Source: an uncultured Chthonomonadaceae bacterium
GTDB lineage: Bacteria; Armatimonadota; Chthonomonadetes; Chthonomonadales; Chthonomonadaceae
Assembly: GCA_963835065.1 (NCBI GenBank)
Contig: CAWIEK010000051.1
Coordinates: 32,001-96,000 of the forward strand
DNA: 64,000 bases
Reading direction: 5' to 3'
Every line of letters begins with the position of its first letter. Positions within the stretch are counted from its first letter, which is position 1. The notes under the pieces are model-generated. The model made no database searches. It was not told where the DNA came from and was given only the letters and a program-made list of their open reading frames with translations. The translations under genes were made by a program, and so were the position numbers. Positions 1 through 64,000 of this stretch are shown here, piece after piece.

Positions 1-228
1 GGAGCAAAGAGGGAAAGCCTATCATTATCTTCCCCATCTGAAACAAGCGGCAGGAAAGGAGAAAAGAGCCTGAAGCACACGGGGCAGCCACACCATTTTC
101 CCAATGGGAATGTCGCTGCATCAGCAAAAAGGTTCCATCCAGCTTCGTGTCCTCGCACAGATAGGGCAGTATACCACACAAACCCGATTTTTCAGCGCTC
201 GAAACTCGAAATTATGCTTAGAAATTTC

Positions 229-2616
229 TCAGTAGGAGATTAGTACCCGAATATCCCCCTGCGTCCGACAGATGACGGTAAGCCGCGTACCGTGAAATTG
301 AAAGGGAGCCGGGCTGCCGTTGATTGTTACGGCGAGGGGAACGCGCCCATTCTGCGCTTCGCCGACAAGCGTCCAGGCAACGGGTTTATGGCGCGGCGTA
401 TCAAAATAAAAATCCAATTGAACGTGTTTGCCGTCCGGGGAAACGCTGCCGTCACGCAGCGCGGCAGGCTGCCATTCCGTCAGCAGCAGGGGCGCGGACC
501 GGGAAAGCAGTTCCGCCAGCACATTCGGCCCGATCCAGGCATTGTTACGGTTTGCCTGCGCCATGTCAACGTAATTCCACAGGGTGGATGTGGGTTCGCC
601 AAGCAGGGCGCGGGCAAAAATATGCGGAAAAGTCACATAAATCGAGTTGCCTTTGTAGGTTGTGGCGAAGGGATACACAACGTCGCCGCGATACCATTCC
701 GGGAAACTGCGCGCGTACTCGGCTTCGTAGTCCGCCAACGCCGTCCCGCCAAACGCGCGGAGAACCGCGTACAATTCCGGCAGTACGCCATCTCCCGAAA
801 GGACATTGGTGGTATCCCAGGGGTCATCTTCGCCCAGGCGGGCGCGGGTGAAGCCTTCCATTTCGTGGAAGCCCAACACCACGCTTTTCGGCCCGATCAG
901 GCCGGCTTTACGCGCCCAGGCGGTGTACAGGAAGCGGGCGACAGTGGGCACGGCGATACGCGCGGCTTGTGCGGCAAAGTATTCTATGCCCGCTTTGTCC
1001 TTCAGGGCGCGGGCCATTTTCAGGCAGGCCAGCGTACCGCAGTAGGTGGCCGCCATCGGGTCGCCGGTTCCCGTGCTGTAGCCGTGATCGGCGTTTACAA
1101 CCGTCATCCACGCCCAGTCGTCGCCCCGGTCAAAATAGCGGTAGATACGCCGGACGTCGTTCCAATGCGCGCGGACAAACGCCCAATCTCCCGTATACTG
1201 CGCGTATTTGTACAGCCCGTAAAGCGGCAGGGCATCGCCCCAATCCAGATCGTAGCGGCGCTGATTCGGCCCGGCAATAAAATACGTCCATAGATAGGAT
1301 TGTCCGGTGAACGGCTCGGTTTCCGTTTTCCACGGGCGGGGCGGCGGTTTTGCGGTATCGGAGGAAGTTTCCGGTGTGGAAGCGCGGGGCAAGGCTGCTT
1401 TCGCCGGAGCGCGCGGCGGGGAAGGCTGCGGCAGATAGGGCGGCAGCGTAAAGGCAAGCGGCAAATAACGCTGCCAGGCGGCCTGCGTTTCGGCCCGGCG
1501 TTGTGGCGTCAAGTAGGCCCATGCCATTTGCGCGTTCGCCATGCCCGCGTAGCCCAGGTCAACCGCATTGTTCGCCCAATCGCCGCCCAGATGCCCCACC
1601 AGTTCATTCAGCAGGCGGGTATTGCCCTGCGCATTAGAGGCCGCTTCCGCTTCCACGCGAACATAGCCGCGCTCGTCTGTGGGCGGCACGGGCAGGGTAT
1701 ATCGCGCCGTATTACCCCGCATATAGGTAAAGTCGCCCCATTTTGTCGGGCAGTCCGCCGTGACCGTTTCGCCTGTGATGGCAGCCGGGTAGCCATGCGC
1801 GCGGGCAAACGCGAGAACGGGCGGCAGGGGCGCGATAGGGAGGCCCTCCGAAGTGGGAGCGTAGGTTTCCGTGAAGGTAACGGTCTGTCCATCCGGCGCA
1901 AGGCGATGGCTGCTGTAGTCGCGCGTGGGAATGGAAATAGCGGCCCATCGGCGGGCTTCGGCGCGAAGGTGATTTTCTTCCGCCGCGCTTGCAGCCGGAG
2001 CCAACTCGCGCAGGCCAAGCGGCGTTACAAACCGCGCGTCGCCAATCGCTTCCTGCCCTTCCACCACAATCTCGGTTTTATCGGGCAGGCAGGCCAGTGT
2101 TTTGACGCGAGGCTCAAATCCCCTGCGGAACGCGATCAGCAGGGGCATGGACGCCCGATCTTCGCGCCGTATCAGCAGGCCGGAACACTGTTCTGATTCC
2201 GGCGCAGGCGGCAGGTAAGCCATTGTAACCGGGAGGGGGTTGCCCTTCTCATCGGTAACGCGCAGCCGCATCCGCCTGCCATACGTCGCGCCAAAGCCGG
2301 GATACAGCAGGGTATAGCGCAACTGCGTTGGCTCATCCGCGCTTCCACCGGACAAACGGAGCGTTTTGCCGGTTGTGCCGATGGCGATAACCTTTGCCCG
2401 CGCCCTGCCCTCCCCATACGTTATTTGCATCGGCGTGGCCGTCGGCGGCGCGGCAAAACCATGCGGCGTCACGTTCAGCGTCAGCAGACCATCGTCATTG
2501 AAGCGACCAAAGCGACCAAATTGGCTCCTGTCGCTTGCAGGCGCGGCCTGCGCGCGCAGGACTACAGGGAGTGCAAAGAACAGCGAAAATGTCAGCAGGC
2601 GCAGGAATAATCGCAT
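229..2616 (-). CDS. Secreted hypothetical protein, possible (alpha/alpha)-barrel glycoside hydrolase-like
   Basis: Long ORF. Likely start MRLFLRLLTFSLFFALPVVLRAQA (signal peptide) at 2616; the ORF track extends to 2751. Aromatic-rich helical segment LYGLYKYAQYTGDWAFVRAHWNDVRR is typical of six-hairpin glycosidases. Confidence 0.6.
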   Translation of the reverse strand: MRLFLRLLTFSLFFALPVVLRAQAAPASDRSQFGRFGRFNDDGLLTLNVTPHGFAAPPTATPMQITYGEGRARAKVIAIGTTGKTLRLSGGSADEPTQLRYTLLYPGFGATYGRRMRLRVTDEKGNPLPVTMAYLPPAPESEQCSGLLIRREDRASMPLLIAFRRGFEPRVKTLACLPDKTEIVVEGQEAIGDARFVTPLGLRELAPAASAAEENHLRAEARRWAAISIPTRDYSSHRLAPDGQTVTFTETYAPTSEGLPIAPLPPVLAFARAHGYPAAITGETVTADCPTKWGDFTYMRGNTARYTLPVPPTDERGYVRVEAEAASNAQGNTRLLNELVGHLGGDWANNAVDLGYAGMANAQMAWAYLTPQRRAETQAAWQRYLPLAFTLPPYLPQPSPPRAPAKAALPRASTPETSSDTAKPPPRPWKTETEPFTGQSYLWTYFIAGPNQRRYDLDWGDALPLYGLYKYAQYTGDWAFVRAHWNDVRRIYRYFDRGDDWAWMTVVNADHGYSTGTGDPMAATYCGTLACLKMARALKDKAGIEYFAAQAARIAVPTVARFLYTAWARKAGLIGPKSVVLGFHEMEGFTRARLGEDDPWDTTNVLSGDGVLPELYAVLRAFGGTALADYEAEYARSFPEWYRGDVVYPFATTYKGNSIYVTFPHIFARALLGEPTSTLWNYVDMAQANRNNAWIGPNVLAELLSRSAPLLLTEWQPAALRDGSVSPDGKHVQLDFYFDTPRHKPVAWTLVGEAQNGRVPLAVTINGSPAPFQFHGTRLTVICRTQGDIRVLISY

Positions 2617-2839
2617 AGGTTGTCCCATCGCATTTTGGAGAATGTTCACAGCGGCAGCGGGCATTTCCGCATCCATGTCTTCATAAGGGGATGAACCTCT
2701 GTTGGAGTACCGGCGCATCATCGGTTCATCGAAGCACAGTTTAATTTCCATAGGTTGCTATACATGAGGCAATGACGTGTCATTTCGGCCCTGATTTACG
2801 CAGAATTCTGACAATGATTTTGTAACCTCTTGTCTGGGC

Positions 2840-3375
2840 TATCTTCAAAGGCGTCAAACCGGATTTGTTAGCATGGTTTATGTCCGCGTGATGCGCTAAC
2901 AGAAGTGTTACGCAGGATTGGCGATTTGCAGCGACTGCTTGTATCAAGGGCGTATCGCCATAATCTGAATCTTGCGCATTGGGGTTAGCCCATCAGTTAC
3001 AAGTTAAGGAAATTTCGAGATTGTCAAGGGCTATTTTCACTGATTTTCAGCTCGTTAAAAGCCGTGTCACAACATCCGAAGTGGCTGTTTGTCCGCTAAA
3101 TGTTTCTTGCGATGGGCTGCCTGCTCGCTAATAGGCTTGGCAGGCAGCAGAACATCGGCAGAAAAATAGTGAAAATAACCCTTGACAAATCTTAAAAGTG
3201 CTTAACTTGTAACTGATGGGGTTTATCTTCAAAGGCGTCAAACCGGATTTGTTAGCATGGTTTATGTCCGCATGATGCGCTAACAGAAGTGTTACGCAGG
3301 ATTGGCGATTTGCAGCGACTGCTTGTATCAAGGGCGTATCGCCATAATCTGAATCTTGCACATTGGGGTCAGCCC
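2840..3375. repeat. 152-bp direct repeat (2840-2991 and 3224-3375) flanking the MITE
   Basis: Base-by-base comparison shows 3 mismatches. Confidence 0.95.
2989..3220. mobile_element. 232-bp MITE (non-autonomous element)
   Basis: Perfect 20-bp terminal inverted repeats CCCATCAGTTACAAGTTAAG (2989-3008 / 3201-3220), extending imperfectly to about 53 bp. No transposase. Flanked by a long direct repeat. Confidence 0.85.
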
Positions 3376-4265
3376 TATGATTAAGCAATATTTTTACCAA
3401 CTTACAATCGCCTGAATAAGCGGCATAGAGAAGGGGCGTTGCTCCTGTTGAATCTTTTGCATCTATGGCAAAACCATTGCTCAACAGCAGACTAACCATT
3501 GCGGCATCATGTTTTTTGACAGCATGATGTAAAGCCAGACGGTCTGCTCCATTAACCTGTTTTGCCTTTCGGAGTTTGTTAATAAGTATCTTCGCAACTT
3601 GTAAACGCCGATACTCTACAGCGTACCGTAAGGGTGTGCCCAAACTTGGCTCGTTTCGGCGTGGGTCCTCCCCTTTATCGAGCATTGCTTTCACTTTGAC
3701 AGTATCCCCGCGTCGAATGGCGCGGTAGAATGGGCTTTCCACTATAGGAGCAAGAGGGTCTTGAGGCAGTTGGAAACCATAACCAATGTAAGCCCAACCC
3801 ATCATGTTACAAGTGAGAATTGCGCCGATTAGCAAGTAATGCTTAGAACAGCATATTTTTTGATCGCACAAGTATAAACTAGCATGAATAACTTACCATA
3901 TCCCATAGAAGTCTCCCTGATGAATAGCGCCCTGGTCCAATGCCTGGCTCGGGGATATGAGAATTCGGATTCGCATAGATGCCTGCTTTTAATGGGTTCA
4001 GCCACAATACCGTTTTAGCAGGCCAACCGTCTCCGCCTGCGGGCAATCCAATCAAAGCAGGAAGAAACTGTGCTTTGTTTTGACTATTTAGTTGTCAATG
4101 TGCTGGTCAGCAAGCATTATGTGTGAGTGTCAAGCATCACAATGTAGCATTGGTTTGTTGCGCGTTCAATATAATGTATTCTGATTGTGGATGTGGCATG
4201 TGCTGTCTCCCATTGGTATCAATGGCCTCTCGGCACACTTGCATACTGCTACGCCGCATTTCGTT

Positions 4266-4775
4266 CTAATGCGAAGTCAGAAGGTTCCTAATCCCTGCAT
4301 CCACTTTGTAGTCCGTAAGCTGCATCCTGCATAAATTCTGCGTGTGTTTACCCATATAGGGAAAGATGCGGTCAAAGTGACTTGCGTAAGTGGTAAGTAA
4401 CGCCTCGCAAACAGTGACACTGATCAGATTTCGAACTTGGAAATCTGAATTGCTGGCTAACTCTTCTATCCAAGCCATAATATCGGCCAAGCGATTTGCC
4501 TGGCTAGGGTTGGCTGTAAGTGTAATCAGGAACGGGATAAGCAGGTTCTCCATTACAAGGGTCAACCCCGGACTTGACTGAACAGTTTCACTCAATCCAT
4601 GCAGTTGGTTAATTTCGTGCATATCAATGCTGTCTTGTTCAGTCCAGAGCAAGTGTGCGCTATTGTTCTCGCGCAGCATTTCTTCATAGTTCTCCCGAAT
4701 TTCCGGTACGGCTATGAGTAAGCGTGGGAGAACGTTATTGTATTCTCGCATGTCTCCTTGTGCCATATTTGACAT
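4266..4775 (-). CDS. Hypothetical protein, possible toxin immunity protein
   Basis: 169-aa AT-rich helical ORF. Its ATG overlaps the TAA of an upstream reading frame (TAATG, 4773-4777). Confidence 0.6.
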   Translation of the reverse strand: MSNMAQGDMREYNNVLPRLLIAVPEIRENYEEMLRENNSAHLLWTEQDSIDMHEINQLHGLSETVQSSPGLTLVMENLLIPFLITLTANPSQANRLADIMAWIEELASNSDFQVRNLISVTVCEALLTTYASHFDRIFPYMGKHTQNLCRMQLTDYKVDAGIRNLLTSH

Positions 4776-5422
4776 TACTTTCCTTGCAGCGCGCGCTGTA
4801 AGTCATCGTGCTGTGATGTGTACCCTGTGTTCTCTATAGCAGCAAGTCTCCAACGCGCTACGCCCGTTCTGATTGTGTATCCCCATAGAGAAATCCAAAG
4901 CCATTATAAAAATGTATTATAATCAGTTCCGGTGGTAAAATTGCCGCTGCTGTCGGCGATGGTGCTGTCGGCGATGGTGTTGAACGTTTTAACGACGGCG
5001 CGGTATTTCGCTCCCGCAGTGGCAAAGATGTCGAAGTTGTTCAGCGCGTTCGCGCCATTGATGGTCACGTTCATTTTGCGGCTGCCGGCTGCGTTAAACG
5101 CCAACTCCGCAAAATGAAGCCGCACCACATACCAACCGTTTGCGGTAAAGCCTGGAAGCGTGTAGACAAGAAGAGAGGAAGCCGTGTTCTGCGTCTGATA
5201 GATGGACGCGGGCGCGGCATTGGCAACGCCCTTCACGTCAATGCCCGTCGTTGTGGAAACCGGCGAACTGCTGCTGTAATAAGCGTCCGAGCGAAACGTT
5301 CCGACTGTGACCCCGCCGCCGCAATCCACGCGCAGAGGCGCGTCGGCATGAGCAAAGCGAACGCCGGACAAACACAGCGTCCAAACAGCAAACAGCAGGG
5401 CAATCAGCAGACGGCGGGCCAT
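4775..5422 (-). pseudogene. Signal peptide + malectin-domain gene, truncated and fused in frame (through one TAA) to an AT-rich C-terminal fragment
   Basis: Malectin motifs VDCGG, IYQTQ, YVVRLHFAE, GSRKMNVTING, NFDIFA. 15-bp tandem duplication (TIADS x2). Stop at 4904-4906, then 42 further in-frame codons to TAA 4775-4777. Confidence 0.7.
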
Positions 5423-5839
5423 AATCGCTCTCCACGAAAATCAACATAACGACAATGCAGGGGATGGCGCAAACACTGGAAGATTGCATAAACACGCGCA
5501 GCATACCCAAATGGACAGGGCTGCCGTTTCATCGCAGAATTTCCAAAGTTCGAAAAGTGAAGCAGGAAGAAAGGGAGAAGACACAATCTCCCGGATCAAC
5601 AATCGCACAGGCAAGCAAGGCAAACAACACGCTATTTCAGGGGCATACAGACAGCCCGCAGGTTCACGCACTCAATAGGAGAATTGCCGCACACCGTATC
5701 GCATGTCAAACCAGAAGACTGTTGCCGCCGCAGAAAAGGCGCACAAAAGCCGGAAGTAAAAGCAGTGAAGAAGTGGACCACTTAGCGCGTACAAAACACC
5801 CGTCAAGCGAACAAACCAGTATTTTGTACAATTAACAAA

Positions 5840-5869
5840 AGTATACGCCACCATCCAAGCGCCAGTCAA
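5840..5869 (-). promoter_or_regulatory. Putative sigma70 promoter for the malectin/toxin-like locus
   Basis: TTGACT-18 nt-TATACT on the minus strand, followed by the palindrome TTTTGT-N7-ACAAAA (5822-5840). Confidence 0.5.
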
Positions 5870-5995
5870 TAGGAAAAATACAATTTTTCAAAATTTTTCA
5901 TTTGCTTCCATTTACGCCGCCCAGATACAGCGTTATGAAGCAAAACACCTCATTTTGTCGAATTAATCTTACTTTCCCTACTGTATCTCTTCTCC

Positions 5996-6062
5996 CTCCC
6001 CGTGACCCCCGTGTTCCCCGTGGTTTATGTCTCCTCTTCTCTCCGTGTTCTCCGTGTTCTCC
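5996..6062. repeat. Short tandem repeats (CCGTGTTCT-like 9-mers)
   Basis: ccccgtgttccccgtg and ctccgtgttctccgtgttctcc. Confidence 0.6.
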
Positions 6063-6407
6063 CCGGAACTTTTTTCGCGCAAGTGACCGTAAAACCCGCA
6101 GGAGCGCGGAAAATAAGATATACTATGCCAAAGTGTCCCGTTTGGCGGCCCTGACGCCCCCGTTTCCGGCAAGACCACACGACTCCCCATGATTGCGTGT
6201 TCTTCCGCACAATACAAACAATCTAAGATTTTCGGCTCGACGGCAGCCCACGCCTTCTTTTCAGCACCGATTACCCCGGTAGCGAAGCCTGGCGCTGCAT
6301 GTCCACTTTCTTTAACTATTTACAGATTTACCATCGGCCTGAAACCGCCCGGTTCCCCTGCGCCCTCCCCGCGCCGCGAACCGAAGCGGAAGGAGACCTG
6401 ACGACGT

Positions 6408-9400
6408 ATGAATTTCCGAAACCATCCCCGTGTTCGCCGCATCACCACCTGTGTCTCGACCCTGTCGCTTGTCGCGTACTCCACGTCCCTGCTTTCGCCC
6501 ACCTTCGCGCAGGAGCCGGGTACGCCCATGCCCGTACAAAACACGCCCGAAAAAGCGAAAAAGCAGGACGAACTGGATCGGCAGAAAAAGCCCGCGCCGC
6601 CGCCCGCGCCCGGCAACCCGGCGGTGATTATTGACCCCAACAACGGCAGCGGCAACAACACGCGCGACTTCAACCGCGACGGCACGCCCCGGATTCCGAA
6701 CCATACGCGGCGTGACTATGGCGACCATCAGCGCACCCCGGAAGACACGCGCATGGGAACGGATGTCAAGAACCTGCCCCTGTATGGCTATATATTTTTC
6801 GCCGACGCCCGCCGCAACATCGAAGCCCGGCGCAATGGCCTGATCAGCGCGCTTAACGGCAACAATCAAAATGCAAACGGTTCGTCCCGCAATGACCGCA
6901 ATTTCACGAACGGCAATGCGGACGGCAGCCGCCGCAATACCAACAACCGCAACGGCAATGATGGCGACAATATACCCACTCGCCGCGCCGATGGTTCCGA
7001 TGCCAACAGCGGCAACCAAAACGGACAGGACAATCGGGATGGGCGCAACGGCAACGGGCGCAGCAGTGACGGGCGCAACGCTGATGGACGTAACACTGAC
7101 GGACGCAATAGTGATGGGCGCAATAGTGATGGGCGCGGCAATCAGGATGGGCGCGACAACGCCGATCCGAACGACGATTCCCGCAACGATGACAACGTGA
7201 CCGATGCGCAGCGGCGGCGCGATGCCCGCCGCCGGGATGCCGATTCTACGGACGCCGCGCTGGAAGACGACAACGGGGTACAGAGCCGCTTGCAGGGGTT
7301 TCCCGCGCGCAACAGTGGCGACACCCGCAATAGCGGACGCGCGGACGATAATGGCAATGACCGCAGCGGAACGGACCGGAACAGCAGCGGCAACCGTAAT
7401 CGTAGCAACACAGGCAGCAACAGCACGGACCGCAACGGCCAGAACAACTCGCAAAACAACCCGAACTACAACTCACAGTATAATCCGAACAATTCCAACA
7501 ATTCCTACAACACGCCCGTGCAGCGCTCCACTGTCAGCGGCTTCGACGGCATCATTGACCCGATCACGCAGTTGACCAACAACATCATCGCCTCCCCGCC
7601 CGCCACGTACCAGTTGTCCGGCGGGGATGAAGTGGTGATTCACATTACCACGCCCAAACTGAACCCGATTGACATGACCCGCACCGTAGACACGCTGGGC
7701 AATCTCGATATGGGCGAAATGGGGCGCGTGGTCGTGCGCGGCAAAACGCTGGACCAGATTGAAAGCGATGTTCAAAAACGCGCCACGCAGTATTACAAGG
7801 GCGCGCAGGTGTCCCTCAACCTCAAGCAACTGCGCACCATTTCTGTGACCGTGCAGGGCGAGGCCGTGCAGCCGGGCACGTATGTGGTTCCTTCCGTCAT
7901 TTCCGCCTTCAACATGCTGAATGCGGTTGGCGGGCCGACGGAAGACGGCTCGCTGCGCGACATCAAGGTGATGCGGCAGGGCAAAGAGATCAAAAGCCTG
8001 GACTTTTACAAGTTTATGAAGGGCGACGGGCAGGAAGACGTGATCCTGCGCGCGGGCGACATTTTGGTGATTTCGCCGACTGGCAACCGCGTTGCCCTGA
8101 CCGGCGAAGTTCGGCATCCTGCGCAGTACGAATTGAAGGACAACGAAAGCCTGCAGGATGCGCTGAAATATGCGGGCGGCGTGAAAGCGTCGGGCGTGGA
8201 TCAAATCGTACAACTCAACACGCTGGAACCGGGCCAGAACCGCGTTTTGAAAAACATCAATCTGCGGGATAAAGCGGAAGTCGCGGCTATCAAGCTGTAC
8301 GACGGCGACAGCGTGGAAATCCATTCCGTGCGCCAGATCATTGATAACAAGGTGCATGTGGCGGGAGCCATTTCCCAACCCGGCGATTACGCCATGACGC
8401 CGGGTATGAAAGTGGCCGACCTGCTGCGCCTGGCCCGCAACCCGATCAGCGAAGCCTATCTGGGCCGCGCCGCCCTGAAGCGCTGGAACGGCGACAACAC
8501 GACCACGCTGATCCCCATTGACCTTGCCAAAGCGATTGAAAACGACCCGCAAAACAACATTCCCCTGATGAAGTGGGACAGCCTTGAAATCTATTCGCGC
8601 TCCGAAGCCGCATTTGTCGGGACGCGCAAGATCGAAGTGCGCGGAGCCGTGCAGCGCGAAGGCGTGTACGAGTACAGCCAGAACATGCGCGTACTGGATA
8701 TTCTGCTGCGCGCGGGCGGCGCATTGCCCAATGCGGAGCGCATCGAACTGATACATCAGCACGGCGATGGCACGTACAAACTGGAATCCATCAACGTGGC
8801 GGATGTGGCGCACGGCGACCCGGCCAAAAACGTGCTTGTGGAAGACAACGATATTGTAGCCGTGTACAAGAACACGGAAGCGCAGTTTATCGCTTCGCAT
8901 CAGGTGCGCGTTGAGGGCGAAGTGGTGACGCCGGGCTTTTATCCCCGCGCCGAAGGCATGCGCCTGACCGACGCCCTGCGGCTTTCGGGTTGGTTCCGGC
9001 CCGGCGCGCATCCGAGCGTAAAAATCGCCCACGCGCGCCGTTCGGTAGACTCCAAAGACGCGGCGGGCAACATTGTTTCCGTCGCCTTCGACACGCAGTT
9101 CCGGTGCGACCCGCAGGACGACCTGCGTTTGGAAGACGGCGACGTGATCGCTGTACAGGGCACGGGCGGCATTGACGAGCGCCCCGCTGTGGTTTATGTG
9201 AAGGGCGCGGTCAACACGCCCGGTCCCATCTTCCTCAAGAACAAAAACGTGCGTCTGAGCGAAGCCATTGCCGAAGCGGGCGGCCTGCGCCCCGAAGCCT
9301 TCCCCGAAGGCGCGGAGTTCAACCGCGATCCCGCCAAACTGTCGTCCAAAACGCAGAAGGAAATGGCGACAACAATCGGCAAACTGACCAATCTGCTCAA

Positions 9401-10052
9401 CGATCAGGATTACCTGGGGAAACTTGCTCAATCGGATATCGAGCGTTTGAAGGCGCTGCAGCAAACCAGTGACAGCGGCAGTCTGCTGGGCGGCCAGCAA
9501 AGCACCAGCGCGCTCAACAATGCGGCGGGGGTTGCCATCGCTTCCAAGCTGTCGGAACACCAACTTGTGACGCCGCCGCGCCGCCTGACCGAAACAGAAC
9601 TGGACCCGAGCGGTAACATCGCTGTAAACCTGCCTGCCGCGCTGGAGGAATCGAAAAAGGGCGGACGGCGCGACGACGACATTCTGCTGGTAGACGGCGA
9701 CACCATCACGGTTCCCGAAAAACCGACGACGGTTCAGGTGATCGGCGCGGTCATCCATCAGCGCGGCGTGCTGTTCACGCCGGGCAAGTCGCTGGAATTC
9801 TATATCGAGCAGTCGGGCGGCTATGCCCCGGATGCCGCGCCGATGAAGACCATCGAAATCATTCGCGCGGGCGGAGGCATTATTCCCGCCAACAAGGTCA
9901 AGGATTTACGTCCCGGCGACGTGATTCTGGTTCCGACCAAAGTGCTGGCGGCGAAAATCGCGCAGCATCACGACGGCATCGGCGATTTCTTCAAGTCCAT
10001 CACCAACTCGGCGATTATCTTCCGGCTGGCAACAGGAGTGTTTGGAATCTAA
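6408..10052 (+). CDS. Polysaccharide export protein with multiple SLBB domains (Wza/KpsD-like) and an N/D/G/R-rich low-complexity insert
   Basis: Signal peptide; LPLYGYIFF; poly_export YQLSGGDEV; repeated VxVxGxVxxPG SLBB motifs; RBS GGAG. Confidence 0.9.
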   Translation: MNFRNHPRVRRITTCVSTLSLVAYSTSLLSPTFAQEPGTPMPVQNTPEKAKKQDELDRQKKPAPPPAPGNPAVIIDPNNGSGNNTRDFNRDGTPRIPNHTRRDYGDHQRTPEDTRMGTDVKNLPLYGYIFFADARRNIEARRNGLISALNGNNQNANGSSRNDRNFTNGNADGSRRNTNNRNGNDGDNIPTRRADGSDANSGNQNGQDNRDGRNGNGRSSDGRNADGRNTDGRNSDGRNSDGRGNQDGRDNADPNDDSRNDDNVTDAQRRRDARRRDADSTDAALEDDNGVQSRLQGFPARNSGDTRNSGRADDNGNDRSGTDRNSSGNRNRSNTGSNSTDRNGQNNSQNNPNYNSQYNPNNSNNSYNTPVQRSTVSGFDGIIDPITQLTNNIIASPPATYQLSGGDEVVIHITTPKLNPIDMTRTVDTLGNLDMGEMGRVVVRGKTLDQIESDVQKRATQYYKGAQVSLNLKQLRTISVTVQGEAVQPGTYVVPSVISAFNMLNAVGGPTEDGSLRDIKVMRQGKEIKSLDFYKFMKGDGQEDVILRAGDILVISPTGNRVALTGEVRHPAQYELKDNESLQDALKYAGGVKASGVDQIVQLNTLEPGQNRVLKNINLRDKAEVAAIKLYDGDSVEIHSVRQIIDNKVHVAGAISQPGDYAMTPGMKVADLLRLARNPISEAYLGRAALKRWNGDNTTTLIPIDLAKAIENDPQNNIPLMKWDSLEIYSRSEAAFVGTRKIEVRGAVQREGVYEYSQNMRVLDILLRAGGALPNAERIELIHQHGDGTYKLESINVADVAHGDPAKNVLVEDNDIVAVYKNTEAQFIASHQVRVEGEVVTPGFYPRAEGMRLTDALRLSGWFRPGAHPSVKIAHARRSVDSKDAAGNIVSVAFDTQFRCDPQDDLRLEDGDVIAVQGTGGIDERPAVVYVKGAVNTPGPIFLKNKNVRLSEAIAEAGGLRPEAFPEGAEFNRDPAKLSSKTQKEMATTIGKLTNLLNDQDYLGKLAQSDIERLKALQQTSDSGSLLGGQQSTSALNNAAGVAIASKLSEHQLVTPPRRLTETELDPSGNIAVNLPAALEESKKGGRRDDDILLVDGDTITVPEKPTTVQVIGAVIHQRGVLFTPGKSLEFYIEQSGGYAPDAAPMKTIEIIRAGGGIIPANKVKDLRPGDVILVPTKVLAAKIAQHHDGIGDFFKSITNSAIIFRLATGVFGI

Positions 10053-11830
10053 TGCAAACAAAACCGATCTTATTGCCTGATCCCATACCCGCGCAGGACA
10101 TCAACTTTCAGGTTGACGGCGGGCTGCTGCGCGACATTCTGCGTCGCAAAGCGCTCACGCTTGCGCTCGTCGGCCTGGCGGTGGGCGGCGGGTATGCCAT
10201 GCGCGCGTTGTACTCCGCGCCACAGCAGTACCTGGGCGAGTGTTCCATCGCGTTGCAGCAATCCGGGCCGGCGGGACTGCCCACCGGCCTGAGCGCCCTG
10301 CTCGGCGGCGGGGGCGGCGGTTCCCACAAATACATGGGCCTGCTTGCCAGCCGCATGATGGCGGAAAAAGTGGAAAAGCGGGTGCATTTGCAGGAGCGTC
10401 TGCATTTGGGCAGCCCGCAGGAAGCCGTCGGGCTATTGCGGGGCGGCTTGAAACCCGATGACACCACCTTTGACGGGCTGCTGATTATCCACTTTGTGAT
10501 GGATGCGCCGCCCATCAAGGCGCATGACGCGCAAAAGGCGGAGCAGGTACGCCTTGTCGTGGCGGATGTGGCAAACGAGTACGCCAATCAACTGGCGGAT
10601 TTCTACAGCGAAAGCAACTCGGAAGGCTCCAACGCGCTGCTTAAAATCGCCGAAAATGAGCGGCAGGAAGCGCGCGCCAATTACCAGCGCGCTACCAACC
10701 GCCTGCGCGATTTCGTGGCAAGCTGGAAGAAGATGCCCGTCGCCAACACGCCTGTCGGCGGCAATATGGAATCCAACAGCCCTGCCGACCTGCTCAGTCT
10801 GTACTCGCAAATTGACGCGCTGGATGCGGAAATGCGCTCTGCCCGCGTCGCGCAGGACACGTCCACAAAGCTGCGGACAGAGCAGATCAAGAACCTGAGC
10901 ATCCTGCCTGCCGAAGACAGCCTGCTCAACAACGCGCGCAGCCGGGTCACGGAAGCGGAATTGAATTTCAAGCGCGTGTCTGACGTGTATGGCCCCTCCA
11001 AACGGGAGTATAGCGAAGCGGAAGACAGCCTGCGCCATGCCAAAGATGAGCTGGCGCAGCAATTGAAGGGCATCCAGAAGCTGCAAACGTCGGACCAGGT
11101 GGAGTTGCGCAAGCAGCTTGCGGTTCAAAAAGACCGCCGCGACTCGCTTGCCAAACGGATCGCGTCTGCGGAAAACAGCCTGTTTTCCCGGCGCGACCTA
11201 GCCTGGCGCCTGGAGCAATTGCGCACGGATCAGGGCATCGCGCAGGGCCGGATGCAGCAGGCGGAAGTGAAAGCCGTAGACGTGCGCCTGAGCACGCTGA
11301 CAGGTAAAAGCAAAATCTCCATTCTGGACAAAGCGCTTCCCCCCGACACCAACATGGCGGGCAATGCCAGTCCCACGCGGGCGAGCATTTTAATCGGCCT
11401 GCTTGCGATGTGCGCGATTACGGCTCTGGAATACATGCGCGCCATCCGCCGTCGCTCGCTCAACGCCTTTCAGTTCGCCCTGACCAACGCCGGCCTGATG
11501 AGCAACGGTCTGCCGCATCCCATCAATGTCGCAACAGCAAACGGCAACGGCGCTCACGTCATTCACAACAATCTTAACAATCTCAACAATCACAATGTTG
11601 AGGATGACAGCCTGAACAGCGAACCGCAAAACGGCAACGGCAACAATGGCAATGGCAATGGCAGCCACACCAACGGCAGCAATGGCAACGGCAGTAACAG
11701 CAACGGCAGCAAGGCGAACACCGGCAATGTGAGTGGCGGCAGCAATGGCAATGGCGGCAGCAATGGCAATGGCGGCAATGGCAAAAACGGCGGCAAGACA
11801 GGCTATGCCAAATCCGCCCGTCGGCGCTGA
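10052..11830 (+). CDS. Polysaccharide co-polymerase / chain-length determinant (GumC/Wzc-N-like) with N/G-rich tail
   Basis: N-terminal TM, coiled-coil periplasmic region, ISILDKALPP before the second TM. TAATG overlap with the upstream gene. No Walker A kinase domain. Confidence 0.8.
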   Translation: MQTKPILLPDPIPAQDINFQVDGGLLRDILRRKALTLALVGLAVGGGYAMRALYSAPQQYLGECSIALQQSGPAGLPTGLSALLGGGGGGSHKYMGLLASRMMAEKVEKRVHLQERLHLGSPQEAVGLLRGGLKPDDTTFDGLLIIHFVMDAPPIKAHDAQKAEQVRLVVADVANEYANQLADFYSESNSEGSNALLKIAENERQEARANYQRATNRLRDFVASWKKMPVANTPVGGNMESNSPADLLSLYSQIDALDAEMRSARVAQDTSTKLRTEQIKNLSILPAEDSLLNNARSRVTEAELNFKRVSDVYGPSKREYSEAEDSLRHAKDELAQQLKGIQKLQTSDQVELRKQLAVQKDRRDSLAKRIASAENSLFSRRDLAWRLEQLRTDQGIAQGRMQQAEVKAVDVRLSTLTGKSKISILDKALPPDTNMAGNASPTRASILIGLLAMCAITALEYMRAIRRRSLNAFQFALTNAGLMSNGLPHPINVATANGNGAHVIHNNLNNLNNHNVEDDSLNSEPQNGNGNNGNGNGSHTNGSNGNGSNSNGSKANTGNVSGGSNGNGGSNGNGGNGKNGGKTGYAKSARRR

Positions 11831-11842
11831 ATCTAAAATCTC

Positions 11843-13357
11843 GTGAACAACATCTCCATCAAGCGCAATGTGGTCGGCAATCTTGTCGGCAGGCTGTATG
11901 CCGCCCTGATCAGTTTTGCCGTCGTGCCGATTTACATGCGCCTGCTGCGCCCGGAAGGGTACGGGCTGGTCGGCCTGTTCGTCACGCTGCAAACCGTCGT
12001 CACCCTGCTGGACTTCGGGCTGAGTCCCTGATGACGCGCGAACTTGCCCGTCTTTCCGCCCTGCCGGATACGGAACAGGAACAGCGCGACCTTGCCCGAA
12101 CGCTGGAACTCGTGTACTGGCTGATTGGCGCGTTTATTGGCGCGGCAATTATTTTGTTCGCGCCCCTGATCGCGTCCCATGCCTTACATGCGCAGGCTCT
12201 GCCCAAAACTATCGTCGTGCAGGCCATTCGCATCATCGGCCTTATCATGGTGTTTCAGTGGCCGGATTCGTTTTACAGTGGCGGGCTGTTAGGATTGCAG
12301 CGGCAGGTAGCCTTGAACGTTATCCGCATTGTCACCGCCACCCTGCAAAGCGTGGGCGCGCTGCTGATACTAAAGTTCGTTTCGCAAACCATCAGCGCGT
12401 ACCTGTGCTGGATGGTAATCGTTTGGGCCGTGCAGACCGCGCTTCTGGTGGGCTGCCTGTGGAAAACGCTGCCGCGCGCCCCGCGCCCCGCCCGCTTTCG
12501 CAAAGCCTTGTGGATTAAAAATTCCCGCTTTACGAAGGGCATGACGGGGGTTGCGCTGACGACTGTGCTGCTGTCGCAATCAGACAAACTGGCGGTGGGA
12601 ACCTTCATGCCCCTCGCCGCGTTCGGCTACTACACCTACGCGTCCAACTCTTTCCAACACCCTACCCCTGCTGTTTTCGCCCATTTACAACGCCGTTTTT
12701 CCCCGCTTTTCGCAGTTTGTCGCGCTGGAAGACGAGGCCGGACTGGCGCAGTTCTACCACAAAAGCTGTCAACTGATGGCCTTGATTGTGCTGCCGACCG
12801 CAAGCGTGGGCGCGATGTTCTCCCACGAAATTCTGACCCTGTACATGCGCAATGCGGAAGACGTTCGGCATGTGCAGCCCATCTTTTGCCTGCTGCTCAT
12901 CGGCACGGCGTTTAACGGCATCGTCACCCTGCCCTACGCGCTGCAGCTGGCGTATGGCTGGACATCGCTGGCCGCCATCAAAAACCTGCTCGCCACAATC
13001 CTTATCGTACCCCTGCTATGGTTCACCGTGAAACATTACGGCGCAATCGGCGGCTGCGTTATGTGCCTGACAACCAACATCGGGTACTTTCTGCTGGAAG
13101 TGCCGATCATGCACCGCCGCTTGCTGCGCCATGAAATGCCGGCGTGGTACATTCGGGATGTAGGACTGCCCCTGCTCATCAGCCTGGTCATCGTCGGCAT
13201 ATTTCGCGCGTTCATTTCGCCGCAAATGCCCGTTCCCGTTCTGATCGCCGGTATCGCCTGCGCCTTTCTCACCGCCCTCGCCTGCGCCTTCCTTGCCATG
13301 CCCTGGGCGCGCGCCACGCTCACGAGAAGAACTGCGCAGCCTATTCCTCCCCCTTGA
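11843..13357 (+). pseudogene. wzx: Wzx-type oligosaccharide flippase with two compensating frameshifts (pseudogene or sequencing error)
   Basis: IKRNVVGN, EGYGLVG, LLDFGLSP/TRELA, SQSDKL, FGYY, AVFPRF motifs. -1 shift near 12028 and +1 shift near 12650; total span is a multiple of 3. Confidence 0.8.
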
Positions 13358-13400
13358 CATTGTTCAATCGGTATATGAAATCTCCTGGTTACCCCGAACA

Positions 13401-13446
13401 TTGCGCGTTGTGGCGACGGGCTGAACCCCGTCGCCACAACGCGCAA
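13401..13446. repeat. Perfect 20-bp hairpin (REP-like or terminator)
   Basis: TTGCGCGTTGTGGCGACGGG-ctgaac-CCCGTCGCCACAACGCGCAA. Confidence 0.8.
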
Positions 13447-13626
13447 AGCTATGGATAAAGAAGAGACTGAAAGTACCCTGCAAGTATTTTACAGCAAGCA
13501 TTAAAATCATTTAGCGCAAGTGTTGCCCCCGCTGGAACTTCAACAGGTGACTGTGATACAGGTATAATGGAACAGTTTCATTTTCAAACAGATTCCCAAT
13601 GCCGGGATCACTCAGGAAGGCAAAAC

Positions 13627-15939
13627 ATGCAATTTCCCCTTATCGTTCCTAAACTCCCAACGTTGTTAATGCTGTTCGCGTGCGCCGCCGTTTTGTCTGT
13701 GCTGTCTCAGGGCGAGGCGCGGGCAGGGCAGGCGAAAAAAGCGCCCCTGATGACGCGCTGGGCCAAACAGGTTGATCCCAAAAAGCCGCTGCCGGAATAT
13801 CCGCGCCCCCAACTTGTCCGTTCCGAATGGCTCAATTTGAACGGGATTTGGGAGTATCAGCCCGGAATGGAGGGCGATACGGTTCCGGTTGGCAAAACGC
13901 TGTCGAGTCAGATTGTCGTGCCGTACCCCGTCGAGTCCGCGCTGTCGGGGGTGATGGAGCATCATGACCGGCTGTGGTATCGCCGCGCCTTTACCGTGCC
14001 GCCCAAGTGGAACGGCAAACAACTGATGCTCAACTTCGGCGCGGTGGATTACGAAAGCGAAGTGTTTGTCAACGGCAAAAGCGTGGGCGTACATACGGGC
14101 GGCTATGTGCCGTTCAGCTACGACATCACGCCCTACCTAAAATCCGGTGGCCCGCAGGAACTGATCGTGCGCGTTTTCGATCCCACCGACTTGGGCGGGC
14201 AGCCGCGCGGCAAGCAAACGCTGCATCCCGGCGGCATCATGTACACGCCCACAAGCGGCATCTGGCAGACCGTGTGGCTGGAACCCGTTGCGCAGGGCGG
14301 GATTCGAGACCTGCATATCGTTCCCGACGTAGACAACAGCCTTGTACGCCTTACGGTGAACGCCCCGAACGCAACGTCGGCAACCCTCTGCGTCGTCAAA
14401 ATCCGAGAAGCAGGCCGCGTAATTAAAACCGTCACAATGACGCCCAACGCCGAAGCCCCAATCCCCATTGAAAACGCTCGACTGTGGTCGCCGGACAGCC
14501 CATTTTTATATGATATGGAGGTGGCGCTGATAGACCGGAAAAATCTGGATGTGACGACGCTGATAAACGGGAAAAACGCAACAGATCGCGTCACCAGCTA
14601 CTTCGGGATGCGCAAAATCTCGCTTGCGCAGGTCGGCGGCTTCCAGAAGATGATGCTCAACAACAAGTTCGTCTTTGAAATCGGGCCGCTGGATCAGGGG
14701 TTTTGGCCGGACGGGATTTATACGCCGCCAAGTGAAGCCGCGCTCAAAGCCGATATTGCGTCCATGAAAACCTTCGGCTTCAACATGGTGCGCAAGCACA
14801 TCAAAGTGGAACCCGCCCGCTGGTACTACTGGACGGACAAAATGGGATTGCTCGTGTGGCAGGACATGCCCTCGCCCAACTCCTACACCGACCATCCGCA
14901 GCCCATTGACAAACCCGTTTTCGAGAAACAACTGAACGACATTATCACCACGCACTGGAACGCCCCCTCCATCATCATGTGGGTGGTTTTCAACGAAGGG
15001 CAGGGACGACACGATACGGCGCGGCTGGTAAATATGGCAAAGCAACTCGACCCGTCGCGCCTTGCCGACCGGGACAGCGGTTCCGGTTACGAGAAAAACG
15101 AGGATGTGGGCGATGTGGAAGACATTCACTCGTACCCTCCGCCCGCGTACCCGCCCGTCAGCCCGACACGCGCACTTGTGTGCGGCGAATACGGCGGCAT
15201 CGGCTATCTCGTCAAGGGGCATACCTGGCGAACAACGGGAGGAGGCTACACGAATGTCACGAGCGCGAAAGATTTGGAAGAGCGGTACGGCGAATATGCC
15301 GCCATGCTGAAGATGTTCCGGGATCAGCGCGGCTTGAGCGCGGCCGTTTACACGCAGATTACGGACGTGGAAACCGAGCTCAACGGCCTGCTCACGTATG
15401 ACCGCGCGTTCAAATGCGACCCGGCGGAAATCGCCAAAGCCAACCGATTCGAGTACCCGGTTCCGACATATCAGGAGATCATTCCCACTTCGGAAAAAAC
15501 TGCGCAAACGTGGAAATATACCTTTACGATGCCGACAGGGAACTGGATGGGGAAGACGTTCGACGACACAAATTGGCAAAGCGGCATGGGCGGATTCGGT
15601 ACGCAGGTTCCCACCGACCCGCATATCGGAACGCCCTGGACGACTTCAGACATCTGGCTGCGGCGAACGTTCAATCCGGGCAGTTTGACGGCGGAGCAGA
15701 TCAGCCAATTGGTCATTCGGGACTACCACGACGAAGACATAGAAGTGTATATTAACGGCGTCCGAGCGTATGCGGCAGGCGGTTACATCGCTTCCTACGA
15801 GTACAAGCCGCTCACGCCCGAAGCCCGCAAAGCCCTGATACTCAACGGAGAAAACACGTTCGCCGTCCATTGCCACCAAACCACCGGCGGCCAGTACATT
15901 GACGTCGGCATTTTCCAGCGCATCCCCGCCCGGCAATAA
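13627..15939 (+). CDS. Glycoside hydrolase family 2, secreted, with C-terminal beta-sandwich domain
   Basis: EYPRPQLVR, LNFGAVDY, SGIWQTVWLE, LDQGFWPDG, GFNMVRKHIK, WVVFNE, GEYGG motifs; signal peptide. Confidence 0.92.
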   Translation: MQFPLIVPKLPTLLMLFACAAVLSVLSQGEARAGQAKKAPLMTRWAKQVDPKKPLPEYPRPQLVRSEWLNLNGIWEYQPGMEGDTVPVGKTLSSQIVVPYPVESALSGVMEHHDRLWYRRAFTVPPKWNGKQLMLNFGAVDYESEVFVNGKSVGVHTGGYVPFSYDITPYLKSGGPQELIVRVFDPTDLGGQPRGKQTLHPGGIMYTPTSGIWQTVWLEPVAQGGIRDLHIVPDVDNSLVRLTVNAPNATSATLCVVKIREAGRVIKTVTMTPNAEAPIPIENARLWSPDSPFLYDMEVALIDRKNLDVTTLINGKNATDRVTSYFGMRKISLAQVGGFQKMMLNNKFVFEIGPLDQGFWPDGIYTPPSEAALKADIASMKTFGFNMVRKHIKVEPARWYYWTDKMGLLVWQDMPSPNSYTDHPQPIDKPVFEKQLNDIITTHWNAPSIIMWVVFNEGQGRHDTARLVNMAKQLDPSRLADRDSGSGYEKNEDVGDVEDIHSYPPPAYPPVSPTRALVCGEYGGIGYLVKGHTWRTTGGGYTNVTSAKDLEERYGEYAAMLKMFRDQRGLSAAVYTQITDVETELNGLLTYDRAFKCDPAEIAKANRFEYPVPTYQEIIPTSEKTAQTWKYTFTMPTGNWMGKTFDDTNWQSGMGGFGTQVPTDPHIGTPWTTSDIWLRRTFNPGSLTAEQISQLVIRDYHDEDIEVYINGVRAYAAGGYIASYEYKPLTPEARKALILNGENTFAVHCHQTTGGQYIDVGIFQRIPARQ

Positions 15940-16078
15940 CGCCGGGTGTTGCGGCAGGATCGCTGAAATTTCAAAAGCGCGCTCGGCCTTGCTGGAAACG
16001 GTATTGAAGACCGGGAAGGGTTTCTGGATTGGGGCGAGCGCGCTTCTTCTCACAAGTCAGCATGACAGGAGATTGCTC

Positions 16079-16408
16079 ATGGCAGAACACTTTACTTACA
16101 AGCCTGTTGAGTGGACTACCGAAAGGAGCAAAATCAATGCGCCGGACCGCTTGCAAGCCATCCAAGAGGTTCTTGATAAACGAGGTCCCATCATCGTGCA
16201 GCATTGGTTCTATTACGGTGGCCGCGCGCCGGACCGCCTTGTGTTTGTTGATTACGACGAGTTTACAGAGTACCTGAACAGCAAGGCTAAGGCAGGTGAC
16301 GCATTTGACGTGTGGAGATTTGCGGACGTATGTACGCGCGACAACATGCTGGCGGAAGGCAAAATGCCTGATGAACAAGGGCGTGTGCCCGTTGGCGGCG
16401 CGTACTGA
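16079..16408 (+). CDS. Small hypothetical protein
   Basis: AGGAG RBS, ATG at 16079, 109 aa ending GKMPDEQGRVPVGGAY. Confidence 0.7.
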   Translation: MAEHFTYKPVEWTTERSKINAPDRLQAIQEVLDKRGPIIVQHWFYYGGRAPDRLVFVDYDEFTEYLNSKAKAGDAFDVWRFADVCTRDNMLAEGKMPDEQGRVPVGGAY

Positions 16409-16568
16409 AAGGTCGCCGCCGTAAGTTCTCGCAGTGGCGGGCTTGTTTTGCGCGTTCCAAATGATGAGAGCGGATATGTTTAGTGTTTAATTCTCTCGGC
16501 AGCCCTTGTCACAGAGGCATAGGATATAACACGCTGTATTTTGGACGGTTATCAGGAGGGGAGCGGGC

Positions 16569-17191
16569 ATGGCCTACGCCGACTTTACACTGAGCAGCGT
16601 GACCAAGCGGTTCAACTTGACGCTAGACACAAGCATGGATTTGTACGGGCATATTCCTGCCGTCACGCCCGAACCCGCCTTTTTGCGGCGCTTGCAGCGC
16701 GATATGGAGATGGCGCTGCAAGTGTCTACGGAAAGAGCGCGTTCCGAATTTATCATCGCGCCTATTCTGGCCGAAGTGCGGTACATGGCGCATAACGAAA
16801 TCGCGCTGTTTTCCGGCGTGGAGTTTACGGTTGACGCGCTGCAAGACCTAGCGGTTTTTGCGACTACATTATTACTCGTTCCCGGCAACAGATGTTTGTT
16901 GAGGCTCCCGTGCTGATGCTGGCGGAAGCCAAGAACGAGGACATGAAGCGCGGCTACGCGCAGTGCTTTGCCGAAATGATTGCGGCGCAATTGTTCAACG
17001 CCCGCCACGACAGCGAAGTGGAGAAGCTCTACGGCGCGGTCAGCATCGGCAATCAGTGGAAGTTTCTGGAACTCGAAGGCGCAACCGCCCGCATTGACCG
17101 CATGGACTACTACATCGAACATGTAGACAAAATCATGGGCATCCTGCTCTACATGGCGACAGGCCGCGCTGCGTCCTCCCCTGCGCCTTGA
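16569..17191 (+). pseudogene. Restriction-endonuclease-like (PD-(D/E)xK) family protein of the cyanobacterial MAYxDFT type, frameshifted
   Basis: TERARSEFIIAPIL, then (shifted) SGFCDY, EAKNE, QCFAEMIAAQ, YGAVSIG. One base missing near 16849. Confidence 0.7.
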
Positions 17192-17332
17192 GGGTTCCAT
17201 TTTGATAGTTCCATTTTAGAGGACGACTCCTTGAATTCTGCGCCTACGCGCTGACGTTATTGGGCGAACCTGTCTATGTGGAAGAGTTTTCGGGCGTTCA
17301 GCCGGGAACGAAATAGCGATATGAGGAGAAGC

Positions 17333-18175
17333 ATGAGATACGCCCTCCCCAATCCGCGCCAAAAGCGCAACGTTTGGTTGAAGATTACTTTGCGCAACGC
17401 AAAAAAGAGGAAGCCTTTGGATAATCGAAGCAAGCCGCGACGTAGAAGTTTCTCTCGAAAGAATAACACGCTGGTAGTGTTCGCTGGTTTAGGCTGCGTG
17501 TTCGGAAGCGAATTTTTGGGCATAATGTTTGGTAAAACAACCGCCGGTTCCGTAATTGCTGTTAGCGGAGTGTCCATCGGGTTTATACTGGCATTCTATG
17601 GCCTTTCTCGAGCTTTTATATGGAAAGCAGAAGTTCGCGCTGTTATAGAGACAGAGAATATCGAACAGATTGGCATTCTCGTGGAGGCGTTAGGATTGCG
17701 GAACCGCTGGGGCAATTGTGGTAACACGCCAGAGGCACGGCAGCGCGTTACCGCTTTTTACGAAGGTCTGGATGAGGTGTTGATCCGACTGTTACCGCAA
17801 CTACAGTCGGGGGATATTGCGCTGTTGACGAAAGAACAGCGAACTATTTTATACCAGAGCCTGCAGGGAAGAGATTCTTATCTGGTGGAAGCGATCCTGA
17901 AAGGTCTGATGCAGATAGATGACCAGGGCGCCCGTCCTGCTATCACTGAACTGGCTAATGGGAAATGGAAGGCTGAACAGGATACGTCCTTGCGCGCATT
18001 GGCACAGGAATGTCTGGCGCAGTTGCAGAGGAACCGGGAGCAGGAAGAAGTTCGTCACAATCTTTTACGCGCCTCTCAGAATGCAAACTACTCTTCCGCA
18101 AACTTGCTGCACACCGCCTTGCCTGATGAACGCGAGCAGGCATCCAAGCAGTTACTACGCGCAAACAAGGACTGA
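17333..18175 (+). CDS. Membrane-anchored HEAT-repeat-like hypothetical protein
   Basis: GAGGAG RBS; two TM segments; LIRLLPQL and AILKGL helical repeats; repeated LLRA motifs at the C-terminus. Confidence 0.65.
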   Translation: MRYALPNPRQKRNVWLKITLRNAKKRKPLDNRSKPRRRSFSRKNNTLVVFAGLGCVFGSEFLGIMFGKTTAGSVIAVSGVSIGFILAFYGLSRAFIWKAEVRAVIETENIEQIGILVEALGLRNRWGNCGNTPEARQRVTAFYEGLDEVLIRLLPQLQSGDIALLTKEQRTILYQSLQGRDSYLVEAILKGLMQIDDQGARPAITELANGKWKAEQDTSLRALAQECLAQLQRNREQEEVRHNLLRASQNANYSSANLLHTALPDEREQASKQLLRANKD

Positions 18176-18210
18176 TGTTCTGGGAAACCTCATAGCGACT
18201 GCGCATAGTG

Positions 18211-18363
18211 GGGGTAAGCCATGCGCTGATACTGTTGGCGAATTACCTGCAGACCTTATTCGGGCCTGAAACGGCGACGTTTTGAGATCAAGCCGCACAG
18301 CGCAAATACACTCAAATGGCCCATTTTGGAATTCGCCAACAGTATCAGCGCATGGCTTACCCC
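18211..18363. mobile_element. 153-bp MITE-like element with perfect 34-bp terminal inverted repeats
   Basis: GGGGTAAGCCATGCGCTGATACTGTTGGCGAATT at 18211-18244 and its exact reverse complement at 18330-18363. No TSD seen. Confidence 0.7.
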
Positions 18364-18416
18364 GACTTTACGTGGAAGAGTTTTCCGGCGTGGACTTGCC
18401 GCCGAGGCAAACAGGA

Positions 18417-20882
18417 TCAGCGGCGTCCGCCCCGAACCCCGCCCCCAAAACCGCCAGCCCTGACGCCGCCCCCAAAACCGCCGGGCTGCGCCCCCCCAAA
18501 ACTGCCCGTCGGGACGCCGACGCTGCCACGCCGCGCATAACCGCCGAAACTGCCGCCCATCGAAGGAAAGGGGCTGCTGATTTGCGGCGCGGGGGCGCGG
18601 AAAACCGGCGAGGGCGCGCGAAACGTTGGCGTGACTGGCCGCGCTGCGCCGATACTCGTCGGACGATAGGAACCGATTCCTGTTGACGGGCGGTATGTTC
18701 CGAGGCCGACAGTTCCCGCTCCCGCGCCGATATGCGAGGGGCTTGCTGCCGCGCGTATTCCTCCAAGCGCGCGGACGCTTTGCTCACTGTTGAGACGCAT
18801 GGGTGTTTCCGGGCGCGCGTTCGGAATGCCTGCCCGCGCCGTTCGGACATTCGCGCCCACCGACGTTCGACTGGCCGCGCCGGAAGTGGGCAAGGGACGC
18901 CATTGATTGCCGGTACGCGCTTCCCAGCCTGTCGGAGTACGACGGTACACGCCGCCATCCCGTCCGGCAAAGACGGTGTTGCCGCCCGTCCTGCCCCGAT
19001 TGCCGAGCGTATACGCAGGCCGTACTCCCAGTCGTGGGCGGCTCGTGGCGATATTCTGCGGCCAGCGGTGGTACACATTGAAGTGGTTCAAGTTGGCGTC
19101 GTGCCAGCGCCAGTCGCCATGATCCCGGCGGAAGTTGTCCGTCCAGCGCACGCGATCATGCCAGCGCCAATCGCCCCACCACGGCCCCCACCAGGGATGC
19201 CAGATTGGGCCATAGCCGAACCCGAACCCGATAGACCACCCGCTGCCGATGTTAAAATCAAAGCCCACCCCCAGGCCATAGGTGATCGGAGCGCCAATCC
19301 ACAGGCTGCCGATCCAGGGCCGATAACGATACCCGGAGCCATAAACCACGCACCCGTAAGGTTCTACATACGTTCCCAAATAACCGGGCGTGTAGCCTAC
19401 GTAGACCGCGTCCGGCGTGGCTCCGTACACGTAGGTATTTGTCACATAGTTGATCGGAGACGTGACGGGAATGGTATAAATCACGGGTGGAACGGAGGCC
19501 GCGAGTGTCCAGGGGCCGATGGGCGCCCCGCCCGTAAACCACGCGCCGTTCTGACAGGCGTAGTACACGCCGGGACTGATGAGAATGACCGGCGTGGCCG
19601 TGTTGATGGCGTACTGCATCGTCGTGCCTTCAACGGGCGCGAATTGCGGGTCGCCATCGTAGACCACGTCAAGGTGGGCGGAACTTCGCTGCACCGTCGC
19701 GGTTTGCGGGATGTTATGCGCGATAAGCGCCTGTTTCGCTTCCGTTGTTCCGGGCACGGAGGGGAGCGCGTCGCCGGCGGGGTGCGATTCGGGAATACGG
19801 GCGAAGTCGCGGGGCAGCGCGCTGCCCGCAACGAATGTCCACGCGCCGCCTGTCAGCGACCGGGACCGATACCAGCGTCCCGAAATCAGCGCGTAGTAGT
19901 TCTGGTCGGCGGTATTGAGGAACAGGCTGTTTTGTGAATTTTGCGCCCACAGCAGGCGGGTTCCGGCAATGGGCGCAAAGTTGGGCGCTCCCTGCGTTTG
20001 GATCAGTTCCGCCTGTGTTTCGCTGACATACACGGTGGGCACGACATCGGTATCCAGCGCCTGCTTCACATCGGGCGTCGGATTGTCCATTAAGTCCACG
20101 TTCTGCGTGGCGACGGCGGCCTGCCGCGCGGTTTCCAATGCGGCGGGCAGGTTGACGGCGACCTTCCAGATGGCTTGCAGGGAAGCGGCCTGCATCCAGC
20201 GATCCATCAGGTACAGGTAGTAGGTTCCGCTGCCCTGATCGAGCAGCAGGAGGGCGGGGGTATTGATTACCCGCAGCAGATTGGTTCCCGCAACCGGGCG
20301 CAGGGTCGGCGGGCCGTCCACCAGTACCAGCACGGCGGGGCGATTGCTGTAAAGGATGCGGGGCGGATCGTTACGGATGGGCTGTTGTGTCTGCCGCTGC
20401 TCGGCCTGCGTAATCGCAAGGTTGGCTTCCAGCTGCTCCAGCGGCACGGTACGCGCGAGATTGCCCACATCCTGCTGCAGCGCCCGGACGTAGTTCTGGT
20501 CGTTGGGCAGAGTGTTGCGCGTGATCTGAATATCATTGAGCGTGACGAGCGAGGCTTCCTTGTCCACGTCGGTACGGGCGGAAAACCAGATGACGCCGTA
20601 AACAGGCGTGGCGACGGCGTTGGCCTGCACGGATACCGCCGAGCGTCCCGTCAGGCGGTTGCCCTGCCAGCGGTCAAGCTGCGGCTGATAAACGGTGAGG
20701 GTCGCGGTTCCACTGGTAATCTGTCGCGGCCATTGGGTCAGCAGGGCGTCCTGCGAACCGGGTACGGGCATTGTGGCCGTGTTTTGCGCCCGTGCCGGCC
20801 CGTAACCGGCGGTGGGCGCAAGCGTGAGAAGAAGCCCTATTCCGGCGACCGGGGCGTAGCGTTGCGTGTAAATACGATTCAT
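18417..20882 (-). CDS. Secreted hypothetical protein (family often labelled carbohydrate-binding V/XII or autotransporter-like) with G/W-rich and G/R-rich tail
   Basis: Signal peptide; WPRQ, YQPQ, YYALISGRWY, VYDGDPQF, GYTPGY, VVYGSGY motifs. Confidence 0.75.
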   Translation of the reverse strand: MNRIYTQRYAPVAGIGLLLTLAPTAGYGPARAQNTATMPVPGSQDALLTQWPRQITSGTATLTVYQPQLDRWQGNRLTGRSAVSVQANAVATPVYGVIWFSARTDVDKEASLVTLNDIQITRNTLPNDQNYVRALQQDVGNLARTVPLEQLEANLAITQAEQRQTQQPIRNDPPRILYSNRPAVLVLVDGPPTLRPVAGTNLLRVINTPALLLLDQGSGTYYLYLMDRWMQAASLQAIWKVAVNLPAALETARQAAVATQNVDLMDNPTPDVKQALDTDVVPTVYVSETQAELIQTQGAPNFAPIAGTRLLWAQNSQNSLFLNTADQNYYALISGRWYRSRSLTGGAWTFVAGSALPRDFARIPESHPAGDALPSVPGTTEAKQALIAHNIPQTATVQRSSAHLDVVYDGDPQFAPVEGTTMQYAINTATPVILISPGVYYACQNGAWFTGGAPIGPWTLAASVPPVIYTIPVTSPINYVTNTYVYGATPDAVYVGYTPGYLGTYVEPYGCVVYGSGYRYRPWIGSLWIGAPITYGLGVGFDFNIGSGWSIGFGFGYGPIWHPWWGPWWGDWRWHDRVRWTDNFRRDHGDWRWHDANLNHFNVYHRWPQNIATSRPRLGVRPAYTLGNRGRTGGNTVFAGRDGGVYRRTPTGWEARTGNQWRPLPTSGAASRTSVGANVRTARAGIPNARPETPMRLNSEQSVRALGGIRAAASPSHIGAGAGTVGLGTYRPSTGIGSYRPTSIGAARPVTPTFRAPSPVFRAPAPQISSPFPSMGGSFGGYARRGSVGVPTGSFGGAQPGGFGGGVRAGGFGGGVRGGRR

Positions 20883-20935
20883 CTCTGTCTTTTCTGTCTT
20901 TCTAACATTGTTTTTCTATGTGCCTGCCAGTACGG

Positions 20936-21033
20936 GAAAACTTTGCGTCGTAGCGCGAAAACTTTGCGGCACAGGCGGGCGACATGCGTAACCGTCAGAC
21001 GGCGCAAAGGCTATTTTCCGCCTCACCGCAAAG
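20936..21033. promoter_or_regulatory. Repeated motif in a divergent promoter region, possible TF binding sites
   Basis: GAAAACTTTGCG twice with a 21-bp period (20936, 20957), plus inverted CGCAAAG at 21003 and 21027. Confidence 0.4.
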
Positions 21034-21184
21034 ACAGATTTTGCACTACCTCTGAACGCCTAATTCTAATCCCACCAAACACTACATACAGTGGTACGGC
21101 ACAGTCGCAGGCCCTCCTAAAGCGGTCATGGGTCTGTGCTATAATGGAGGTGTCAGAAGCAGGCAGGTTTGAGGAGGCGCGAAC

Positions 21185-21286
21185 ATGAAGAAACCCGCAC
21201 AGATTGCAGACGCGCAGGCGCAGCGCGTGGAACAGATTGCGGCTGTGCAGGGCGCTGCGGAAAGCACGCGGAGACTGACACAATGA
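21185..21286 (+). pseudogene. 33-aa remnant homologous to the N-terminus of the 29702 gene
   Basis: MKKPAQIADAQAQRVEQIAAVQGAAES vs MGKLVQIADVQAQHLEQLAAAKGTTES; same upstream GAGGCGCGAACATG. ATGA overlap with the next gene. Confidence 0.6.
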
Positions 21287-22290
21287 ACCGAAAAGGGGTC
21301 AACTACGATATTGGCGTATACCTTGGCGACTGGGCTTCGCGCCCGGTTTTCGATCTCACCTTGATACGCCGCGAACTTGAAATTATCCAGAACGACCTGC
21401 GCTGCAACGCCGTCCGCATCTCCGGGCGGGAAATCGAACGGCTGGCGCAGGCCGCGCAAATCGCGCTGGAGTTGGGGTTGGAAGTCTGGCTCTCGCCACT
21501 GCTCTACGACAAAAGCGCGGATGAAACGCTGGCTTACATTCTGGAGTGCGCCGAACAAGCCGAAGCGTTACGCCGACAAGCGCCGCATCTTGTCTTTATT
21601 CTCGGTGGCGAATTGACGCTTTTCATGCAGGGGCTGCTTCCGGGCGGCAGCTTCATGGAGCGAATTGCCGCCCCGACGCTCTTTGAAAGCCTCCATTCCG
21701 GGCGGCACAACGAACCGCTCAATGCCTTCCTGACCAAAGCGAACGCGGCTGTTCGGCAGGTTTTTCACGGCGAAGTGAGTTACGCCGCTGTAACCTTTGA
21801 AGAAGTGGACTGGACACCCTTCGACTACATCTGTCTGGACCACTACCGCATGGCGCATGACCGAGACACTTACGGCGCGCAGCTTCGGCGCTATGGGGTT
21901 TACAACAAGCCGCTCATCATCGCGGAAGTCGGCTGCTGCACGTATCAGGGAGCCGAGAACGCGGGCGCGATGGGTTGGGCCATCATGGAAAACTCCGAAC
22001 ACGCGCCGCCGCGACTTAACGGCGATTACATCCGTGACGAAGGATTGCAGGCGCGCGAACTGACCGACCTGCTGACGATACTCGATGGCGAGGGCGTAGA
22101 AGGCGCGTTTGTCTTTACCTTTGTCTCGCCCACCCTTGTTCATCTCGATCTCCCCCGCATGGACTTTGATATGGCGAGCTACAGTCTGGTCAAGAGCTAC
22201 GTGGATCAGTGGGGCGTGACGTACCCGGACATGGCGTGGGAGCCGAAAGAGTCTTTTCGGGCGGTGTCCCGCTACTTCGGGAAGGGCTAA
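21283..22290 (+). CDS. TIM-barrel glycoside-hydrolase-like protein (family commonly labelled abortive infection protein)
   Basis: KGVNYDIG, DLRCNAVRISG, LEVWLSP, VDWTPFD, AEVGCCTY, WEPKESF motifs. Confidence 0.7.
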   Translation: MNRKGVNYDIGVYLGDWASRPVFDLTLIRRELEIIQNDLRCNAVRISGREIERLAQAAQIALELGLEVWLSPLLYDKSADETLAYILECAEQAEALRRQAPHLVFILGGELTLFMQGLLPGGSFMERIAAPTLFESLHSGRHNEPLNAFLTKANAAVRQVFHGEVSYAAVTFEEVDWTPFDYICLDHYRMAHDRDTYGAQLRRYGVYNKPLIIAEVGCCTYQGAENAGAMGWAIMENSEHAPPRLNGDYIRDEGLQARELTDLLTILDGEGVEGAFVFTFVSPTLVHLDLPRMDFDMASYSLVKSYVDQWGVTYPDMAWEPKESFRAVSRYFGKG

Positions 22291-22311
22291 CTTTCCCAAC
22301 TCCCATTCCCG

Positions 22312-22340
22312 TTGACAGGAATTTCGTTCTTTGCTATACT
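22312..22340 (+). promoter_or_regulatory. sigma70 promoter
   Basis: TTGACA-17 nt-TATACT with extended TG; GAGGAGG RBS downstream. Confidence 0.8.
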
Positions 22341-22364
22341 GAACTCAATAGAGAGGAGGACGGG

Positions 22365-22556
22365 ATGGAAAAAGTCGCGGCTATTTTTCACTCTTTTGAA
22401 GAAGCGGAACAGGCTGAAAAGGCCTATTACCAGCGCTTATCGCCGCTCGAACGTCTCGCTATCATGCTGGAACTCAATCGCCGCTGGCTGGAAGGGAATT
22501 ATGCTGACACTGCCCCCGGCTTCCAGAGAGTTTATCGAATTGTTAAACTCAAATAG
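22365..22556 (+). CDS. Small protein, probable partner of the nucleotidyltransferase (TA-like pair)
   Basis: Strong RBS; 63 aa with an LSPLERL motif; overlaps the NTase gene. Confidence 0.65.
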   Translation: MEKVAAIFHSFEEAEQAEKAYYQRLSPLERLAIMLELNRRWLEGNYADTAPGFQRVYRIVKLK

Positions 22557-22662
22557 CGTACGCTATCTCATTGTGGGTGGTTATGCTGTTGCCTATCACG
22601 GCTATCCACGCTTCACAGGCGATATTGACCTCTTTCTTGATCGGAAATCGGGTGCATGTTAG
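22501..22662 (+). pseudogene. Truncated nucleotidyltransferase
   Basis: YLIVGGYAVAYHGYPRFTGDIDL motif, then a stop after only 53 aa. Confidence 0.75.
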
Positions 22663-22685
22663 AAGCGCGTACAAAAAGAACTGAC

Positions 22686-23147
22686 ATGGATACTAAAATT
22701 GATGTGCCTGAGCCTCTGGCTTCTATCATGTACGCCTGTGAAGTGAACTGTATCGCAGGGTGTTGCGGCCTGGATGCTTTTGACATACATCCCCAGTGGA
22801 TACGCGCCTGGATGGAAAGCCATGACCCGGCGCTTTTGGCTGTTGCGCGGCAACAATTGGATGAACTGATTGAATACTTGTCCGAAGTGGAGGGAAACTA
22901 CTATTCGCCATTGCTGAATGTTGATGGAAGTAATACCGGTTGGATTTCTTTGCTCGCCCAATGGAAAGTAGCCATTGAACAAGCCCCGGCTGCGCCGTTA
23001 CCTCAACCTCCAAAGCAGAAACCACCTGCTACAGCGTTCACGAGCTGGATGACAGAAAAGTTACTCCTGTTGAGCTGTGGAGCGTTGGGGGCTGCGCTGA
23101 TAGTAGCGATCATTGCTCTTATTTACTGGCTGCTTGGACGCTGGTAA
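22686..23147 (+). CDS. Cys-rich hypothetical protein (DUF6331-like) with C-terminal TM
   Basis: CEVNCIAGCCGLDAFD motif; hydrophobic C-terminus. Confidence 0.65.
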   Translation: MDTKIDVPEPLASIMYACEVNCIAGCCGLDAFDIHPQWIRAWMESHDPALLAVARQQLDELIEYLSEVEGNYYSPLLNVDGSNTGWISLLAQWKVAIEQAPAAPLPQPPKQKPPATAFTSWMTEKLLLLSCGALGAALIVAIIALIYWLLGRW

Positions 23148-23228
23148 TCAAGAGCAGTTCGTAGACAAGCTCTTTTCGGGCGGTGTCCAACTATTTTGGG
23201 AACGTACCATTGACATCAGGATTACTTT

Positions 23229-23840
23229 ATGACGAACTCCAAGCCACAGACAAAGCACAAATACTCTGTTATCAAGCTCAAAGACGCGATGCAGTTGCTG
23301 GGACGCGAAACGCTTACGCTCTGGCAGCCGAACGCGGTTCCGCGCCCGCCGAGCGATATTCTGCTGGCGAATTTACAGCGTCTCAACTCATTCGATTTGA
23401 GGTCTACCGAGCAGGCGAAGACCCTGCTAATTGATGCGCTGTTTGCCGAGGTCGTCCCGCACCATCCCAACTTGAAGGTGTGGAAAGCGGCTGCGCTGGA
23501 CACGGACACGTTGACGGGCGTGGCGGATTACCTGATTGCGCCCTTTCGCGCCTATCTGGAAACGCCTTTGTTGTGCGCTGTGGAAGCCAAGCGGGATGAT
23601 TTCGAGCGCAGACAGGCGCAGTGCCTCGCGGAAATGTACGCCTGCGCGTGGAACAATCGGCAGGCGGGCCATGACGTGGATGTGTACGGCATTGTCAGTA
23701 ATGGGCAGGTGTGGCTATTCTACAAATGGGAACGGGGGAGTGACGTGTACGAAACCGAACAGGTCGCCATCAGTGATATGCCGCATCTGCTCGGCCTGCT
23801 GGATTATGTCTGCGGCGAGTGCGCCCGCCTCGTTCCATAA
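23229..23840 (+). CDS. Restriction-endonuclease-like family protein, paralog of 16569
   Basis: TEQAKTLLI, GVADY, VEAKRDDF, QCLAEMYA, YGIVSNG motifs. Confidence 0.75.
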   Translation: MTNSKPQTKHKYSVIKLKDAMQLLGRETLTLWQPNAVPRPPSDILLANLQRLNSFDLRSTEQAKTLLIDALFAEVVPHHPNLKVWKAAALDTDTLTGVADYLIAPFRAYLETPLLCAVEAKRDDFERRQAQCLAEMYACAWNNRQAGHDVDVYGIVSNGQVWLFYKWERGSDVYETEQVAISDMPHLLGLLDYVCGECARLVP

Positions 23841-23950
23841 GCAACATCGACCAATCAGACAGAAAGAAGCATGGGGCGGAAGAAGGATTACATTCTGATG
23901 TTGAGGGGCTTGCCTGAACTGCTCTTATTGCGCAGAACTGCTATCTATCT

Positions 23951-24205
23951 TTGAAAGGCACTGACATGCCGCCGTACTCTAATGACGAAGTTGAACTTGA
24001 TTATATTCTTGATTGCTTCAAAGCCGCAATAAAATGTCTATTGTTACATGACGTTTACCTCTTAAAGCGGGGGCAAGCGGGTAACGTCTTTGCACTTGCA
24101 ACGCGGGCATATTACGCCGTCAGGCCAGCGCATATTCTTTACAAGTTCAAGGCAGATTGTCGGATCGCTGAAATAACGAACCGCTTCCATGAGGCTTTCG
24201 AGTAA
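23951..24205 (+). CDS. Hypothetical protein or gene remnant
   Basis: AT-rich 84-aa ORF; no recognised motif. Confidence 0.3.
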   Translation: MKGTDMPPYSNDEVELDYILDCFKAAIKCLLLHDVYLLKRGQAGNVFALATRAYYAVRPAHILYKFKADCRIAEITNRFHEAFE

Positions 24206-24368
24206 AGTGTTTGTGGTTTCCATGAGAGTTTTTGACCGTCCTGAACAAGAACAAGTTGCCTGATACTCTTGTTACTACAACCGGACGGGCAAAACAGCAA
24301 GACTTTTGCTTAGTCAAGTATCTTTTTTGTGGGCAGGTATATAATTGAGGAAAACTCTCTGAAACTAA

Positions 24369-25332
24369 GAATCTATCTCAAAACGAAAGTGGCTCTGCAA
24401 CGGGCAAGCTGACCTCTTGCTTTAATACGTGCAACTTGCGGAACCACAGGAGGGCACAGGCGAGTTTGCAGGTTGCCAGGTAGTTGCTGGGCTTTTTGTC
24501 CCACCGGATGAGGATGCCGCGCCAACGCGACAGCCAAGCAAACGTGCGCTCCACCACCCAACGCCGCGCCGGATGCATTTTCTCGCCCGCTTCATCTTTC
24601 TTTTCTTCGCCAATGCGGCGAATGTGGGGCGTATAGCCTGCTTTCTTAGCGGCTTCTTCCCCACGCGGATTGTCATAGCCTTTGTCCAGGCACAGGTTTT
24701 GAGGTTCTTCGGGCGTGGGCTGCGGACGGTACACCACCACCGCGCTGATCGTGGCCGCGAGCAGATGCGCGTCATTGGTGTTGGCGCTGCTGATACAAAT
24801 GCCCGTCGGCCCGCCGTCGCCTTCCACTAAAAGGCTCTTTTTGACGCCTTGCTTCCCACGATCCGTGGGATTGGGACCGACACAGGCGTCGTCTTGTGCC
24901 CCTTTTTAGGCACACCGCGCGCTTTGCTCAGGCAGGCATCGGCAGATTGCCAGTCCCACTCTACGCCGCCCAAGAAGTCGCAATTGCGCAGAAGGACCGC
25001 CCACAACTTGCCGAACAAGTCCAGCTTCTCCCACCGCTGCAAGGTGCGGTGGATGCTGGCATTGTCGCCAAACTCCTTGGGGAGTTGGTTCCATTGGCAG
25101 CCGGTACGCGCTCGGTAGATAATGCCGTTGAGAGCAAGACGGGCATCAATGCGCTTGCGTCCGCGTTTGCAAGGGGGATCGTACTGGTTGATCAACGCCT
25201 GAATGTGTTCCCATAACTCGTCGGGAACACGCCAGATCGTCGGTAAAGAGGGTGTCTGCGCCATAAGTCACTCCAAAAAAGTAGTCGTAACTTTATCATC
25301 GGCAGGCCACTCGCTTATTTTGAGATAGATTC
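24369..25332 (-). mobile_element. IS5-family insertion sequence (964 bp)
   Basis: 15-bp TIR GAATCTATCTCAAAA; TAA target duplication (24366-24368 / 25333-25335); split transposase. Confidence 0.92.
24378..25264 (-). CDS. IS5 transposase, two ORFs joined by a -1 frameshift
   Basis: RTGCQWNQLP (orfA); LDKGYD and RWVVERTFAWL (orfB); slippery AAAAAGGGG near 24900. Confidence 0.9.
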
Positions 25333-25380
25333 TAAGGTTGACAGAAGAACAGTAATAATCCAACACGAAGGAGAGACGCA

Positions 25381-25692
25381 ATGGATGAAAAAGCCGAAAC
25401 CCCTATTCAAAATTGCGACAATCTGGTTAAGAACAGATGTCCCAAGAAATGGATAAATCTGCAACGTACTGAGTATGAGGATGTTGGTTTTTGCACCTCT
25501 TGCCAGAAGAAGGTGTTTTTCTGTTATACATTAGAGCAGACTTATCGGCATAGAGGGGATTGCATTGTTGTGATGAAGGGTGCACGAAATTACAGCAAAA
25601 TGCACCCGGTAATGAAGTGGCTGCTCAGAGACAACCCAATTGCGAGAACATACCGACTTTGGCGGGCACTCGTAAACGGGAAAATAGGATAA
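25381..25692 (+). CDS. Small Cys-containing hypothetical protein
   Basis: AAGGAG RBS; CPKKW...FCTSCQKKVFFC. Confidence 0.6.
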   Translation: MDEKAETPIQNCDNLVKNRCPKKWINLQRTEYEDVGFCTSCQKKVFFCYTLEQTYRHRGDCIVVMKGARNYSKMHPVMKWLLRDNPIARTYRLWRALVNGKIG

Positions 25693-25866
25693 GGATTTAG
25701 TAAGAATTCTTATCCTATGTCTGCCTACTTGGTCTGCTTAGTCAACTATATAAGTACCAAAAGTTACTCTTGTTGAGATGTGGAGCGTTGGGGGTTGCGC
25801 CGATAGTAGCGGTTATTGCTATTATTTACTGGTTGCTTGGGCGTTGGTAATGTGGAGGGAAATTTC

Positions 25867-26070
25867 ATGATAAACACAGTTTGGGCCGTTGTTCACGACG
25901 GACGCATCGAACTGCTGGATAAAATAACCGCGCCGGAAGGCACACGGGTTCTGGTCACGCTGCTTTTGGAGGATGAAGCCGATTTCTGGCTGAACGCGAG
26001 TTCCAGTTCGCTGAACGAAGTATGGGACAACCCGGAGGATGACCGATATGCCGAGTTACTCGAAGCCTGA
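25867..26070 (+). CDS. Putative antitoxin
   Basis: GGAGG RBS; AVVHDGRIEL...VLVTLL; acidic tail VWDNPEDDRY; overlaps the PemK toxin gene. Confidence 0.75.
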   Translation: MINTVWAVVHDGRIELLDKITAPEGTRVLVTLLLEDEADFWLNASSSSLNEVWDNPEDDRYAELLEA

Positions 26071-26380
26071 AGTGGTACTGGTACGTTATCCCTTTTCGGA
26101 TTTAACGGGCGCGAAGGTCAGACCGGCGGTTGTGGTCAGCGCAAGCCACATATCACAGGACTTGCTTATCGTGCCTCTCACAAGTAAAACCGGTGGGCTG
26201 CTGGCAGGTGAGTTTGTGCTGACAGAGTGGAGTAAGGTCGGGCTGAACATTGAAACAGCCGTCAAGCGCGGTATCTACACCGTCAAAGAAACGCTGGTGA
26301 GTAAGCGCGTCGGTAAACTGGAAGACGCCGACGCAAAGCGGCTCGAACAATCGTTGCGCGCTTGGCTAAGTCTGCCGTAG
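26048..26380 (+). CDS. mazF: PemK/MazF-family toxin
   Basis: VVLVRYPFSD, KVRPAVVVS, IVPLTS motifs. Confidence 0.85.
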   Translation: MPSYSKPEVVLVRYPFSDLTGAKVRPAVVVSASHISQDLLIVPLTSKTGGLLAGEFVLTEWSKVGLNIETAVKRGIYTVKETLVSKRVGKLEDADAKRLEQSLRAWLSLP

Positions 26381-27667
26381 TGGTTTCGCGTATGAATGGC
26401 AATGTAGAACCAATCTGCCGCTGACATACCCCCGATAATTTGGTTCTCCGCTGCTTTTGGTGAATGGGAAGCAGGTCTTATGAACGCTCTTTCATGCCGC
26501 CTCTTTTAAGCGGCTTGCACCCTCGGCAGCACCCGCGCCCGCAGCAGGTCGAAGTTCGCGCGTCCGTACATGGAACGCTTCACCAGTTTGAGGCGGTTCA
26601 CTTGCCCTTCGGTCTGTCCATTGCTCCATTGCAGCGACAAAGCGGCTTCCACCGCTGCCAAGTCCTGCTTGAGACTGGCAGCAAAACGGGCCAGAACGGT
26701 GCTGCCGCTGGCTGTAGCGGCTTGCATCCAGGCAGGCAGCGCCTTTTTGTTGCGCTTACGTACCATGCCTAGGAACTGCTGCGCCAGATCATAGGCGCTT
26801 TGCAAGGCGGGACATTGCTGCCACAGAGCCGTGAGAAACGCTTGCGGCTTGGCGTCCAAGTCTTGCGTTCGGCACAGGAACCAGGTAGCAACTTGCCGCG
26901 TGGCGGGTACTTTGGGCGTAGGGACTTTCTCCTGCGCCTGACGCAAACAGGTAACATAGCGGCAGACCCACGAGGCGACGCCGGTATAGCCCTGCTCTTT
27001 GAGTTCTCGCGCTAACTGGCAGGCATTGCGGCAGCCTTCCTGCCAGCGCCGGTGCAGGTACGGCTTAAACGGATCGAGCGAAGTCGGCACAGGCGAACGC
27101 GGGGCGCGCTCCGGGAACGTCCCTGCCCGTATATAATGCGCAACAGTGGCACGAGCCAGAGGAAGTTGCCGCGCGATCTTGCGCAACCCAACGCCTTGTT
27201 GGTGCAGTTGCACCACCTGTTCATAACGTTCCAAGCGTTTGCGACGTCGCTCCTGGCTCTCTTCCTCCGCCATCTTGCCCTTGGTAGGCGGCCAAGCAAC
27301 TGCGATAGGTTCTTGCAAGGCAGGCGCGGCTTGCTTCAACGCGGCCCGGTTCTGGTCGAGAACGCGCTCCAGGGTTTCAGACAGGTTCTTGAGCAAGTGC
27401 CAGCGATCCGCCACCTGAACGGCGTTGGGAGCGCCTTGCCTGGCTCCTTCGGCATACGCGCCTGCTCGGTCCCGGCTGAGTATCTCCACGCCGGGATGGG
27501 CTTGCAGCCAGATTGCCAGGCTCTGTGAAGTGGCATCGGGCAGCAGGTCCACGACACGATGCTGCTCCAGGTCCACCAGAATGGTTCCATAGCGCCGCCC
27601 TTTGCGGAACGCCCAATCGTCTACACCTAACACGCGCACGGGGGCAGCACCCCTTGCGGCACGGCTA

Positions 27668-29098
27668 GTGGGTCAGTTGTCACGCTGAGTAACAAATACA
27701 AGCGGGCTATTCCTTGCTCTGCCAACGCCTGCGAACGGGACGGTGGGTAAAGGCGCGGCTACCGCCCAGCTTATGACGCTCCCGAAAACGCTGTCGCCGC
27801 TGCCAGCGTTTGCCATGCCACTCAAAGGGCGTCGGATCGGCATTCCAGCCGCGTACCGTAGCGGCCAACCATTCCATGATCTGCGCGGCGCTGTGCGGAT
27901 GCTGACCACACAGAGCGCGGCGTACCAGAATGCGCTGAATGGCTTCGGCCATGTTCAGCCACGAACCGCCCAGAGGCGTATATAAAAGAAGGATGCCTCG
28001 CTGCACACACCAGTCCACCATTTCCGGTGTATAGTGGCCGGCCAGATTGTCCCAGATCAAGATCAAGCGCACGAGCGGTCCCAGGCCATCGGCAAAAGCC
28101 GCGGGAGGAAAGCCCCAATCTACCCAATGCCGTCCCCAACCGCTTTGGGCTTCGGGAGAGAGTTCCGGCAGCGCGTCCAGGATCGCCGTCAACTCCTGCT
28201 TGAGCCAGGGATGCAGGATCGCATTGGTCGCTTGCTCGACAGGCAAGGCGCGTACCTGTCCACTGTGGGGATGAAACAGCGTCAGCAGCTTGGCGGTTCC
28301 CTGCCGAATGTACTCATGCGGCTGGCAAGCGGGCTGTCCTTCGGGTTGCCAACTGGCTCCGGGTTGCGGAATGGCTTGGTAGGGTCCGGCTTCGTCCTGG
28401 TTCCACACAGGAATGCCCGCGGCTTCGGCTAAAGTGTACGCCTGCTCGATCAGCCCCTTTTTACGTCGGCATGGGGATCCTGCACGGTTACAACACCGTC
28501 TTTGCGTTTGCGTTGCACGGTTCCCGTGTGACACCAGGTACGGCTTTGTTGCCAGGAATAGCCTGCCTGATGCAGCGTTTGCAGAATGACATAGGTACTC
28601 ACCTTCGGCAGACCATCCGGGGCACGACGCAGAGCGCGCTGCAAGGTCGTCAACGACCAGATTGCGGTCTGATCCTGTTCCCGGTCAGGCGGGCGAGCAA
28701 ACTCTTGAAGGATGCGGGCTTGCTCCTGCGCGCCATAGGCTACGGAAGGACCCCCGCCATGATGTCCGGCGACAGCGGGCATGCCTTCCTGGTTGAAGCG
28801 TCGTACCAGACGGGCAACCGCTTGACGCGAGGTGCGTCCCGCCTGATGAGCCGCCTGTCCAAAAGTCTGGCCCTCGGCGACGGCCAGAAGTTCCTTGGCG
28901 CGGGCGATGCGATCTGCCGGAGCGCTACGCGAACGCGCCAGAGCCGAGAGTTCGTAGCGCTCGGCTTGAGTTAAGGTGCGTAAAGGTTCTTTAGGTGGAC
29001 GTGCCATACTCCTTCTCCTGCGGGAGCCAAGGTGCTCCACGCAACAGAAGCGACGAGGCACATACCGGATTTGTTCCTGTGCGTGACAACTGACCCAC
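27668..29098 (-). mobile_element. IS630-family IS (1431 bp)
   Basis: 18-bp perfect TIR GTGGGTCAGTTGTCACGC; TA duplication in a CTAG target (27666-27667 / 29099-29100). Confidence 0.92.
27707..29007 (-). CDS. IS630 transposase, orfA (HTH) + orfB (DDE) via -1 frameshift
   Basis: QDEAG, WDNLAGH, SWLNMAE motifs; AAAAAGGGG at the junction near 28455. Confidence 0.9.
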
Positions 29099-29701
29099 TA
29101 GTGGCCTGACGAATATGGCGCAGAAGCGTGTTCGGACTGACGAGCAACCCTAAACTCACGGCCAACCGCGCTCCGGCTTCGCCGCCCAGAGCGTAGCCGA
29201 GCAGGTACAAGGCGTGGTGCAAGCGGTTTGTCTTACGCGCATAGCGAACCGCGAGATCAGGGAGCGGCTCGGTAAAGATGCGGCGTGAGCATCCTGGCTC
29301 GTCGCAAAAGAACTTGCGTGCCTGCACGTTGATTTGCACGGCAATGTGGTTCCAGGGCATATCGGCGAGAGTACGTGAGTAGCGGCTATGCACTCGTACC
29401 GAAGTGTGTTGGCACACAGGGCACAGAGCCGAAGTCGCCACCACAGCCAGGTCAACCAGGATTTTGTTGGCACAGTTTGTAACTTGAAGAACCCGCAGGC
29501 CGTCGCCTGTGGGCAGCAAAGTAGGAGTAGACATACTACTTTTTACTGGCTGCCATCTAGTCACAGTTCCGCTTCACCAAAAGCAGCGGTGAACCAAATT
29601 ATCGGGGGTAGATCAAACCTTGTTAATCTCTTCACAGGCGTTTGCCCCCTATTATCTTATCAATGGAAGGGGCAGAACAGGAAGATTGATGAGGCGCGAA
29701 C

Positions 29702-30193
29702 ATGGGGAAACTGGTGCAAATTGCGGACGTGCAGGCGCAGCATCTAGAACAGCTTGCGGCTGCGAAGGGCACAACGGAAAGCCCGTTGGTGGAACAGGCA
29801 TTGGAACTGCTGTTTGGGCAAAGCGGCAGGGATGAGGCTCTGCGCACAGACAAAGAAGCGTTACAGCAGTTGGAAGCGGAAGGTGTCTTGCCATCCCCGC
29901 ATCAGATCACGCCTCCCCTCAACCCCGATGAGTACCAGATGACACATGCCGTTCGTATTACGTCGGAAATGACCCGCGACTGCGCTTCTACCATACGCCG
30001 TCTGCCGGTTGACATGCCAGAGGATGAACCCGCTCAATTGTCTTTAACTCCCCGCACACCGGGACTGAGTCAAGGCGAAGTGTGGATAGCCCCGGATTTC
30101 GATGCTTCTATGCCCGACGAATGGCTTGAAGAGTTTTACAATGGAGAACTCTTTTCATGCAAAGTCGGTGTTCAAGTCGCTTTGCAAGCATGA
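29702..30193 (+). CDS. Chimeric antitoxin-like protein (RHH-like N-terminus, DUF2281-like C-terminus)
   Basis: LEQLAAAKGTTESPLVEQALE; RTPGLSQGEVWIAPDFDASMP. No toxin gene follows. Confidence 0.55.
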   Translation: MGKLVQIADVQAQHLEQLAAAKGTTESPLVEQALELLFGQSGRDEALRTDKEALQQLEAEGVLPSPHQITPPLNPDEYQMTHAVRITSEMTRDCASTIRRLPVDMPEDEPAQLSLTPRTPGLSQGEVWIAPDFDASMPDEWLEEFYNGELFSCKVGVQVALQA

Positions 30194-30202
30194 GTGAACG
30201 GG

Positions 30203-33200
30203 CTATGGATACACGCCTTTGTCGTAAAAGCGGATTTCGACGCGGTGTACGGATTTGGGGTTGCTCCCGGAACCGCCTGCCAACTCAATGCGGTTTGCCT
30301 CGCCGAACCGAACCATTGGCGTCACGTTGAAAACCGTTACCTGCTCCCGTATCTGTTCGCTGCGCTTCAGCAACTGGCCGTTGATGAGGAGGGAGAACCT
30401 GTCTCCCGTTGCCTCATAATAGATGACGACATTGCGGCCTTTGCGCGCGGCGTCAATCACCACATCGCGGCTCAGGAACATGCCCGTGAAGGTGCCGGGA
30501 ATCTGTACGTCACTCGTTTTGCGCAGCGGGTCGGCGTAGGCTGTCCACGTTCCCGCGAGGTCTTGTTGTTCGTGAGCATCCGGCAGATAGTACAGCCAGA
30601 TGGGGCCGTGTGAGCCGGTCAGCGTGGATTTGCCCTGTATGTCAAGGGCCAGCAGATGCGTGGTTCCCGGCTTGAGTATGCCGCCAAGCGCGTCGAAATA
30701 CGGCCCGTCCACGCTTTTCCGCCCGCCCTGCCACGCCGCGCCATCCACAAACAGCCGCGTGTCATAAGCAAACTGCGCGCCCGGAATATCGGCGCATAAC
30801 ACGATCTGCCCCGCCGTCCAGTGCGCGGGCACGGTGAATGTCCGGCGCAGCAAGTGGCGCTTCGCGGTTTTATCTCCCGGCGCAAGCCACAACCCCAACG
30901 GCCTCCGCTCCCACGCCTTATTGTCCACGCCCGGTTGCGCCAGCATTGCGGCCTGTTCGTCGCTTTGCCCCGCAATGTTTTTGTATGCCCAATTCTGCGT
31001 CAGATCAAGGGAAAAGCGCTGCATGTCGGAAGGAGTGGGCAGTTTTTTGGCCGGCGGCTTTACGGTTCCCTGCCACCAGTTGCGCTGCAATCGCAGCCAT
31101 TCCAGTGGGGAAGCCGTCACGTCCGCGCGGGGCGAAACCATCATGCGCGTCTGGCAGGGAGCCAGCGTAATGCCGGGCACTTTATCGCCGCGCGGGTCAC
31201 GAACCACTTCCAATTGCTGCCCGCTCACCACATCCGTCAGGCTTGCGGGGTGAACGTTGGGCAGGAAGGCCAGATCGGTTGCCATCGCGGTATCGGATTC
31301 GTTGAACAGAATCCAGATGTCGTGCAGGCCCGTGTTGCCGATGAAATGCCGCAGATGCAGACCGCGCTGTGGCGCAACCGCAGCGGGAACCCGGTCCGCA
31401 ACGCCGAAATGCCGCAGCAATGCGCTGATGAGCGCGACAAACCGCTCGTCCCGCAAGTCCACGCCGACATGAACGATCCAGCCTGCGCCAAGCGGCCTCA
31501 TGCCGACAGCGACCGCGCCATCCTCCCAAACGGCAAGCGCGCGGCAGTCGGGCGCAGCGGGTTTCAATGCAAGACCCGCCGCCCGCGTCTGGAGCGGCAA
31601 ATCGGCGGGCGTCAATATGTTCTGGCCGGGAACCGGCGACAGCGAACGACCCTCATTCCAATTCTGCTGCCGCGTCACTTCATACCCGCTCAGTTTGCAA
31701 ATAGGCCAGGCGTCCGGCTGTGTTGGCGTATGGCGTCCCGTTTGCCCATACGTGACGAACACGCCGCCCTGCCGCGCGAATGTTTCGATGCCGCCAATCA
31801 ACTCCTCGTCCATGAACACAGAATTGGAGTCAATAATCACGCGGTACTTGCTGACGACGGGCGTACCGAAGTCCTTTGCGCCAATCCCGTCACGCGGACA
31901 GTAGTTCAGCAAATGGCCTGCCGCGTTGAAGCCGGAATAGTAGCCGCCCTGACTGCCCGGTTCCGGCGTCCAGGGGAAGCCTGTCAGCCAGGCGTTTGGC
32001 GAACTGAACAGCACGGCAACGCGGGCAAACGGCGCATGGTACTTGCCGACCATCCGGTACATCGCCAGGTTCGTCTCGAACACTTTCAAAACTTCCGGGT
32101 TCCACGCGATTTCGCCCCAGTTTTGAAAATAATGGATGCCCGTAACGCCTTCAGTCAGCCAGCGTCCCCAAAATAATTGGAATTCGCGGGCGTTGGGCGC
32201 TCCATTACCCGCTTCGGCGGTAACGGGCAGGCCGACGCCGTTCATCAGCAGCGTGTTTTCTTCCGTCCAAAAACCCGCCATGCTGCCCGTGTCGTGGAAC
32301 CTGCCGCCGTAATCCTGACACGCTTTCTTGACCGGATCGGCGTAATCCGTCGCCGCCATGAAGTTGATGGAACTGTCCGGATCCACCTGCCGGATCATTT
32401 CCGCGCCCCGCTGTATCTGCGCCCCCCGCGATTGGATGTTCCATGCGACAAAATCTGCCCACTGCGCGTTTTTGTCCGCGCCGAGATGGGGGTACTGGCG
32501 CACGGGTTCTCTGGTCAGATAAGCGCGATAGCAGATCAGGGCGCGGGGCATTTGCAGGACAAGCGTATTCCGCCCCGGCTTCAGCGCGCCTGTCACGTCG
32601 AACTGACTCCAGTGCTGGTCATTCGCGCCGTGTGATTGCTCCTTGATGGCCTGCCCGTTCACATAAACAAGCGTCGCGTCCTGACTGCGGTTCGCCATGT
32701 CCCACACCACAAGCGTAACGGGCAATGAGGCATTTAGCCAATTTGCGGGAACGTCAAGGGTGCGGCGATAGACAAGCGGGCTGCGTTTCAAAAACAACAT
32801 GCGGTCATTGCCCGGCGCAATCAGTTCGTCCCATTCGCTGTCATCAAAATCGGGCTGATACCACTCTGTAGGAACGGGCGCAATAGGCGGCGGGGAGGGC
32901 AGATTTCGCGCTTCCCCTTCCGTGTACGCATGGCCGTTGGGCGCGGAAACGTACTTGACGCGCCATGCGCCGCGCAGGTCAAGGGCGTCCGGCCCAAATC
33001 CGGCAAAATCGGCGACTTCGGGCAGGCGAACCTCGTCCCACGATTTATAATGACCGTTATTTCCGTGCCAGCGTTCGGACAGCGCCTGCAATGTCTTGTA
33101 ACGCCCGCGCAGCCAGCCGCGCCAAACGTTTTCCGCATACGGCCCGGATTCCAGAAAGTATTTTTGCGGCGCTTCATACGTTTCGCCGTGCGGTTCCAGC

Positions 33201-34171
33201 CAGCCGACGATATTGGGGTCTTTGGCGAAGCGCCGCACCGTCTGCTGAAAAATGCCCAACAGCGCGTCTTCGGCCTCCTGCGACAGCCACGAAATCGCGC
33301 CCAGTCCGGCGGAATCATGGGCGACGCCGTAATAGCCGCCGATAAATTGCGGCGCTTTGAGCATCGTCTGTTCCCGGTAGCGGTTGGCAAGCCACTCCTG
33401 CGGCGGCGAAATCTGCGTGTTGATATGCACGGGGATGCCCTGCCTGCGCGCGTTTATCTGCATCCAGTCCCATGCCGGCTCGTTGGTCAGCCCTTCCGCG
33501 TAATCGTCCGCAAGGGGATTGGTCCACACGACAAGGCCGAGCGGCCCGTGATCCCGCGCGAATTTCAGCGCGTCGTCATAGTCGTAAGTTTGCGCCGAAT
33601 CGGACACGCCGGGTGGCAGGGCATCCGGGGCGAAATAGCACAGCAGGCCGTAACGATCCCAGCGATCCAGGTACATCGGAATCGGAACGCGGGGCCTAAA
33701 GTCCGCAGGGGTCACAATCGGAGGAACAGCCACATTCCACAGCCGCAGCAATGCGGCGTCGTCCACTGCGGTCAGGATCACAACCTCACGTCCGCGCGCA
33801 AAACAGACGACAAACTCGCCAGCCAGGGTAGTGCCAAAGGTGAAATTACGGCCTTTGTGGATGAGATGCCTCTTGCCCAGGATACGCAGGCGTTCCAGAT
33901 CGGACAGGTATTTGGCCTGCGTCAGCCGCGCCTTCTGCGCCGACTCGCAGGCGATATGCGTTACGGAAGCGCGTCCACTCTCCAGAACGCGAAACATGGC
34001 CGAAATCGCGCCGTACCCATGCAGGGTTGTGAGCGGCAGGGTGACAGTCGCGCCACTGCCGACAGGAACGGGGGAAGTTGCCGAAACCGCCACTTCCGCC
34101 GCCAATTCAAGTTCGCCAAGAGCGGCAATCGCAGTGGTTCGCGCCAAAAACGCGCGGCGTGACAGAGGCAT
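30203..34171 (-). CDS. Large Tat-type secreted glycoside hydrolase (GH42/beta-galactosidase-like with trimerisation and jelly-roll domains)
   Basis: MPLSRRAFL Tat motif; PNIVGW, WRGWLRGRYKTLQALSERW, QWADF, FARQGGVFV motifs. Confidence 0.75.
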   Translation of the reverse strand: MPLSRRAFLARTTAIAALGELELAAEVAVSATSPVPVGSGATVTLPLTTLHGYGAISAMFRVLESGRASVTHIACESAQKARLTQAKYLSDLERLRILGKRHLIHKGRNFTFGTTLAGEFVVCFARGREVVILTAVDDAALLRLWNVAVPPIVTPADFRPRVPIPMYLDRWDRYGLLCYFAPDALPPGVSDSAQTYDYDDALKFARDHGPLGLVVWTNPLADDYAEGLTNEPAWDWMQINARRQGIPVHINTQISPPQEWLANRYREQTMLKAPQFIGGYYGVAHDSAGLGAISWLSQEAEDALLGIFQQTVRRFAKDPNIVGWLEPHGETYEAPQKYFLESGPYAENVWRGWLRGRYKTLQALSERWHGNNGHYKSWDEVRLPEVADFAGFGPDALDLRGAWRVKYVSAPNGHAYTEGEARNLPSPPPIAPVPTEWYQPDFDDSEWDELIAPGNDRMLFLKRSPLVYRRTLDVPANWLNASLPVTLVVWDMANRSQDATLVYVNGQAIKEQSHGANDQHWSQFDVTGALKPGRNTLVLQMPRALICYRAYLTREPVRQYPHLGADKNAQWADFVAWNIQSRGAQIQRGAEMIRQVDPDSSINFMAATDYADPVKKACQDYGGRFHDTGSMAGFWTEENTLLMNGVGLPVTAEAGNGAPNAREFQLFWGRWLTEGVTGIHYFQNWGEIAWNPEVLKVFETNLAMYRMVGKYHAPFARVAVLFSSPNAWLTGFPWTPEPGSQGGYYSGFNAAGHLLNYCPRDGIGAKDFGTPVVSKYRVIIDSNSVFMDEELIGGIETFARQGGVFVTYGQTGRHTPTQPDAWPICKLSGYEVTRQQNWNEGRSLSPVPGQNILTPADLPLQTRAAGLALKPAAPDCRALAVWEDGAVAVGMRPLGAGWIVHVGVDLRDERFVALISALLRHFGVADRVPAAVAPQRGLHLRHFIGNTGLHDIWILFNESDTAMATDLAFLPNVHPASLTDVVSGQQLEVVRDPRGDKVPGITLAPCQTRMMVSPRADVTASPLEWLRLQRNWWQGTVKPPAKKLPTPSDMQRFSLDLTQNWAYKNIAGQSDEQAAMLAQPGVDNKAWERRPLGLWLAPGDKTAKRHLLRRTFTVPAHWTAGQIVLCADIPGAQFAYDTRLFVDGAAWQGGRKSVDGPYFDALGGILKPGTTHLLALDIQGKSTLTGSHGPIWLYYLPDAHEQQDLAGTWTAYADPLRKTSDVQIPGTFTGMFLSRDVVIDAARKGRNVVIYYEATGDRFSLLINGQLLKRSEQIREQVTVFNVTPMVRFGEANRIELAGGSGSNPKSVHRVEIRFYDKGVYP

Positions 34172-34335
34172 TTGTTGTTTGTCCTTATCTTCCAGTTCCG
34201 CGCCCTTGCTGTCTCGGTGAAAACGTCGTGGAAGCCAGAAGCCCCGAAAGCGCTTATCTTCAGGAACACTATTCACCATTCGAGCAGGATTGTACTGCCT
34301 GAATCCCATATTCGGTTCGCGGGGAAGAAAAAACA

Positions 34336-34364
34336 TTGACAAGGCGCGCGGACTGTGTTATAAT
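34336..34364 (+). promoter_or_regulatory. Consensus sigma70 promoter of the lacI-family gene
   Basis: TTGACA-17 nt-TATAAT with extended TG. Confidence 0.85.
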
Positions 34365-34371
34365 CCGGTCA

Positions 34372-34417
34372 TTATATCGTTAAAGCAGCGGAATTTCTCG
34401 TTTGTTTAACGATAAAA
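34372..34417. promoter_or_regulatory. Two putative LacI-family operators
   Basis: TATCGTTAAA (34375-34384) and its reverse complement TTTAACGATA (34405-34414); both CG-centred and AT-flanked. Confidence 0.6.
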
Positions 34418-34446
34418 CGGCATGAACGCGGAAGGAAGCAACGGCT

Positions 34447-35445
34447 TTGCGCAGAACGAACTCGGTGAAGATGAAGGATGTGGCGGAACGGGCGGGCGTC
34501 AGCGCCATGACCGTCTCGCTGGCCCTCGGCGGTTCGCCGCGCATTACCGAGGAAACGCGACGGCGCGTTTTGGAAGTGGTCAAGGAACTGCAATACTCCC
34601 CCAATGCGCGCGGGCGCGCGCTCCGTTCCGGCTTTACTAACATCATCGGCCTGTATGCGGGCTTTGGCTCCGTCAACGTGCGCCTGCCCTTTTATACGGA
34701 AGTGGTGAGCGGCCTGCAGGAGGGGTGCGAACAGGTGAAGAAAGACCTGCTGCTGCACGGCATCTTTCACGGCGGGGATGCCGCCGACATTTTTACGGAA
34801 CTGGCGGATGGCAGAATTGACGGGCTGGTGGTCAACATGCCGCAGGACAATCCCCTCGCGGCGCGACTGGCCGAATCCGGTTTCCCCGTCGTCGCCATTG
34901 CCGATCCTCTGTTTCATATCCCGTCCGTGATGGTAAACGATGCGGAAGGTTCGCGCCTGCTTGTGGAGCATTTGCAGCAGCGCGGACACCGGCGCGCGGC
35001 GTACCTGAGCAGCCCGGCGCGTCCCATTTCCGCCGTGCGCCGCCATGAAGCGTTTATGCAAACCGCCGCCCAATGCGGCATTGCAGTGGAAGAAGTCTGC
35101 TATGACGGCGAGGCAGGCCGAAACCATCCGTTCGCGCTGAATTTACTGCGGCGCGACCCCGCCCATCGCCCGACTGCGATTGCCTGCTGGAACGACCAGA
35201 CCGCTTATGAAATGCTTTCCGAATGTGAGCGTCACGGCGTCCGCGTACCCGATGATGTGGCTGTCGTGGGCTTCGATGGAACCTCCACGGTGTATGGAAG
35301 CCGAGGTTCGCTCACGACCATTCGCGCGCCCTGGGCGGAAGTGGCGCGCACCGCCGTTTTGTACCTCGATCATCTGCTGAAAGGAGAACCGGTTCCCCAA
35401 GAGACCGTACTGCCCATTGAATTTGTTCAGGGGCATACCACTTGA
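34447..35445 (+). CDS. LacI-family transcriptional regulator
   Basis: [39 protein letters not shown]. Confidence 0.95.
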
Positions 35446-35448
35446 TAC

Positions 35449-35563
35449 TGAATACGTGGGTGTTCCGGTGTTCGGGTATTCAGGGAATACAAAAGTGCCA
35501 GCGTATAGTTTACGCAACAAGGCCAACACCCGAACACCGGAACACCCGAACACCCGAATACCT
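35449..35563. repeat. Inverted clusters of CCGAACAC-like 8-mers
   Basis: gggtgttccggtgttcgggtatt pairs with aacacccgaacaccggaacaccc. Confidence 0.75.
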
Positions 35564-35584
35564 GCCACCGAAGGAGGGTTTGCT

Positions 35585-36394
35585 ATGCAGCGACGCAAAG
35601 GATTTACACTGATCGAACTGCTCGTCGTGATTGCCATCATTGCGATCTTGGCGGCTATATTGTTCCCCGTGTTCGCGCAGGCGCGTTCCAAAGCGCGTCA
35701 GGCCAGTGACTTGAGCAACATGAAGCAGTTGGGAACGGCGATGCTGATGTACGTGCAGGATTACGACGAACATTATAATCCGACGGGCAACGGCAACGGC
35801 GCGATTTGCCCCGGCGAACCCAGCGCATCCTGGGACCTCTGGCCCGCGCTGCTGTACCCGTATGTCAAAAACGGACAGGTGTTCATTTCGCCGCAGTTCA
35901 AGGCCGAAGACAACCTTTACGGGACAACCTGGTACTGCCACGCGCACCTCCAGCCCATGCTCCTTAGCGGCAAATTCTACGTGTCCTACATGATGAACAG
36001 CTTTGAAACGTGGAGCTGGCAAGGCGGCACGGTCTGGAAGAACGCCGGGGATCATTACGGCTTCCGCTACAACCCGCAGGACGCGGTTGGGCTGGCGCAG
36101 GTTTCGCAGCCGGCAAGCACCATTCTGCTGACCAACGGCATTTATACGGACATCGGCTGGGAACCCTTCACCGACTATTACGCGCAGGGCACTCCGAACA
36201 CGCCGGGCGTCACGTATGTCGGCAAGGACTACACCGCCAAAACCGCGCAGCAGGGCGGCCCGTTCGCGGAGCGCGTCAATCTTACCTGGGCCGATGGACA
36301 CGCCGGCTCCCGCAGGTGGGGAACCCTGAATCCCGGCCTGTGGATCGTTCAGGACGATAAGGACGCCTGGACCAATCCCTACGTCGGGCACTGA
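35585..36394 (+). CDS. Prepilin-type N-terminal cleavage/methylation protein with DUF1559 and a C-terminal ADGH motif
   Basis: [60 protein letters not shown]. Confidence 0.93.
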
Positions 36395-36451
36395 TAGTCT
36401 CACATTCCTCAAGTCTCAAACTTTCGGGTCGCAAACTTTCAAGGAGTACCC

Positions 36452-36673
36452 ATGATGCGCGTTGAAATCTCTCGAAGATGCGGGGTTTTTGCCCTCCTGC
36501 TTGCCACAAGCCTGCTGTGCCCCGGATGCGGCGGCAAGGGCGCGGGCGATACGGTTCCTTCGCCGCCGCGGGAACTCGTGGACAAAAGCTTTCATCCGCC
36601 CACAAATGGAGGCCCGCCCATGCCTGCGCCTGCCACATCCGGCAAATCCGCGCCGACGTCCGCCGGAAAGTAA
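36452..36673 (+). CDS. Small Pro-rich lipoprotein
   Basis: AAGGAG RBS; hydrophobic stretch ending CPGCGG. Confidence 0.6.
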   Translation: MMRVEISRRCGVFALLLATSLLCPGCGGKGAGDTVPSPPRELVDKSFHPPTNGGPPMPAPATSGKSAPTSAGK

Positions 36674-36738
36674 GGGACGCGCGACTGCTCTTTTTCCCAA
36701 CCCTCCTCTCAACTTTGGGAGGAGGGAACAATTCTATT

Positions 36739-37938
36739 ATGACCCTCTTTATAAACAATTTTCTGCTGCTTAAACTGCTCGCTTCACATTTTGTTGCCGT
36801 CGCGCTTCTGGCGGCTGTGGCGGGCATAGCAGTAACGGCTTCCCTGCCTGCCAAAGCGGACGAACCTCCACACAGCTTTCTTGCGGGCGCGGACTGTTCG
36901 CATGTGGGCTTCTTCGAGGCGCTTGGCAAAACTTACCGCGAAGATGGCGTTGTTGCCGATCCTTTTCTTATTTTGAAGCGGGACGGCATCAATTGTGTGC
37001 GCCTGCGGCTTTTTACGGGCAGTGATGAGTACGCGAAGCAGGATTCCTACAACACCATCAATAATCTGACGTACACGGTTCCCCTGGCCGCGCGGGTGAA
37101 GAAAACCGGTTTGCAGTTCCTGCTGGATTTTCACTATTCCGACACCTGGGCCGACCCCGACAAGCAGGCCAAACCCGCCGCGTGGAAGGAATTATCCTTC
37201 GACCAACTGGAACAGCGTTTGTTCGAGTACAATCGGGACTGTATCGCCGCTTTTAAGAAGGCGGGGGCGATGCCGGATTACGTGCAGGTGGGCAATGAAA
37301 TCACGCCGGGAATGTTGTGGCCGGACGGGAAAGTGGGCGGCAAGTTCGACACGCCGGAGCAGTGGCAGAAATTGGGACGCCTGCTGAAAGCCGCCATTCG
37401 GGGCATTACGGAAGCCGCCGGGAGCGACATGCCCAAACTGGTCATTCACATTGACCGGGGCGGCGATTGGAAGGCGACGCAGTGGTTTTTCGACCATTTG
37501 CGGGAACAGCAGGTGCCGTTCGACATCATCGGCGAAAGCTACTATCCCTTCTGGCACGGCAGTCTCGAAGCCTTACAAACCTGCCTGGTCAATGCCGCGC
37601 AACGCTACCAAAAGCCGGTCATGGTTGCCGAAACCGCCTTTCCCTGGGACACGAAATCGCGGGGCGACAAGGCGATTGTCGGGATTATGCCGGGCAGGGA
37701 AGGCCAAGTCCAATTCATGGAGAAGCTGGCGGCGATTGTGAAGGGTGTGCCGAACGGCAGGGGAATGGGCATCTTCTACTGGGCGGCGGAGTTTCAGCCG
37801 CTTGCCGGCACCGGCCTTGCGGGTTTTGAGAACAGTTCCTTCTTTGATGAGGACGGCAACGCCCTGCCCGTCCTCAAAGCGTTCGGGCAGCTTTCCAAAC
37901 CGACTTCCGTTTCCGGCAAATCCTTACCCGGCAAGTGA
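36739..37938 (+). CDS. Arabinogalactan endo-beta-1,4-galactanase (GH53)
   Basis: VRLRLF, LLDFHYSDTWADP, VQVGNE, SYYPFWHG, VAET, GIFYW motifs. Confidence 0.95.
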   Translation: MTLFINNFLLLKLLASHFVAVALLAAVAGIAVTASLPAKADEPPHSFLAGADCSHVGFFEALGKTYREDGVVADPFLILKRDGINCVRLRLFTGSDEYAKQDSYNTINNLTYTVPLAARVKKTGLQFLLDFHYSDTWADPDKQAKPAAWKELSFDQLEQRLFEYNRDCIAAFKKAGAMPDYVQVGNEITPGMLWPDGKVGGKFDTPEQWQKLGRLLKAAIRGITEAAGSDMPKLVIHIDRGGDWKATQWFFDHLREQQVPFDIIGESYYPFWHGSLEALQTCLVNAAQRYQKPVMVAETAFPWDTKSRGDKAIVGIMPGREGQVQFMEKLAAIVKGVPNGRGMGIFYWAAEFQPLAGTGLAGFENSSFFDEDGNALPVLKAFGQLSKPTSVSGKSLPGK

Positions 37939-37959
37939 ACATAACTCGGAATAATTTCT

Positions 37960-39360
37960 ATGCGATTGAAATGGTTCGGCGCAGGCATAATTCTCTTTTG
38001 CGGCGTCCTGCTGTGTCTACGGCTTCTGCGGCCTGGATTGCCTGCTGCAGACGGGGCTGCGTCCGGTCTGTCGGATGTTCCGGCGGGGCGTCTGCAAGGC
38101 GCGATTACGGTTTGGAGCTGGAACACGGCGGCCAAAAGCCTGCAAAAATTGGCTCCGGTCTTTGAGGGGAAACAGCCTGCCGTCAAGGTCAATGTGGATA
38201 TGACGGGAGCGCGGATGCAAACGCGGCTGATGCTGTCGCTCGCCTCCGGGGTGGGAGCGCCCGATGTGTCGCAGTTTGAACTCACGGACGCGCCGCGCTA
38301 TATCGCCACAGGTCGCCTGACCGACCTGACGCCGGTTGCGGCCAAATATAAAAGTCTATTTCCCGCGTCGCTGTGGGACAACTGCACGTGGAAGGGGCGC
38401 GTATACGCTATCCCCTGGGACATCGGCCCCTGCGCCGTTTTTTACAAGTGCGACCTGTTCCGGCGGTATGGCATTGACCCGGCCAAAATCGAAACGTGGG
38501 ACGATTACATCAAGGCCGGGAAAGAGATTTTGCGCAGATCGGGCGGACACACCAAGATGCTGCCGCTCGGCTCCAACTCCCTGCGCCCGATGTTTGAGAT
38601 GCTGATTCAGCAGAGCGGCGGGCAAGTGTTCGACGATCAGGGGCGCATTGCCATCAATTCCCCGCAAACCCGGCAGGCATTATCCATTCTCCAGAAGATG
38701 CGCGGGGCAGGCATCTGTTCCGATATTGCGCTGTGGAGTCAGGAGTTTCTCGCGGGGCTGAACGACGAGAGCATTGCCACTTATCCCATCGCCATCTGGT
38801 TCGCCGGGACGATCAAGGACACGGTTAAGGATTACGCGGGCAAAAAAGCCGAATGGGGCGTGTTCCGCCTGCCTGCCATCACTTCGGGCGGGCTGCGTGT
38901 CGCCAATCTGGGCGGCTCCGTCCTGGTCATTCCCGCGCAGTGCCGCAACAAAGCGGCGGCATGGGCGTTCGTGGAATATGCGCTGTGTACGCGGGAAGGC
39001 CAGATCGCGCAATATCGCAACATGAGCCTGTTTCCCGCGTTTTTGCCCGCCATGCAGAGCCGGGATTTGGACGAGCCGGACCCGTTTTTCGGCGGGCAGC
39101 GCATCGTCCGGCTGTTCGCAACGGACGTGACCAAAATCACGCGGCTGAACCGGACACCGGCCTGGGGCGAAGCGATCCGCTATCTGGATCAGGAACTCAG
39201 CCATTGGGCGGCAAGCGGAATGGCAAGTGAGGGCTTTTTTGAGAACCTGGAGCAGAAAATGCAGCATCGGCTCGGCTTGCCGCTTGCGCCCCAACCGCCT
39301 GCCGCGCCCCCACTTGTTCCCAATAGCGGACTTGTTCCCACTGCCGGGAGGCTGCCATGA
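37960..39360 (+). CDS. Sugar ABC transporter substrate-binding protein
   Basis: ITVWSW, APDV, YAIPWD, TWDDY, LGGS motifs. Confidence 0.92.
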   Translation: MRLKWFGAGIILFCGVLLCLRLLRPGLPAADGAASGLSDVPAGRLQGAITVWSWNTAAKSLQKLAPVFEGKQPAVKVNVDMTGARMQTRLMLSLASGVGAPDVSQFELTDAPRYIATGRLTDLTPVAAKYKSLFPASLWDNCTWKGRVYAIPWDIGPCAVFYKCDLFRRYGIDPAKIETWDDYIKAGKEILRRSGGHTKMLPLGSNSLRPMFEMLIQQSGGQVFDDQGRIAINSPQTRQALSILQKMRGAGICSDIALWSQEFLAGLNDESIATYPIAIWFAGTIKDTVKDYAGKKAEWGVFRLPAITSGGLRVANLGGSVLVIPAQCRNKAAAWAFVEYALCTREGQIAQYRNMSLFPAFLPAMQSRDLDEPDPFFGGQRIVRLFATDVTKITRLNRTPAWGEAIRYLDQELSHWAASGMASEGFFENLEQKMQHRLGLPLAPQPPAAPPLVPNSGLVPTAGRLP

Positions 39361-40271
39361 ATCCCATCCCGAACAGCAGGGACTTGTGGCGCTACCGCCA
39401 TTTCTATCTGTTTGTCGCGCCCTTCTTCGTGCTTTTCGGCGTGTTCGGCCTGTACCCGCTCCTGTTTTCGCTGTATCTCAGCTTCACGCAATGGGACGGC
39501 ATGACCGCGATGCAGTGGGTCGGGCTGTCCAACTTCCGGGCGATGCTCAATGACGAAATCCTCTGGCGGGCGCTGTGGAACACGGTCACAATCGGCCTGC
39601 TGTACGTGCCGCTGATGATGATTCTGGCGTTTCTGTTTGCGCAGGCGCTCAACACGCAATGGCTGAAAATGCGGGCGTTGTACCGCGCGGCGTTTTTCCT
39701 GCCCTGCGTCACGCCGATGGCGGTTATCGCCGTCGTTTTCGGCCTGATTTTCAGTGCGGAAAAAGGCGTTCTGAACTACGTTTTGCAGCAAGTGAACCAT
39801 CTGCTGCCGTTTTTGCATTTGCAGCCGATTCCCTGGCTCACGAGTGAAGCCTGGTCGAAAGTGGCGGTCGCTATTCTGGTGGTGTGGCGCTGGACAGGCT
39901 ACAATATGGTGCTGATGCTAGCGGGCTTGCAGGGGATACCGGGCGAGTATTATGAGGCGGCGGAAGTGGACGGCGCTTCGTCGTGGCAGCGCGTGGCGCA
40001 TATCACGCTGCCCTTAATGCGGCCCACGTTCCGCTTTTGCGGGCTGCTGTCGCTGCTTGGAACGATTTATATGTTCGATGAGATTTTCGTGCTTACGGGC
40101 GGCGGTCCGGGAACCTCTTCCACCAACATCGGCATGTACCTGTTCAACATTTCCTTCAACGATTTCCGCTTCGGCTACGCTTCCTGCGTGGGCTATACGG
40201 TCGCAACGGTTGTGTTTGCGGGTACGCTGCTGGCGTCGCGCCGCAATCGCCGGGAAGGGAAAACGGACTAG
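39357..40271 (+). CDS. Carbohydrate ABC transporter permease
   Basis: EAA loop YEAAEVDGAS; ITLPLM; TGGGP. Confidence 0.95.
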   Translation: MNPIPNSRDLWRYRHFYLFVAPFFVLFGVFGLYPLLFSLYLSFTQWDGMTAMQWVGLSNFRAMLNDEILWRALWNTVTIGLLYVPLMMILAFLFAQALNTQWLKMRALYRAAFFLPCVTPMAVIAVVFGLIFSAEKGVLNYVLQQVNHLLPFLHLQPIPWLTSEAWSKVAVAILVVWRWTGYNMVLMLAGLQGIPGEYYEAAEVDGASSWQRVAHITLPLMRPTFRFCGLLSLLGTIYMFDEIFVLTGGGPGTSSTNIGMYLFNISFNDFRFGYASCVGYTVATVVFAGTLLASRRNRREGKTD

Positions 40272-40273
40272 CG

Positions 40274-41266
40274 ATGCAAACCGGCCCTTCCCCTCAAGAC
40301 ACAACGCAAATAAACCAACACGCAGCCACGCAAGGAACAATCACGCAAGACCTGACTCACGGCACAATGCAAGGGACAACACAAGGGGAAATGAAAGGCG
40401 CAATGCGGCAGGCAAAACCGGGCGCAGCGAAATGGACATTACAGCGGAAAATCGGGCGCGGCCTGCTGTATGTCGCGTTGAGCGTCCTGGCGCTTGTCTT
40501 CATCTTCCCGTTCTACTGGCTGCTGACCTCGGCCTTCAAAACGCAGGCGCAGATTTTCACCGTTCCGCCCCAATGGCTGCCCCTGCCGATCACCGGGCAA
40601 AACTTTGTGGATTTGTACCGGGAAACAAACCTGCCCCGCGCCTTCCTCAACTCGGTCATTATTTCGGGCGGGCATGTCGGCCTGTCGTTGTTTTTGTGTT
40701 CGCTGGCGGGGTATGCGTTTGCCAAGTTTCCGCAGGCTCCGGGACATGGCAAATTGTTCGCCTTTGTGCTGGCGACCATGATGATACCGGGCGCGGTGAC
40801 GCTGATCCCCACATTCCTCATCCTCGTCAACCTGCACTGGATCAATACCTACTGGGCTATGATTATTCCGGGCGCGGCGGGCGCGTTCGGCATCTTCTGG
40901 ATGCGGCAGTACATGAGCGCCAATGTGCCTGACGATCTGGTTCATGCCGCCCGGATTGACGGCTGTACGGAGTTCGGCATTTATTACCGCATTGCCCTCC
41001 CGATTGCCAAACCCGCACTGGCCGCGTTGGGCATTATGCAGTTAATCGGTTCGTGGAACAACCTGATGTGGGCGTTTATCGCGCTGCGCACACAGGATAT
41101 GCTCACGCTCCCCGTCGTCATCTATCTGCTGCAAGGCGAGATACGAACCCCCTACGGCATGTTGATGGCGGGCGGCCTGCTGACAACCCTGCCCCTCGTA
41201 CTCGCGTTCCTCTTCTTCCAAAAACACTTCATTTCCGGCATTACGGCAGGAGCGATCAAGCAGTAG
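40274..41266 (+). CDS. Carbohydrate ABC transporter permease
   Basis: AGYAFAK, AARIDG, QKHFISGITAGAIK; T/Q/G-rich N-terminal extension. Confidence 0.95.
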   Translation: MQTGPSPQDTTQINQHAATQGTITQDLTHGTMQGTTQGEMKGAMRQAKPGAAKWTLQRKIGRGLLYVALSVLALVFIFPFYWLLTSAFKTQAQIFTVPPQWLPLPITGQNFVDLYRETNLPRAFLNSVIISGGHVGLSLFLCSLAGYAFAKFPQAPGHGKLFAFVLATMMIPGAVTLIPTFLILVNLHWINTYWAMIIPGAAGAFGIFWMRQYMSANVPDDLVHAARIDGCTEFGIYYRIALPIAKPALAALGIMQLIGSWNNLMWAFIALRTQDMLTLPVVIYLLQGEIRTPYGMLMAGGLLTTLPLVLAFLFFQKHFISGITAGAIKQ

Positions 41267-41373
41267 GGCCGGCTTATAAAAAGCCGGTTATTAGGCCTGC
41301 GGCCAATCGTCCTGCGGACGAAGAACTGCCGGCGTATTTACGCTGGAGTGTAATCGCGCTGATGCTATTCAAT

Positions 41374-43282
41374 TCAGGCAGTTTGCGGATTTGTCAAAGC
41401 AGTACCCAAATGGGAAGATACTCGACGGCGCGGCAGGGCAATGGCGCTTGTGGCCGCGCCGATTCCCATGACAAGGCACAGGGGCATAATCAGCAGCCAG
41501 CCGACATAAGGAATCAGGCAGGACAGGGACGCCAGCAGGCTTCCCCCAAGCAGTCTGCCAAGCGTTTCGGCCTTGCCGGTTTTTTGCCATAGTTTTCGCG
41601 CAGTCCAACGCGCCCAACTGCCCGCCCCTGCCGCGCCCATTCCGCACAAACTTAACAGCAGAATTGCGCCCATTGCCTGCGCGATGGGATGGAAGGAGAA
41701 AATCAAGCCGGATATTGCGCAAGGTATAAGGATGCAAACCAACAGCCCGCGCCCGAAGCAACGCCCGGTTTGGGTGGCAAGCGCATCCGCTCCGCGCTGT
41801 GTCGCCGCAGGGAGAAGCAATGCCAACATTCCGGGAAGCAGCAGCAAAAATCCCAACGCGAACACGCCCTTCGCCAGCAACGCGCCTGGACGCGCGATTC
41901 CCTCCATAAACAACCCGGCCACGCCATCAACGCTCTTTTCCAGTATTGCCGCGCCCAATGTGGAGCGCTTTTCGCGGTGATGGGCGGGCGGGCGTACCGA
42001 GGCCGCGCCCAGATGCCCCAGATTGGCGATCCACAAAATGCCGTTGTCAATGTCACTGCTGACGTAAACATTAATCAGAACGCCCGCCATTTCATTGACG
42101 TAATCTTCGCCGTTCGTCACCCGCTTGGGCGGATGGTTCGGGTTGGCGGGATTGTCGGCGGAATTGTCGTGCGTCCATTCGCCGTGCAGAATGGTTCCTT
42201 TGGGCAGGCGGTAGCGCTCCTTAACATGGTACGTAGACTGCCAGTTGAAATCCCAATCGTTGATCTTGATAATCGGTTTGGTGGAATGGTCCGGCAGTTC
42301 GGCCCACAATTTGCAGGTTTTGCCGATGAGGTGCATGTGTTCGTAGATGCTTTCCACTTCGACATCTACGGGGAGGGTATACGTGGTTTCCTCCAGATGG
42401 TCTTTTTCTCCCGGCGCAATGTCCAAGTTCAAAACGCCCATTGAGATCAGCGACCCGATTTTCACGGGGGGCTTGTCGGTGAAGTACAGCCCGACCAACG
42501 TTTGATCCGTTTCTTCCCTGCCGTCGGGGTGGTAGTGCATCCCGAACACGAGGTCAATGTCTTTGGGCAGGACGGCGGACGCATCTGTGGGCAGAACTTC
42601 CGCGCCCATTCCCGGCACATACCCCGGCAGCCCGCCGAACGGCAAAAATCCCGGCCCGCCAAAACTGACATAGCCACTCCCCGGCCCGCCCTGCTGCGCT
42701 TCCAACTGCTTCGCCTTGCCGCTTTTGTCCATCATCAGGGTGACATGGTGAACGATGCGCCGATTGCCGGGGCGGATTTCCGTAGCGCGAACGTACTTGT
42801 CGGCAGGCAGATGCAGGGAAACCACAAAACTCCGCGTCACGTCCTTGCCTTCGGCGGGAACGGTATACGGTTTGGGCATCTTGAGGATCATGTCGGGCTT
42901 GCCCAACTGCCAGCCGTCCGGGAATTGCGGCGCGGGCGGCAGGTCGGACGGATTGCCTTCGGGCGCTCCACTTCGCGGCCCACTGCTGTATCAGCGTCCT
43001 TTGCTTGTCCGTCAGCCGCCGCTCGTGCTGAAACTCGCCGTAGCCGGCTTCCAGTTTCCAGGGCGGCATCAGGCGCTTTTCGGTGACAATGGCAATTTGT
43101 TTTGCCCGTTTTGCCGCGTCGCGGTACGTCAGCAGGGAAAAAGGAGCCACTTCGTCAGGCCGGTGACAATTGGAGCAGTTATTGAAGAGAATGGGCGCAA
43201 TGTCTTTGCTGAACGTAGGCGTGTCGGCGCGCGCCGGTATTGCCTGCGCGATCATCCCGGCCAACACGAGCGGAAGCAACAT
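41374..43282 (-). pseudogene. Heme-c motif + copper type II monooxygenase-like protein fused to a C-terminal membrane domain; one frameshift
   Basis: CSNCH; VHH; MHYH; HMH; NEM motifs. One extra base near 42970 (should read WAAxGAPEG). Four TM-like segments at the C-terminus. Confidence 0.75.
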
Positions 43283-43388
43283 GCGCCCACCGGTCAATGC
43301 CGTTTGTTTATTCGCGCTCGGAGTGGTGGCGCAACGCGAAGCGTCCGTGCAATAACATTTTAATCTTTTTGCGCGGCTATGGTAACGA

Positions 43389-43406
43389 AGTCCGCCTGCG
43401 CGGACT
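43389..43406. repeat. REP-like palindrome
   Basis: AGTCCGC-ctgc-GCGGACT. Confidence 0.5.
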
Positions 43407-43461
43407 GACTGGCGGAACCGCGTAATGATTTCGCAGGTTTGCGTTGCGACGGCAATGAGAT

Positions 43462-44940
43462 TCATGGCTGTGTTCCCGTGGGCGGCTGTGTTCCTGTGGG
43501 CGGCTGCGCGTCCTTCTTCTTTTGTGACGCTTTGCGCAGGGCTTCCATGATTTGGCGCATACCCTCAGCGCTGCTGTTGCCCGCGCGTTCCGAGTCTACG
43601 GTGAAGCCGAGGTAGCACAGGCACATTTCATCCGTCGTTTGTTCGCCCCATTTCACGTCTTTGGGAGGGTTGCTCGGATTGCGCGGGTTGCCTGTTGAGT
43701 TGTCGTAATGGGCGCTGAGATGGATTTGCGTTCCGGCGGGCAGTTTGAGCGGCTGCTTGTAATAATAAAAGCCCTGCCAGTTGAAGTCCCAATCCGGCAC
43801 GTTGACCAGGGTTTTGGCCGTGCCGTCGGGCAGCGTGGCCGTGACCGTCATGGTTCGGCCCAACAGGTGCATGTGTGGAAATATGTCAATCAAGGTAGCG
43901 TCAATGGGTATTTTACCGCCGGGCAGGTCCTGATGTTCCTCGTGATTGCTTTCGCCCGCCGGCACATACATCCTCGTTTGGGCTAAGGGGAGAATATGAA
44001 ACGGATGCTCCACTTTCCCTTTGTTGAAGTACACGGCGACCTGTGAGCGATCTGTTTCCGCTTTGCCGTCCCGGTGATAATGTACTTCCAGCACGATGTC
44101 CGCGCCCTTCGGCAGCAGAATCCCTGTATCGGCCGGAAGGTGGTGCGGGGTGGCTCCGGGCGCCCATCCGCCCAACATGCCTGCCGGGAGGAACCCGACG
44201 CCGCCGAACGTGGTATACCCCGGCCCCAGGTCGGCGTCTTTGGAATTCGCGTTCAGTCTCCGCGCTGTGCCGCTCGTATCCACATAGGCCAGAATGTGAT
44301 GCACGACGGCGCGGTTGCCGGGATGCACGTCAATGGCCGACACCCAGCGGTCTTCGGTAAAGTTGGTGGGAACCACGTAGCAACGGTACACGTCGCGCCC
44401 TTCCGCGCCCACTTTGTATTCCGCCGAAGGCTGCGCGAGCATATCGGGAGCGCCCAACGTCCAGCCGTCCTTGAATTTCGGGGCGGGCGGCAGGTCGGCG
44501 GGGTTGCCTTCTTTTGCGCCCTGATCCACCCACGTTTTAATGAGAGCAATCTGCGCGTCCGTCAAATGCCGCTCGTCCTGAAACTCGCCATGCGAGTCCG
44601 TCTTCCAGGGCGGCATAGCGTGGCTTGCCGTGACCAGCGCGATCTGGCGGGCACGTTTTTGCGCATCTTTGTAAGCCGACAGCGTGAAGGGAGCCACTTC
44701 ACCCGGACGATGACAAACGGTGCAGTTCTGGTACACAATCGGCGCAATATCGCGGGTAAACGTCAAAGCGCGTCCCAACGCTGCGCTGCCGTCTTTGTGT
44801 TTTACATCTTTGCGCGTTACGGGCATGGATTTACCGGGCGTATCCGCGTGGGCGGCATAGTGACCTGTCGCCCCTCCCGTCAGGGCAACAGCGGTTAATG
44901 CAAGCGGCATCAGCAGCCACAATTTTGTCGTCCGAGGCAT
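43462..44940 (-). CDS. Secreted heme-c motif + copper type II ascorbate-dependent monooxygenase-like protein
   Basis: Signal peptide; CTVCH; MPPW; VVHH; VHYH; PHMHLLG; WDFNWQ; DEMC. Confidence 0.85.
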   Translation of the reverse strand: MPRTTKLWLLMPLALTAVALTGGATGHYAAHADTPGKSMPVTRKDVKHKDGSAALGRALTFTRDIAPIVYQNCTVCHRPGEVAPFTLSAYKDAQKRARQIALVTASHAMPPWKTDSHGEFQDERHLTDAQIALIKTWVDQGAKEGNPADLPPAPKFKDGWTLGAPDMLAQPSAEYKVGAEGRDVYRCYVVPTNFTEDRWVSAIDVHPGNRAVVHHILAYVDTSGTARRLNANSKDADLGPGYTTFGGVGFLPAGMLGGWAPGATPHHLPADTGILLPKGADIVLEVHYHRDGKAETDRSQVAVYFNKGKVEHPFHILPLAQTRMYVPAGESNHEEHQDLPGGKIPIDATLIDIFPHMHLLGRTMTVTATLPDGTAKTLVNVPDWDFNWQGFYYYKQPLKLPAGTQIHLSAHYDNSTGNPRNPSNPPKDVKWGEQTTDEMCLCYLGFTVDSERAGNSSAEGMRQIMEALRKASQKKKDAQPPTGTQPPTGTQP

Positions 44941-44981
44941 CACGCGGAACTCCTTGAAAGCAAGCAAACAAAAATGGACAA

Positions 44982-44997
44982 GTAAGTAAACACTTAC
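44982..44997. promoter_or_regulatory. Putative TetR operator
   Basis: Palindrome GTAAGT-AAAC-ACTTAC just downstream of a minus-strand TG-n-TACAAT -10 element. Confidence 0.6.
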
Positions 44998-45065
44998 CAC
45001 ATACCTATTGTAACATGAGATTCGCCCAAAGTACACATCTTCCCATTATTTTTTCGGAATTTTGT

Positions 45066-45671
45066 TCAGGAATTTTGCGGCTGAATCCCCGGCAACACCA
45101 CTTGCAGCAGGTTTGCCACGTACTGTGAACGCGCGGATTCCCATTCCATCGGCTCATCGCTCAAGATTCGCTGCAAAAAACCACTGGTAGACGTGGAAAT
45201 AATATCCGTCGCCGCAGCCGCAATGCCGGGTTTCAACTCGCCCCGGTCGCTGCTTTCCTGCAACATGGCATACAGGTAAAGCCCCTGCTTGCCGAACTCC
45301 GCCCACAGGTTTTCATACACGGCCTGATCACGCTTGGGCGTGGTAAAAACCATACGCATAAACGCGCGGTTGTCCCAAAACGCATCCAGATACTGCGTGA
45401 TGAACCGTTCCAGCATAGCCTGAACAGGCAGCGAACGCGCTTCTACGGGCAGGGGCAGAAACACGCGCTCCGGCCCGAATTCCACCACAACGGCGCGAAG
45501 TAATTCCTGCTTGGCGCGAAAATGCTTAAACAACAGGGCTTCCGTCACGCCCGAACGCTGCGCAATGGCTTTGGTAGTCGTGCCGTCATAGCCCTGCGTG
45601 GAAAACAGGTCAAGCGCGGCCTGCATCAACGAAAGCCGCCGATCAGCGCCTGTCTGTCGCAATGTCTTCAT
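45066..45671 (-). CDS. TetR/AcrR-family regulator
   Basis: AALDLFSTQGYDGTTTKAIAQRSGVTEALLFKHFRAKQEL. Confidence 0.95.
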   Translation of the reverse strand: MKTLRQTGADRRLSLMQAALDLFSTQGYDGTTTKAIAQRSGVTEALLFKHFRAKQELLRAVVVEFGPERVFLPLPVEARSLPVQAMLERFITQYLDAFWDNRAFMRMVFTTPKRDQAVYENLWAEFGKQGLYLYAMLQESSDRGELKPGIAAAATDIISTSTSGFLQRILSDEPMEWESARSQYVANLLQVVLPGIQPQNS

Positions 45672-45742
45672 GCCTTTCTAAATGACAAGGCAAGGAACTC
45701 CTCGCGCAGCGTGGTTTGGCCCTGTCATTGTGCTTCTCTACG

Positions 45743-45952
45743 TTACTTTTCCGTGCTAACAGCGTCTACGGATTTGATGCCCTTCGCTCGTTTGTAGTTG
45801 TCTATCGCCCTTTGCCACTCAGGACTAATCTCCTCCGTAGCATTTTCAAATTGGTCGGTAAACCGGCGGATGAGTTCACGCCGACGCTTTGCCTGACGCT
45901 TCCTTGTCTCAGCAAGAGCAGCAATATCGTCTGGTTTAACTTCTACTTCCAT
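45743..45952 (-). CDS. Small hypothetical protein
   Basis: GGAAGGA RBS, and a TTGACA-16-TATACT promoter at 45988-46015. Confidence 0.55.
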   Translation of the reverse strand: MEVEVKPDDIAALAETRKRQAKRRRELIRRFTDQFENATEEISPEWQRAIDNYKRAKGIKSVDAVSTEK

Positions 45953-46077
45953 TATTCCTTCCTAAAAATATATAATCGCAATAGTTTAGTATAGCAGAAG
46001 CCATCCAATTGTCAAGGGGTATGCAGAAGAATCTTGCTGTATGGCTCTATTACCGCTGACGCGCTTGATTGAAATGT

Positions 46078-47037
46078 TCAGACATGAATATCTGCGAGCC
46101 ATTGCGCCACTGTGATCGTTTCTTGCCAGCCGTCTTCCCCATCCTCCACGCCCCACCAGGCGGAAAGCACAGCCTGCGCGACGCCCCACCCGCGCACCCG
46201 CGCCCGCTCTAATTCCAGTTCCTCCGCCAGTTGATGTACGCGCCGTTCCAACATCTGCTGCGGGCTGTGAATTGTATGGCGGTTCGGCCAGAGATTTCGC
46301 AGGAGCGCTCCCACCTCATACGCCGGTTCGCCCACAAGCCCTTTGGGATCAATCGCCACCCACATTCCGTTTGCCGCTTCTTGTTTCGTTGCGGATTCTG
46401 TTTTTAGAATGTTGTCGTGGTGCAAATCGCCATGCAGCAGTACGGGAAGCGCGGATGACGCCAGCAATTCGGCAAACAGCGTTTCCGCTTCTTCCACAAG
46501 TTTTGTTGGAAACGGCCCGGTTCCACCGTCAAAATGCTGCCGCAATCGTATCATGCCCCGCGCCCAATCCTGAACCGTCGGAAATGCGTGTTCGGACGGA
46601 GTAGGCCGCCACAAACGACGCATCACCCCGGCGGCAATCGAAGTCGCCTGCGCGTCCTGCGCTTCATTCGCCAATGTTGTCAGGGGCGTACCCGGCCCAA
46701 GTCGCTCCAGCAGCATCGCGCCCAACCCGCTGTCCGCTTCCAATAATCGGACACTGCCTCTGCCATCGTAAACGCGCAGCGCTTCCATTTCCGACCACAG
46801 TTCTTTATGAGGAACCCCGATCTTCAACACCGCGTCCGCGCCGTCCGCTCTTCTGACAGGCGTGACATAGTTGTACGACAGGTTCGGAAACGGCGGCAAA
46901 ATCGTCAGCGCCCATCGCTCCGCGCACTCGTCCAGCAATGTAGGCAGCATTGCCAACCACGCGCTTCCCTTCTCGCTAAAAACTCCTTCAATCGTCCGCG
47001 TGAACGATAATGGCAAGTTCAGCGCTTCTCGTGTCAT
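46078..47037 (-). CDS. Aminoglycoside/hydroxyurea kinase family protein (APH(6)-like)
   Basis: AVLKIG, MLLERL, LLHGDLHHDNIL, AIDPKGLVGE. Confidence 0.9.
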   Translation of the reverse strand: MTREALNLPLSFTRTIEGVFSEKGSAWLAMLPTLLDECAERWALTILPPFPNLSYNYVTPVRRADGADAVLKIGVPHKELWSEMEALRVYDGRGSVRLLEADSGLGAMLLERLGPGTPLTTLANEAQDAQATSIAAGVMRRLWRPTPSEHAFPTVQDWARGMIRLRQHFDGGTGPFPTKLVEEAETLFAELLASSALPVLLHGDLHHDNILKTESATKQEAANGMWVAIDPKGLVGEPAYEVGALLRNLWPNRHTIHSPQQMLERRVHQLAEELELERARVRGWGVAQAVLSAWWGVEDGEDGWQETITVAQWLADIHV

Positions 47038-47120
47038 TCACACCACTTCCTTTTTGTATCCTTTGCTTTCATTCGCCAATGTAACCGACAGACATCGTAA
47101 TGCGGTGCAGCCATCAGACT

Positions 47121-47148
47121 ATTCACGTTCATTCGCGTTCATTCGCGG
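47121..47148. repeat. Tandem 10-mer ATTCGCGTTC
   Basis: attcacgttc attcgcgttc attcgcgg. Confidence 0.6.
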
Positions 47149-47160
47149 CTATTCTCTTTA

Positions 47161-48162
47161 CTAATTTCCCGAAACGGTATCCACCCGCGCGAACAACTGT
47201 TTCAGCCGTTCCGTCGTGGCCGGGGAAAGCGGCGGCAGGTTCAGCGCCATCGCGTTCGCTTTGAGATGCTCCACGTTTCCCGTTCCCGACAGCACCACGT
47301 CTATGCCCGGTTCCCACCGGCAAAACCGATACGCGGCTTCCGGGATGCTTTCCGCTTCGCCGTCTTCCAGCAGAAAACCAAGCGGATTGTCACTGCTTGC
47401 GTCTGTGTCCGAATCAGCGTCGGAGTCAGCATTTGAATTAGCAGCCGTTTGTGGCGGCAGTTGAGAAGCGTCCACAAGGTGCTGTTCGACCAGTTCGCGC
47501 AGCAGTTCGCGCAGGGCGTCCGGCTGACTGAGGGCGCGTCGCACGGCGAACATGCACAGCGTCCCGACGTTCTGCGCCTGCGTGATCGCCAGCACCCGGC
47601 TGCGCGCCGATTGGTTGAGCAGGTTGAAGCCCACCATGACCACATCCCAGCAGTCGTCTTCCAATGCCCGCGACAGCATCCGATGCCCGGTATCGGAAAT
47701 AAACGCCTCCGTAATCCCGATATAGCGAATTTTGCCTGCCGCCTTCAAATCCTGCAGCGCGGGCAGCAGTTCCTGCGAAGCGTACAAATAGTCCTCGCGG
47801 GACACGCCGTGCAAATGAAACACGTCTACATACTCCGTCCGCAAGCGCTGTAAACTCGCGTGAACGCGCTTGATTATTTCCGGCCCGGTCGCCTTGCGCC
47901 CCTGCCACCCGACGCCCGCTTTCGTGGAAACAATCACCTGTTCGCGGGGCGTATCCACCAGCGCGCGCCCCACAACATCTTCCGTTCCATACGACTCCGC
48001 CGTATCTATGAAGTTGATACCAAGCGCCAATGCTTCCCGCACCACCCGCTCGGCTTCCTCAAACGTGCCGCCCGTTGCCAGTCCCAGGCGGCTGTGTCCG
48101 CCGCATCCCAATCCCATCCGGCTGACGCGCAAGCCCGCGCGTCCCAGCGTCGCATACTCCAT
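47161..48162 (-). CDS. Aldo/keto reductase
   Basis: FIDTAESYG, STK, SLQRLRTEYVD, GKIRYIG. Confidence 0.92.
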   Translation of the reverse strand: MEYATLGRAGLRVSRMGLGCGGHSRLGLATGGTFEEAERVVREALALGINFIDTAESYGTEDVVGRALVDTPREQVIVSTKAGVGWQGRKATGPEIIKRVHASLQRLRTEYVDVFHLHGVSREDYLYASQELLPALQDLKAAGKIRYIGITEAFISDTGHRMLSRALEDDCWDVVMVGFNLLNQSARSRVLAITQAQNVGTLCMFAVRRALSQPDALRELLRELVEQHLVDASQLPPQTAANSNADSDADSDTDASSDNPLGFLLEDGEAESIPEAAYRFCRWEPGIDVVLSGTGNVEHLKANAMALNLPPLSPATTERLKQLFARVDTVSGN

Positions 48163-48282
48163 TTCCGCTCTCCTCACAACTTATACCCGTGTACGAAACG
48201 GTTTCTACGCGCAGTTTACCCGTTGTCGTGAGTTCATGGGGCTATTTATGCAACTGCTTTGCAAAATTTACGGCGGCACGGC

Positions 48283-48311
48283 TTTACAAATGCCCGCCAC
48301 TTTGCTATACT
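48283..48311 (+). promoter_or_regulatory. Putative sigma70 promoter of the serpin gene
   Basis: TTTACA-17 nt-TATACT with extended TG. Confidence 0.55.
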
Positions 48312-48382
48312 GTGCTTGTTCCCCTTCCCCTGCTTTGCAGCCGCCTGCTTTACAGCCGCCTGCTATGACAAGGAGCCACCAC

Positions 48383-49672
48383 ATGAATAAGCCTCGTTTC
48401 CAACGTCTGCGCGCGTTTGCCGGGTGTGCCGCGCTGCTGCTTTCCCCTGCCCTCACCGGATGTGGCACAAGCAATTCTAATGATACCGCTTCGGGCGCAA
48501 ATCTGCCCCGCGCTGTCGCCGACGCCAGACAGCGCAATACGCCCGTTGACGCCACTCTCGTCAGCCGGGACAACGCCTTCGGCTTCACTCTCTTCGATAC
48601 CCTGCGCGGCAATCAAGCAAGCAGCAACGCTTTCATTTCCCCAGTCAGTTTATCCCTCGCCCTGCAAATCCTGTACAACGGCGCGAACAGCAGCACACAG
48701 CAGGCAATGGCAACCACGCTGCAATTATCCGGCCTGTCCGTTTCCGACCTTAACAACGCCAACGCCGCGCTGCAGGCCAGCCTTGTCAGCCCGGACGCGC
48801 AGGTGCAATTGACCGTCGCCAATTCCCTGTGGACGCGGGACGGCGCTGTTGTTTCCGCTTTTGTACAGGCCAATCAAACCTACTACGGGAGCAAACTCGG
48901 CAGCACAACGGGCGCTCCCGCCAATGTCAACGCCTGGGTCAACGCGCAGACACAGGGGCGCATTGCCACCATTCTGCCGGACGGCGATTACTCGCGCACC
49001 ATCGCTATCATTGCCAATGCCGTGTACTTCAAAGGCAAATGGACCGACAAGTTCGATGTTGCCAACACGCAAACGGCCACGTTTACTCTTCCTGACGGCA
49101 GCACACAATCGTGCCAACTGATGACCCGTACCGGCGGCTATGACTACTTTGCGGGCAGTAATTTCCAGATGGCGCGTCTGCCCTACGGCTCCAAACGCCT
49201 GAGCATGATCGTTCTTGTACCCAATCCAGGCATTGATTTGAACACGGTACTGGCAGGCGCAAACGCGCAAACCTGGGCAGGCTGGGTCGCGCAGCTAAAA
49301 CCTTCCAATGGAACCGTGCAGTTGCCCCGCTTCACGTCCGCTTACGCCGCCGATCTCAAATCCCCGCTCACCGCGCTTGGCATGGGCATCGCCTTCGATC
49401 CCAATGCCGCCGATTTCAGCGGACTGGCCGTTCCTTCTGTCGGCAGAGCGTACATCTCCGCCGCGTACCACAAAACCTACGTAAAGGTAGACGAAGAAGG
49501 CACGGAAGCCGCCGCCGCAACGGGCATTGTCGTTTCGGCGGGTGGGGCGTTAGCGCCGGAGTTTACCATCCGCATGGATCACCCGTTCTTTTACGCCATT
49601 CGTGACGATCAAACCGGCATCCTGCTGTTCATGGGACTGCTCGCCAACCCAAATGTGGACACCGCCGGGTAA
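48383..49672 (+). CDS. Serpin (lipoprotein)
   Basis: Lipobox LTGC; FISPVS; NAVYFKGKW; VDEEGTEAAAAT; DHPFFYAI. Confidence 0.95.
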   Translation: MNKPRFQRLRAFAGCAALLLSPALTGCGTSNSNDTASGANLPRAVADARQRNTPVDATLVSRDNAFGFTLFDTLRGNQASSNAFISPVSLSLALQILYNGANSSTQQAMATTLQLSGLSVSDLNNANAALQASLVSPDAQVQLTVANSLWTRDGAVVSAFVQANQTYYGSKLGSTTGAPANVNAWVNAQTQGRIATILPDGDYSRTIAIIANAVYFKGKWTDKFDVANTQTATFTLPDGSTQSCQLMTRTGGYDYFAGSNFQMARLPYGSKRLSMIVLVPNPGIDLNTVLAGANAQTWAGWVAQLKPSNGTVQLPRFTSAYAADLKSPLTALGMGIAFDPNAADFSGLAVPSVGRAYISAAYHKTYVKVDEEGTEAAAATGIVVSAGGALAPEFTIRMDHPFFYAIRDDQTGILLFMGLLANPNVDTAG

Positions 49673-49700
49673 ATAGTTGATAGTTGATAGTTGATAGTCA
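49673..49700. repeat. Heptamer tandem repeat (ATAGTTG)x4
   Basis: Begins immediately after the serpin stop codon; the fourth copy is imperfect. Confidence 0.8.
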
Positions 49701-49765
49701 TGTGGGAACTACAGACTTTCAGCGCCCCGCCGCTTAGACCCTGTTTAAAAGAACATGGAGCCTCC

Positions 49766-50200
49766 ATGAACCGTAATATGGCGCTGTTTGCCCGTTTCGT
49801 TGTCGCGCTGACGTGGCTTTACGAAGGCTTGTGGCTCAAACTGTACAGGCAAAGTCCTGAAGAACTGCGCGTTGTGAGCGCGGTTTTTGCGCGTTCCTCT
49901 TCCTCGTTCGCGCCGCTCAATCTGCTGCGCGGCATCGGCTGCGTGGAAGTGATGCTTGCCTTCGGCGTTTTGTCCGGGTGGAAGCCCCGGTTTCTGGCGG
50001 GCGTTCAAATCCTGCTCCTCGTAACGACAGAAAGCGTGGGAATTGCTCTGGGCAAGGGCGCGATTGCCGACCCCGCCGCTCTGATTGTTCACGCCCTGCC
50101 GTTCCTGTTTTGCATCCTCTTCCTCGGCCAATTCGACAATCCCCCCAAAGGCGCGGGCCGCAAAACTACAGCAGGCAGCAAGAAAAACACGGCTTCTTAA
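49766..50200 (+). CDS. DoxX-like membrane protein
   Basis: WLYEGLWLK, IGCVE, hydrophobic segments. Confidence 0.75.
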   Translation: MNRNMALFARFVVALTWLYEGLWLKLYRQSPEELRVVSAVFARSSSSFAPLNLLRGIGCVEVMLAFGVLSGWKPRFLAGVQILLLVTTESVGIALGKGAIADPAALIVHALPFLFCILFLGQFDNPPKGAGRKTTAGSKKNTAS

Positions 50201-50218
50201 AGCGCTTAAATAATTATA

Positions 50219-50247
50219 TTGACATAACTATCCTATTTTGATATAAT
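50219..50247 (+). promoter_or_regulatory. Consensus sigma70 promoter
   Basis: TTGACA-17 nt-TATAAT with extended TG. Confidence 0.8.
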
Positions 50248-50397
50248 GGGGATGCCTGTTCTATATACCGGCAGAACATTTCTAAAACCGGCGGAATGGG
50301 GAAGCGTCGCTTTTGCCGACAGCAGCGTTCAAAGCCGAACGACGATCCCACAAACCGACCGGTACGCGCTTTGCGCGCATCCCCGCAGGAGGATACA

Positions 50398-50982
50398 ATG
50401 ACTGACGACTTCGGGATTGACCCCGACAAAGTTTTCAAAAACGACGGTGATGGCAACCCGGCATTCTGGACGATTTTCCCCGATCACTTTCATGGCAAAG
50501 TGGTTGCCGCTCTGGTGACGGACACGGCGATTACGGCCAGCATTCAGGCGAAATTCAATGATCCCAATGATGATCAGAAGCGCCTGGAGGCCATAGACCA
50601 CATCAACAAGGCCACTGTCAACTGCATCGGACAGCACCTCTTCAATCAGCCGTTAAAGCCGGAAGCGGAGACTTTTTCCGTCTACAACCTGCTGACGACG
50701 GGAACCAAGAACGACATTGACACGATCATCGGCACTTCCGACGAGGACGGGAGTGGCAAGCCCAAAAACTTTCTCCTGCACAACGCCTTTGCGCAGAAGG
50801 ATACTCACGAGGTCATCGCCGTTGTGAGTCGGCAGGTTGGCCGCGCGCTCTTTCAGGCGTCCTTGCATCAGGCCGTCAAGAAGTTCTCCAATCCGCTTGA
50901 ATTCCTGAACACACTCAAAACCGCCTTAAAAGCCGAATTGAACAAGCGCCTCGGCGGCTTCTCTATTCCCGGCCTTGGCTAA
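50398..50982 (+). CDS. Hypothetical protein (194 aa)
   Basis: AGGAGG RBS, host-like codon usage, own promoter and terminator. Confidence 0.75.
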   Translation: MTDDFGIDPDKVFKNDGDGNPAFWTIFPDHFHGKVVAALVTDTAITASIQAKFNDPNDDQKRLEAIDHINKATVNCIGQHLFNQPLKPEAETFSVYNLLTTGTKNDIDTIIGTSDEDGSGKPKNFLLHNAFAQKDTHEVIAVVSRQVGRALFQASLHQAVKKFSNPLEFLNTLKTALKAELNKRLGGFSIPGLG

Positions 50983-50994
50983 ACTCCCTGTGTA

Positions 50995-51045
50995 AGAGAG
51001 CCGTGTCTTGCGCAATCCGTAACCGCAAGACAACGGCTCTTTTTT
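50995..51045 (+). terminator. Intrinsic terminator
   Basis: agagccgt-gtcttgcg...cgcaagac-aacggctct stem followed by a T-run. Confidence 0.75.
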
Positions 51046-51298
51046 CATGCGCCGCAAATCGTTGTTCAGCAGGCATACAGCCCACTTTGTGAAAAAATGT
51101 TCAGAGTCGCAATGCAGTGTTGATTTCATGCGTAGGGATAGGTATACTCTTGCTCAAAGCGCCGCTTTAGAGCCTCTCCCGCCAGGCGCGGCATTTGCGT
51201 CCGCAGGACGCTTGTACTTTCCTGCCGGGGATTGCAAAGCCCCGGCAAATTGGAAAAGGCGTTCGCTTTGAGCTGATTTATGCAGGAAAGAGGGCAGC

Positions 51299-52759
51299 AT
51301 GGCCTACGCCGACTTTCAAGATTTTCTCAACAAGCTGGAACGCGCCGGCGAACTGAAGCGCATTGCCCTGCCCGTTGATCCCTATCTGGAGATTACGGAA
51401 GTGGCGGATCGCGTGATGAAAATGCCGGATGGCGGCCCCGCCCTGCTGTTTGAACACCCTACCGGCAAAAACATCCCCCTCGCTATCAACGTTTTCGGGT
51501 CGCGCAAGCGCATGAGCATGGCGCTAGGCGTTCCTGACATTGAAGACATCGCCTGCGAAATCGAAGACCTGCTCAAGCCCGAAGTGCCGTCCGGCGGCCT
51601 GCTCGGAGCCGCCCGCGAGTTCTGGCCCAAACTGCAAACCCTGCTCAAAGTGCCGCCCCGCCACGACAAGGGGAGCGGCAGGTGTCAGGAAGTGGTTCAA
51701 TTGGGCGACGACGTTGATCTGGACAAACTTCCCATTCTGCACTGCTGGCCGCAGGATGGCGGGCGCTACATCACGCTGCCCCTTGTGTTCACGAATGACC
51801 CGAACACGGGCAAGCGCAACGTCGGCATGTACCGCGTTCAGGTGTTCGACAAGCGCACAACGGGCATGCACTGGCAGATGCACAAGGTTGGCGCGGAACA
51901 TGCGCGGGGTTACGAGGCCAAAAAGCAGAAGATTGATGTGGCGATTGTGCTTGGCGGCGACCCGGCTCTCACGTATGCCGCCACCGCGCCCCTTCCGCCC
52001 GGCATTGACGAAATGCTGTTTGCGGGTTTTCTGCGCAAAAGTCCTGTACACCTGGTGAAAGCCAAAACCGTTGACATCGAGGTTCCCGAAGACGCCGAGT
52101 TTGTCATTGAAGGACAGATTGACCCCACTGAGCGCCGCATGGAAGGACCGTTCGGCGACCATACCGGCTATTACTCGCTGGCCGATATGTACCCCGTCGT
52201 TCACGTCACGGCAATCACGCACCGGCGCAGTCCCGTGTATCCCTGCACCATTGTCGGCCCGCCCCCGATGGAAGACGGCTGGCTCGGCAAGGCGACGGAG
52301 CGCTTGTTTTTGCCCCTGCTGCGCCTGACCCTGCCCGAAGTCGTGGACATGAACCTCCCCGTCGAGGGCATTTTCCACAACATTGCCCTGATTTCTATTA
52401 AGAAGCGGTATCCCGGCCACGCCTTCAAAGTCATGCACGCGCTGTGGGGATTGGGACAGGCGATGTTCACCAAAATGATTTTCGTATTCGACGCCGATGT
52501 GGACGTGCAGAACGTAAAAGAATGTTTATGGCGATTGGGCAACAACATTGACCCCGAACGCGATATGCAGCTTGTGCGCGGCCCGGTTGACGTGCTGGAC
52601 CATGCCAGCCGTTCCCTCGGTTTCGGTTCTAAAATCGGCTTCGACTGTACGCGCAAACTGCCCGCCGAAGGCTTCGAGCGCGAATGGCCGGACGTAATCA
52701 CGATGGATGCGGAAGTCAAAACGCGCATAGACGCGCTGTGGAGCAAGTTAGGGCTTTAA
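51299..52759 (+). CDS. ubiD: UbiD-family menaquinone biosynthesis decarboxylase (MqnL-like)
   Basis: GPALLFE, NVGMYR, EGPFGDHTGYY, PPMED, KKRYPG motifs. Confidence 0.95.
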   Translation: MAYADFQDFLNKLERAGELKRIALPVDPYLEITEVADRVMKMPDGGPALLFEHPTGKNIPLAINVFGSRKRMSMALGVPDIEDIACEIEDLLKPEVPSGGLLGAAREFWPKLQTLLKVPPRHDKGSGRCQEVVQLGDDVDLDKLPILHCWPQDGGRYITLPLVFTNDPNTGKRNVGMYRVQVFDKRTTGMHWQMHKVGAEHARGYEAKKQKIDVAIVLGGDPALTYAATAPLPPGIDEMLFAGFLRKSPVHLVKAKTVDIEVPEDAEFVIEGQIDPTERRMEGPFGDHTGYYSLADMYPVVHVTAITHRRSPVYPCTIVGPPPMEDGWLGKATERLFLPLLRLTLPEVVDMNLPVEGIFHNIALISIKKRYPGHAFKVMHALWGLGQAMFTKMIFVFDADVDVQNVKECLWRLGNNIDPERDMQLVRGPVDVLDHASRSLGFGSKIGFDCTRKLPAEGFEREWPDVITMDAEVKTRIDALWSKLGL

Positions 52760-52760
52760 A

Positions 52761-52829
52761 GGACTTTCACCAAAATGAGTGTTCCGGTCGCAGACCGGCC
52801 AGAGTGAACGTTTATTTTGGTGAAAGTCC
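52761..52829. repeat. Long hairpin immediately after ubiD
   Basis: 16-bp perfect stem GGACTTTCACCAAAAT, extending to 24 bp with 3 G-T pairs. Confidence 0.85.
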
Positions 52830-52871
52830 CTGACAGGAGTTTGCGGCAGAATTGCGCGATGAAGCGAGGGT

Positions 52872-52900
52872 TTGCCTGACGGACGTTTATTTGGTACAAT
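52872..52900 (+). promoter_or_regulatory. Putative sigma70 promoter
   Basis: TTGCCT-17 nt-TACAAT with extended TG. Confidence 0.5.
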
Positions 52901-52935
52901 AAACCAAGAAAAACTCATAAGCAGCCAATAATGGT

Positions 52936-53577
52936 TTGAAGACCATCACCGAATCGCGCCCATTCTGGAGCAACACTGTGGCAGAGGAAGACCCAAAGGA
53001 ACAACCGCAACTATCGCCCGCCGGCTTTTGTGACAATCCCCTTTTCGATGTCAATATGCGGTGGGGAGCGCAGCCTGTCCACCTGACCGCGTATCGCTGT
53101 ACGCAGCTGCCGCAGGATGCGCCTACCACGTCCGTGCATATCGTGGCGTTTCATGGCGGGCGCGTCCTGGTTGTATGCGACCGCAAGGGCATTTTCGGCT
53201 TTCCCGGCGGACGCCTGGAAGGGTGCGAAACCTGTGACGAAGCGCTGCGGCGCGAGTGTTACGAGGAAGCGCGCGCCCATCTGGAACCGAATTACCGGCT
53301 TTTCGCGGCCATCAAAATCGAATACGCGGAACGGCTGCCCAACCGGGTGTACACCCGCGATTACAGCTATCTCGGCATGTACGTGGGCATGGTTCGCGCC
53401 CTGTCTCCCATCGGTAAAGACCCCGCAGGCGTGGTCATGTCCCGCGATCTGTTCACCTACGCCGACTGCAAGCAGCATCTTCTTAACCAGGATATGATAC
53501 TGCTGCACGAAGCCTATATCCACCTGATTAAAACGTCGCGCGGCTGCACGTCCGCCCATTCCTTTATGGAACGATAA
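52936..53577 (+). CDS. NUDIX hydrolase (start uncertain)
   Basis: Nudix box PGGRLEGCETCDEALRRECYEEA. Confidence 0.85.
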   Translation: MKTITESRPFWSNTVAEEDPKEQPQLSPAGFCDNPLFDVNMRWGAQPVHLTAYRCTQLPQDAPTTSVHIVAFHGGRVLVVCDRKGIFGFPGGRLEGCETCDEALRRECYEEARAHLEPNYRLFAAIKIEYAERLPNRVYTRDYSYLGMYVGMVRALSPIGKDPAGVVMSRDLFTYADCKQHLLNQDMILLHEAYIHLIKTSRGCTSAHSFMER

Positions 53578-53619
53578 ACCGGCTATCGGGTAAGGAGCTT
53601 TCCGGGGTATATTAGTTTT

Positions 53620-54558
53620 GTGACCAGACGATATGGAGTTATTGATATAGGAACGCGGGGCGTCCGCCTTTTAATTGCGGATGCGTCCGGCGACGGCACG
53701 ATGCGCCCGCTAGTTTCGGAAGGCGATCTTGGCACACTGGGCGCCGGCATGGACAGCAACGGGCTGCTAAGCGTGGAGTCTATGCGGCATGTCGTATCGC
53801 TTGCGCAAAAGTACCGGGTTCAATTCGTCAGGCATCAAGTCGAGAAAAGCGTTGTTGTGTGTACGCAGGCCGTTCGCAACGCGCGCAATGCCGAAGAATT
53901 TATTCACGATCTGCGACAGGTGATTGCCAACGTTGTTGTCCTCACGCCGGAACAAGAGGCGCAGTATTCGTTTCAAGCGGCTTTTCTGGCATTTCAGGAT
54001 CGTATCGGATTAGACGACAGGTTTCTGGTGGTAGATCAGGGCGGCGGCAGCGTGGAACTCTCGTCTGGCCGACACTCCACGCCGCCCATTTATACGTCTT
54101 TGCCCATCGGAACCGTTGCTCTCACTGCCGCGCTGCTGGATGCCCCCTCCCTGCCGGAAGGCTACTGCCGGGTGGATGAGATCATTTATGAGGCGCTGGA
54201 AACCAATCGCGCGCTGGATGTTCTGCACCGCGAAACACCGGCTTTTATTTTCGGCATGGGCAGCGCGATCCGAAAACTGGGCGAAGCGCTGGCGCGTACA
54301 AAGAATGTGCATGGCTATGCGATAACGGCCCTGGACATCGCCGAGTGTATCGCTTTTGTACAGGATCAGTTTGGCAGGGCACACGCCGAAAACGCCCATT
54401 CTCCCCTGCAAATAAACAACGATTTTCTGACAACCGCGTGTGGACTGCTGACGTTTCATCATGTGCTGCAAAAATACGGCGGCGGCGAAGTGATTATGAG
54501 TCTGGAAGGACTGCGGCACGGCGTTTTGCGTTCGCTGGCGATGGAAGATGCAGCATAA
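53620..54558 (+). CDS. Ppx/GppA-family phosphatase (ASKHA domain only)
   Basis: IDIGT, TQAVRNARN, EQEA, DQGGGSVE, GLRHG. Confidence 0.88.
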   Translation: MTRRYGVIDIGTRGVRLLIADASGDGTMRPLVSEGDLGTLGAGMDSNGLLSVESMRHVVSLAQKYRVQFVRHQVEKSVVVCTQAVRNARNAEEFIHDLRQVIANVVVLTPEQEAQYSFQAAFLAFQDRIGLDDRFLVVDQGGGSVELSSGRHSTPPIYTSLPIGTVALTAALLDAPSLPEGYCRVDEIIYEALETNRALDVLHRETPAFIFGMGSAIRKLGEALARTKNVHGYAITALDIAECIAFVQDQFGRAHAENAHSPLQINNDFLTTACGLLTFHHVLQKYGGGEVIMSLEGLRHGVLRSLAMEDAA

Positions 54559-54588
54559 GTCCGTAATGGGGCATAAGTATTTCCGATT

Positions 54589-55200
54589 ATGAGCAGACAA
54601 ACCACCGGCAGGTTAGTGGTTGCTATCACGGGGGCGAGTGGAGCGCCTTATGCCCTGCGCTTCTTGCAGGAAGCCACGCGCCATTATCAGGAGATTTATG
54701 TCGCGCTCTCCGATCAGGCGTATCAGGTGATCGGCGTGGAAACCGGGCGCGGCATTACGGCGCAAAACATTTCTACAAAATCGCTGCTTGGTTTTGACAG
54801 CGACGTAATTCGCTTCGTGGACAAAAAAGACTATTTTTCGCCGCCTGCCAGTGGCTCGTTTCGGCACGACGGCATGGTGATTGTCCCTTGTTCGATGGGA
54901 ACGGCCGCGCGCATTGCGCACGGCATCAGCGACGACTTGATTACCCGCGCCGCCGATGTGTGTTTGAAAGAGCGCCGCCCGCTGATTCTGGTTCCGCGCG
55001 AAACGCCCTGGAACCTGGTGCATTTGCGCAACATGACGCAGCTTGCCGAAGCCGGCGCGACCATTCTGCCCGCCGCCCCCGGCTTTTACCACAAGCCGCA
55101 ATCGCTTGACGACCTTGTAGATTTTATTGTCGCCCGCATTCTGCAGCAGCTCGGCATCGAGCAGAAACTAACGTTGCAGTGGCAGTACGAAGAAAGTTAA
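54589..55200 (+). CDS. ubiX: Flavin prenyltransferase UbiX
   Basis: ITGASG, ASGS, PCSMGT, RAADVCLKERR, RETP, PGFY. Confidence 0.96.
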   Translation: MSRQTTGRLVVAITGASGAPYALRFLQEATRHYQEIYVALSDQAYQVIGVETGRGITAQNISTKSLLGFDSDVIRFVDKKDYFSPPASGSFRHDGMVIVPCSMGTAARIAHGISDDLITRAADVCLKERRPLILVPRETPWNLVHLRNMTQLAEAGATILPAAPGFYHKPQSLDDLVDFIVARILQQLGIEQKLTLQWQYEES

Positions 55201-55268
55201 TGATGAGTGCTGAGTGATGAGTGCTGAATGGGAATTCTATTCACCACTCAGCACTCATCATTCATCAC
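55199..55268. repeat. Inverted heptamer-repeat hairpin between ubiX and ubiA
   Basis: AATGATGAGTGCTGAGTG (55199-55216) pairs with CACTCAGCACTCATCATT (55245-55262). Confidence 0.85.
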
Positions 55269-55281
55269 TACTGGCAACACC

Positions 55282-56160
55282 ATGACCGCTTTCACCCGCA
55301 ACACCCGCCTGATATTGGAGATGGTGAAGTTCGAGCATACGATCTTTGCCATGCCGTTCGCGCTGATTGCCGCGCTGTTGGCGGCCCGACACGCGCCGCA
55401 TGGATTGCAGGCCGGGATAGTATTGTGGATTGTTATGGCAATGGTCGGGGCGCGGAGCGCGGCAATGGCTTTCAATCGGCTTGCCGACGCGGAAATAGAC
55501 CGCGCCAATCCCCGCACCGCCACGCGCCATATTCCCGCCGGGCTGTTGTCCCGCGTTCAGGTTGGGGCATTTCTGCTGTGCAGCGTTATCGTGTTTGAAC
55601 TCGCCGCGTGGGAATTAAATCCGCTTTGTTTGTATCTGTCGCCGGTTGCCCTGCTTGCCGTTTTGGGTTACTCCTATACCAAACGGTTCACAAGCCTGTG
55701 CCATTTGTTTCTCGGCTTCGCTATCGGCATTGCGCCCATCGGGGCGTGGATTGCCGTTTTGGGAAGATTGGACATCGTTCCCCTGCTTCTCGGCCTCACC
55801 GTAATGCTGTGGATCGGCGGCTTCGACATCATTTACGCGCTGCAGGATTATGATTACGACTGTAGCGCTGCCCTGTTTTCCCTGCCAAAGCGCCTGGGCA
55901 AAGCCAACGCCCTGCGCGTGTCCCGCCTGATGCACTTCGCAGCCGTCAGTTTATTGTTTACCATCGGCGTTTTGTCCGGTCTCCACCTGCTTGCTTTCAT
56001 CGGCATCGGCATTGCCGCCGCCCTGATTGCCTGGGAGCAGAGTCTCGTCAAGCCCGACGACCTTTCCCGCGTCAATCTCGCGTTCTTCACGCTCAACGGT
56101 TGGGTCAGCGTGAGTTTGTTTGTGTTTGTGTTGCTGGACAAAGTAGTGAGTAGCCAGTAG
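55282..56160 (+). CDS. ubiA: UbiA-like polyprenyltransferase (MqnP-like)
   Basis: KFEHTIFA, NRLADAEIDRANPRT, YSYTKR, FDIIYALQD. Confidence 0.93.
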   Translation: MTAFTRNTRLILEMVKFEHTIFAMPFALIAALLAARHAPHGLQAGIVLWIVMAMVGARSAAMAFNRLADAEIDRANPRTATRHIPAGLLSRVQVGAFLLCSVIVFELAAWELNPLCLYLSPVALLAVLGYSYTKRFTSLCHLFLGFAIGIAPIGAWIAVLGRLDIVPLLLGLTVMLWIGGFDIIYALQDYDYDCSAALFSLPKRLGKANALRVSRLMHFAAVSLLFTIGVLSGLHLLAFIGIGIAAALIAWEQSLVKPDDLSRVNLAFFTLNGWVSVSLFVFVLLDKVVSSQ

Positions 56161-56263
56161 TCAGTAGTCAGTAGCTGTCCTACTCCCTGCTTCTTTACTT
56201 GTCAAAACTCTGAATAACGCGGCATTCTCTACTGACTACTGACTACTGGCTACTCACTACTTT
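56140..56263. repeat. Perfect 35-bp inverted repeat built of AGTAGTC heptamers
   Basis: 56140-56174 is the exact reverse complement of 56229-56263. Confidence 0.95.
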
Positions 56264-56264
56264 C

Positions 56265-57056
56265 ATGCGAATTGGCAGCGTACCCTATCTCAATGCAAAG
56301 CCGCAGGTGGATTGGTTTCACAGTTCCGACTGTGACGCGGAGGCCGCGCTGACGTATGCCGTTCCCTCGCGGCTGGCGGAAATGCTGCGCGCGGACGAGT
56401 TGGACGTTGCCAACGTCAGCATTTTCGAGGCATTGCAAAATCCCGAATTGGTGATTGTGCCCGGCATCAGCATTTCCGCGTATCGCGCCGTGAAAAGCGT
56501 CCGCTTGTTTTCCCGCGTCCCGATGGAGCAGATACAATCCGTCGCGCTGGACACCAGCAGCCTGACTTCCAACGCCCTGCTGCAAATTCTGCTCCGCGAG
56601 TCATTTGGCCTGTCGCCCCGTTATATTCACCACGCGCCCGATTTAGACGCCATGCTTGCCCAATGCGACGCCGGCTTAATCATCGGGGATTTGAAGCTGT
56701 TCGACCTGATGCCCGGAACGGTTGTGTACGATCTTGGGCAGGGCTGGCATGACCTGACCGGCTTGCCGTTCGTGTATGCCTGCTGGCTTGCGCGCGAAGA
56801 TCGTATCTCAGAGGAAATGACTCAGATTTTAACGGCTGCCAAAAAGTGGGGCTTGTCCCGGCTGGAAGAACTGGCGGTAAAGTGGTCTGCCATCCTGAAC
56901 CTGCCTTTAGATCGCTGCCTCGATTATCTCATTCACGTCATGAACTACGACCTGACGCCCGAACAAATGGAAGGGTTGCGCCTGTACCAGCAAAAATGCT
57001 TTGCGCATGGCCTGATACCTGCCCTCCATCCCCTCCGCTTTCCTAATCATGAATGA
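56265..57056 (+). CDS. mqnA: Chorismate dehydratase MqnA (futalosine pathway)
   Basis: RIGSVPYLNAKP, VKSV, SSLTS, LIIGD, TGLPFVYACW. Confidence 0.92.
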   Translation: MRIGSVPYLNAKPQVDWFHSSDCDAEAALTYAVPSRLAEMLRADELDVANVSIFEALQNPELVIVPGISISAYRAVKSVRLFSRVPMEQIQSVALDTSSLTSNALLQILLRESFGLSPRYIHHAPDLDAMLAQCDAGLIIGDLKLFDLMPGTVVYDLGQGWHDLTGLPFVYACWLAREDRISEEMTQILTAAKKWGLSRLEELAVKWSAILNLPLDRCLDYLIHVMNYDLTPEQMEGLRLYQQKCFAHGLIPALHPLRFPNHE

Positions 57057-60000
57057 ATGTGAATAGACAAATGCGCGTACCAACCTCACTTTTTCTACTT
57101 CTGTGCGCGTGGAGCGTGTTTCTGCCGGCAGGGGCGCAGGAAAAAGCAAGTTCCGTACCTGCGCCTGCTTTTCAGCCTGTTTTGAAACAGTGGCGGACTG
57201 CGGGCGGGACGTGGCATGTCAAAGCAGAAGCGGGGCAGGATAGTCTTATAGGGGAAGTGGCGGAAACCACACGCGGTTTTGCCGTTGCCGAAGATGCGCC
57301 ATTTTCCCAATTGCAAACGCTGGAAACCACGCTTACGCCGACAAAACACATTGGCGCAAGCTGGAGCGCGGGCGGGCTGTGCGCGTACCGTGACCTGGCA
57401 AACTACTGGCGGCTGGCGCTGGTGGAAAGTCCCGACGGCGCCGGGCGTTATGCGGAATTGACGCTGCTGCGGGATGGGCAGGGCGTGGGTGAGCAAACCC
57501 TGCGCGTTCTCAGCCGTTCCGAACAAACGCTTAATTGGAAGTGGAATACCGCGTATCGTCTTCGATTGACGCTTGCGCCGGATTCTATTATGGGTGAGGC
57601 GCTTGACTCGTCGGGCGTACTGTTGTGGCATATTGCCTACTCTTTGGAGGATGCTTCCCTGCTGCATGTCGGCTGGCCTGCGGTTGGCGTACAGGGGATG
57701 CAGGCCGCTTTCGGACGCGCGCAGCAGCGCATACCCACAACCGGACTGGATGCGCAAACTGTTGACTGCAAAATGCTGCAGGAGCGCGTTTCTGCTCCCC
57801 ATTGGCTCAGTCTGCCGGACAGCCGCCTCGTTATCAATCCTACGATGTCGTCTGCGCCTGCCGTGCCGCCTTCCCTCGCGCCCTCCCTGCCTCTGAACCT
57901 CGCGTATTATGTCGGGGAAACGCCCTCGCGCCTGCCCTGTTTTTGGGCGTGGCAGGCAAACGCGCAAAACGCGCCGCCGGTTACGGTTACGACTGGTCCC
58001 GCCGCCGATTTTACGCCTGCCGCGTCCGCGCATTGGACAGGTGAACGGGCTATCGCGCGTTTTGCAAACGGACAACTGCGGCTTTCCGTCGCAAGCGTCC
58101 CGTTCGGGTCGCTGACAACGGAAACAGTTGTCGATTTAGAGCAGACGCCGTTTCTGCTGGCGCAGGTTCCGCGCTGCGCGGGGCAATGGGCGCTGAAAGT
58201 AAATTCGGGACAGCAGGCCACAGACACCTACGTGCAGGCGGATACCTCCCAAACCGGAAACTTTTGCTACGACCTGCGCGCGCTGACCGGCTGGCACGGC
58301 AAACGCGCGTTCAAACTGATTTTGTTCGTCATCGGCCTCAAGGACAGCAGCGCGACCTTCAGCAGCCTGCGCTTTGCCGGAACCCGCGACACGCTGCCCG
58401 CGCTCACGTCACAGGAAACGCTCTGGTTCCCGCACCAGATTACTACGCAGGCGCGTACAGCCGACGGCGATATGCAGGCGGATAGTACGATCGGGCTTGC
58501 CGACGCGCAGACCGTTGTTCAAAAACTGCATATTCGGCGAGCAAACGCGCAGTCGCTGGTTTTGACCGGGCAAATCGGGTCGGGAACGGCGCATTGGGAT
58601 GAGGCGCGGCGGATGCTGATTGTGGAAGGGGAAGGCTATCGCGCCGTGATTGCCCCAAGCCGCGCCGCGCGCTGGCTTGGCGGGTTCGCGTCCGGGCTGG
58701 AGCGGCTGGCAGGGCGCAACGGACTGCCAACGGTTCCCGCCAATGGCGTATGGGCGCTTGCCTTTGACAATGTGCAGACAGGCGAAGACATTAGCGTTGC
58801 GGCCCGATTTGCGCCTGTCGGCGACAATGCGCAAAGTGGATTGACGGAGTTGATGAACGCCACAACGCCGTTCGCCACCACGCAGGGAGTAACTTCCGCA
58901 CTGGACGCGCAGGCGGAAGCGTGGAACCAACGCCTGAACAGCGTCCCGCACCCGCTTGATTTTACCCTGCGCGCGCTGGAGGCGCGGGGCGCGACTCCAC
59001 AGGCGATACGGCGCACTTATTACAAAGCGTGGGTGTTCCTGTTCGCCAACATTCTGCCCCCACTGCCCGAAAATGGGTTTCCGTACCCGCAGATGCCGTG
59101 CGGCAAAGCCTCGCTGTGGGATGAAGGCGCAACTCATGCCCGCGCTTCCTCGCAATGGGAAAGCTTTATCGCCATGCAGTTCGCCGCCCGTGTCGCGCCG
59201 GATACGGCATGGCAAGCCTACGAGGGATTGCTGTCTCTTGTCGCGCCGGATGGTTCATTGGGCGGAGAAGGGCTGCCGTCGCGCCATGCCGAAACCGCGT
59301 GGATTTTGTATGCGGCGACGGGAGATAAAGCGCGGCTGTCAAAAACCTATCCCGCCCTGAAACGCCTGCTGCTCTGGAAAGCCGCCAATCCCCGCTGGCT
59401 GTACAAGGGTTCCACGCCGCCCGACGAGAAAGATTCCGAATTTGTGGTTCACGCCCTGATGGACATGCGGTACGCGCAGCGCATTGCGGATGTCCTGAAT
59501 ATGCCTGATGAAACCATCTTCTGGCAAAATCAGATTACCGCGCTTTCCGCCGATTACCACAAATGGTTTTGGACCCGAACCGACGGCCCAAGCGAACATA
59601 CGTACCGCCTGTTCCGGGCGTCTGCCGGCAAGCGCGAGGAGCCGGATCGCTCGTGGAACCTGCAGGGATTGGTACTGCCGCCCGCCCTGCTGACAGCCGG
59701 GGAGCGCGACACGTTTTTGCGCCTGTTTCGCGCATCCCTCAACCGCGCAACGCCGTTTCTCATCGGGCAGTTGGCCGGGTTTCCCAAGTACAACTTTACG
59801 CAGCGCGGCGTGTGGCAGTATGGAACGCCGGATGAGGCCGCGCTGATGGCCGAATCCGCCCTGCGCGATGTTACGCTGGCCGGGCAATTTTCAGAAAACT
59901 ACTTCCAGAACTTCCCGCCCGCGCCCACCGGCGTCACGCCCTCCATCTTCGGCGCGGCGCAAATACTGGATGGCGGATTATGGCACAACGGCGTAATCGG

Positions 60001-60280
60001 CGAGGGAGTTTCCCTGCTCGCGCCCCTGCCCGGCGCAGTCGGCGTGATGAACCTTCGCGTTCGAGCATCCATGCCCGCAGCCGGAACAAACACGCCGCAG
60101 ACAGCGCCCGTTGATGTGTTGTTTGATTCTATTGACAAACAAGTAACGCTGCAAGGGAGCGGCCTGAAAGCGTTTCGCCTTCCTCCCGGTTTCCAAAACA
60201 TACCTCTGCCCGACGGCACACTACGCTGGCGCGGCAAATACCCTGCCCAGGGCGGCCTTTCCCTGAACTTCCTGCCCTAA
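57053..60280 (+). CDS. Large secreted protein with beta-sandwich domains and a C-terminal six-hairpin glycosidase-like domain
   Basis: Signal peptide; YYKAW, WES, AWILYAATGDK..L...YPALK, ENY motifs; ATGA overlap with mqnA. Confidence 0.65.
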   Translation: MNVNRQMRVPTSLFLLLCAWSVFLPAGAQEKASSVPAPAFQPVLKQWRTAGGTWHVKAEAGQDSLIGEVAETTRGFAVAEDAPFSQLQTLETTLTPTKHIGASWSAGGLCAYRDLANYWRLALVESPDGAGRYAELTLLRDGQGVGEQTLRVLSRSEQTLNWKWNTAYRLRLTLAPDSIMGEALDSSGVLLWHIAYSLEDASLLHVGWPAVGVQGMQAAFGRAQQRIPTTGLDAQTVDCKMLQERVSAPHWLSLPDSRLVINPTMSSAPAVPPSLAPSLPLNLAYYVGETPSRLPCFWAWQANAQNAPPVTVTTGPAADFTPAASAHWTGERAIARFANGQLRLSVASVPFGSLTTETVVDLEQTPFLLAQVPRCAGQWALKVNSGQQATDTYVQADTSQTGNFCYDLRALTGWHGKRAFKLILFVIGLKDSSATFSSLRFAGTRDTLPALTSQETLWFPHQITTQARTADGDMQADSTIGLADAQTVVQKLHIRRANAQSLVLTGQIGSGTAHWDEARRMLIVEGEGYRAVIAPSRAARWLGGFASGLERLAGRNGLPTVPANGVWALAFDNVQTGEDISVAARFAPVGDNAQSGLTELMNATTPFATTQGVTSALDAQAEAWNQRLNSVPHPLDFTLRALEARGATPQAIRRTYYKAWVFLFANILPPLPENGFPYPQMPCGKASLWDEGATHARASSQWESFIAMQFAARVAPDTAWQAYEGLLSLVAPDGSLGGEGLPSRHAETAWILYAATGDKARLSKTYPALKRLLLWKAANPRWLYKGSTPPDEKDSEFVVHALMDMRYAQRIADVLNMPDETIFWQNQITALSADYHKWFWTRTDGPSEHTYRLFRASAGKREEPDRSWNLQGLVLPPALLTAGERDTFLRLFRASLNRATPFLIGQLAGFPKYNFTQRGVWQYGTPDEAALMAESALRDVTLAGQFSENYFQNFPPAPTGVTPSIFGAAQILDGGLWHNGVIGEGVSLLAPLPGAVGVMNLRVRASMPAAGTNTPQTAPVDVLFDSIDKQVTLQGSGLKAFRLPPGFQNIPLPDGTLRWRGKYPAQGGLSLNFLP

Positions 60281-60663
60281 ACACTAATGCCGTTCATGTA
60301 AGGATTCGTAAGTCTATAACTTCCCGCTGATTCGGGAAGTCGAGCTTTGCTAACGGGAAGTGGGGAAAGCGTTAGACAAGCGGCAGGCAGAGAAAAGAGC
60401 AGGAAAAAGCAATATGTAGAGTCATCGTCGAAATCTTGGCAATGCAGCGCTTCCAGCCCGATGTCTCGTTGTGTCAAGTTGTAGGAGAGAGGCGTCGTGG
60501 CCTCAGCAGCGTCAGGGCGGACGGGAGGAGTGGGACATGGGCCTGTACCTCCTTTGCTAAATAGTAGACACTTGTACTATTTAGACAGGGAAATGGGGCA
60601 AAAGGTTCACTGTTTTCGCGCTGTGAAGCTTTTTTTATCTTTTTTGTCTTCATCTGTGTGAAC

Positions 60664-61683
60664 CTAATATCCCTTGACAGGATCGAAAAGGTTTTGTAGG
60701 GGTTCGTTGGCGAGAAAGCGGCGCAGGTTTGCGTTGAAAAGTTCGGCAAAGCGGTGGAAGTAGAAGGGCGTGATGCCGGATACGTGGGGCGTGAGGATAA
60801 CGTTTTCCATGCGCCAAAGCGGGCTGTCAGCGTTGAGAGGTTCCGTCTCGAACACGTCCAGGCCCGCGCCCGCCAGCTTGCCCTGCTCCAGCGCGGCGAC
60901 CAATGCGGCCTCGTCTATGGTGCTGCCCCTGCCGATGTTGTACAGATAGGCGGTCGGCTTGCAATGGGAAAGCATTTCCGCGTTGAGGAAGTGGTGAGTT
61001 TCGGGGGTGTGGGGAAGGGTCACGCAGATGTGGTCGGACTCGGCCATAAGGCGCGGCAATTCGTCCATTCCGTACACGGCGTCAACGGGAACCTGCGCGT
61101 CATAGCGCGTCTTGGGGTCGCGCTTGGTGGCAACAATTCGCATATCGAACGATTTGGCGCGAACGGCAAGGGACTCGCCAATCCGTCCCAACCCCACGAT
61201 GCCCAATGTCTGCCCGGTCAGTTCACCTGCGGCGCTGCGGCGGGGCTGGCGGTTCCATTTTTCCTGTCCCCAATTGTCGCGCTTCCATTCGCCTTCCAGT
61301 TGCCGGCGAAAATAAAACGGCTCGTTGCGGGTGAACATCAGCATGAACATCATTACGTGTTCGGCGATGTTGGGGCCATGTACGCCGCTGGCATTGGTCA
61401 GCAGCATATTTCGGGCTGCAAGCTGCGGCGTGTACTTGCCGTCCATGCCCGCGCTCCAAAACGCGATCCACTTCAGTTTCGCGGCCTGTTCCAGTTGTTC
61501 GGGTGACAGGTTACCGCAAACCGCAATGTCCGTATCCGGCAGCAGGGCGTCGGCCTCTTCACTGCGGCTGAAGCGCAGTTCGATCTGTTCGCGCAGTTGG
61601 GCGTCCGCTTCCACAACACTCCGAAACGTCTGCGCGTCCGCATCGTCCGGGGCCAGCAGCACAAGCACAATGGTTTTGGTCAT
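60664..61683 (-). CDS. D-2-hydroxyacid dehydrogenase
   Basis: GLGRIG, NIGRG, LDVFETEP, TPHVSG. Confidence 0.95.
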   Translation of the reverse strand: MTKTIVLVLLAPDDADAQTFRSVVEADAQLREQIELRFSRSEEADALLPDTDIAVCGNLSPEQLEQAAKLKWIAFWSAGMDGKYTPQLAARNMLLTNASGVHGPNIAEHVMMFMLMFTRNEPFYFRRQLEGEWKRDNWGQEKWNRQPRRSAAGELTGQTLGIVGLGRIGESLAVRAKSFDMRIVATKRDPKTRYDAQVPVDAVYGMDELPRLMAESDHICVTLPHTPETHHFLNAEMLSHCKPTAYLYNIGRGSTIDEAALVAALEQGKLAGAGLDVFETEPLNADSPLWRMENVILTPHVSGITPFYFHRFAELFNANLRRFLANEPLQNLFDPVKGY

Positions 61684-63005
61684 GCCGTCGCCCTTTCGTC
61701 CGCTGCATCTTTATCTGTTACATCTTTGTCCGCCGCCTCGTCGTCCGGTTCCGCGCCGTCATTGAGAAGTTTACTCAGGGCTTCGCGGCACTCCCAAAAG
61801 TTCAATTCGCGTATGGCGCTTTTAACAACAGTGATGTCGGAGGGTGGCACAATCAAGGCCGCGCTTCCCGCCCCGACAAGCTGCTCCAGCGCCGATTGGT
61901 TGTTGGCGTCCAGCCCGCCGCTTTCTTCCAGACTGCCGAACGTTGCCAGCCACGACGCCACATAAACAGGCAGCATGGCCGTATTCGCGGCGCGTATCAT
62001 GGCATCTAAGGACGACAACAACGGAATTTCCAGTGCGGCATATTCCAGGCTGACAAGGACGCGCATCGCCCCGTTATACGCCATTCGATCCATGAAAAAC
62101 GTCGCTTGTTCCGGGTCTTCTAAGGCTGCGTTGGCCTCCATGAAGTCCAGGGGCAAGTTCACGGCGAAACGGGGCACGTCGCACAGCACATCATTGGCAA
62201 GGCAGTCGGCGCGCGCCTCGTTCAACTCCTGCCCCATTTCGCCCACGCCCAGCCCTTCCAGGTGCGGCATAAGCGGGCAGGCAATCGTCAGGTCGGCCTT
62301 GACCGCCGCTTCGAGAAGCAAAGGGGCAGGCAGCGCGTAATCGTCTGCCAACAGCAACGGTTTGCCGCCCGCCTGCTGTATCAGTTGCAGTAAGGTTTCG
62401 CGCTGTTCATCCTCGTCGGCATCAGCGGGAAGCAGGGGAGAACCATACGGCACGTACAGCGCGTCCGCGCCATTGGCCTGCGCGGTTTCGATAGCGTCCG
62501 GGGTTGTCACCTGCGCGAACACCTGCACCGCCCGCCCGTCCAGCGTATACGCCGCCAGATGCCCCTCGTCCAAATACAAACGTTTTTTGGGAGCCATGTT
62601 GTTACGCATCGTCTGGTACTGCGCAAACGCCACGCCGTCCGGGTTGGCGACAACGACGCCCCGGCTGGCATCCACCACCATGAGCATATCTTCTTCAATG
62701 GCTTCCAGCAGTCCGGCAACGCCCACAACGGCAGGCGTTTCGTTCAGAGGAGAATCAGCGCCCTCTACAGCCGCAATGCCAACGACGTTGCCCCATCGCA
62801 CCGAATCCGCAATCGCAACCGCCGTCGCGTAATCATTGGCAACCAGGATAATGTCCGGCGTTTCCTCCCCCCGGCGTTTGGCAAGCTGCTCCATAATGCG
62901 CGGCGGAATCGCGGGCGGCAGGGGAAAGCCGTTACGCAACCGCACGACCGCCGCCGTGCCAAGCGCAATCCCCGTTCCCAATCCCGTTCCCTGCAAACTT
63001 GCCAT
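61680..63005 (-). CDS. Degenerate PTS enzyme I-like protein
   Basis: LQGTGLGTGIALG, ILVANDY, PAVVG, VVDASRGVVVANPD, TLDGRAV, LVGAG motifs; no SH phospho-His motif. Confidence 0.65.
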   Translation of the reverse strand: MASLQGTGLGTGIALGTAAVVRLRNGFPLPPAIPPRIMEQLAKRRGEETPDIILVANDYATAVAIADSVRWGNVVGIAAVEGADSPLNETPAVVGVAGLLEAIEEDMLMVVDASRGVVVANPDGVAFAQYQTMRNNMAPKKRLYLDEGHLAAYTLDGRAVQVFAQVTTPDAIETAQANGADALYVPYGSPLLPADADEDEQRETLLQLIQQAGGKPLLLADDYALPAPLLLEAAVKADLTIACPLMPHLEGLGVGEMGQELNEARADCLANDVLCDVPRFAVNLPLDFMEANAALEDPEQATFFMDRMAYNGAMRVLVSLEYAALEIPLLSSLDAMIRAANTAMLPVYVASWLATFGSLEESGGLDANNQSALEQLVGAGSAALIVPPSDITVVKSAIRELNFWECREALSKLLNDGAEPDDEAADKDVTDKDAADERATA

Positions 63006-63008
63006 TGG

Positions 63009-63130
63009 CCCTCACCCCAACCCCTCTCCCAAAAGCGTGGGAGAGGGGCTAATCTTAAATTTACCCAACCCCTCTCCCACAAAACGTATTTCCAAAGCGA
63101 AGCAGAAATACGAAACGCGGGGAGGGGCTA
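63009..63130. repeat. Two REP-like CCCCTCTCCC/GGGAGAGGGG palindromic units
   Basis: ccctcaccccaacccctctccc-N8-gggagagggg, with a second degenerate copy from 63064 and a similar unit at about 36696-36726. Confidence 0.7.
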
Positions 63131-63135
63131 AATAG

Positions 63136-63906
63136 TTAAATCTCCCGGTGTCCTTCGGCGTCTTCCATTGCGCCTACGCTAATTTTGATGTCGGCGCGCT
63201 CTTCGATTTTGGCGATTTTGCCGTCCCGAATCCAGACGACGCGATCTGAAACCTCAACCATTTTGTAATCGTGCGTGGCCGAGATGATGGTGACGCCCTC
63301 GTTGCGGTTTAGTTCACGCAGCAGGGCGATGATCTCTTCACCGGTCTTCAAGTCAAGGTTGCCGGTTGGTTCGTCCGCCAGAACGATGGCCGGACGGTTG
63401 GCAAGCGCGCGGGCAATGGCAACGCGCTGCTGCTGTCCACCGGAAAGCTGTGTCGGACGATGATGTAGACGGTGTCCCAACCCCACTTTGTTCAGAATTT
63501 CGATTCCGCGCTCAATTCCTTCGTCCGTAGACATACCCGCAAAGATCGTCGGCAGCGTGACGTTCTCCAAAGCGGTCATCGCGGGCAGCAGATTGAATGT
63601 CTGGAAGATGTAGCCGATTTTATGGCAGCGCAGGTACGCCAGTTCGCTCGCGCTGAGTTGTGCCATATCCACATCGTCAATAAACACTGACCCCTCATCC
63701 GGCCTGTCCAGCCCCCCGATAGCGTTGAACAGCGTGGACTTGCCCGACCCCGACGGCCCCATGATGGACAGATACTCGCCCTTGCGAATATCCAAATCCA
63801 CGCCGTTAAGCGCGCGCAGCACCTCGTCGCCCATCTTAAATATCTTGACCAGCCCCTTGGTTCGCACCACGTATTCTACGCGCACCGCGCGTTCCATTGT
63901 TACCAT
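63136..63906 (-). CDS. ABC transporter ATP-binding protein (LolD/MacB-like)
   Basis: [31 protein letters not shown]. Confidence 0.96.
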
Positions 63907-63923
63907 AGAAAATCCTTTCGGAT

Positions 63924-63956
63924 AGTAGTCAGTAGTCAGTAGTCAGTAGTCAGTAG
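63924..63956. repeat. Heptamer tandem repeat (AGTAGTC)x4.7
   Basis: Same unit and same AGAA tail as the 56225-56263 arm. Confidence 0.9.
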
Positions 63957-64000
63957 AGAAACCCATTCCTGTAAGCTGTATCTATGTTGCACAACTCTGT

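Follow-up and report, generated by a model that had tools for sequence, protein, structure and literature searches.

The window analyzed here is a 64,000-nt stretch of DNA (C51:32001-96000) from a MAG of 8.0 Mb in 71 contigs, which is 91.9% complete with 3.7% contamination. Close to its left end lies an ankyrin gene on the minus strand that is interrupted by a short element flanked by long direct repeats. A repeat search of the window places these repeats at 2840-2991 and 3224-3375, each 152 nt long and 98% identical with 3 mismatches, and also finds an inverted repeat whose 63-nt arms (2989-3051 and 3158-3220) are 81% complementary. Pairwise alignment of the two copies, referred to as A and B, puts the mismatches at 2888/3272, 2976/3360, and 2986/3370, all three of which are transitions. 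The repeats are separated by 232 nt, and BLAST finds a perfect 20-nt terminal inverted match there. As single-stranded DNA, the 244 nt that span the element fold at -61.8 kcal/mol, compared with -26.2 +/- 3.6 kcal/mol for shuffled sequence (n=200; z = -10). An earlier note on this DNA had described 152-bp copies with three mismatches around an element with terminal inverted repeats (TIRs) in an ankyrin gene; both the repeats and the hairpin were found again, and the combination of repeat, hairpin, and interrupted gene is far above chance level. The parts of the locus are as follows.

2780..2839, minus strand: displaced native 3' end of the ankyrin gene, its last 19 codons and stop, within the open reading frame (ORF) 2780..2947
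2840..2991, plus strand: direct repeat copy A, made up of 142 nt of ankyrin coding sequence, T1, and one base equal by chance to the first base of the MITE
2982..2990, plus strand: T1, the left 9-nt target copy GGGTTAGCC, recognized by its score on the family target matrix
2991..3218, no strand assigned: the MITE, CATCAG...CTGATG, 228 nt without a transposase, recognized by its hairpin and by ends common to the family copies
3128..3871, minus strand: the present ankyrin ORF of 247 codons, from its translation and a Pfam Ank_2 match (4e-28)
3219..3223, plus strand: J, the bases GGGTT, identical to the opening 5 nt of the 9-nt target copy expected on the right and followed by the novel joint to copy B
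3224..3375, plus strand: direct repeat copy B, made up of the 142 nt, T2 (GGGTCAGCC, 3366-3374), and one base

Read from left to right, the order is upstream DNA, 142 nt, GGGTTAGCC, the MITE, GGGTT, the same 142 nt, GGGTCAGCC, and downstream DNA. The extra material at the locus therefore amounts to 147 nt, or 49 codons, and the repeat measures 152 rather than 147 nt because the 9-mer and one base common to the MITE and the downstream DNA are counted as well. The bounds first given for the element were a length of 232 bp with TIRs of 20 bp. The perfect 20-nt terminal match is present, but the element proper is the 228 nt at 2991-3218. Comparison with 100 family ends identifies the outermost CC and GG of the 20-bp match as flank bases and places the "gtt" at 3221-3223 outside the element; the perfect inverted repeat looks 20 nt long because the CC and GG of the palindromic target are included in it.

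The native ankyrin protein would be 235 residues long. After a simple insertion at GGGTTAGCC, native sequence would run only to residue 169 and 66 residues (ankyrin repeat 5 and the C-terminal cap) would be lost; with the 147-nt duplication this loss shrinks from 66 codons to 19. The present ORF (3128..3871) consists of 216 native codons, running from 3871 down to 3224, and a 31-codon tail from J and the MITE, with its stop inside the MITE. As 147 nt is 49 codons, the MITE tail keeps the frame that is expected after a simple insertion. Copy B is continuous with the remainder of the gene and is co-translated with it, and copy A has been severed from the gene by the MITE. The native C-terminus survives, as had been claimed, and is found beyond copy A in the ORF 2780..2947 (minus strand, 55 aa), which joins the coding part of copy A to the native end, matches Pfam Ank_4 (1.9e-7), and starts at a TTG in copy A. 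This TTG is the sole start, the ORF lies behind a TGA in the MITE terminus, and to judge from the reading frames copy A and the native end are probably silent. It had also been proposed that such insertions expand repeat proteins. At this locus the MITE between the copies carries a stop in the frame of the gene, so only one copy is translated with it and the proposal is not borne out.

A search for other homologues of the ankyrin gene returned only the window's own 225-aa form as a close match, the best other of 33 protein matches being 42% identical. The DNA of window 2700-3900 has no match in 40 relatives, two of them of the same genus, and the empty allele that had been suggested as a check was found neither by DNA among these relatives nor by protein among the 33 matches. 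The gene sits in an island of 43-48% GC (window 2750-4900) with 57-64% GC on both sides, and this island is probably acquired DNA. A DUF7674 gene (4266-4775, minus strand; PF24722, 1.2e-10) shares the island. Elsewhere in the window, at 6408-10052, there is a 1214-aa ORF whose N-terminal ~350 residues are rich in Asn, Asp, Arg, Gly, and Ser, and which is overlapped on the opposite strand by a long low-complexity ORF.

The identity of the element follows from its ends. Each end has a subterminal TTGACA box ~30 nt inward, and alignment of both ends with a solo end on contig C24 of the same genome defines a conserved bipartite terminus: the TTGACA box, 12-13 variable bases, and the terminal 18-19 bases ending in CTGATG. 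The terminal 18-19 nt and the box match full IS copies of ~1.4 kb (L013, L037, and L008) as well as other MITEs. The interior bears no relation to the IS body, the sole ORF within it is a 50-aa chance frame, and Rfam has no match at E <= 1 across window 2600-3600. Short derivatives of 216-311 nt that consist of the ends only are found in several genomes and metagenomes, and their interiors are unrelated both to one another and to that of the window MITE. The autonomous IS is ~1.4 kb long with the ends CATCAG...CTGATG; in L037, two inverted 18-mers at a distance of 1431 nt enclose a transposase gene with a frameshift. Intact transposases are present in L008 (424 aa) and L013 (449 aa), and both score above the cut-off of 115 bits on the NCBIfam IS4 family model NF033592 (161.7 and 159 bits, respectively) and above the Pfam cut-off on DDE_Tnp_1 (PF01609; 1.6e-14 for one and 4.4e-18 for the other). 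The Y-(2)-R-(3)-E-(6)-K (YREK) motif, as defined in the part of De Palmenaer et al. (2008; PMC2266710) used here, is complete in both translations. Taken together, the IS4-model transposases, the common ends, and the short derivatives retaining only those ends make the window element a MITE of an IS4-family IS, an assignment in which the transposase evidence comes from the autonomous relatives, the window MITE itself having no gene. The original description of a non-autonomous TIR element interrupting the ankyrin gene is thus borne out, as the ends are those of an autonomous IS and a transposase gene is absent.

Both ends of the MITE (3168-3218 and 2991-3041) and the C24 solo end (L004 1501-1543) also contain an outward-pointing pair of boxes, TTGACA and, 15 nt further on, TAACTT. 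A promoter scan reported no site in the inverted repeats at its spacing of 16-18 nt, the spacing here being 15 nt. From its sequence, TTGACA/TAACTT could be an outward-facing promoter or simply a subterminal transposase-binding box. In full IS copies, the stop codon of the transposase falls within the terminal repeat.

In the 8.0-Mb genome, the full window MITE is present as one copy, accompanied by a 43-nt solo end at C24:24577-24619; the search for other copies that the earlier note had asked for returns nothing beyond these two. An internal 21-mer of the MITE has 0 matches in metagenome contigs. The terminal 18-mer is more widely distributed, with 41 loci in a scan of one genome per species and 91 stretches in metagenome contigs. 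The loci are mostly in MAGs of Chloroflexota, with a few in Gammaproteobacteria and one in a Chthonomonadales MAG, and many of them lie 60-125 nt from a contig end. Multi-copy insertion sequences are usually found at contig ends. The IS group is far commoner in Chloroflexota than elsewhere, and this abundance suggests that it has moved between phyla.

An autonomous transposase with the same ends, the other search proposed for this element, does exist in intact form in other genomes. Among 40 relatives it is found only in G020, a genome of the same GTDB family as the window genome (locus L013), but the assembled window genome has no intact transposase of the group and holds only relics. There are two of these, both internally deleted, at C23:1-440 and C24 ~24116-24619. 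Their fragments include C23:195-437, with 80% identity to residues 264-344, and C24:24116-24238; Pfam gives no match for the two N-terminal pieces of the C24 relic. The window MITE is now probably immobile. The relic transposase on C24 is interrupted by a different palindromic element of ~145 nt (C24:24217-24376; L004 1141-1300), which gives 73 BLAST hit lines across many contigs of the window genome at 75-96% identity and is a second, truly multi-copy MITE-like family of this genome. Between two IS4 relic pieces, at C24 ~23680-23870 (L004 600-800), there is also a fragment that by eye resembles a TnpB/OrfB-type C-terminal zinc-finger; this 39-aa piece has no Pfam match. With such a fragment between IS4 relic pieces, the C24 site reads as a scrapyard of several mobile elements.

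The target duplications of the family were assessed on 33 complete copies elsewhere, in which the 9-nt flanks are identical in 13 and match at 8/9 positions in 3. Among the 12 genome copies with both flanks, 7 match at 9/9, 2 at 8/9, none at 7/9, and 3 at <=6/9. The metagenome set began as 23 distinct complete copies, of which 2 were left out for a missing flank; the remaining 21 match at 9/9 in 6 cases, 8/9 in 1, 7/9 in 1, and <=6/9 in 13. The MITE-sized copies (216-311 nt) with flanks number 8, with 9/9 in 6, 8/9 in 1, and 2/9 in 1. The mismatched 9-mer pairs, counted in 16 of the 33 copies, are probably chimeric contigs or recombined copies, and for those from short metagenome contigs the simplest account is a chimeric join spanning a multi-copy element. 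None of the 33 complete copies is flanked by a long direct repeat that abuts its ends; 6 of the metagenome copies had a flank of <140 nt, so a long repeat may have been missed in those. The DNA around one 311-nt MITE (L029, CAYWXS010000196.1) is rich in repeats and has several direct ones, 38-76 nt long, that are not flush with the element, among them one of 57 nt at 100% identity.

Across 100 unique outer flanks, position 4 is T in 90 and position 6 is A in 92; position 7 is G in 67, position 3 is C in 53, and position 5 is A or T in 83. The family target is a symmetric NNYTWARNN and the duplication length is 9 bp. On the resulting target matrix, for which random 9-mers have a median of -5.5 and a 95th percentile of 1.5, the left 9-mer of the window, GGGTTAGCC, scores 6.9-7.6 bits and stands above 81-88% of the 100 family flanks. 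The right 9-mer, GGGTTTATC, scores -1.45, below 92% of the family flanks, because its position 6 is T. The right flank matches the left 9-mer at the first 5/9 positions only (GGGTT), after which copy B begins. The odds that five filler bases would agree by chance with the beginning of the left 9-mer are about 1 in 1024, and GGGTT is therefore taken for what is left of a normal 9-bp duplication. IS10/Tn10 likewise prefers a symmetric 9-bp target, and its precise excision between the duplications is stimulated by inverted repeats.

By its ends and its duplication length, the group can be set beside subgroups of the IS4 family. Table 1 of De Palmenaer et al. (2008; PMC2266710) gives the IS231 subgroup the end signature CAT-------AA--TAA--- and a duplication of 10-12 bp. 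In a comparison confined to these two traits, the ends of the element fit the signature at 8/8 fixed positions, with a duplication of 9 bp versus 10-12. Like IS231 as described in the part of that paper used here, the group encodes its DDE transposase in a single ORF, with the YREK motif complete, and has ends starting with CAT with AA at 11-12 and TAA at 15-17, a preference for certain insertion sites, and, as with MIC231, short derivatives that retain the ends only (PMC2266710). It differs from IS231 there in its shorter duplication and in its hosts, which are Chloroflexota and Armatimonadota rather than Bacillus. The 9-bp duplication is shared with the IS10 subgroup in the same table, although the ends of that subgroup start with CT and those here with CA (PMC2266710); this likeness, too, is one of ends and duplication set side by side. 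More broadly, IS4-family duplications are about one helical turn in length (7-13 bp), and the 9 nt seen in 16/33 copies (8-9/9) fall within that range. With its IS231-type ends, 9-bp duplication, NNYTWARNN target, and MITEs of its own, this is a newly defined group of the IS4 family.

We assign a probability of about 0.7 to the joint claim that the element is an IS4-family MITE, that it inserted with a normal 9-bp duplication, and that the long repeat arose secondarily. The 9-bp rule elsewhere in the family, the strong left target, and the GGGTT remnant together make a 9-bp insertion and a separate templated duplication of 147 nt the most likely history. For the duplication itself we put forward a single-event repair route, tentatively and at somewhat short of even odds. 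A transposase resembling the intact 449-aa protein from the MAG of the same GTDB family would have mobilized the MITE in trans, and the MITE would have inserted by cut-and-paste into Ala-Asn-Pro codons where the fourth ankyrin repeat ends, cutting off the last 66 residues. A break or a replication stall may then have occurred after the GGGTT of the right target copy, beside the hairpin-prone MITE, and the free 3' end may have paired with the AGCCC of the left target copy (2987-2991). Synthesis of 147 nt, made up of GGGTT and 142 upstream nt, followed by rejoining, would leave one MITE, an additional copy of 49 codons, and an ORF in which repeat 5 is restored and just the final 19 residues are missing. 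The mispairing in the proposed priming step is the one to which precise excision between target duplications is generally attributed. Rejoining would have taken place at a site where the alignment reveals no evident microhomology, and Ku (PF02735) was not found in the 91.9%-complete genome. The duplication is a single instance: no second MITE copy, empty allele, or simple-insertion allele was found in the genome, its relatives, or metagenome contigs. A eukaryotic process offers a partial likeness. At breaks beside DNA transposons in rice, copies of 1-123 bp of nearby sequence are inserted as "filler" by synthesis-dependent strand annealing, according to the part of Roffler and Wicker (2015; PMC4423477) drawn on here. 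In both settings nearby sequence is copied at a break at the side of a transposon; the rice events follow excision and the element is gone, whereas here, in a bacterium, the MITE is present, the copy is 147 nt, and priming from the other target copy is our proposal.

The differences between the copies bear on how and when the duplication arose. Position 5 of the 9-mer is T in T1 and J and C in T2, and the copies differ at 3/151 positions. These differences should count against a recent intramolecular copy, which would be identical, and an old copy should have been lost by recombination between the 152-nt repeats. They fit either a second allele, ~2% diverged, as the template or the two arms of a two-strain bubble in the MAG consensus. 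Several other histories were rejected. One tandem duplication alone cannot yield a single MITE between two copies. An in-frame tandem duplication predating the insertion would leave identical 9-mers on both sides of the MITE, and they are not identical. Recombination of two MITE insertions 147 nt apart would need a target in the native sequence where the repeat begins, which is unusable as one, and gives the wrong right flank. Unequal crossover between ankyrin repeats does not account for a segment of 147 nt, or 1.5 repeats, whose breakpoints have no common repeat register.

The secondary-duplication reading has two variants. In one, a normal insertion is followed by tandem duplication of a ~375-nt segment (142 nt, target copy, MITE, and GGGTT), after which one MITE is lost by precise excision. 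This yields exactly the order of parts seen, and both tandem duplication and hairpin-stimulated precise excision are known classes of event; it nevertheless calls for two rare events where one is enough, no intermediate is seen, and the 3 mismatches are left as unexplained as they are by the repair route. We regard this history as unlikely. The other variant, a form of homology-facilitated illegitimate recombination, has DNA of an empty allele, contributed by a sister chromatid or a ~2%-diverged strain, joined after the MITE-GGGTT, with the joint at the start of the 142-nt segment and a homologous crossover further right. Here one event explains the 3 differences between the copies and the C in T2 versus T in T1 and J, and the 43-48% GC island within 57-64% GC DNA is consistent with exchanged DNA. 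Against it, no second allele was found in the searches of protein matches and of the 40 relatives described above, and a joint within the common GGG would produce a sequence other than the one observed; this origin, too, seems improbable.

The earlier note had assigned the element to a long-duplication family, in which case the transposase would have cut ~150 nt apart and the whole repeat would be the target duplication. There is precedent for this in IS1634 and IS1549, which have variable direct repeats of 8-514 bp according to the relevant part of De Palmenaer et al. (PMC2266710) and whose distantly related DDE transposases were once classed in IS4, and the window does contain a long direct repeat beside its element. 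The relatives, however, have IS4 transposases with a complete YREK motif, whereas in the IS1634 family, as characterized in the same part of that paper, the R is mostly absent, the N3-C1 spacer is long, and duplications of 5-6 bp are listed (PMC2266710). The profile matches of the transposases at E <= 0.01 include no IS1634-named model, the best curated model being IS4. The NCBIfam library is presumed to include such a model. Nor does the repeat lie flush with the right end of the MITE, from which it is separated by 5 nt that match the left 9-mer. Short, fixed duplications at other copies had been named beforehand as a sign that the long repeat is unrelated to insertion, and 9-nt duplications at 8-9/9 are what 16/33 copies show, with none of the 33 carrying a long flush repeat. 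A long-stagger origin is accordingly very improbable. In the case of an assembly artefact, reads of strains with and without the MITE would have been merged to create the duplication or at least its 3 differences. The MAG is in 71 contigs with 3.7% contamination, a look-up of sequencing runs for window 2500-3800 listed none, the 152-nt repeat is close to a short-read length, and the arms of a two-strain bubble could be assigned to two passes through the repeat. Yet the joint between MITE-GGGTT and copy B has no overlap of k-mer length elsewhere in the locus, and a de Bruijn graph would need reads containing that joint; the site is also ~35 kb inside a 128-kb contig, and a random chimera is not expected to coincide with base 5 of a target duplication. 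Assembly error is unlikely.

Overall, what had first been observed at this locus, a non-autonomous TIR element within an interrupted ankyrin gene, stands, and its interpretation as a member of a long-duplication family whose insertions could expand repeat proteins is not supported. This removes a notable claim, that of a MITE family with ~150-bp target duplications. The misreading arose because the palindromic target lengthens the apparent inverted repeat by 2-3 bases per end and so masks the true remnant of the 9-bp duplication. In its place there is an IS4-family group, with MITEs of its own, that is common to Chloroflexota and a Chthonomonadales-related lineage.

It is conceivable, if improbable, that the 147-nt copy is a selected bypass, in which priming from the target duplication re-made 49 codons that cover ankyrin repeat 5 and the first part of repeat 6. 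No description of such a route of partial reversion in bacteria was found in the literature searched. If the joint is real, the locus would be a rare natural bacterial snapshot of a templated duplication that starts inside a transposon target duplication, and it would bear on hairpin-provoked local rearrangements and on the partial reversion of insertion mutations. Were the bypass true as well, the target duplications made by hairpin MITEs would be built-in primers, both for precise excision and for a templated re-duplication that rescues genes.

Follow-up and report, generated by a model that had tools for sequence, protein, structure and literature searches.

A LacI-headed galactan locus of an uncultured Chthonomonadaceae bacterium contains a DUF1559-type pilin-like protein and a micro-lipoprotein with a possible role in glycan capture

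RESULTS

Gene content and predicted regulation of the galactan locus

The locus described here belongs to an 8-Mb genome of the Chthonomonadales (Armatimonadota) and was analyzed as part of a 64,000-nucleotide stretch of DNA (here referred to as the window). Every gene named in the original prediction is present where it had been placed, with the genes from LacI through the permeases co-oriented and the glycosidase divergent (Table 1). No ABC ATPase gene was detected with Pfam among the eight proteins of the locus, and an Rfam search over positions 30000 to 42000 returned 0 matches at an E value of ≤1. Insertion sequence (IS) elements occur 5 to 10 kb upstream of the locus, inside the window.

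Table 1. Features of the galactan locus (window coordinates)
Feature	Position	Strand	Basis
Galactan locus as a whole	30203-41266	Divergent glycosidase (-), remaining genes (+)	
Glycosidase, 1322 aa, Tat signal, GH2N/GH42-like	30203..34171	-	Pfam and sequence reading
Predicted sigma-70-type promoter, TTGACA-17-TATAAT with TG extension, ahead of LacI	34336..34364	+	Consensus match
Two candidate LacI-type operators, TATATCGTTAAA (34373-34384) and TTTAACGATAAA (34405-34416)	34373..34416	+	Motif search
LacI-family repressor	34447..35445	+	Pfam
Long hairpin downstream of LacI, ahead of the pilin-like gene	35457..35548	+	Folding versus shuffles
DUF1559-type pilin-like protein, 269 aa	35585..36394	+	Pfam, NCBIfam, relatives, AF2
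Micro-lipoprotein, 73 aa	36452..36673	+	Homologues, lipobox, complex model
GH53 endo-beta-1,4-galactanase, N-terminal signal sequence	36739..37938	+	Pfam, solved-structure sequences
Carbohydrate ABC solute-binding protein (SBP_bac_1/8)	37960..39360	+	Pfam
ABC permease 1 (BPD_transp_1)	39357-40271	+	Pfam
ABC permease 2 (BPD_transp_1)	40274-41266	+	Pfam

The predicted promoter ahead of LacI matches the TTGACA/TATAAT consensus at 12 of 12 hexamer positions, and both TTTAWCGWTAAA operators follow directly downstream of it, ahead of the repressor gene. These two candidate operators, which had been proposed from the sequence, are the only matches to the motif in the window (expected number, 0.24), and two matches were reached in 3 of 100 shuffles. 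No comparable second promoter was found inside the block; the other plus-strand match between positions 34000 and 41800 agrees at 9 of 12 positions and lies at 41463, past the block. The number of terminators between the LacI promoter and position 41266 was not above that in shuffled sequences. The genes for the pilin-like protein and the lipoprotein are co-oriented with the GH53 and ABC genes, as had been claimed. Together they form one block, behind a single strong predicted promoter with operators. The repressor itself scored 2.8e-17 for the LacI helix-turn-helix and 1.8e-31 for Peripla_BP_3, and its start is ambiguous (TTG at 34447, GTG at 34465, or ATG at 34471). The hairpin that separates it from the pilin-like gene is built of inverted AACACCC-type repeat units and has a minimum free energy of -56.3 kcal/mol (z score, -4.7), with 0 of 200 shuffles equally stable.

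The GH53 protein matched its Pfam family at 1.2e-94 and solved endo-beta-1,4-galactanases at 2e-59. The locus shares with gan-type systems a GH53 endo-galactanase accompanied by a solute-binding protein (SBP) and two permeases, together with a LacI-family repressor whose putative paired inverted-repeat operators lie at the operon promoter. The divergent glycosidase was listed as an open reading frame (ORF) at 30203-34342 (-) with a TTG start and measures 1322 aa from the ATG at 34171, from which it begins with MPLSRRAFLARTT and includes the twin-arginine motif SRRAFL, as read from the sequence. Its Pfam matches are GH2_N (5.8e-9), a partial GH42 match (8.6e-7; profile positions 57-194 of 376), and GH42M at 1.5e-4, below the cut-off, and it had no sequence match among solved structures in the PDB. 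This distantly GH42-like protein, with its GH2-type sugar-binding domain, is a predicted beta-galactosidase partner of the galactanase.

Pilin-like protein and its predicted lipoprotein partner

The N terminus of the pilin-like protein carries the type IV prepilin motif originally ascribed to it, G|F-x-x-x-E with Glu at +5 and then a hydrophobic helix, which is a class III signal, and it matched N_methyl at 3.2e-10 (Pfam) and TIGR02532 at 3.6e-9 (NCBIfam). Its membership in DUF1559/SBP_bac_10 (PF07596) is marginal by score (7e-5; 23.4 bits, with the cut-off at 23.3, over profile positions 2-65 of 268 only) and clear by kinship, with 7988 relatives at an E value of ≤1e-10, many of which carry PF07596. 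The protein had 12 NCBIfam matches, and the H-X9-DG model was absent from these. This model, TIGR04294, describes the H-X9-DG prepilin-associated domain, which is defined by a conserved His, nine residues, and Asp-Gly near the C terminus. The pilin-like protein keeps the DG(H) element and has Phe at the His position, and the pattern H-x(7-11)-DG[HS] is present in 46 of the 78 pilin-motif ORFs of the genome.

An AF2 model of the protein had a pLDDT of 93.5, with a helix at residues 9-59. The best structural matches in VIA-align were PilA4 (Z score, 5.1; rmsd, 3.4; 119 aligned residues) and EpsG (Z score, 4.6), followed among others by ComP (Z score, 4.4; rmsd, 4.0; 98 aligned residues). Pilins or pseudopilins made up 18 of the top 20 rows, which span model residues 7-254 and all have Z scores of ≤5.1, below the trust level of about 8; the major pseudopilins of type II secretion systems (T2SS), EpsG and PulG, are among these weak matches. 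Foldseek returned 0 PDB matches for the model at an E value of ≤0.001, and in an ESM Atlas search with residues 60-269 the best score was 0.80, the chance level. A profile of 97 relatives matched PDB helices of the PilA type (best value, 9e-15), over the N terminus only. The name SBP_bac_10 suggests a true solute-binding fold, a reading that found no support in the Foldseek and VIA-align lists, where no periplasmic-binding-protein fold appeared, although this absence is no proof against that fold.

The 73-aa lipoprotein had no family match. Its six database homologues (58-73% identity) share an invariant G-C lipobox, with the lipobox Cys at position 26, and an invariant motif, TVPSPPRxLVxxSF. 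Models of its complex with the pilin head scored 0.88, 0.88, and 0.80, and the best control scored 0.00; a score of 0.88 was attained in 116 of 157 solved complexes, compared with 2 of 215 mismatched pairs. At least 53% of the contacts were common to the runs, the partner pLDDT was 51-59, and the interface coincided with the invariant lipoprotein motif. These models support docking of the lipoprotein peptide at residues 30-50 on the pilin head, as a prediction. Elsewhere in the genome, a micro-lipoprotein ORF follows 9 of 62 DUF1559 paralogs, compared with 7 of 1500 control genes.

Conservation of the block in related genomes

In a family genome from another genus (G017), LacI (E value, 3.7e-143), DUF1559 (66% identity), lipoprotein, and GH53 genes occur in the same order, behind three perfect operators ahead of the orthologous LacI gene (0 of 200 shuffles reached three). 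The G017 operon consists of these four genes only, with no transporter after GH53. Among 229 loci, the TTTAWCGWTAAA-type motif was confined to the window locus and the G017 locus. Both the gene order and the operator motif recur in a second genus, and the genes for the pilin-like protein and the lipoprotein genuinely belong to a conserved, sugar-regulated unit.

A DUF1559 ortholog was found in 5 of 42 family genomes, all 5 of which fall within the 14 that encode GH53, and the two same-genus genomes have neither gene. No ortholog at an E value of ≤1e-60 was found in 9 of the 14 GH53-bearing genomes, with up to 61 candidates scored per genome. In G018, G025, and G027, the DUF1559-lipoprotein pair stands under a LacI paralog that is 27% identical to the window repressor and is unlinked from the GH53-SBP genes. 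The pair lies upstream of GH53 in only 1 of 11 other GH53 loci, and GH53 is followed by the SBP gene in 5 of 11 other family genomes. In a tree of 12 GH53 sequences, the two fused copies fall in sister clades (joint clade support, 82/89), a topology compatible with one fusion or with two. The link of the DUF1559-lipoprotein unit to galactan is real but narrow.

Sensor-regulators adjoin DUF1559 paralogs

The source genome encodes approximately 62 DUF1559 paralogs. Four of its six LacI genes adjoin one of them, and a fifth paralog, next to a GH31 gene, has a related operator upstream. The genome has a single cobalamin riboswitch and a single thiamine pyrophosphate (TPP) riboswitch, each located ahead of a DUF1559 paralog, and the TPP-riboswitch paralog stands alone, before a convergent gene. 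In genomes of other Armatimonadota, 79 loci contained 14 regulator ORFs, of which 12 lay immediately upstream of a DUF1559 gene in the same orientation; the same was true of 8 of 8 regulator ORFs at the metagenome loci (at least 80), which were used for the regulator count only. The metagenome matches listed, mostly N-terminal, included no true ortholog of the pilin-like protein.

General enrichment of DUF1559 genes near CAZyme and ABC genes, which had been put forward as a test, was mostly not found. Only 4 of 25 permease hits were within 5 kb of a paralog, and at 159 external loci, orthologous ones aside, no homologue of the window SBP, permeases, or GH53 was encoded within 3.7 kb of the pilin-like gene. 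The 110 neighbors of 13 DUF1559 paralogs were mostly unrelated genes, not sugar-linked; this survey took in all neighbors at ±4 genes for 13 of the 62 paralogs and 5 further loci, had no matched background, and amounts to a rough negative. The neighbor enriched at DUF1559 genes is a sensor-regulator, rather than an enzyme or transporter, and the stable unit is a sensor-regulator followed by a DUF1559 gene, with or without a micro-lipoprotein gene after it. Phase variation was also considered. Heptamer arrays are present in many paralog leaders, but 1330 occur genome-wide and only 19 lie upstream of paralogs; at the window gene the ATG sits after the repeats, and the idea was dropped for this locus.

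Envelope machinery

The absence of a TonB-dependent receptor noted originally extended to all 54 window proteins scanned, among which there was also no adjacent SusC-like transporter or SusD-like lipoprotein of the kind that marks a Bacteroidota-type polysaccharide utilization locus (PUL). Across the whole genome, a single partial TonB-dependent receptor hit (PF00593) was found, on another contig. The genome is nearly without such receptors, and in this setting its DUF1559 paralogs are, by the regulator and riboswitch data, wired to nutrient sensors. One Peptidase_A24 hit (C39:38244), nine T2SSE ATPase hits, and four secretin hits were also identified. A prepilin peptidase and assembly machinery are thus encoded, and their link to the pilin-like protein is one of genomic co-presence. 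Since secretins and lipoproteins are present, the cell envelope likely includes an outer membrane.

DISCUSSION

We tentatively interpret the locus as a LacI-headed beta-1,4-galactan block whose DUF1559/lipoprotein pair serves as a receptor or adaptor, specific for galactan, in a type-IV-filament/secretin route that carries galactan fragments up to the outer membrane or through it, an interpretation that we place a little short of an even chance. LacI would repress from the operators and be released by a galacto-oligosaccharide, by analogy with GanR in Bacillus, and the entire LacI-to-permease block would be expressed as one transcript. The pilin-like protein would be cleaved and then either take its place on a short filament or be retained at the outer membrane through the lipoprotein; its head may bind galactan fragments freed by GH53, which would then be delivered to the SBP in the periplasm and to the ABC permeases. 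Counted in favor of the receptor interpretation are the operon architecture, the G017 block, the phyletic nesting, the sensor wiring of the family, the near absence of TonB receptors together with the presence of prepilin peptidase, T2SSE, and secretin genes, the lipoprotein partner, the pilin-type fold matches, and the dextran precedent discussed below. Counted against it are the lack of ABC enrichment near paralogs and the mostly non-sugar neighbors of the 13 paralogs surveyed; the unlinked pair in G018, G025, and G027, the single case among 11 GH53 loci, and the 9 of 14 GH53-bearing genomes in which no ortholog was found among the candidates scored; the replacement of the H-X9-DG His by Phe; the model-based structural matches, weak in VIA-align and empty in Foldseek; and the strong hairpin that separates LacI from the pilin-like gene and could split transcripts. 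The suggestion of a capture or uptake module stands in part: the sugar-regulated unit and the predicted binding of the lipoprotein to the head agree with it, and the CAZyme/ABC enrichment put forward as its test came out mostly negative.

Other functions are conceivable for the pair. It could be a cargo-specific pseudopilin of a T2SS-like machine that exports GH53, perhaps also the Tat glycosidase, and imports no sugar; the G017 operon that stops at GH53, the signal sequence of GH53, the EpsG and PulG matches, and the secretins and T2SSE ATPases of the genome all agree with such an export role. We nevertheless consider it unlikely, because no secreted enzyme is encoded next to the TPP- and cobalamin-riboswitch paralogs, an adjacent co-directional secreted hydrolase is missing from most of the 20 regulator-DUF1559 pairs found elsewhere, and the pair is unlinked from GH53 in three genomes. 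It is quite improbable that the pilin-like protein is instead an additional periplasmic binding or scaffold protein, anchored by its helix or held by the lipoprotein, that hands oligosaccharides to the ABC system. The Pfam family name, the class III signal motif, and the adjoining ABC genes in the window would fit this role, for which the Sulfolobus bindosome offers a precedent: in the available part of that report (PMC3047682), sugar-binding proteins with class III (prepilin-type) signal peptides work with sugar ABC transporters. Bindosome proteins, however, are ordinary ABC solute-binding proteins, whereas the window protein is bacterial and its head has pilin matches only. The ABC system moreover has its own SBP; at none of the 159 external loci is a homologue of the window SBP or permeases encoded within 3.7 kb of DUF1559, nor is one found beside any of the 20 regulator-DUF1559 pairs; and the best structural matches are pilins, the lists containing no periplasmic-binding-protein fold (which proves nothing by itself).

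The pilin-like protein could also be an adhesin, induced by the substrate, that would attach the cell to plant wall material rich in galactan and play no part in transport. Such a role would combine the pilin features with control by a sugar sensor, and glycan-binding modular minor pilins are described for Streptococcus sanguinis in the portion of the source available. However, control of paralogs by cobalamin and thiamine pyrophosphate riboswitches fits the uptake of small nutrients better, as do approximately 62 paralogs in a genome where TonB-dependent receptors are nearly absent, and an adhesin is in our judgment very unlikely. Least credible of all is that LacI, DUF1559, and the lipoprotein are a self-contained, often-shuffled cassette that came to lie beside the GH53-ABC genes by chance. 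The separation of the two units in G018, G025, and G027, their absence from the two same-genus genomes, and the IS elements upstream in the window could be read in this way; the same order, with an orthologous LacI and the same operator, nevertheless recurs in a second genus, all five genomes with the DUF1559 ortholog have GH53, and one promoter-operator region precedes the block.

The receptor interpretation could be extended to the family at large. DUF1559 proteins would then be interchangeable ligand-specific heads of a type-IV-filament/secretin importer that replaces TonB transporters in Armatimonadota and likely in PVC phyla, with the window copy as the receptor for beta-1,4-galactan; LacI/GntR-type repressors would sense sugars, riboswitches would sense cobalamin and thiamine, and each sensor-wired paralog would often have its own micro-lipoprotein. 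We regard this extension as speculative and, on present evidence, rather doubtful.

Among characterized systems, a close counterpart is ganR with ganSPQAB of Bacillus subtilis. The accessible text (PMC5472308) describes a LacI-family repressor that binds inverted repeats at the promoter, a GH53 endo-galactanase that is secreted, two permeases and an SBP for galacto-oligosaccharides, and a beta-galactosidase partner; its ganSPQAB gene list, like the window locus, names no ABC ATPase. The window locus differs in that the repressor heads the operon, DUF1559 and micro-lipoprotein genes lie between the repressor and GH53, the glycosidase partner has 1322 aa with a Tat signal and is only distantly GH42-like, and an outer membrane probably has to be crossed. 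The pectic-galactan PUL of Bacteroides, as far as the available account goes (PMC5238430), is likewise a substrate-induced locus that joins GH53 to a dedicated envelope uptake function; in the window, the pilin-like protein and the lipoprotein occupy the slot of the SusC-like transporter and SusD.

Type IV filaments offer a further parallel, that of a pilin-fold ligand binder in an import route, with DNA-binding ComP of competence pseudopili and dextran-binding fibers as examples. In the available text of the latter report, pili-like fibers of Planctomycetes bind gold-labeled dextran, which builds up in the periplasm (PMC5394234). In the window, a plant glycan would take the place of these ligands, the pilin-like gene is encoded with a catabolic operon, apart from the pilus machinery, a lipoprotein is the predicted partner, and the filament itself is hypothetical. 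The DUF1559 families of Planctomycetota and their relatives share with the window protein the N_methyl motif and the subsequent LFPVFAQAR...QDYDE start. The window protein departs from them in barely reaching the Pfam cut-off and in having Phe for the His of H-X9-DG, and its gene comes with a named regulator, a candidate operator, a predicted partner lipoprotein, and a candidate substrate. Titles and opening abstract lines of the literature on Armatimonadetes prepilins, Fervidibacter pilins, and H-X9-DG contained nothing on this module.

DUF1559 is among the largest paralog families without an assigned function in Planctomycetota and Armatimonadota. In Planctopirus limnophila no paralog group is larger: the family has 68 members there, of which two are essential, according to the accessible part of that study (PMC10632474). 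The available portions of papers carrying the term describe its function as unknown, as the original prediction held, or only mention the family. The locus bears on how polysaccharides and vitamins pass the outer membrane without SusC/D or TonB-dependent receptors, and it is a concrete and cheap test case for DUF1559: the candidate substrate, either beta-1,4-galactan or galactobiose, is defined and commercially available, the repressor and its candidate operator are named, a partner peptide of 20 residues is predicted, and the block recurs in a second genus. Should the receptor interpretation be true, these proteins would represent a new class of nutrient capture that could be tested paralog by paralog.

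Gene content and control region of the galactan locus

The window (C51:32001-96000) belongs to a genome (G000) of 8.0 Mb in 71 contigs with 57% G+C, and the database relatives of the proteins encoded in the window bear names from the Chthonomonadales or Chthonomonadaceae of the phylum Armatimonadota. Every gene that the original prediction had listed for the galactan-utilization locus was found in the window, including the divergent glycosidase, which shows partial matches to GH2_N and GH42 and no match among the solved-structure sequences searched. The pilin-like protein scored 23.4 bits against the DUF1559/SBP_bac_10 profile (cutoff, 23.3), with only profile positions 2 to 65 aligned. The galactan part of the block is ordinary; among the closest solved relatives of the carbohydrate solute-binding protein (SBP), 6h0h is a bifidobacterial protein that we take to be a binder of beta-galactosides. 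No TonB-dependent receptor was present among the 54 window proteins scanned, and the whole genome yielded one partial match.

Features of the galactan locus and its surroundings (window positions)
Feature	Position	Strand	Length	Remarks
Polysaccharide-export protein gene	6408-10052		1214 aa	Six SLBB stretches
Transposase genes and fragments	24378-29564			IS4/5-type DDE_Tnp_1 and DUF4096, ISL3, DDE_3 with HTH
MazF/PemK-like toxin gene	26039-26380			Inside the transposase cluster
Glycosidase ORF	30203-34342	-	1322 aa	Length counted from ATG at 34171; twin-arginine motif SRRAFL at start
Sigma-70 consensus promoter	34336-34364			TTGACA-17-TATAAT with TG, 12/12 positions
TTTAWCGWTAAA-type site	34373-34384			One mismatch
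TTTAWCGWTAAA-type site	34405-34416			Perfect
LacI-family regulator gene	34447-35445
Hairpin	35457-35548			-56.3 kcal/mol, z -4.7
Pilin-like (DUF1559) gene	35585-36394		269 aa	N_methyl, 3.2e-10
Lipoprotein ORF	36452-36673		73 aa
GH53 gene	36739-37938			1.2e-94; 2e-59 versus solved endo-beta-1,4-galactanases
Carbohydrate SBP gene	37960-39360			Closest solved relatives 6q5g and 6h0h, ~1.6e-34
Two permease genes	End at 41266
Promoter-like site	41463	+		9/12 positions
Copper type II monooxygenase-like protein gene	43462-45036
Serpin gene	47870-49672		600 aa

Both TTTAWCGWTAAA-type sites lie just 3' of the consensus promoter and are the only matches in the 64 kb (0.24 expected; two were reached by 3 of 100 shuffles). 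The second plus-strand promoter-like site found within 34000-41800 lies outside the block, and the count of terminator-like structures in the block region does not exceed that of shuffled sequences. The very stable hairpin between the LacI and pilin-like genes consists of AACACCC-type repeat units in inverted arrangement; it may be a site of processing, act as an attenuator, or represent the relic of a repeat. An Rfam scan over 30-42 kb of the window gave no match. The end of the glycosidase gene is 1 to 6 kb away from the transposase/toxin cluster, and the polysaccharide-export, monooxygenase-like, and serpin genes are three further conspicuous genes of the window.

DUF1559 genes recurrently neighbor sensors

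With the pilin-like gene included, the genome encodes about 62 paralogs, and PF07596 matches it 70 times; a motif scan detected the prepilin motif in 78 ORFs. Sixty-three of these (62 distinct) carry the signature ...LFPVFAQAR... and encode at least 180 aa. The expectation that DUF1559 genes would be enriched beside LacI, ABC, and CAZyme genes stood for LacI but failed for ABC genes and, in a sample of 13 paralogs, for CAZymes. Six LacI-HTH genes (seven matches) score above the cutoff in the genome, and four of them directly abut a paralog (on contigs C51 [the window], C9, C26, and C41). Only 4 of 25 ABC permease matches, in three loci including that of the window, have a paralog at 5 kb or less, and CAZymes are not enriched among the 110 neighbors (four genes on either side) of the first 13 paralogs. 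These neighbors are mixed (i.e., amidohydrolases, WD40, GGDEF, ankyrin, dehydrogenases, TPR, FG-GAP/ASPIC, cytochromes, and a few sugar enzymes). Because LacI genes are enriched and ABC genes and the sampled CAZymes are not, the DUF1559 family overall is no CAZyme/ABC satellite, and its recurrent neighbor is a sensor.

Other control elements also precede paralogs. A related operator, TTTAGCGTTAAA, is located upstream of a fifth paralog, which is flanked by genes for a GH31 protein and a micro-lipoprotein. The sole cobalamin riboswitch of the genome (C49:773319-773528) lies ~370 nt upstream of one paralog, and the sole TPP riboswitch (C62:31459-31559) lies ~190 nt upstream of another. When all 51 paralog loci, together 546 kb, were scanned with Rfam, both positions were confirmed, and the only further riboswitch was a ZTP element that does not precede a paralog. 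The cobalamin and TPP riboswitch loci are L040 and L047; an NMT1-like binding protein gene and a DUF169 gene follow in the cobalamin locus, and the paralog alone is under the control of the TPP element.

Several further features of the paralogs were observed. In loci L006 and L011 (C3:56348-64403 and C12:33487-53399), three paralogs lie a few genes from FG-GAP/UnbV_ASPIC proteins, a second recurrent context that is not sugar related; two of these settings add a TPR protein, and one adds a multiheme cytochrome-like gene. The LacI gene divergent to the C41 paralog (L030:6980-8048) seems to be split into two overlapping ORFs, possibly by a frameshift, and an NPCBM alpha-galactosidase gene is close by. 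Identical paralogs with identical upstream sequences on separate contigs (C1:3399 and C28:5391; C26:1934 and C62:10033) point to assembly duplicates or recent duplications; the contamination figure of the genome is 3.7%. The leaders of about 14 to 19 of the 62 paralogs (e.g., C33:22470, C29:39579, and C53:25190) contain tandem arrays of 7-base units, including GGGAACA, CCCAACA, CTCAACG, and ATCGAAA, which are translated within long prepilin leaders; the sole in-frame ATG is often upstream of the repeats, and gain or loss of one unit would alter the reading frame. Since only 19 of the 1330 perfect period-7 arrays in the genome are upstream of paralogs, the leader arrays seem to be local members of a repeat class that is spread through the genome.

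The order of sensor followed by DUF1559 holds beyond this genome. Among 79 loci from other Armatimonadota genomes, picked solely by similarity to the pilin-like protein, 12 of 14 LacI-like ORFs are directly upstream of the DUF1559 gene and co-oriented with it, separated by no more than about 100 nt. According to Pfam, 11 of those 12 (11 scanned) are regulators with a sugar-binding Peripla_BP_3 domain, with a LacI HTH in seven and a GntR HTH in four. The same upstream position was found for all eight such regulators in 80 metagenome loci. Across these 159 loci (79 plus 80), no homolog of the window SBP, permeases, or GH53 was found at 3.7 kb or less from the pilin-like gene. A large DUF6785/DUF6784 protein is encoded 3' of the LacI-DUF1559 pair in two of the other Armatimonadota loci, L083 (10180-12249) and, as fragments, L114 (13323-14214).

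Two conserved units joined at the galactan locus

The orthogroup of the pilin-like protein includes about 30 database proteins with 51 to 88% identity over the full length. With up to 61 candidates scored per genome, orthologs (E value of ≤1e-60) occur in at least 5 of 42 family genomes, namely, G000, G017 (66%), G018 (76%), and G025 and G027 (71%). Fourteen of the 42 genomes have GH53, among them all five that bear the ortholog. Two genomes of the same genus as G000 lack both GH53 and, among up to 61 scored candidates each, a pilin ortholog, and the galactan block may accordingly be accessory.

In G017, which belongs to another genus, genes for LacI (E value of 3.7e-143 versus that of the window), DUF1559, the lipoprotein, and GH53 share one strand and keep the order seen in the window. 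A TTGACA-17-TATACT promoter precedes them, together with three perfect TTTAWCGWTAAA sites (three were reached by 0 of 200 shuffles). Unrelated genes follow, with no ABC genes after the block. Perfect TTTAWCGWTAAA sites were found only in the window locus and the G017 block among 229 loci. Other observations speak against a constant link between this pilin-like gene and galactan. In G018, G025, and G027, the DUF1559-lipoprotein pair lies behind a LacI paralog with only 27% identity, and GH53 followed by the SBP is located away from the pair. At 11 other GH53 loci, the pair is upstream only in G017, and an SBP is directly downstream in five. The two fused copies fall in sister clades of the GH53 tree, in which one fusion and two are not separable. 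We read these data as two conserved units, sensor-DUF1559-lipoprotein and GH53-SBP-permeases, that are found together in genomes and that, in two or more genera, have been fused under a single galactan-type repressor.

The pilin-like head and its probable lipoprotein partner

The AF2 model of the pilin-like protein (pLDDT, 93.5; pTM, 0.88) gave nothing beyond the N-terminal helix in a Foldseek search of the PDB at an E value of ≤0.001, and a profile of 97 relatives matched solved pilins over positions 3 to 74 only. In an alignment against all representatives, type IV pilins or pseudopilins occupied 18 of the top 20 rows, with Z values below the trust level of the tool (PilA4, Z of 5.1, root mean square deviation of 3.4, and 119 aligned residues; EpsG, 4.6; CofA, 4.5; ComP, 4.4; PulG, 3.7). 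Because pilins and pseudopilins dominate these rows, the globular head is most simply read as a pilin core with large insertions. A solute-binding-protein fold was not seen in the structure comparisons, the Pfam name SBP_bac_10 notwithstanding. In the H-X9-DG motif, Phe stands in place of His, and the NCBIfam model for this motif does not match the protein.

The lipoprotein is genuine. Its homologs (six database ORFs of 71 to 128 aa, five of them 71 to 75 aa, plus the ortholog in locus L052) show two invariant features, a Gly-Cys lipobox (Cys26) and a TVPSPPRxLVxxSF motif. Micro-lipoprotein ORFs detected with a strict pattern follow 9 of the 62 paralogs (one seems spurious) versus 7 of 1500 control genes, and lipoprotein subfamilies match paralog subfamilies. 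Complex predictions for the head (residues 28 to 269) and the lipoprotein (residues 26 to 73) scored 0.88, 0.88, and 0.80 (best of three controls, 0.00). Of 157 solved complexes, 116 attained this mark, as did 2 of 215 mismatched pairs; because our own alignments were used, these counts apply only roughly here. At least 53% of the contacts agree between runs, and the partner pLDDT is 51 to 59. The modeled interface places lipoprotein residues 30 to 50, which correspond to the invariant motif, against head residues 98 to 112, 127 to 146, and 186 to 216. These models support binding of the lipoprotein to the pilin head and make it a likely partner of the pilin-like protein.

A possible envelope route for galactan

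Upon the observed gene content, promoter-operator layout, conservation, and genomic setting, we place the following scheme. By analogy with the Bacillus gan system (GanR and ganSPQAB), in which beta-1,4-galactobiose is the inducer (PMC5472308), LacI would act as a repressor at its two operators and be released by a galacto-oligosaccharide that GH53 produces. The pilin-like protein is predicted to be cleaved by the single prepilin peptidase of the genome, which also has nine T2SSE-type ATPase matches and four secretin matches. The cleaved protein would then bind the lipoprotein peptide, as modeled; with the lipid anchor only four residues from the docking peptide, the head would be held against a membrane. 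Within a secretin/type-IV-filament route, the complex might serve as the receptor or adaptor specific for galactan and deliver fragments to the periplasm; from there, the SBP and permeases would take over. Such a route would do the work that elsewhere falls to SusC/D or TonB-dependent receptors. A precedent is found in Planctomycetes, in which pili-like fibers bind dextran and dextran accumulates in the periplasm (PMC5394234).

Our preferred, still tentative proposal is that the pilin-lipoprotein pair is a galactan receptor or adaptor in an envelope uptake route. That the pair is instead a cargo-specific secretion adaptor that exports GH53 is rather unlikely; the existence of riboswitch-controlled paralogs without enzymes favors import over export. 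It is quite unlikely that the pilin-like protein is a bindosome-like binder in the periplasm, and a role as an adhesin induced by the sugar seems improbable. That the genes are mere neighbors is highly improbable.

In the literature searched, a pilin-like/lipoprotein module within a galactan operon is not described, the function of DUF1559 is called unknown or the name is merely mentioned, and "H-X9-DG" appears only in an unrelated context. The locus combines a gan-type operon with a component of the type-IV-filament family, for which the proposed role is a specific prediction that is open to test.
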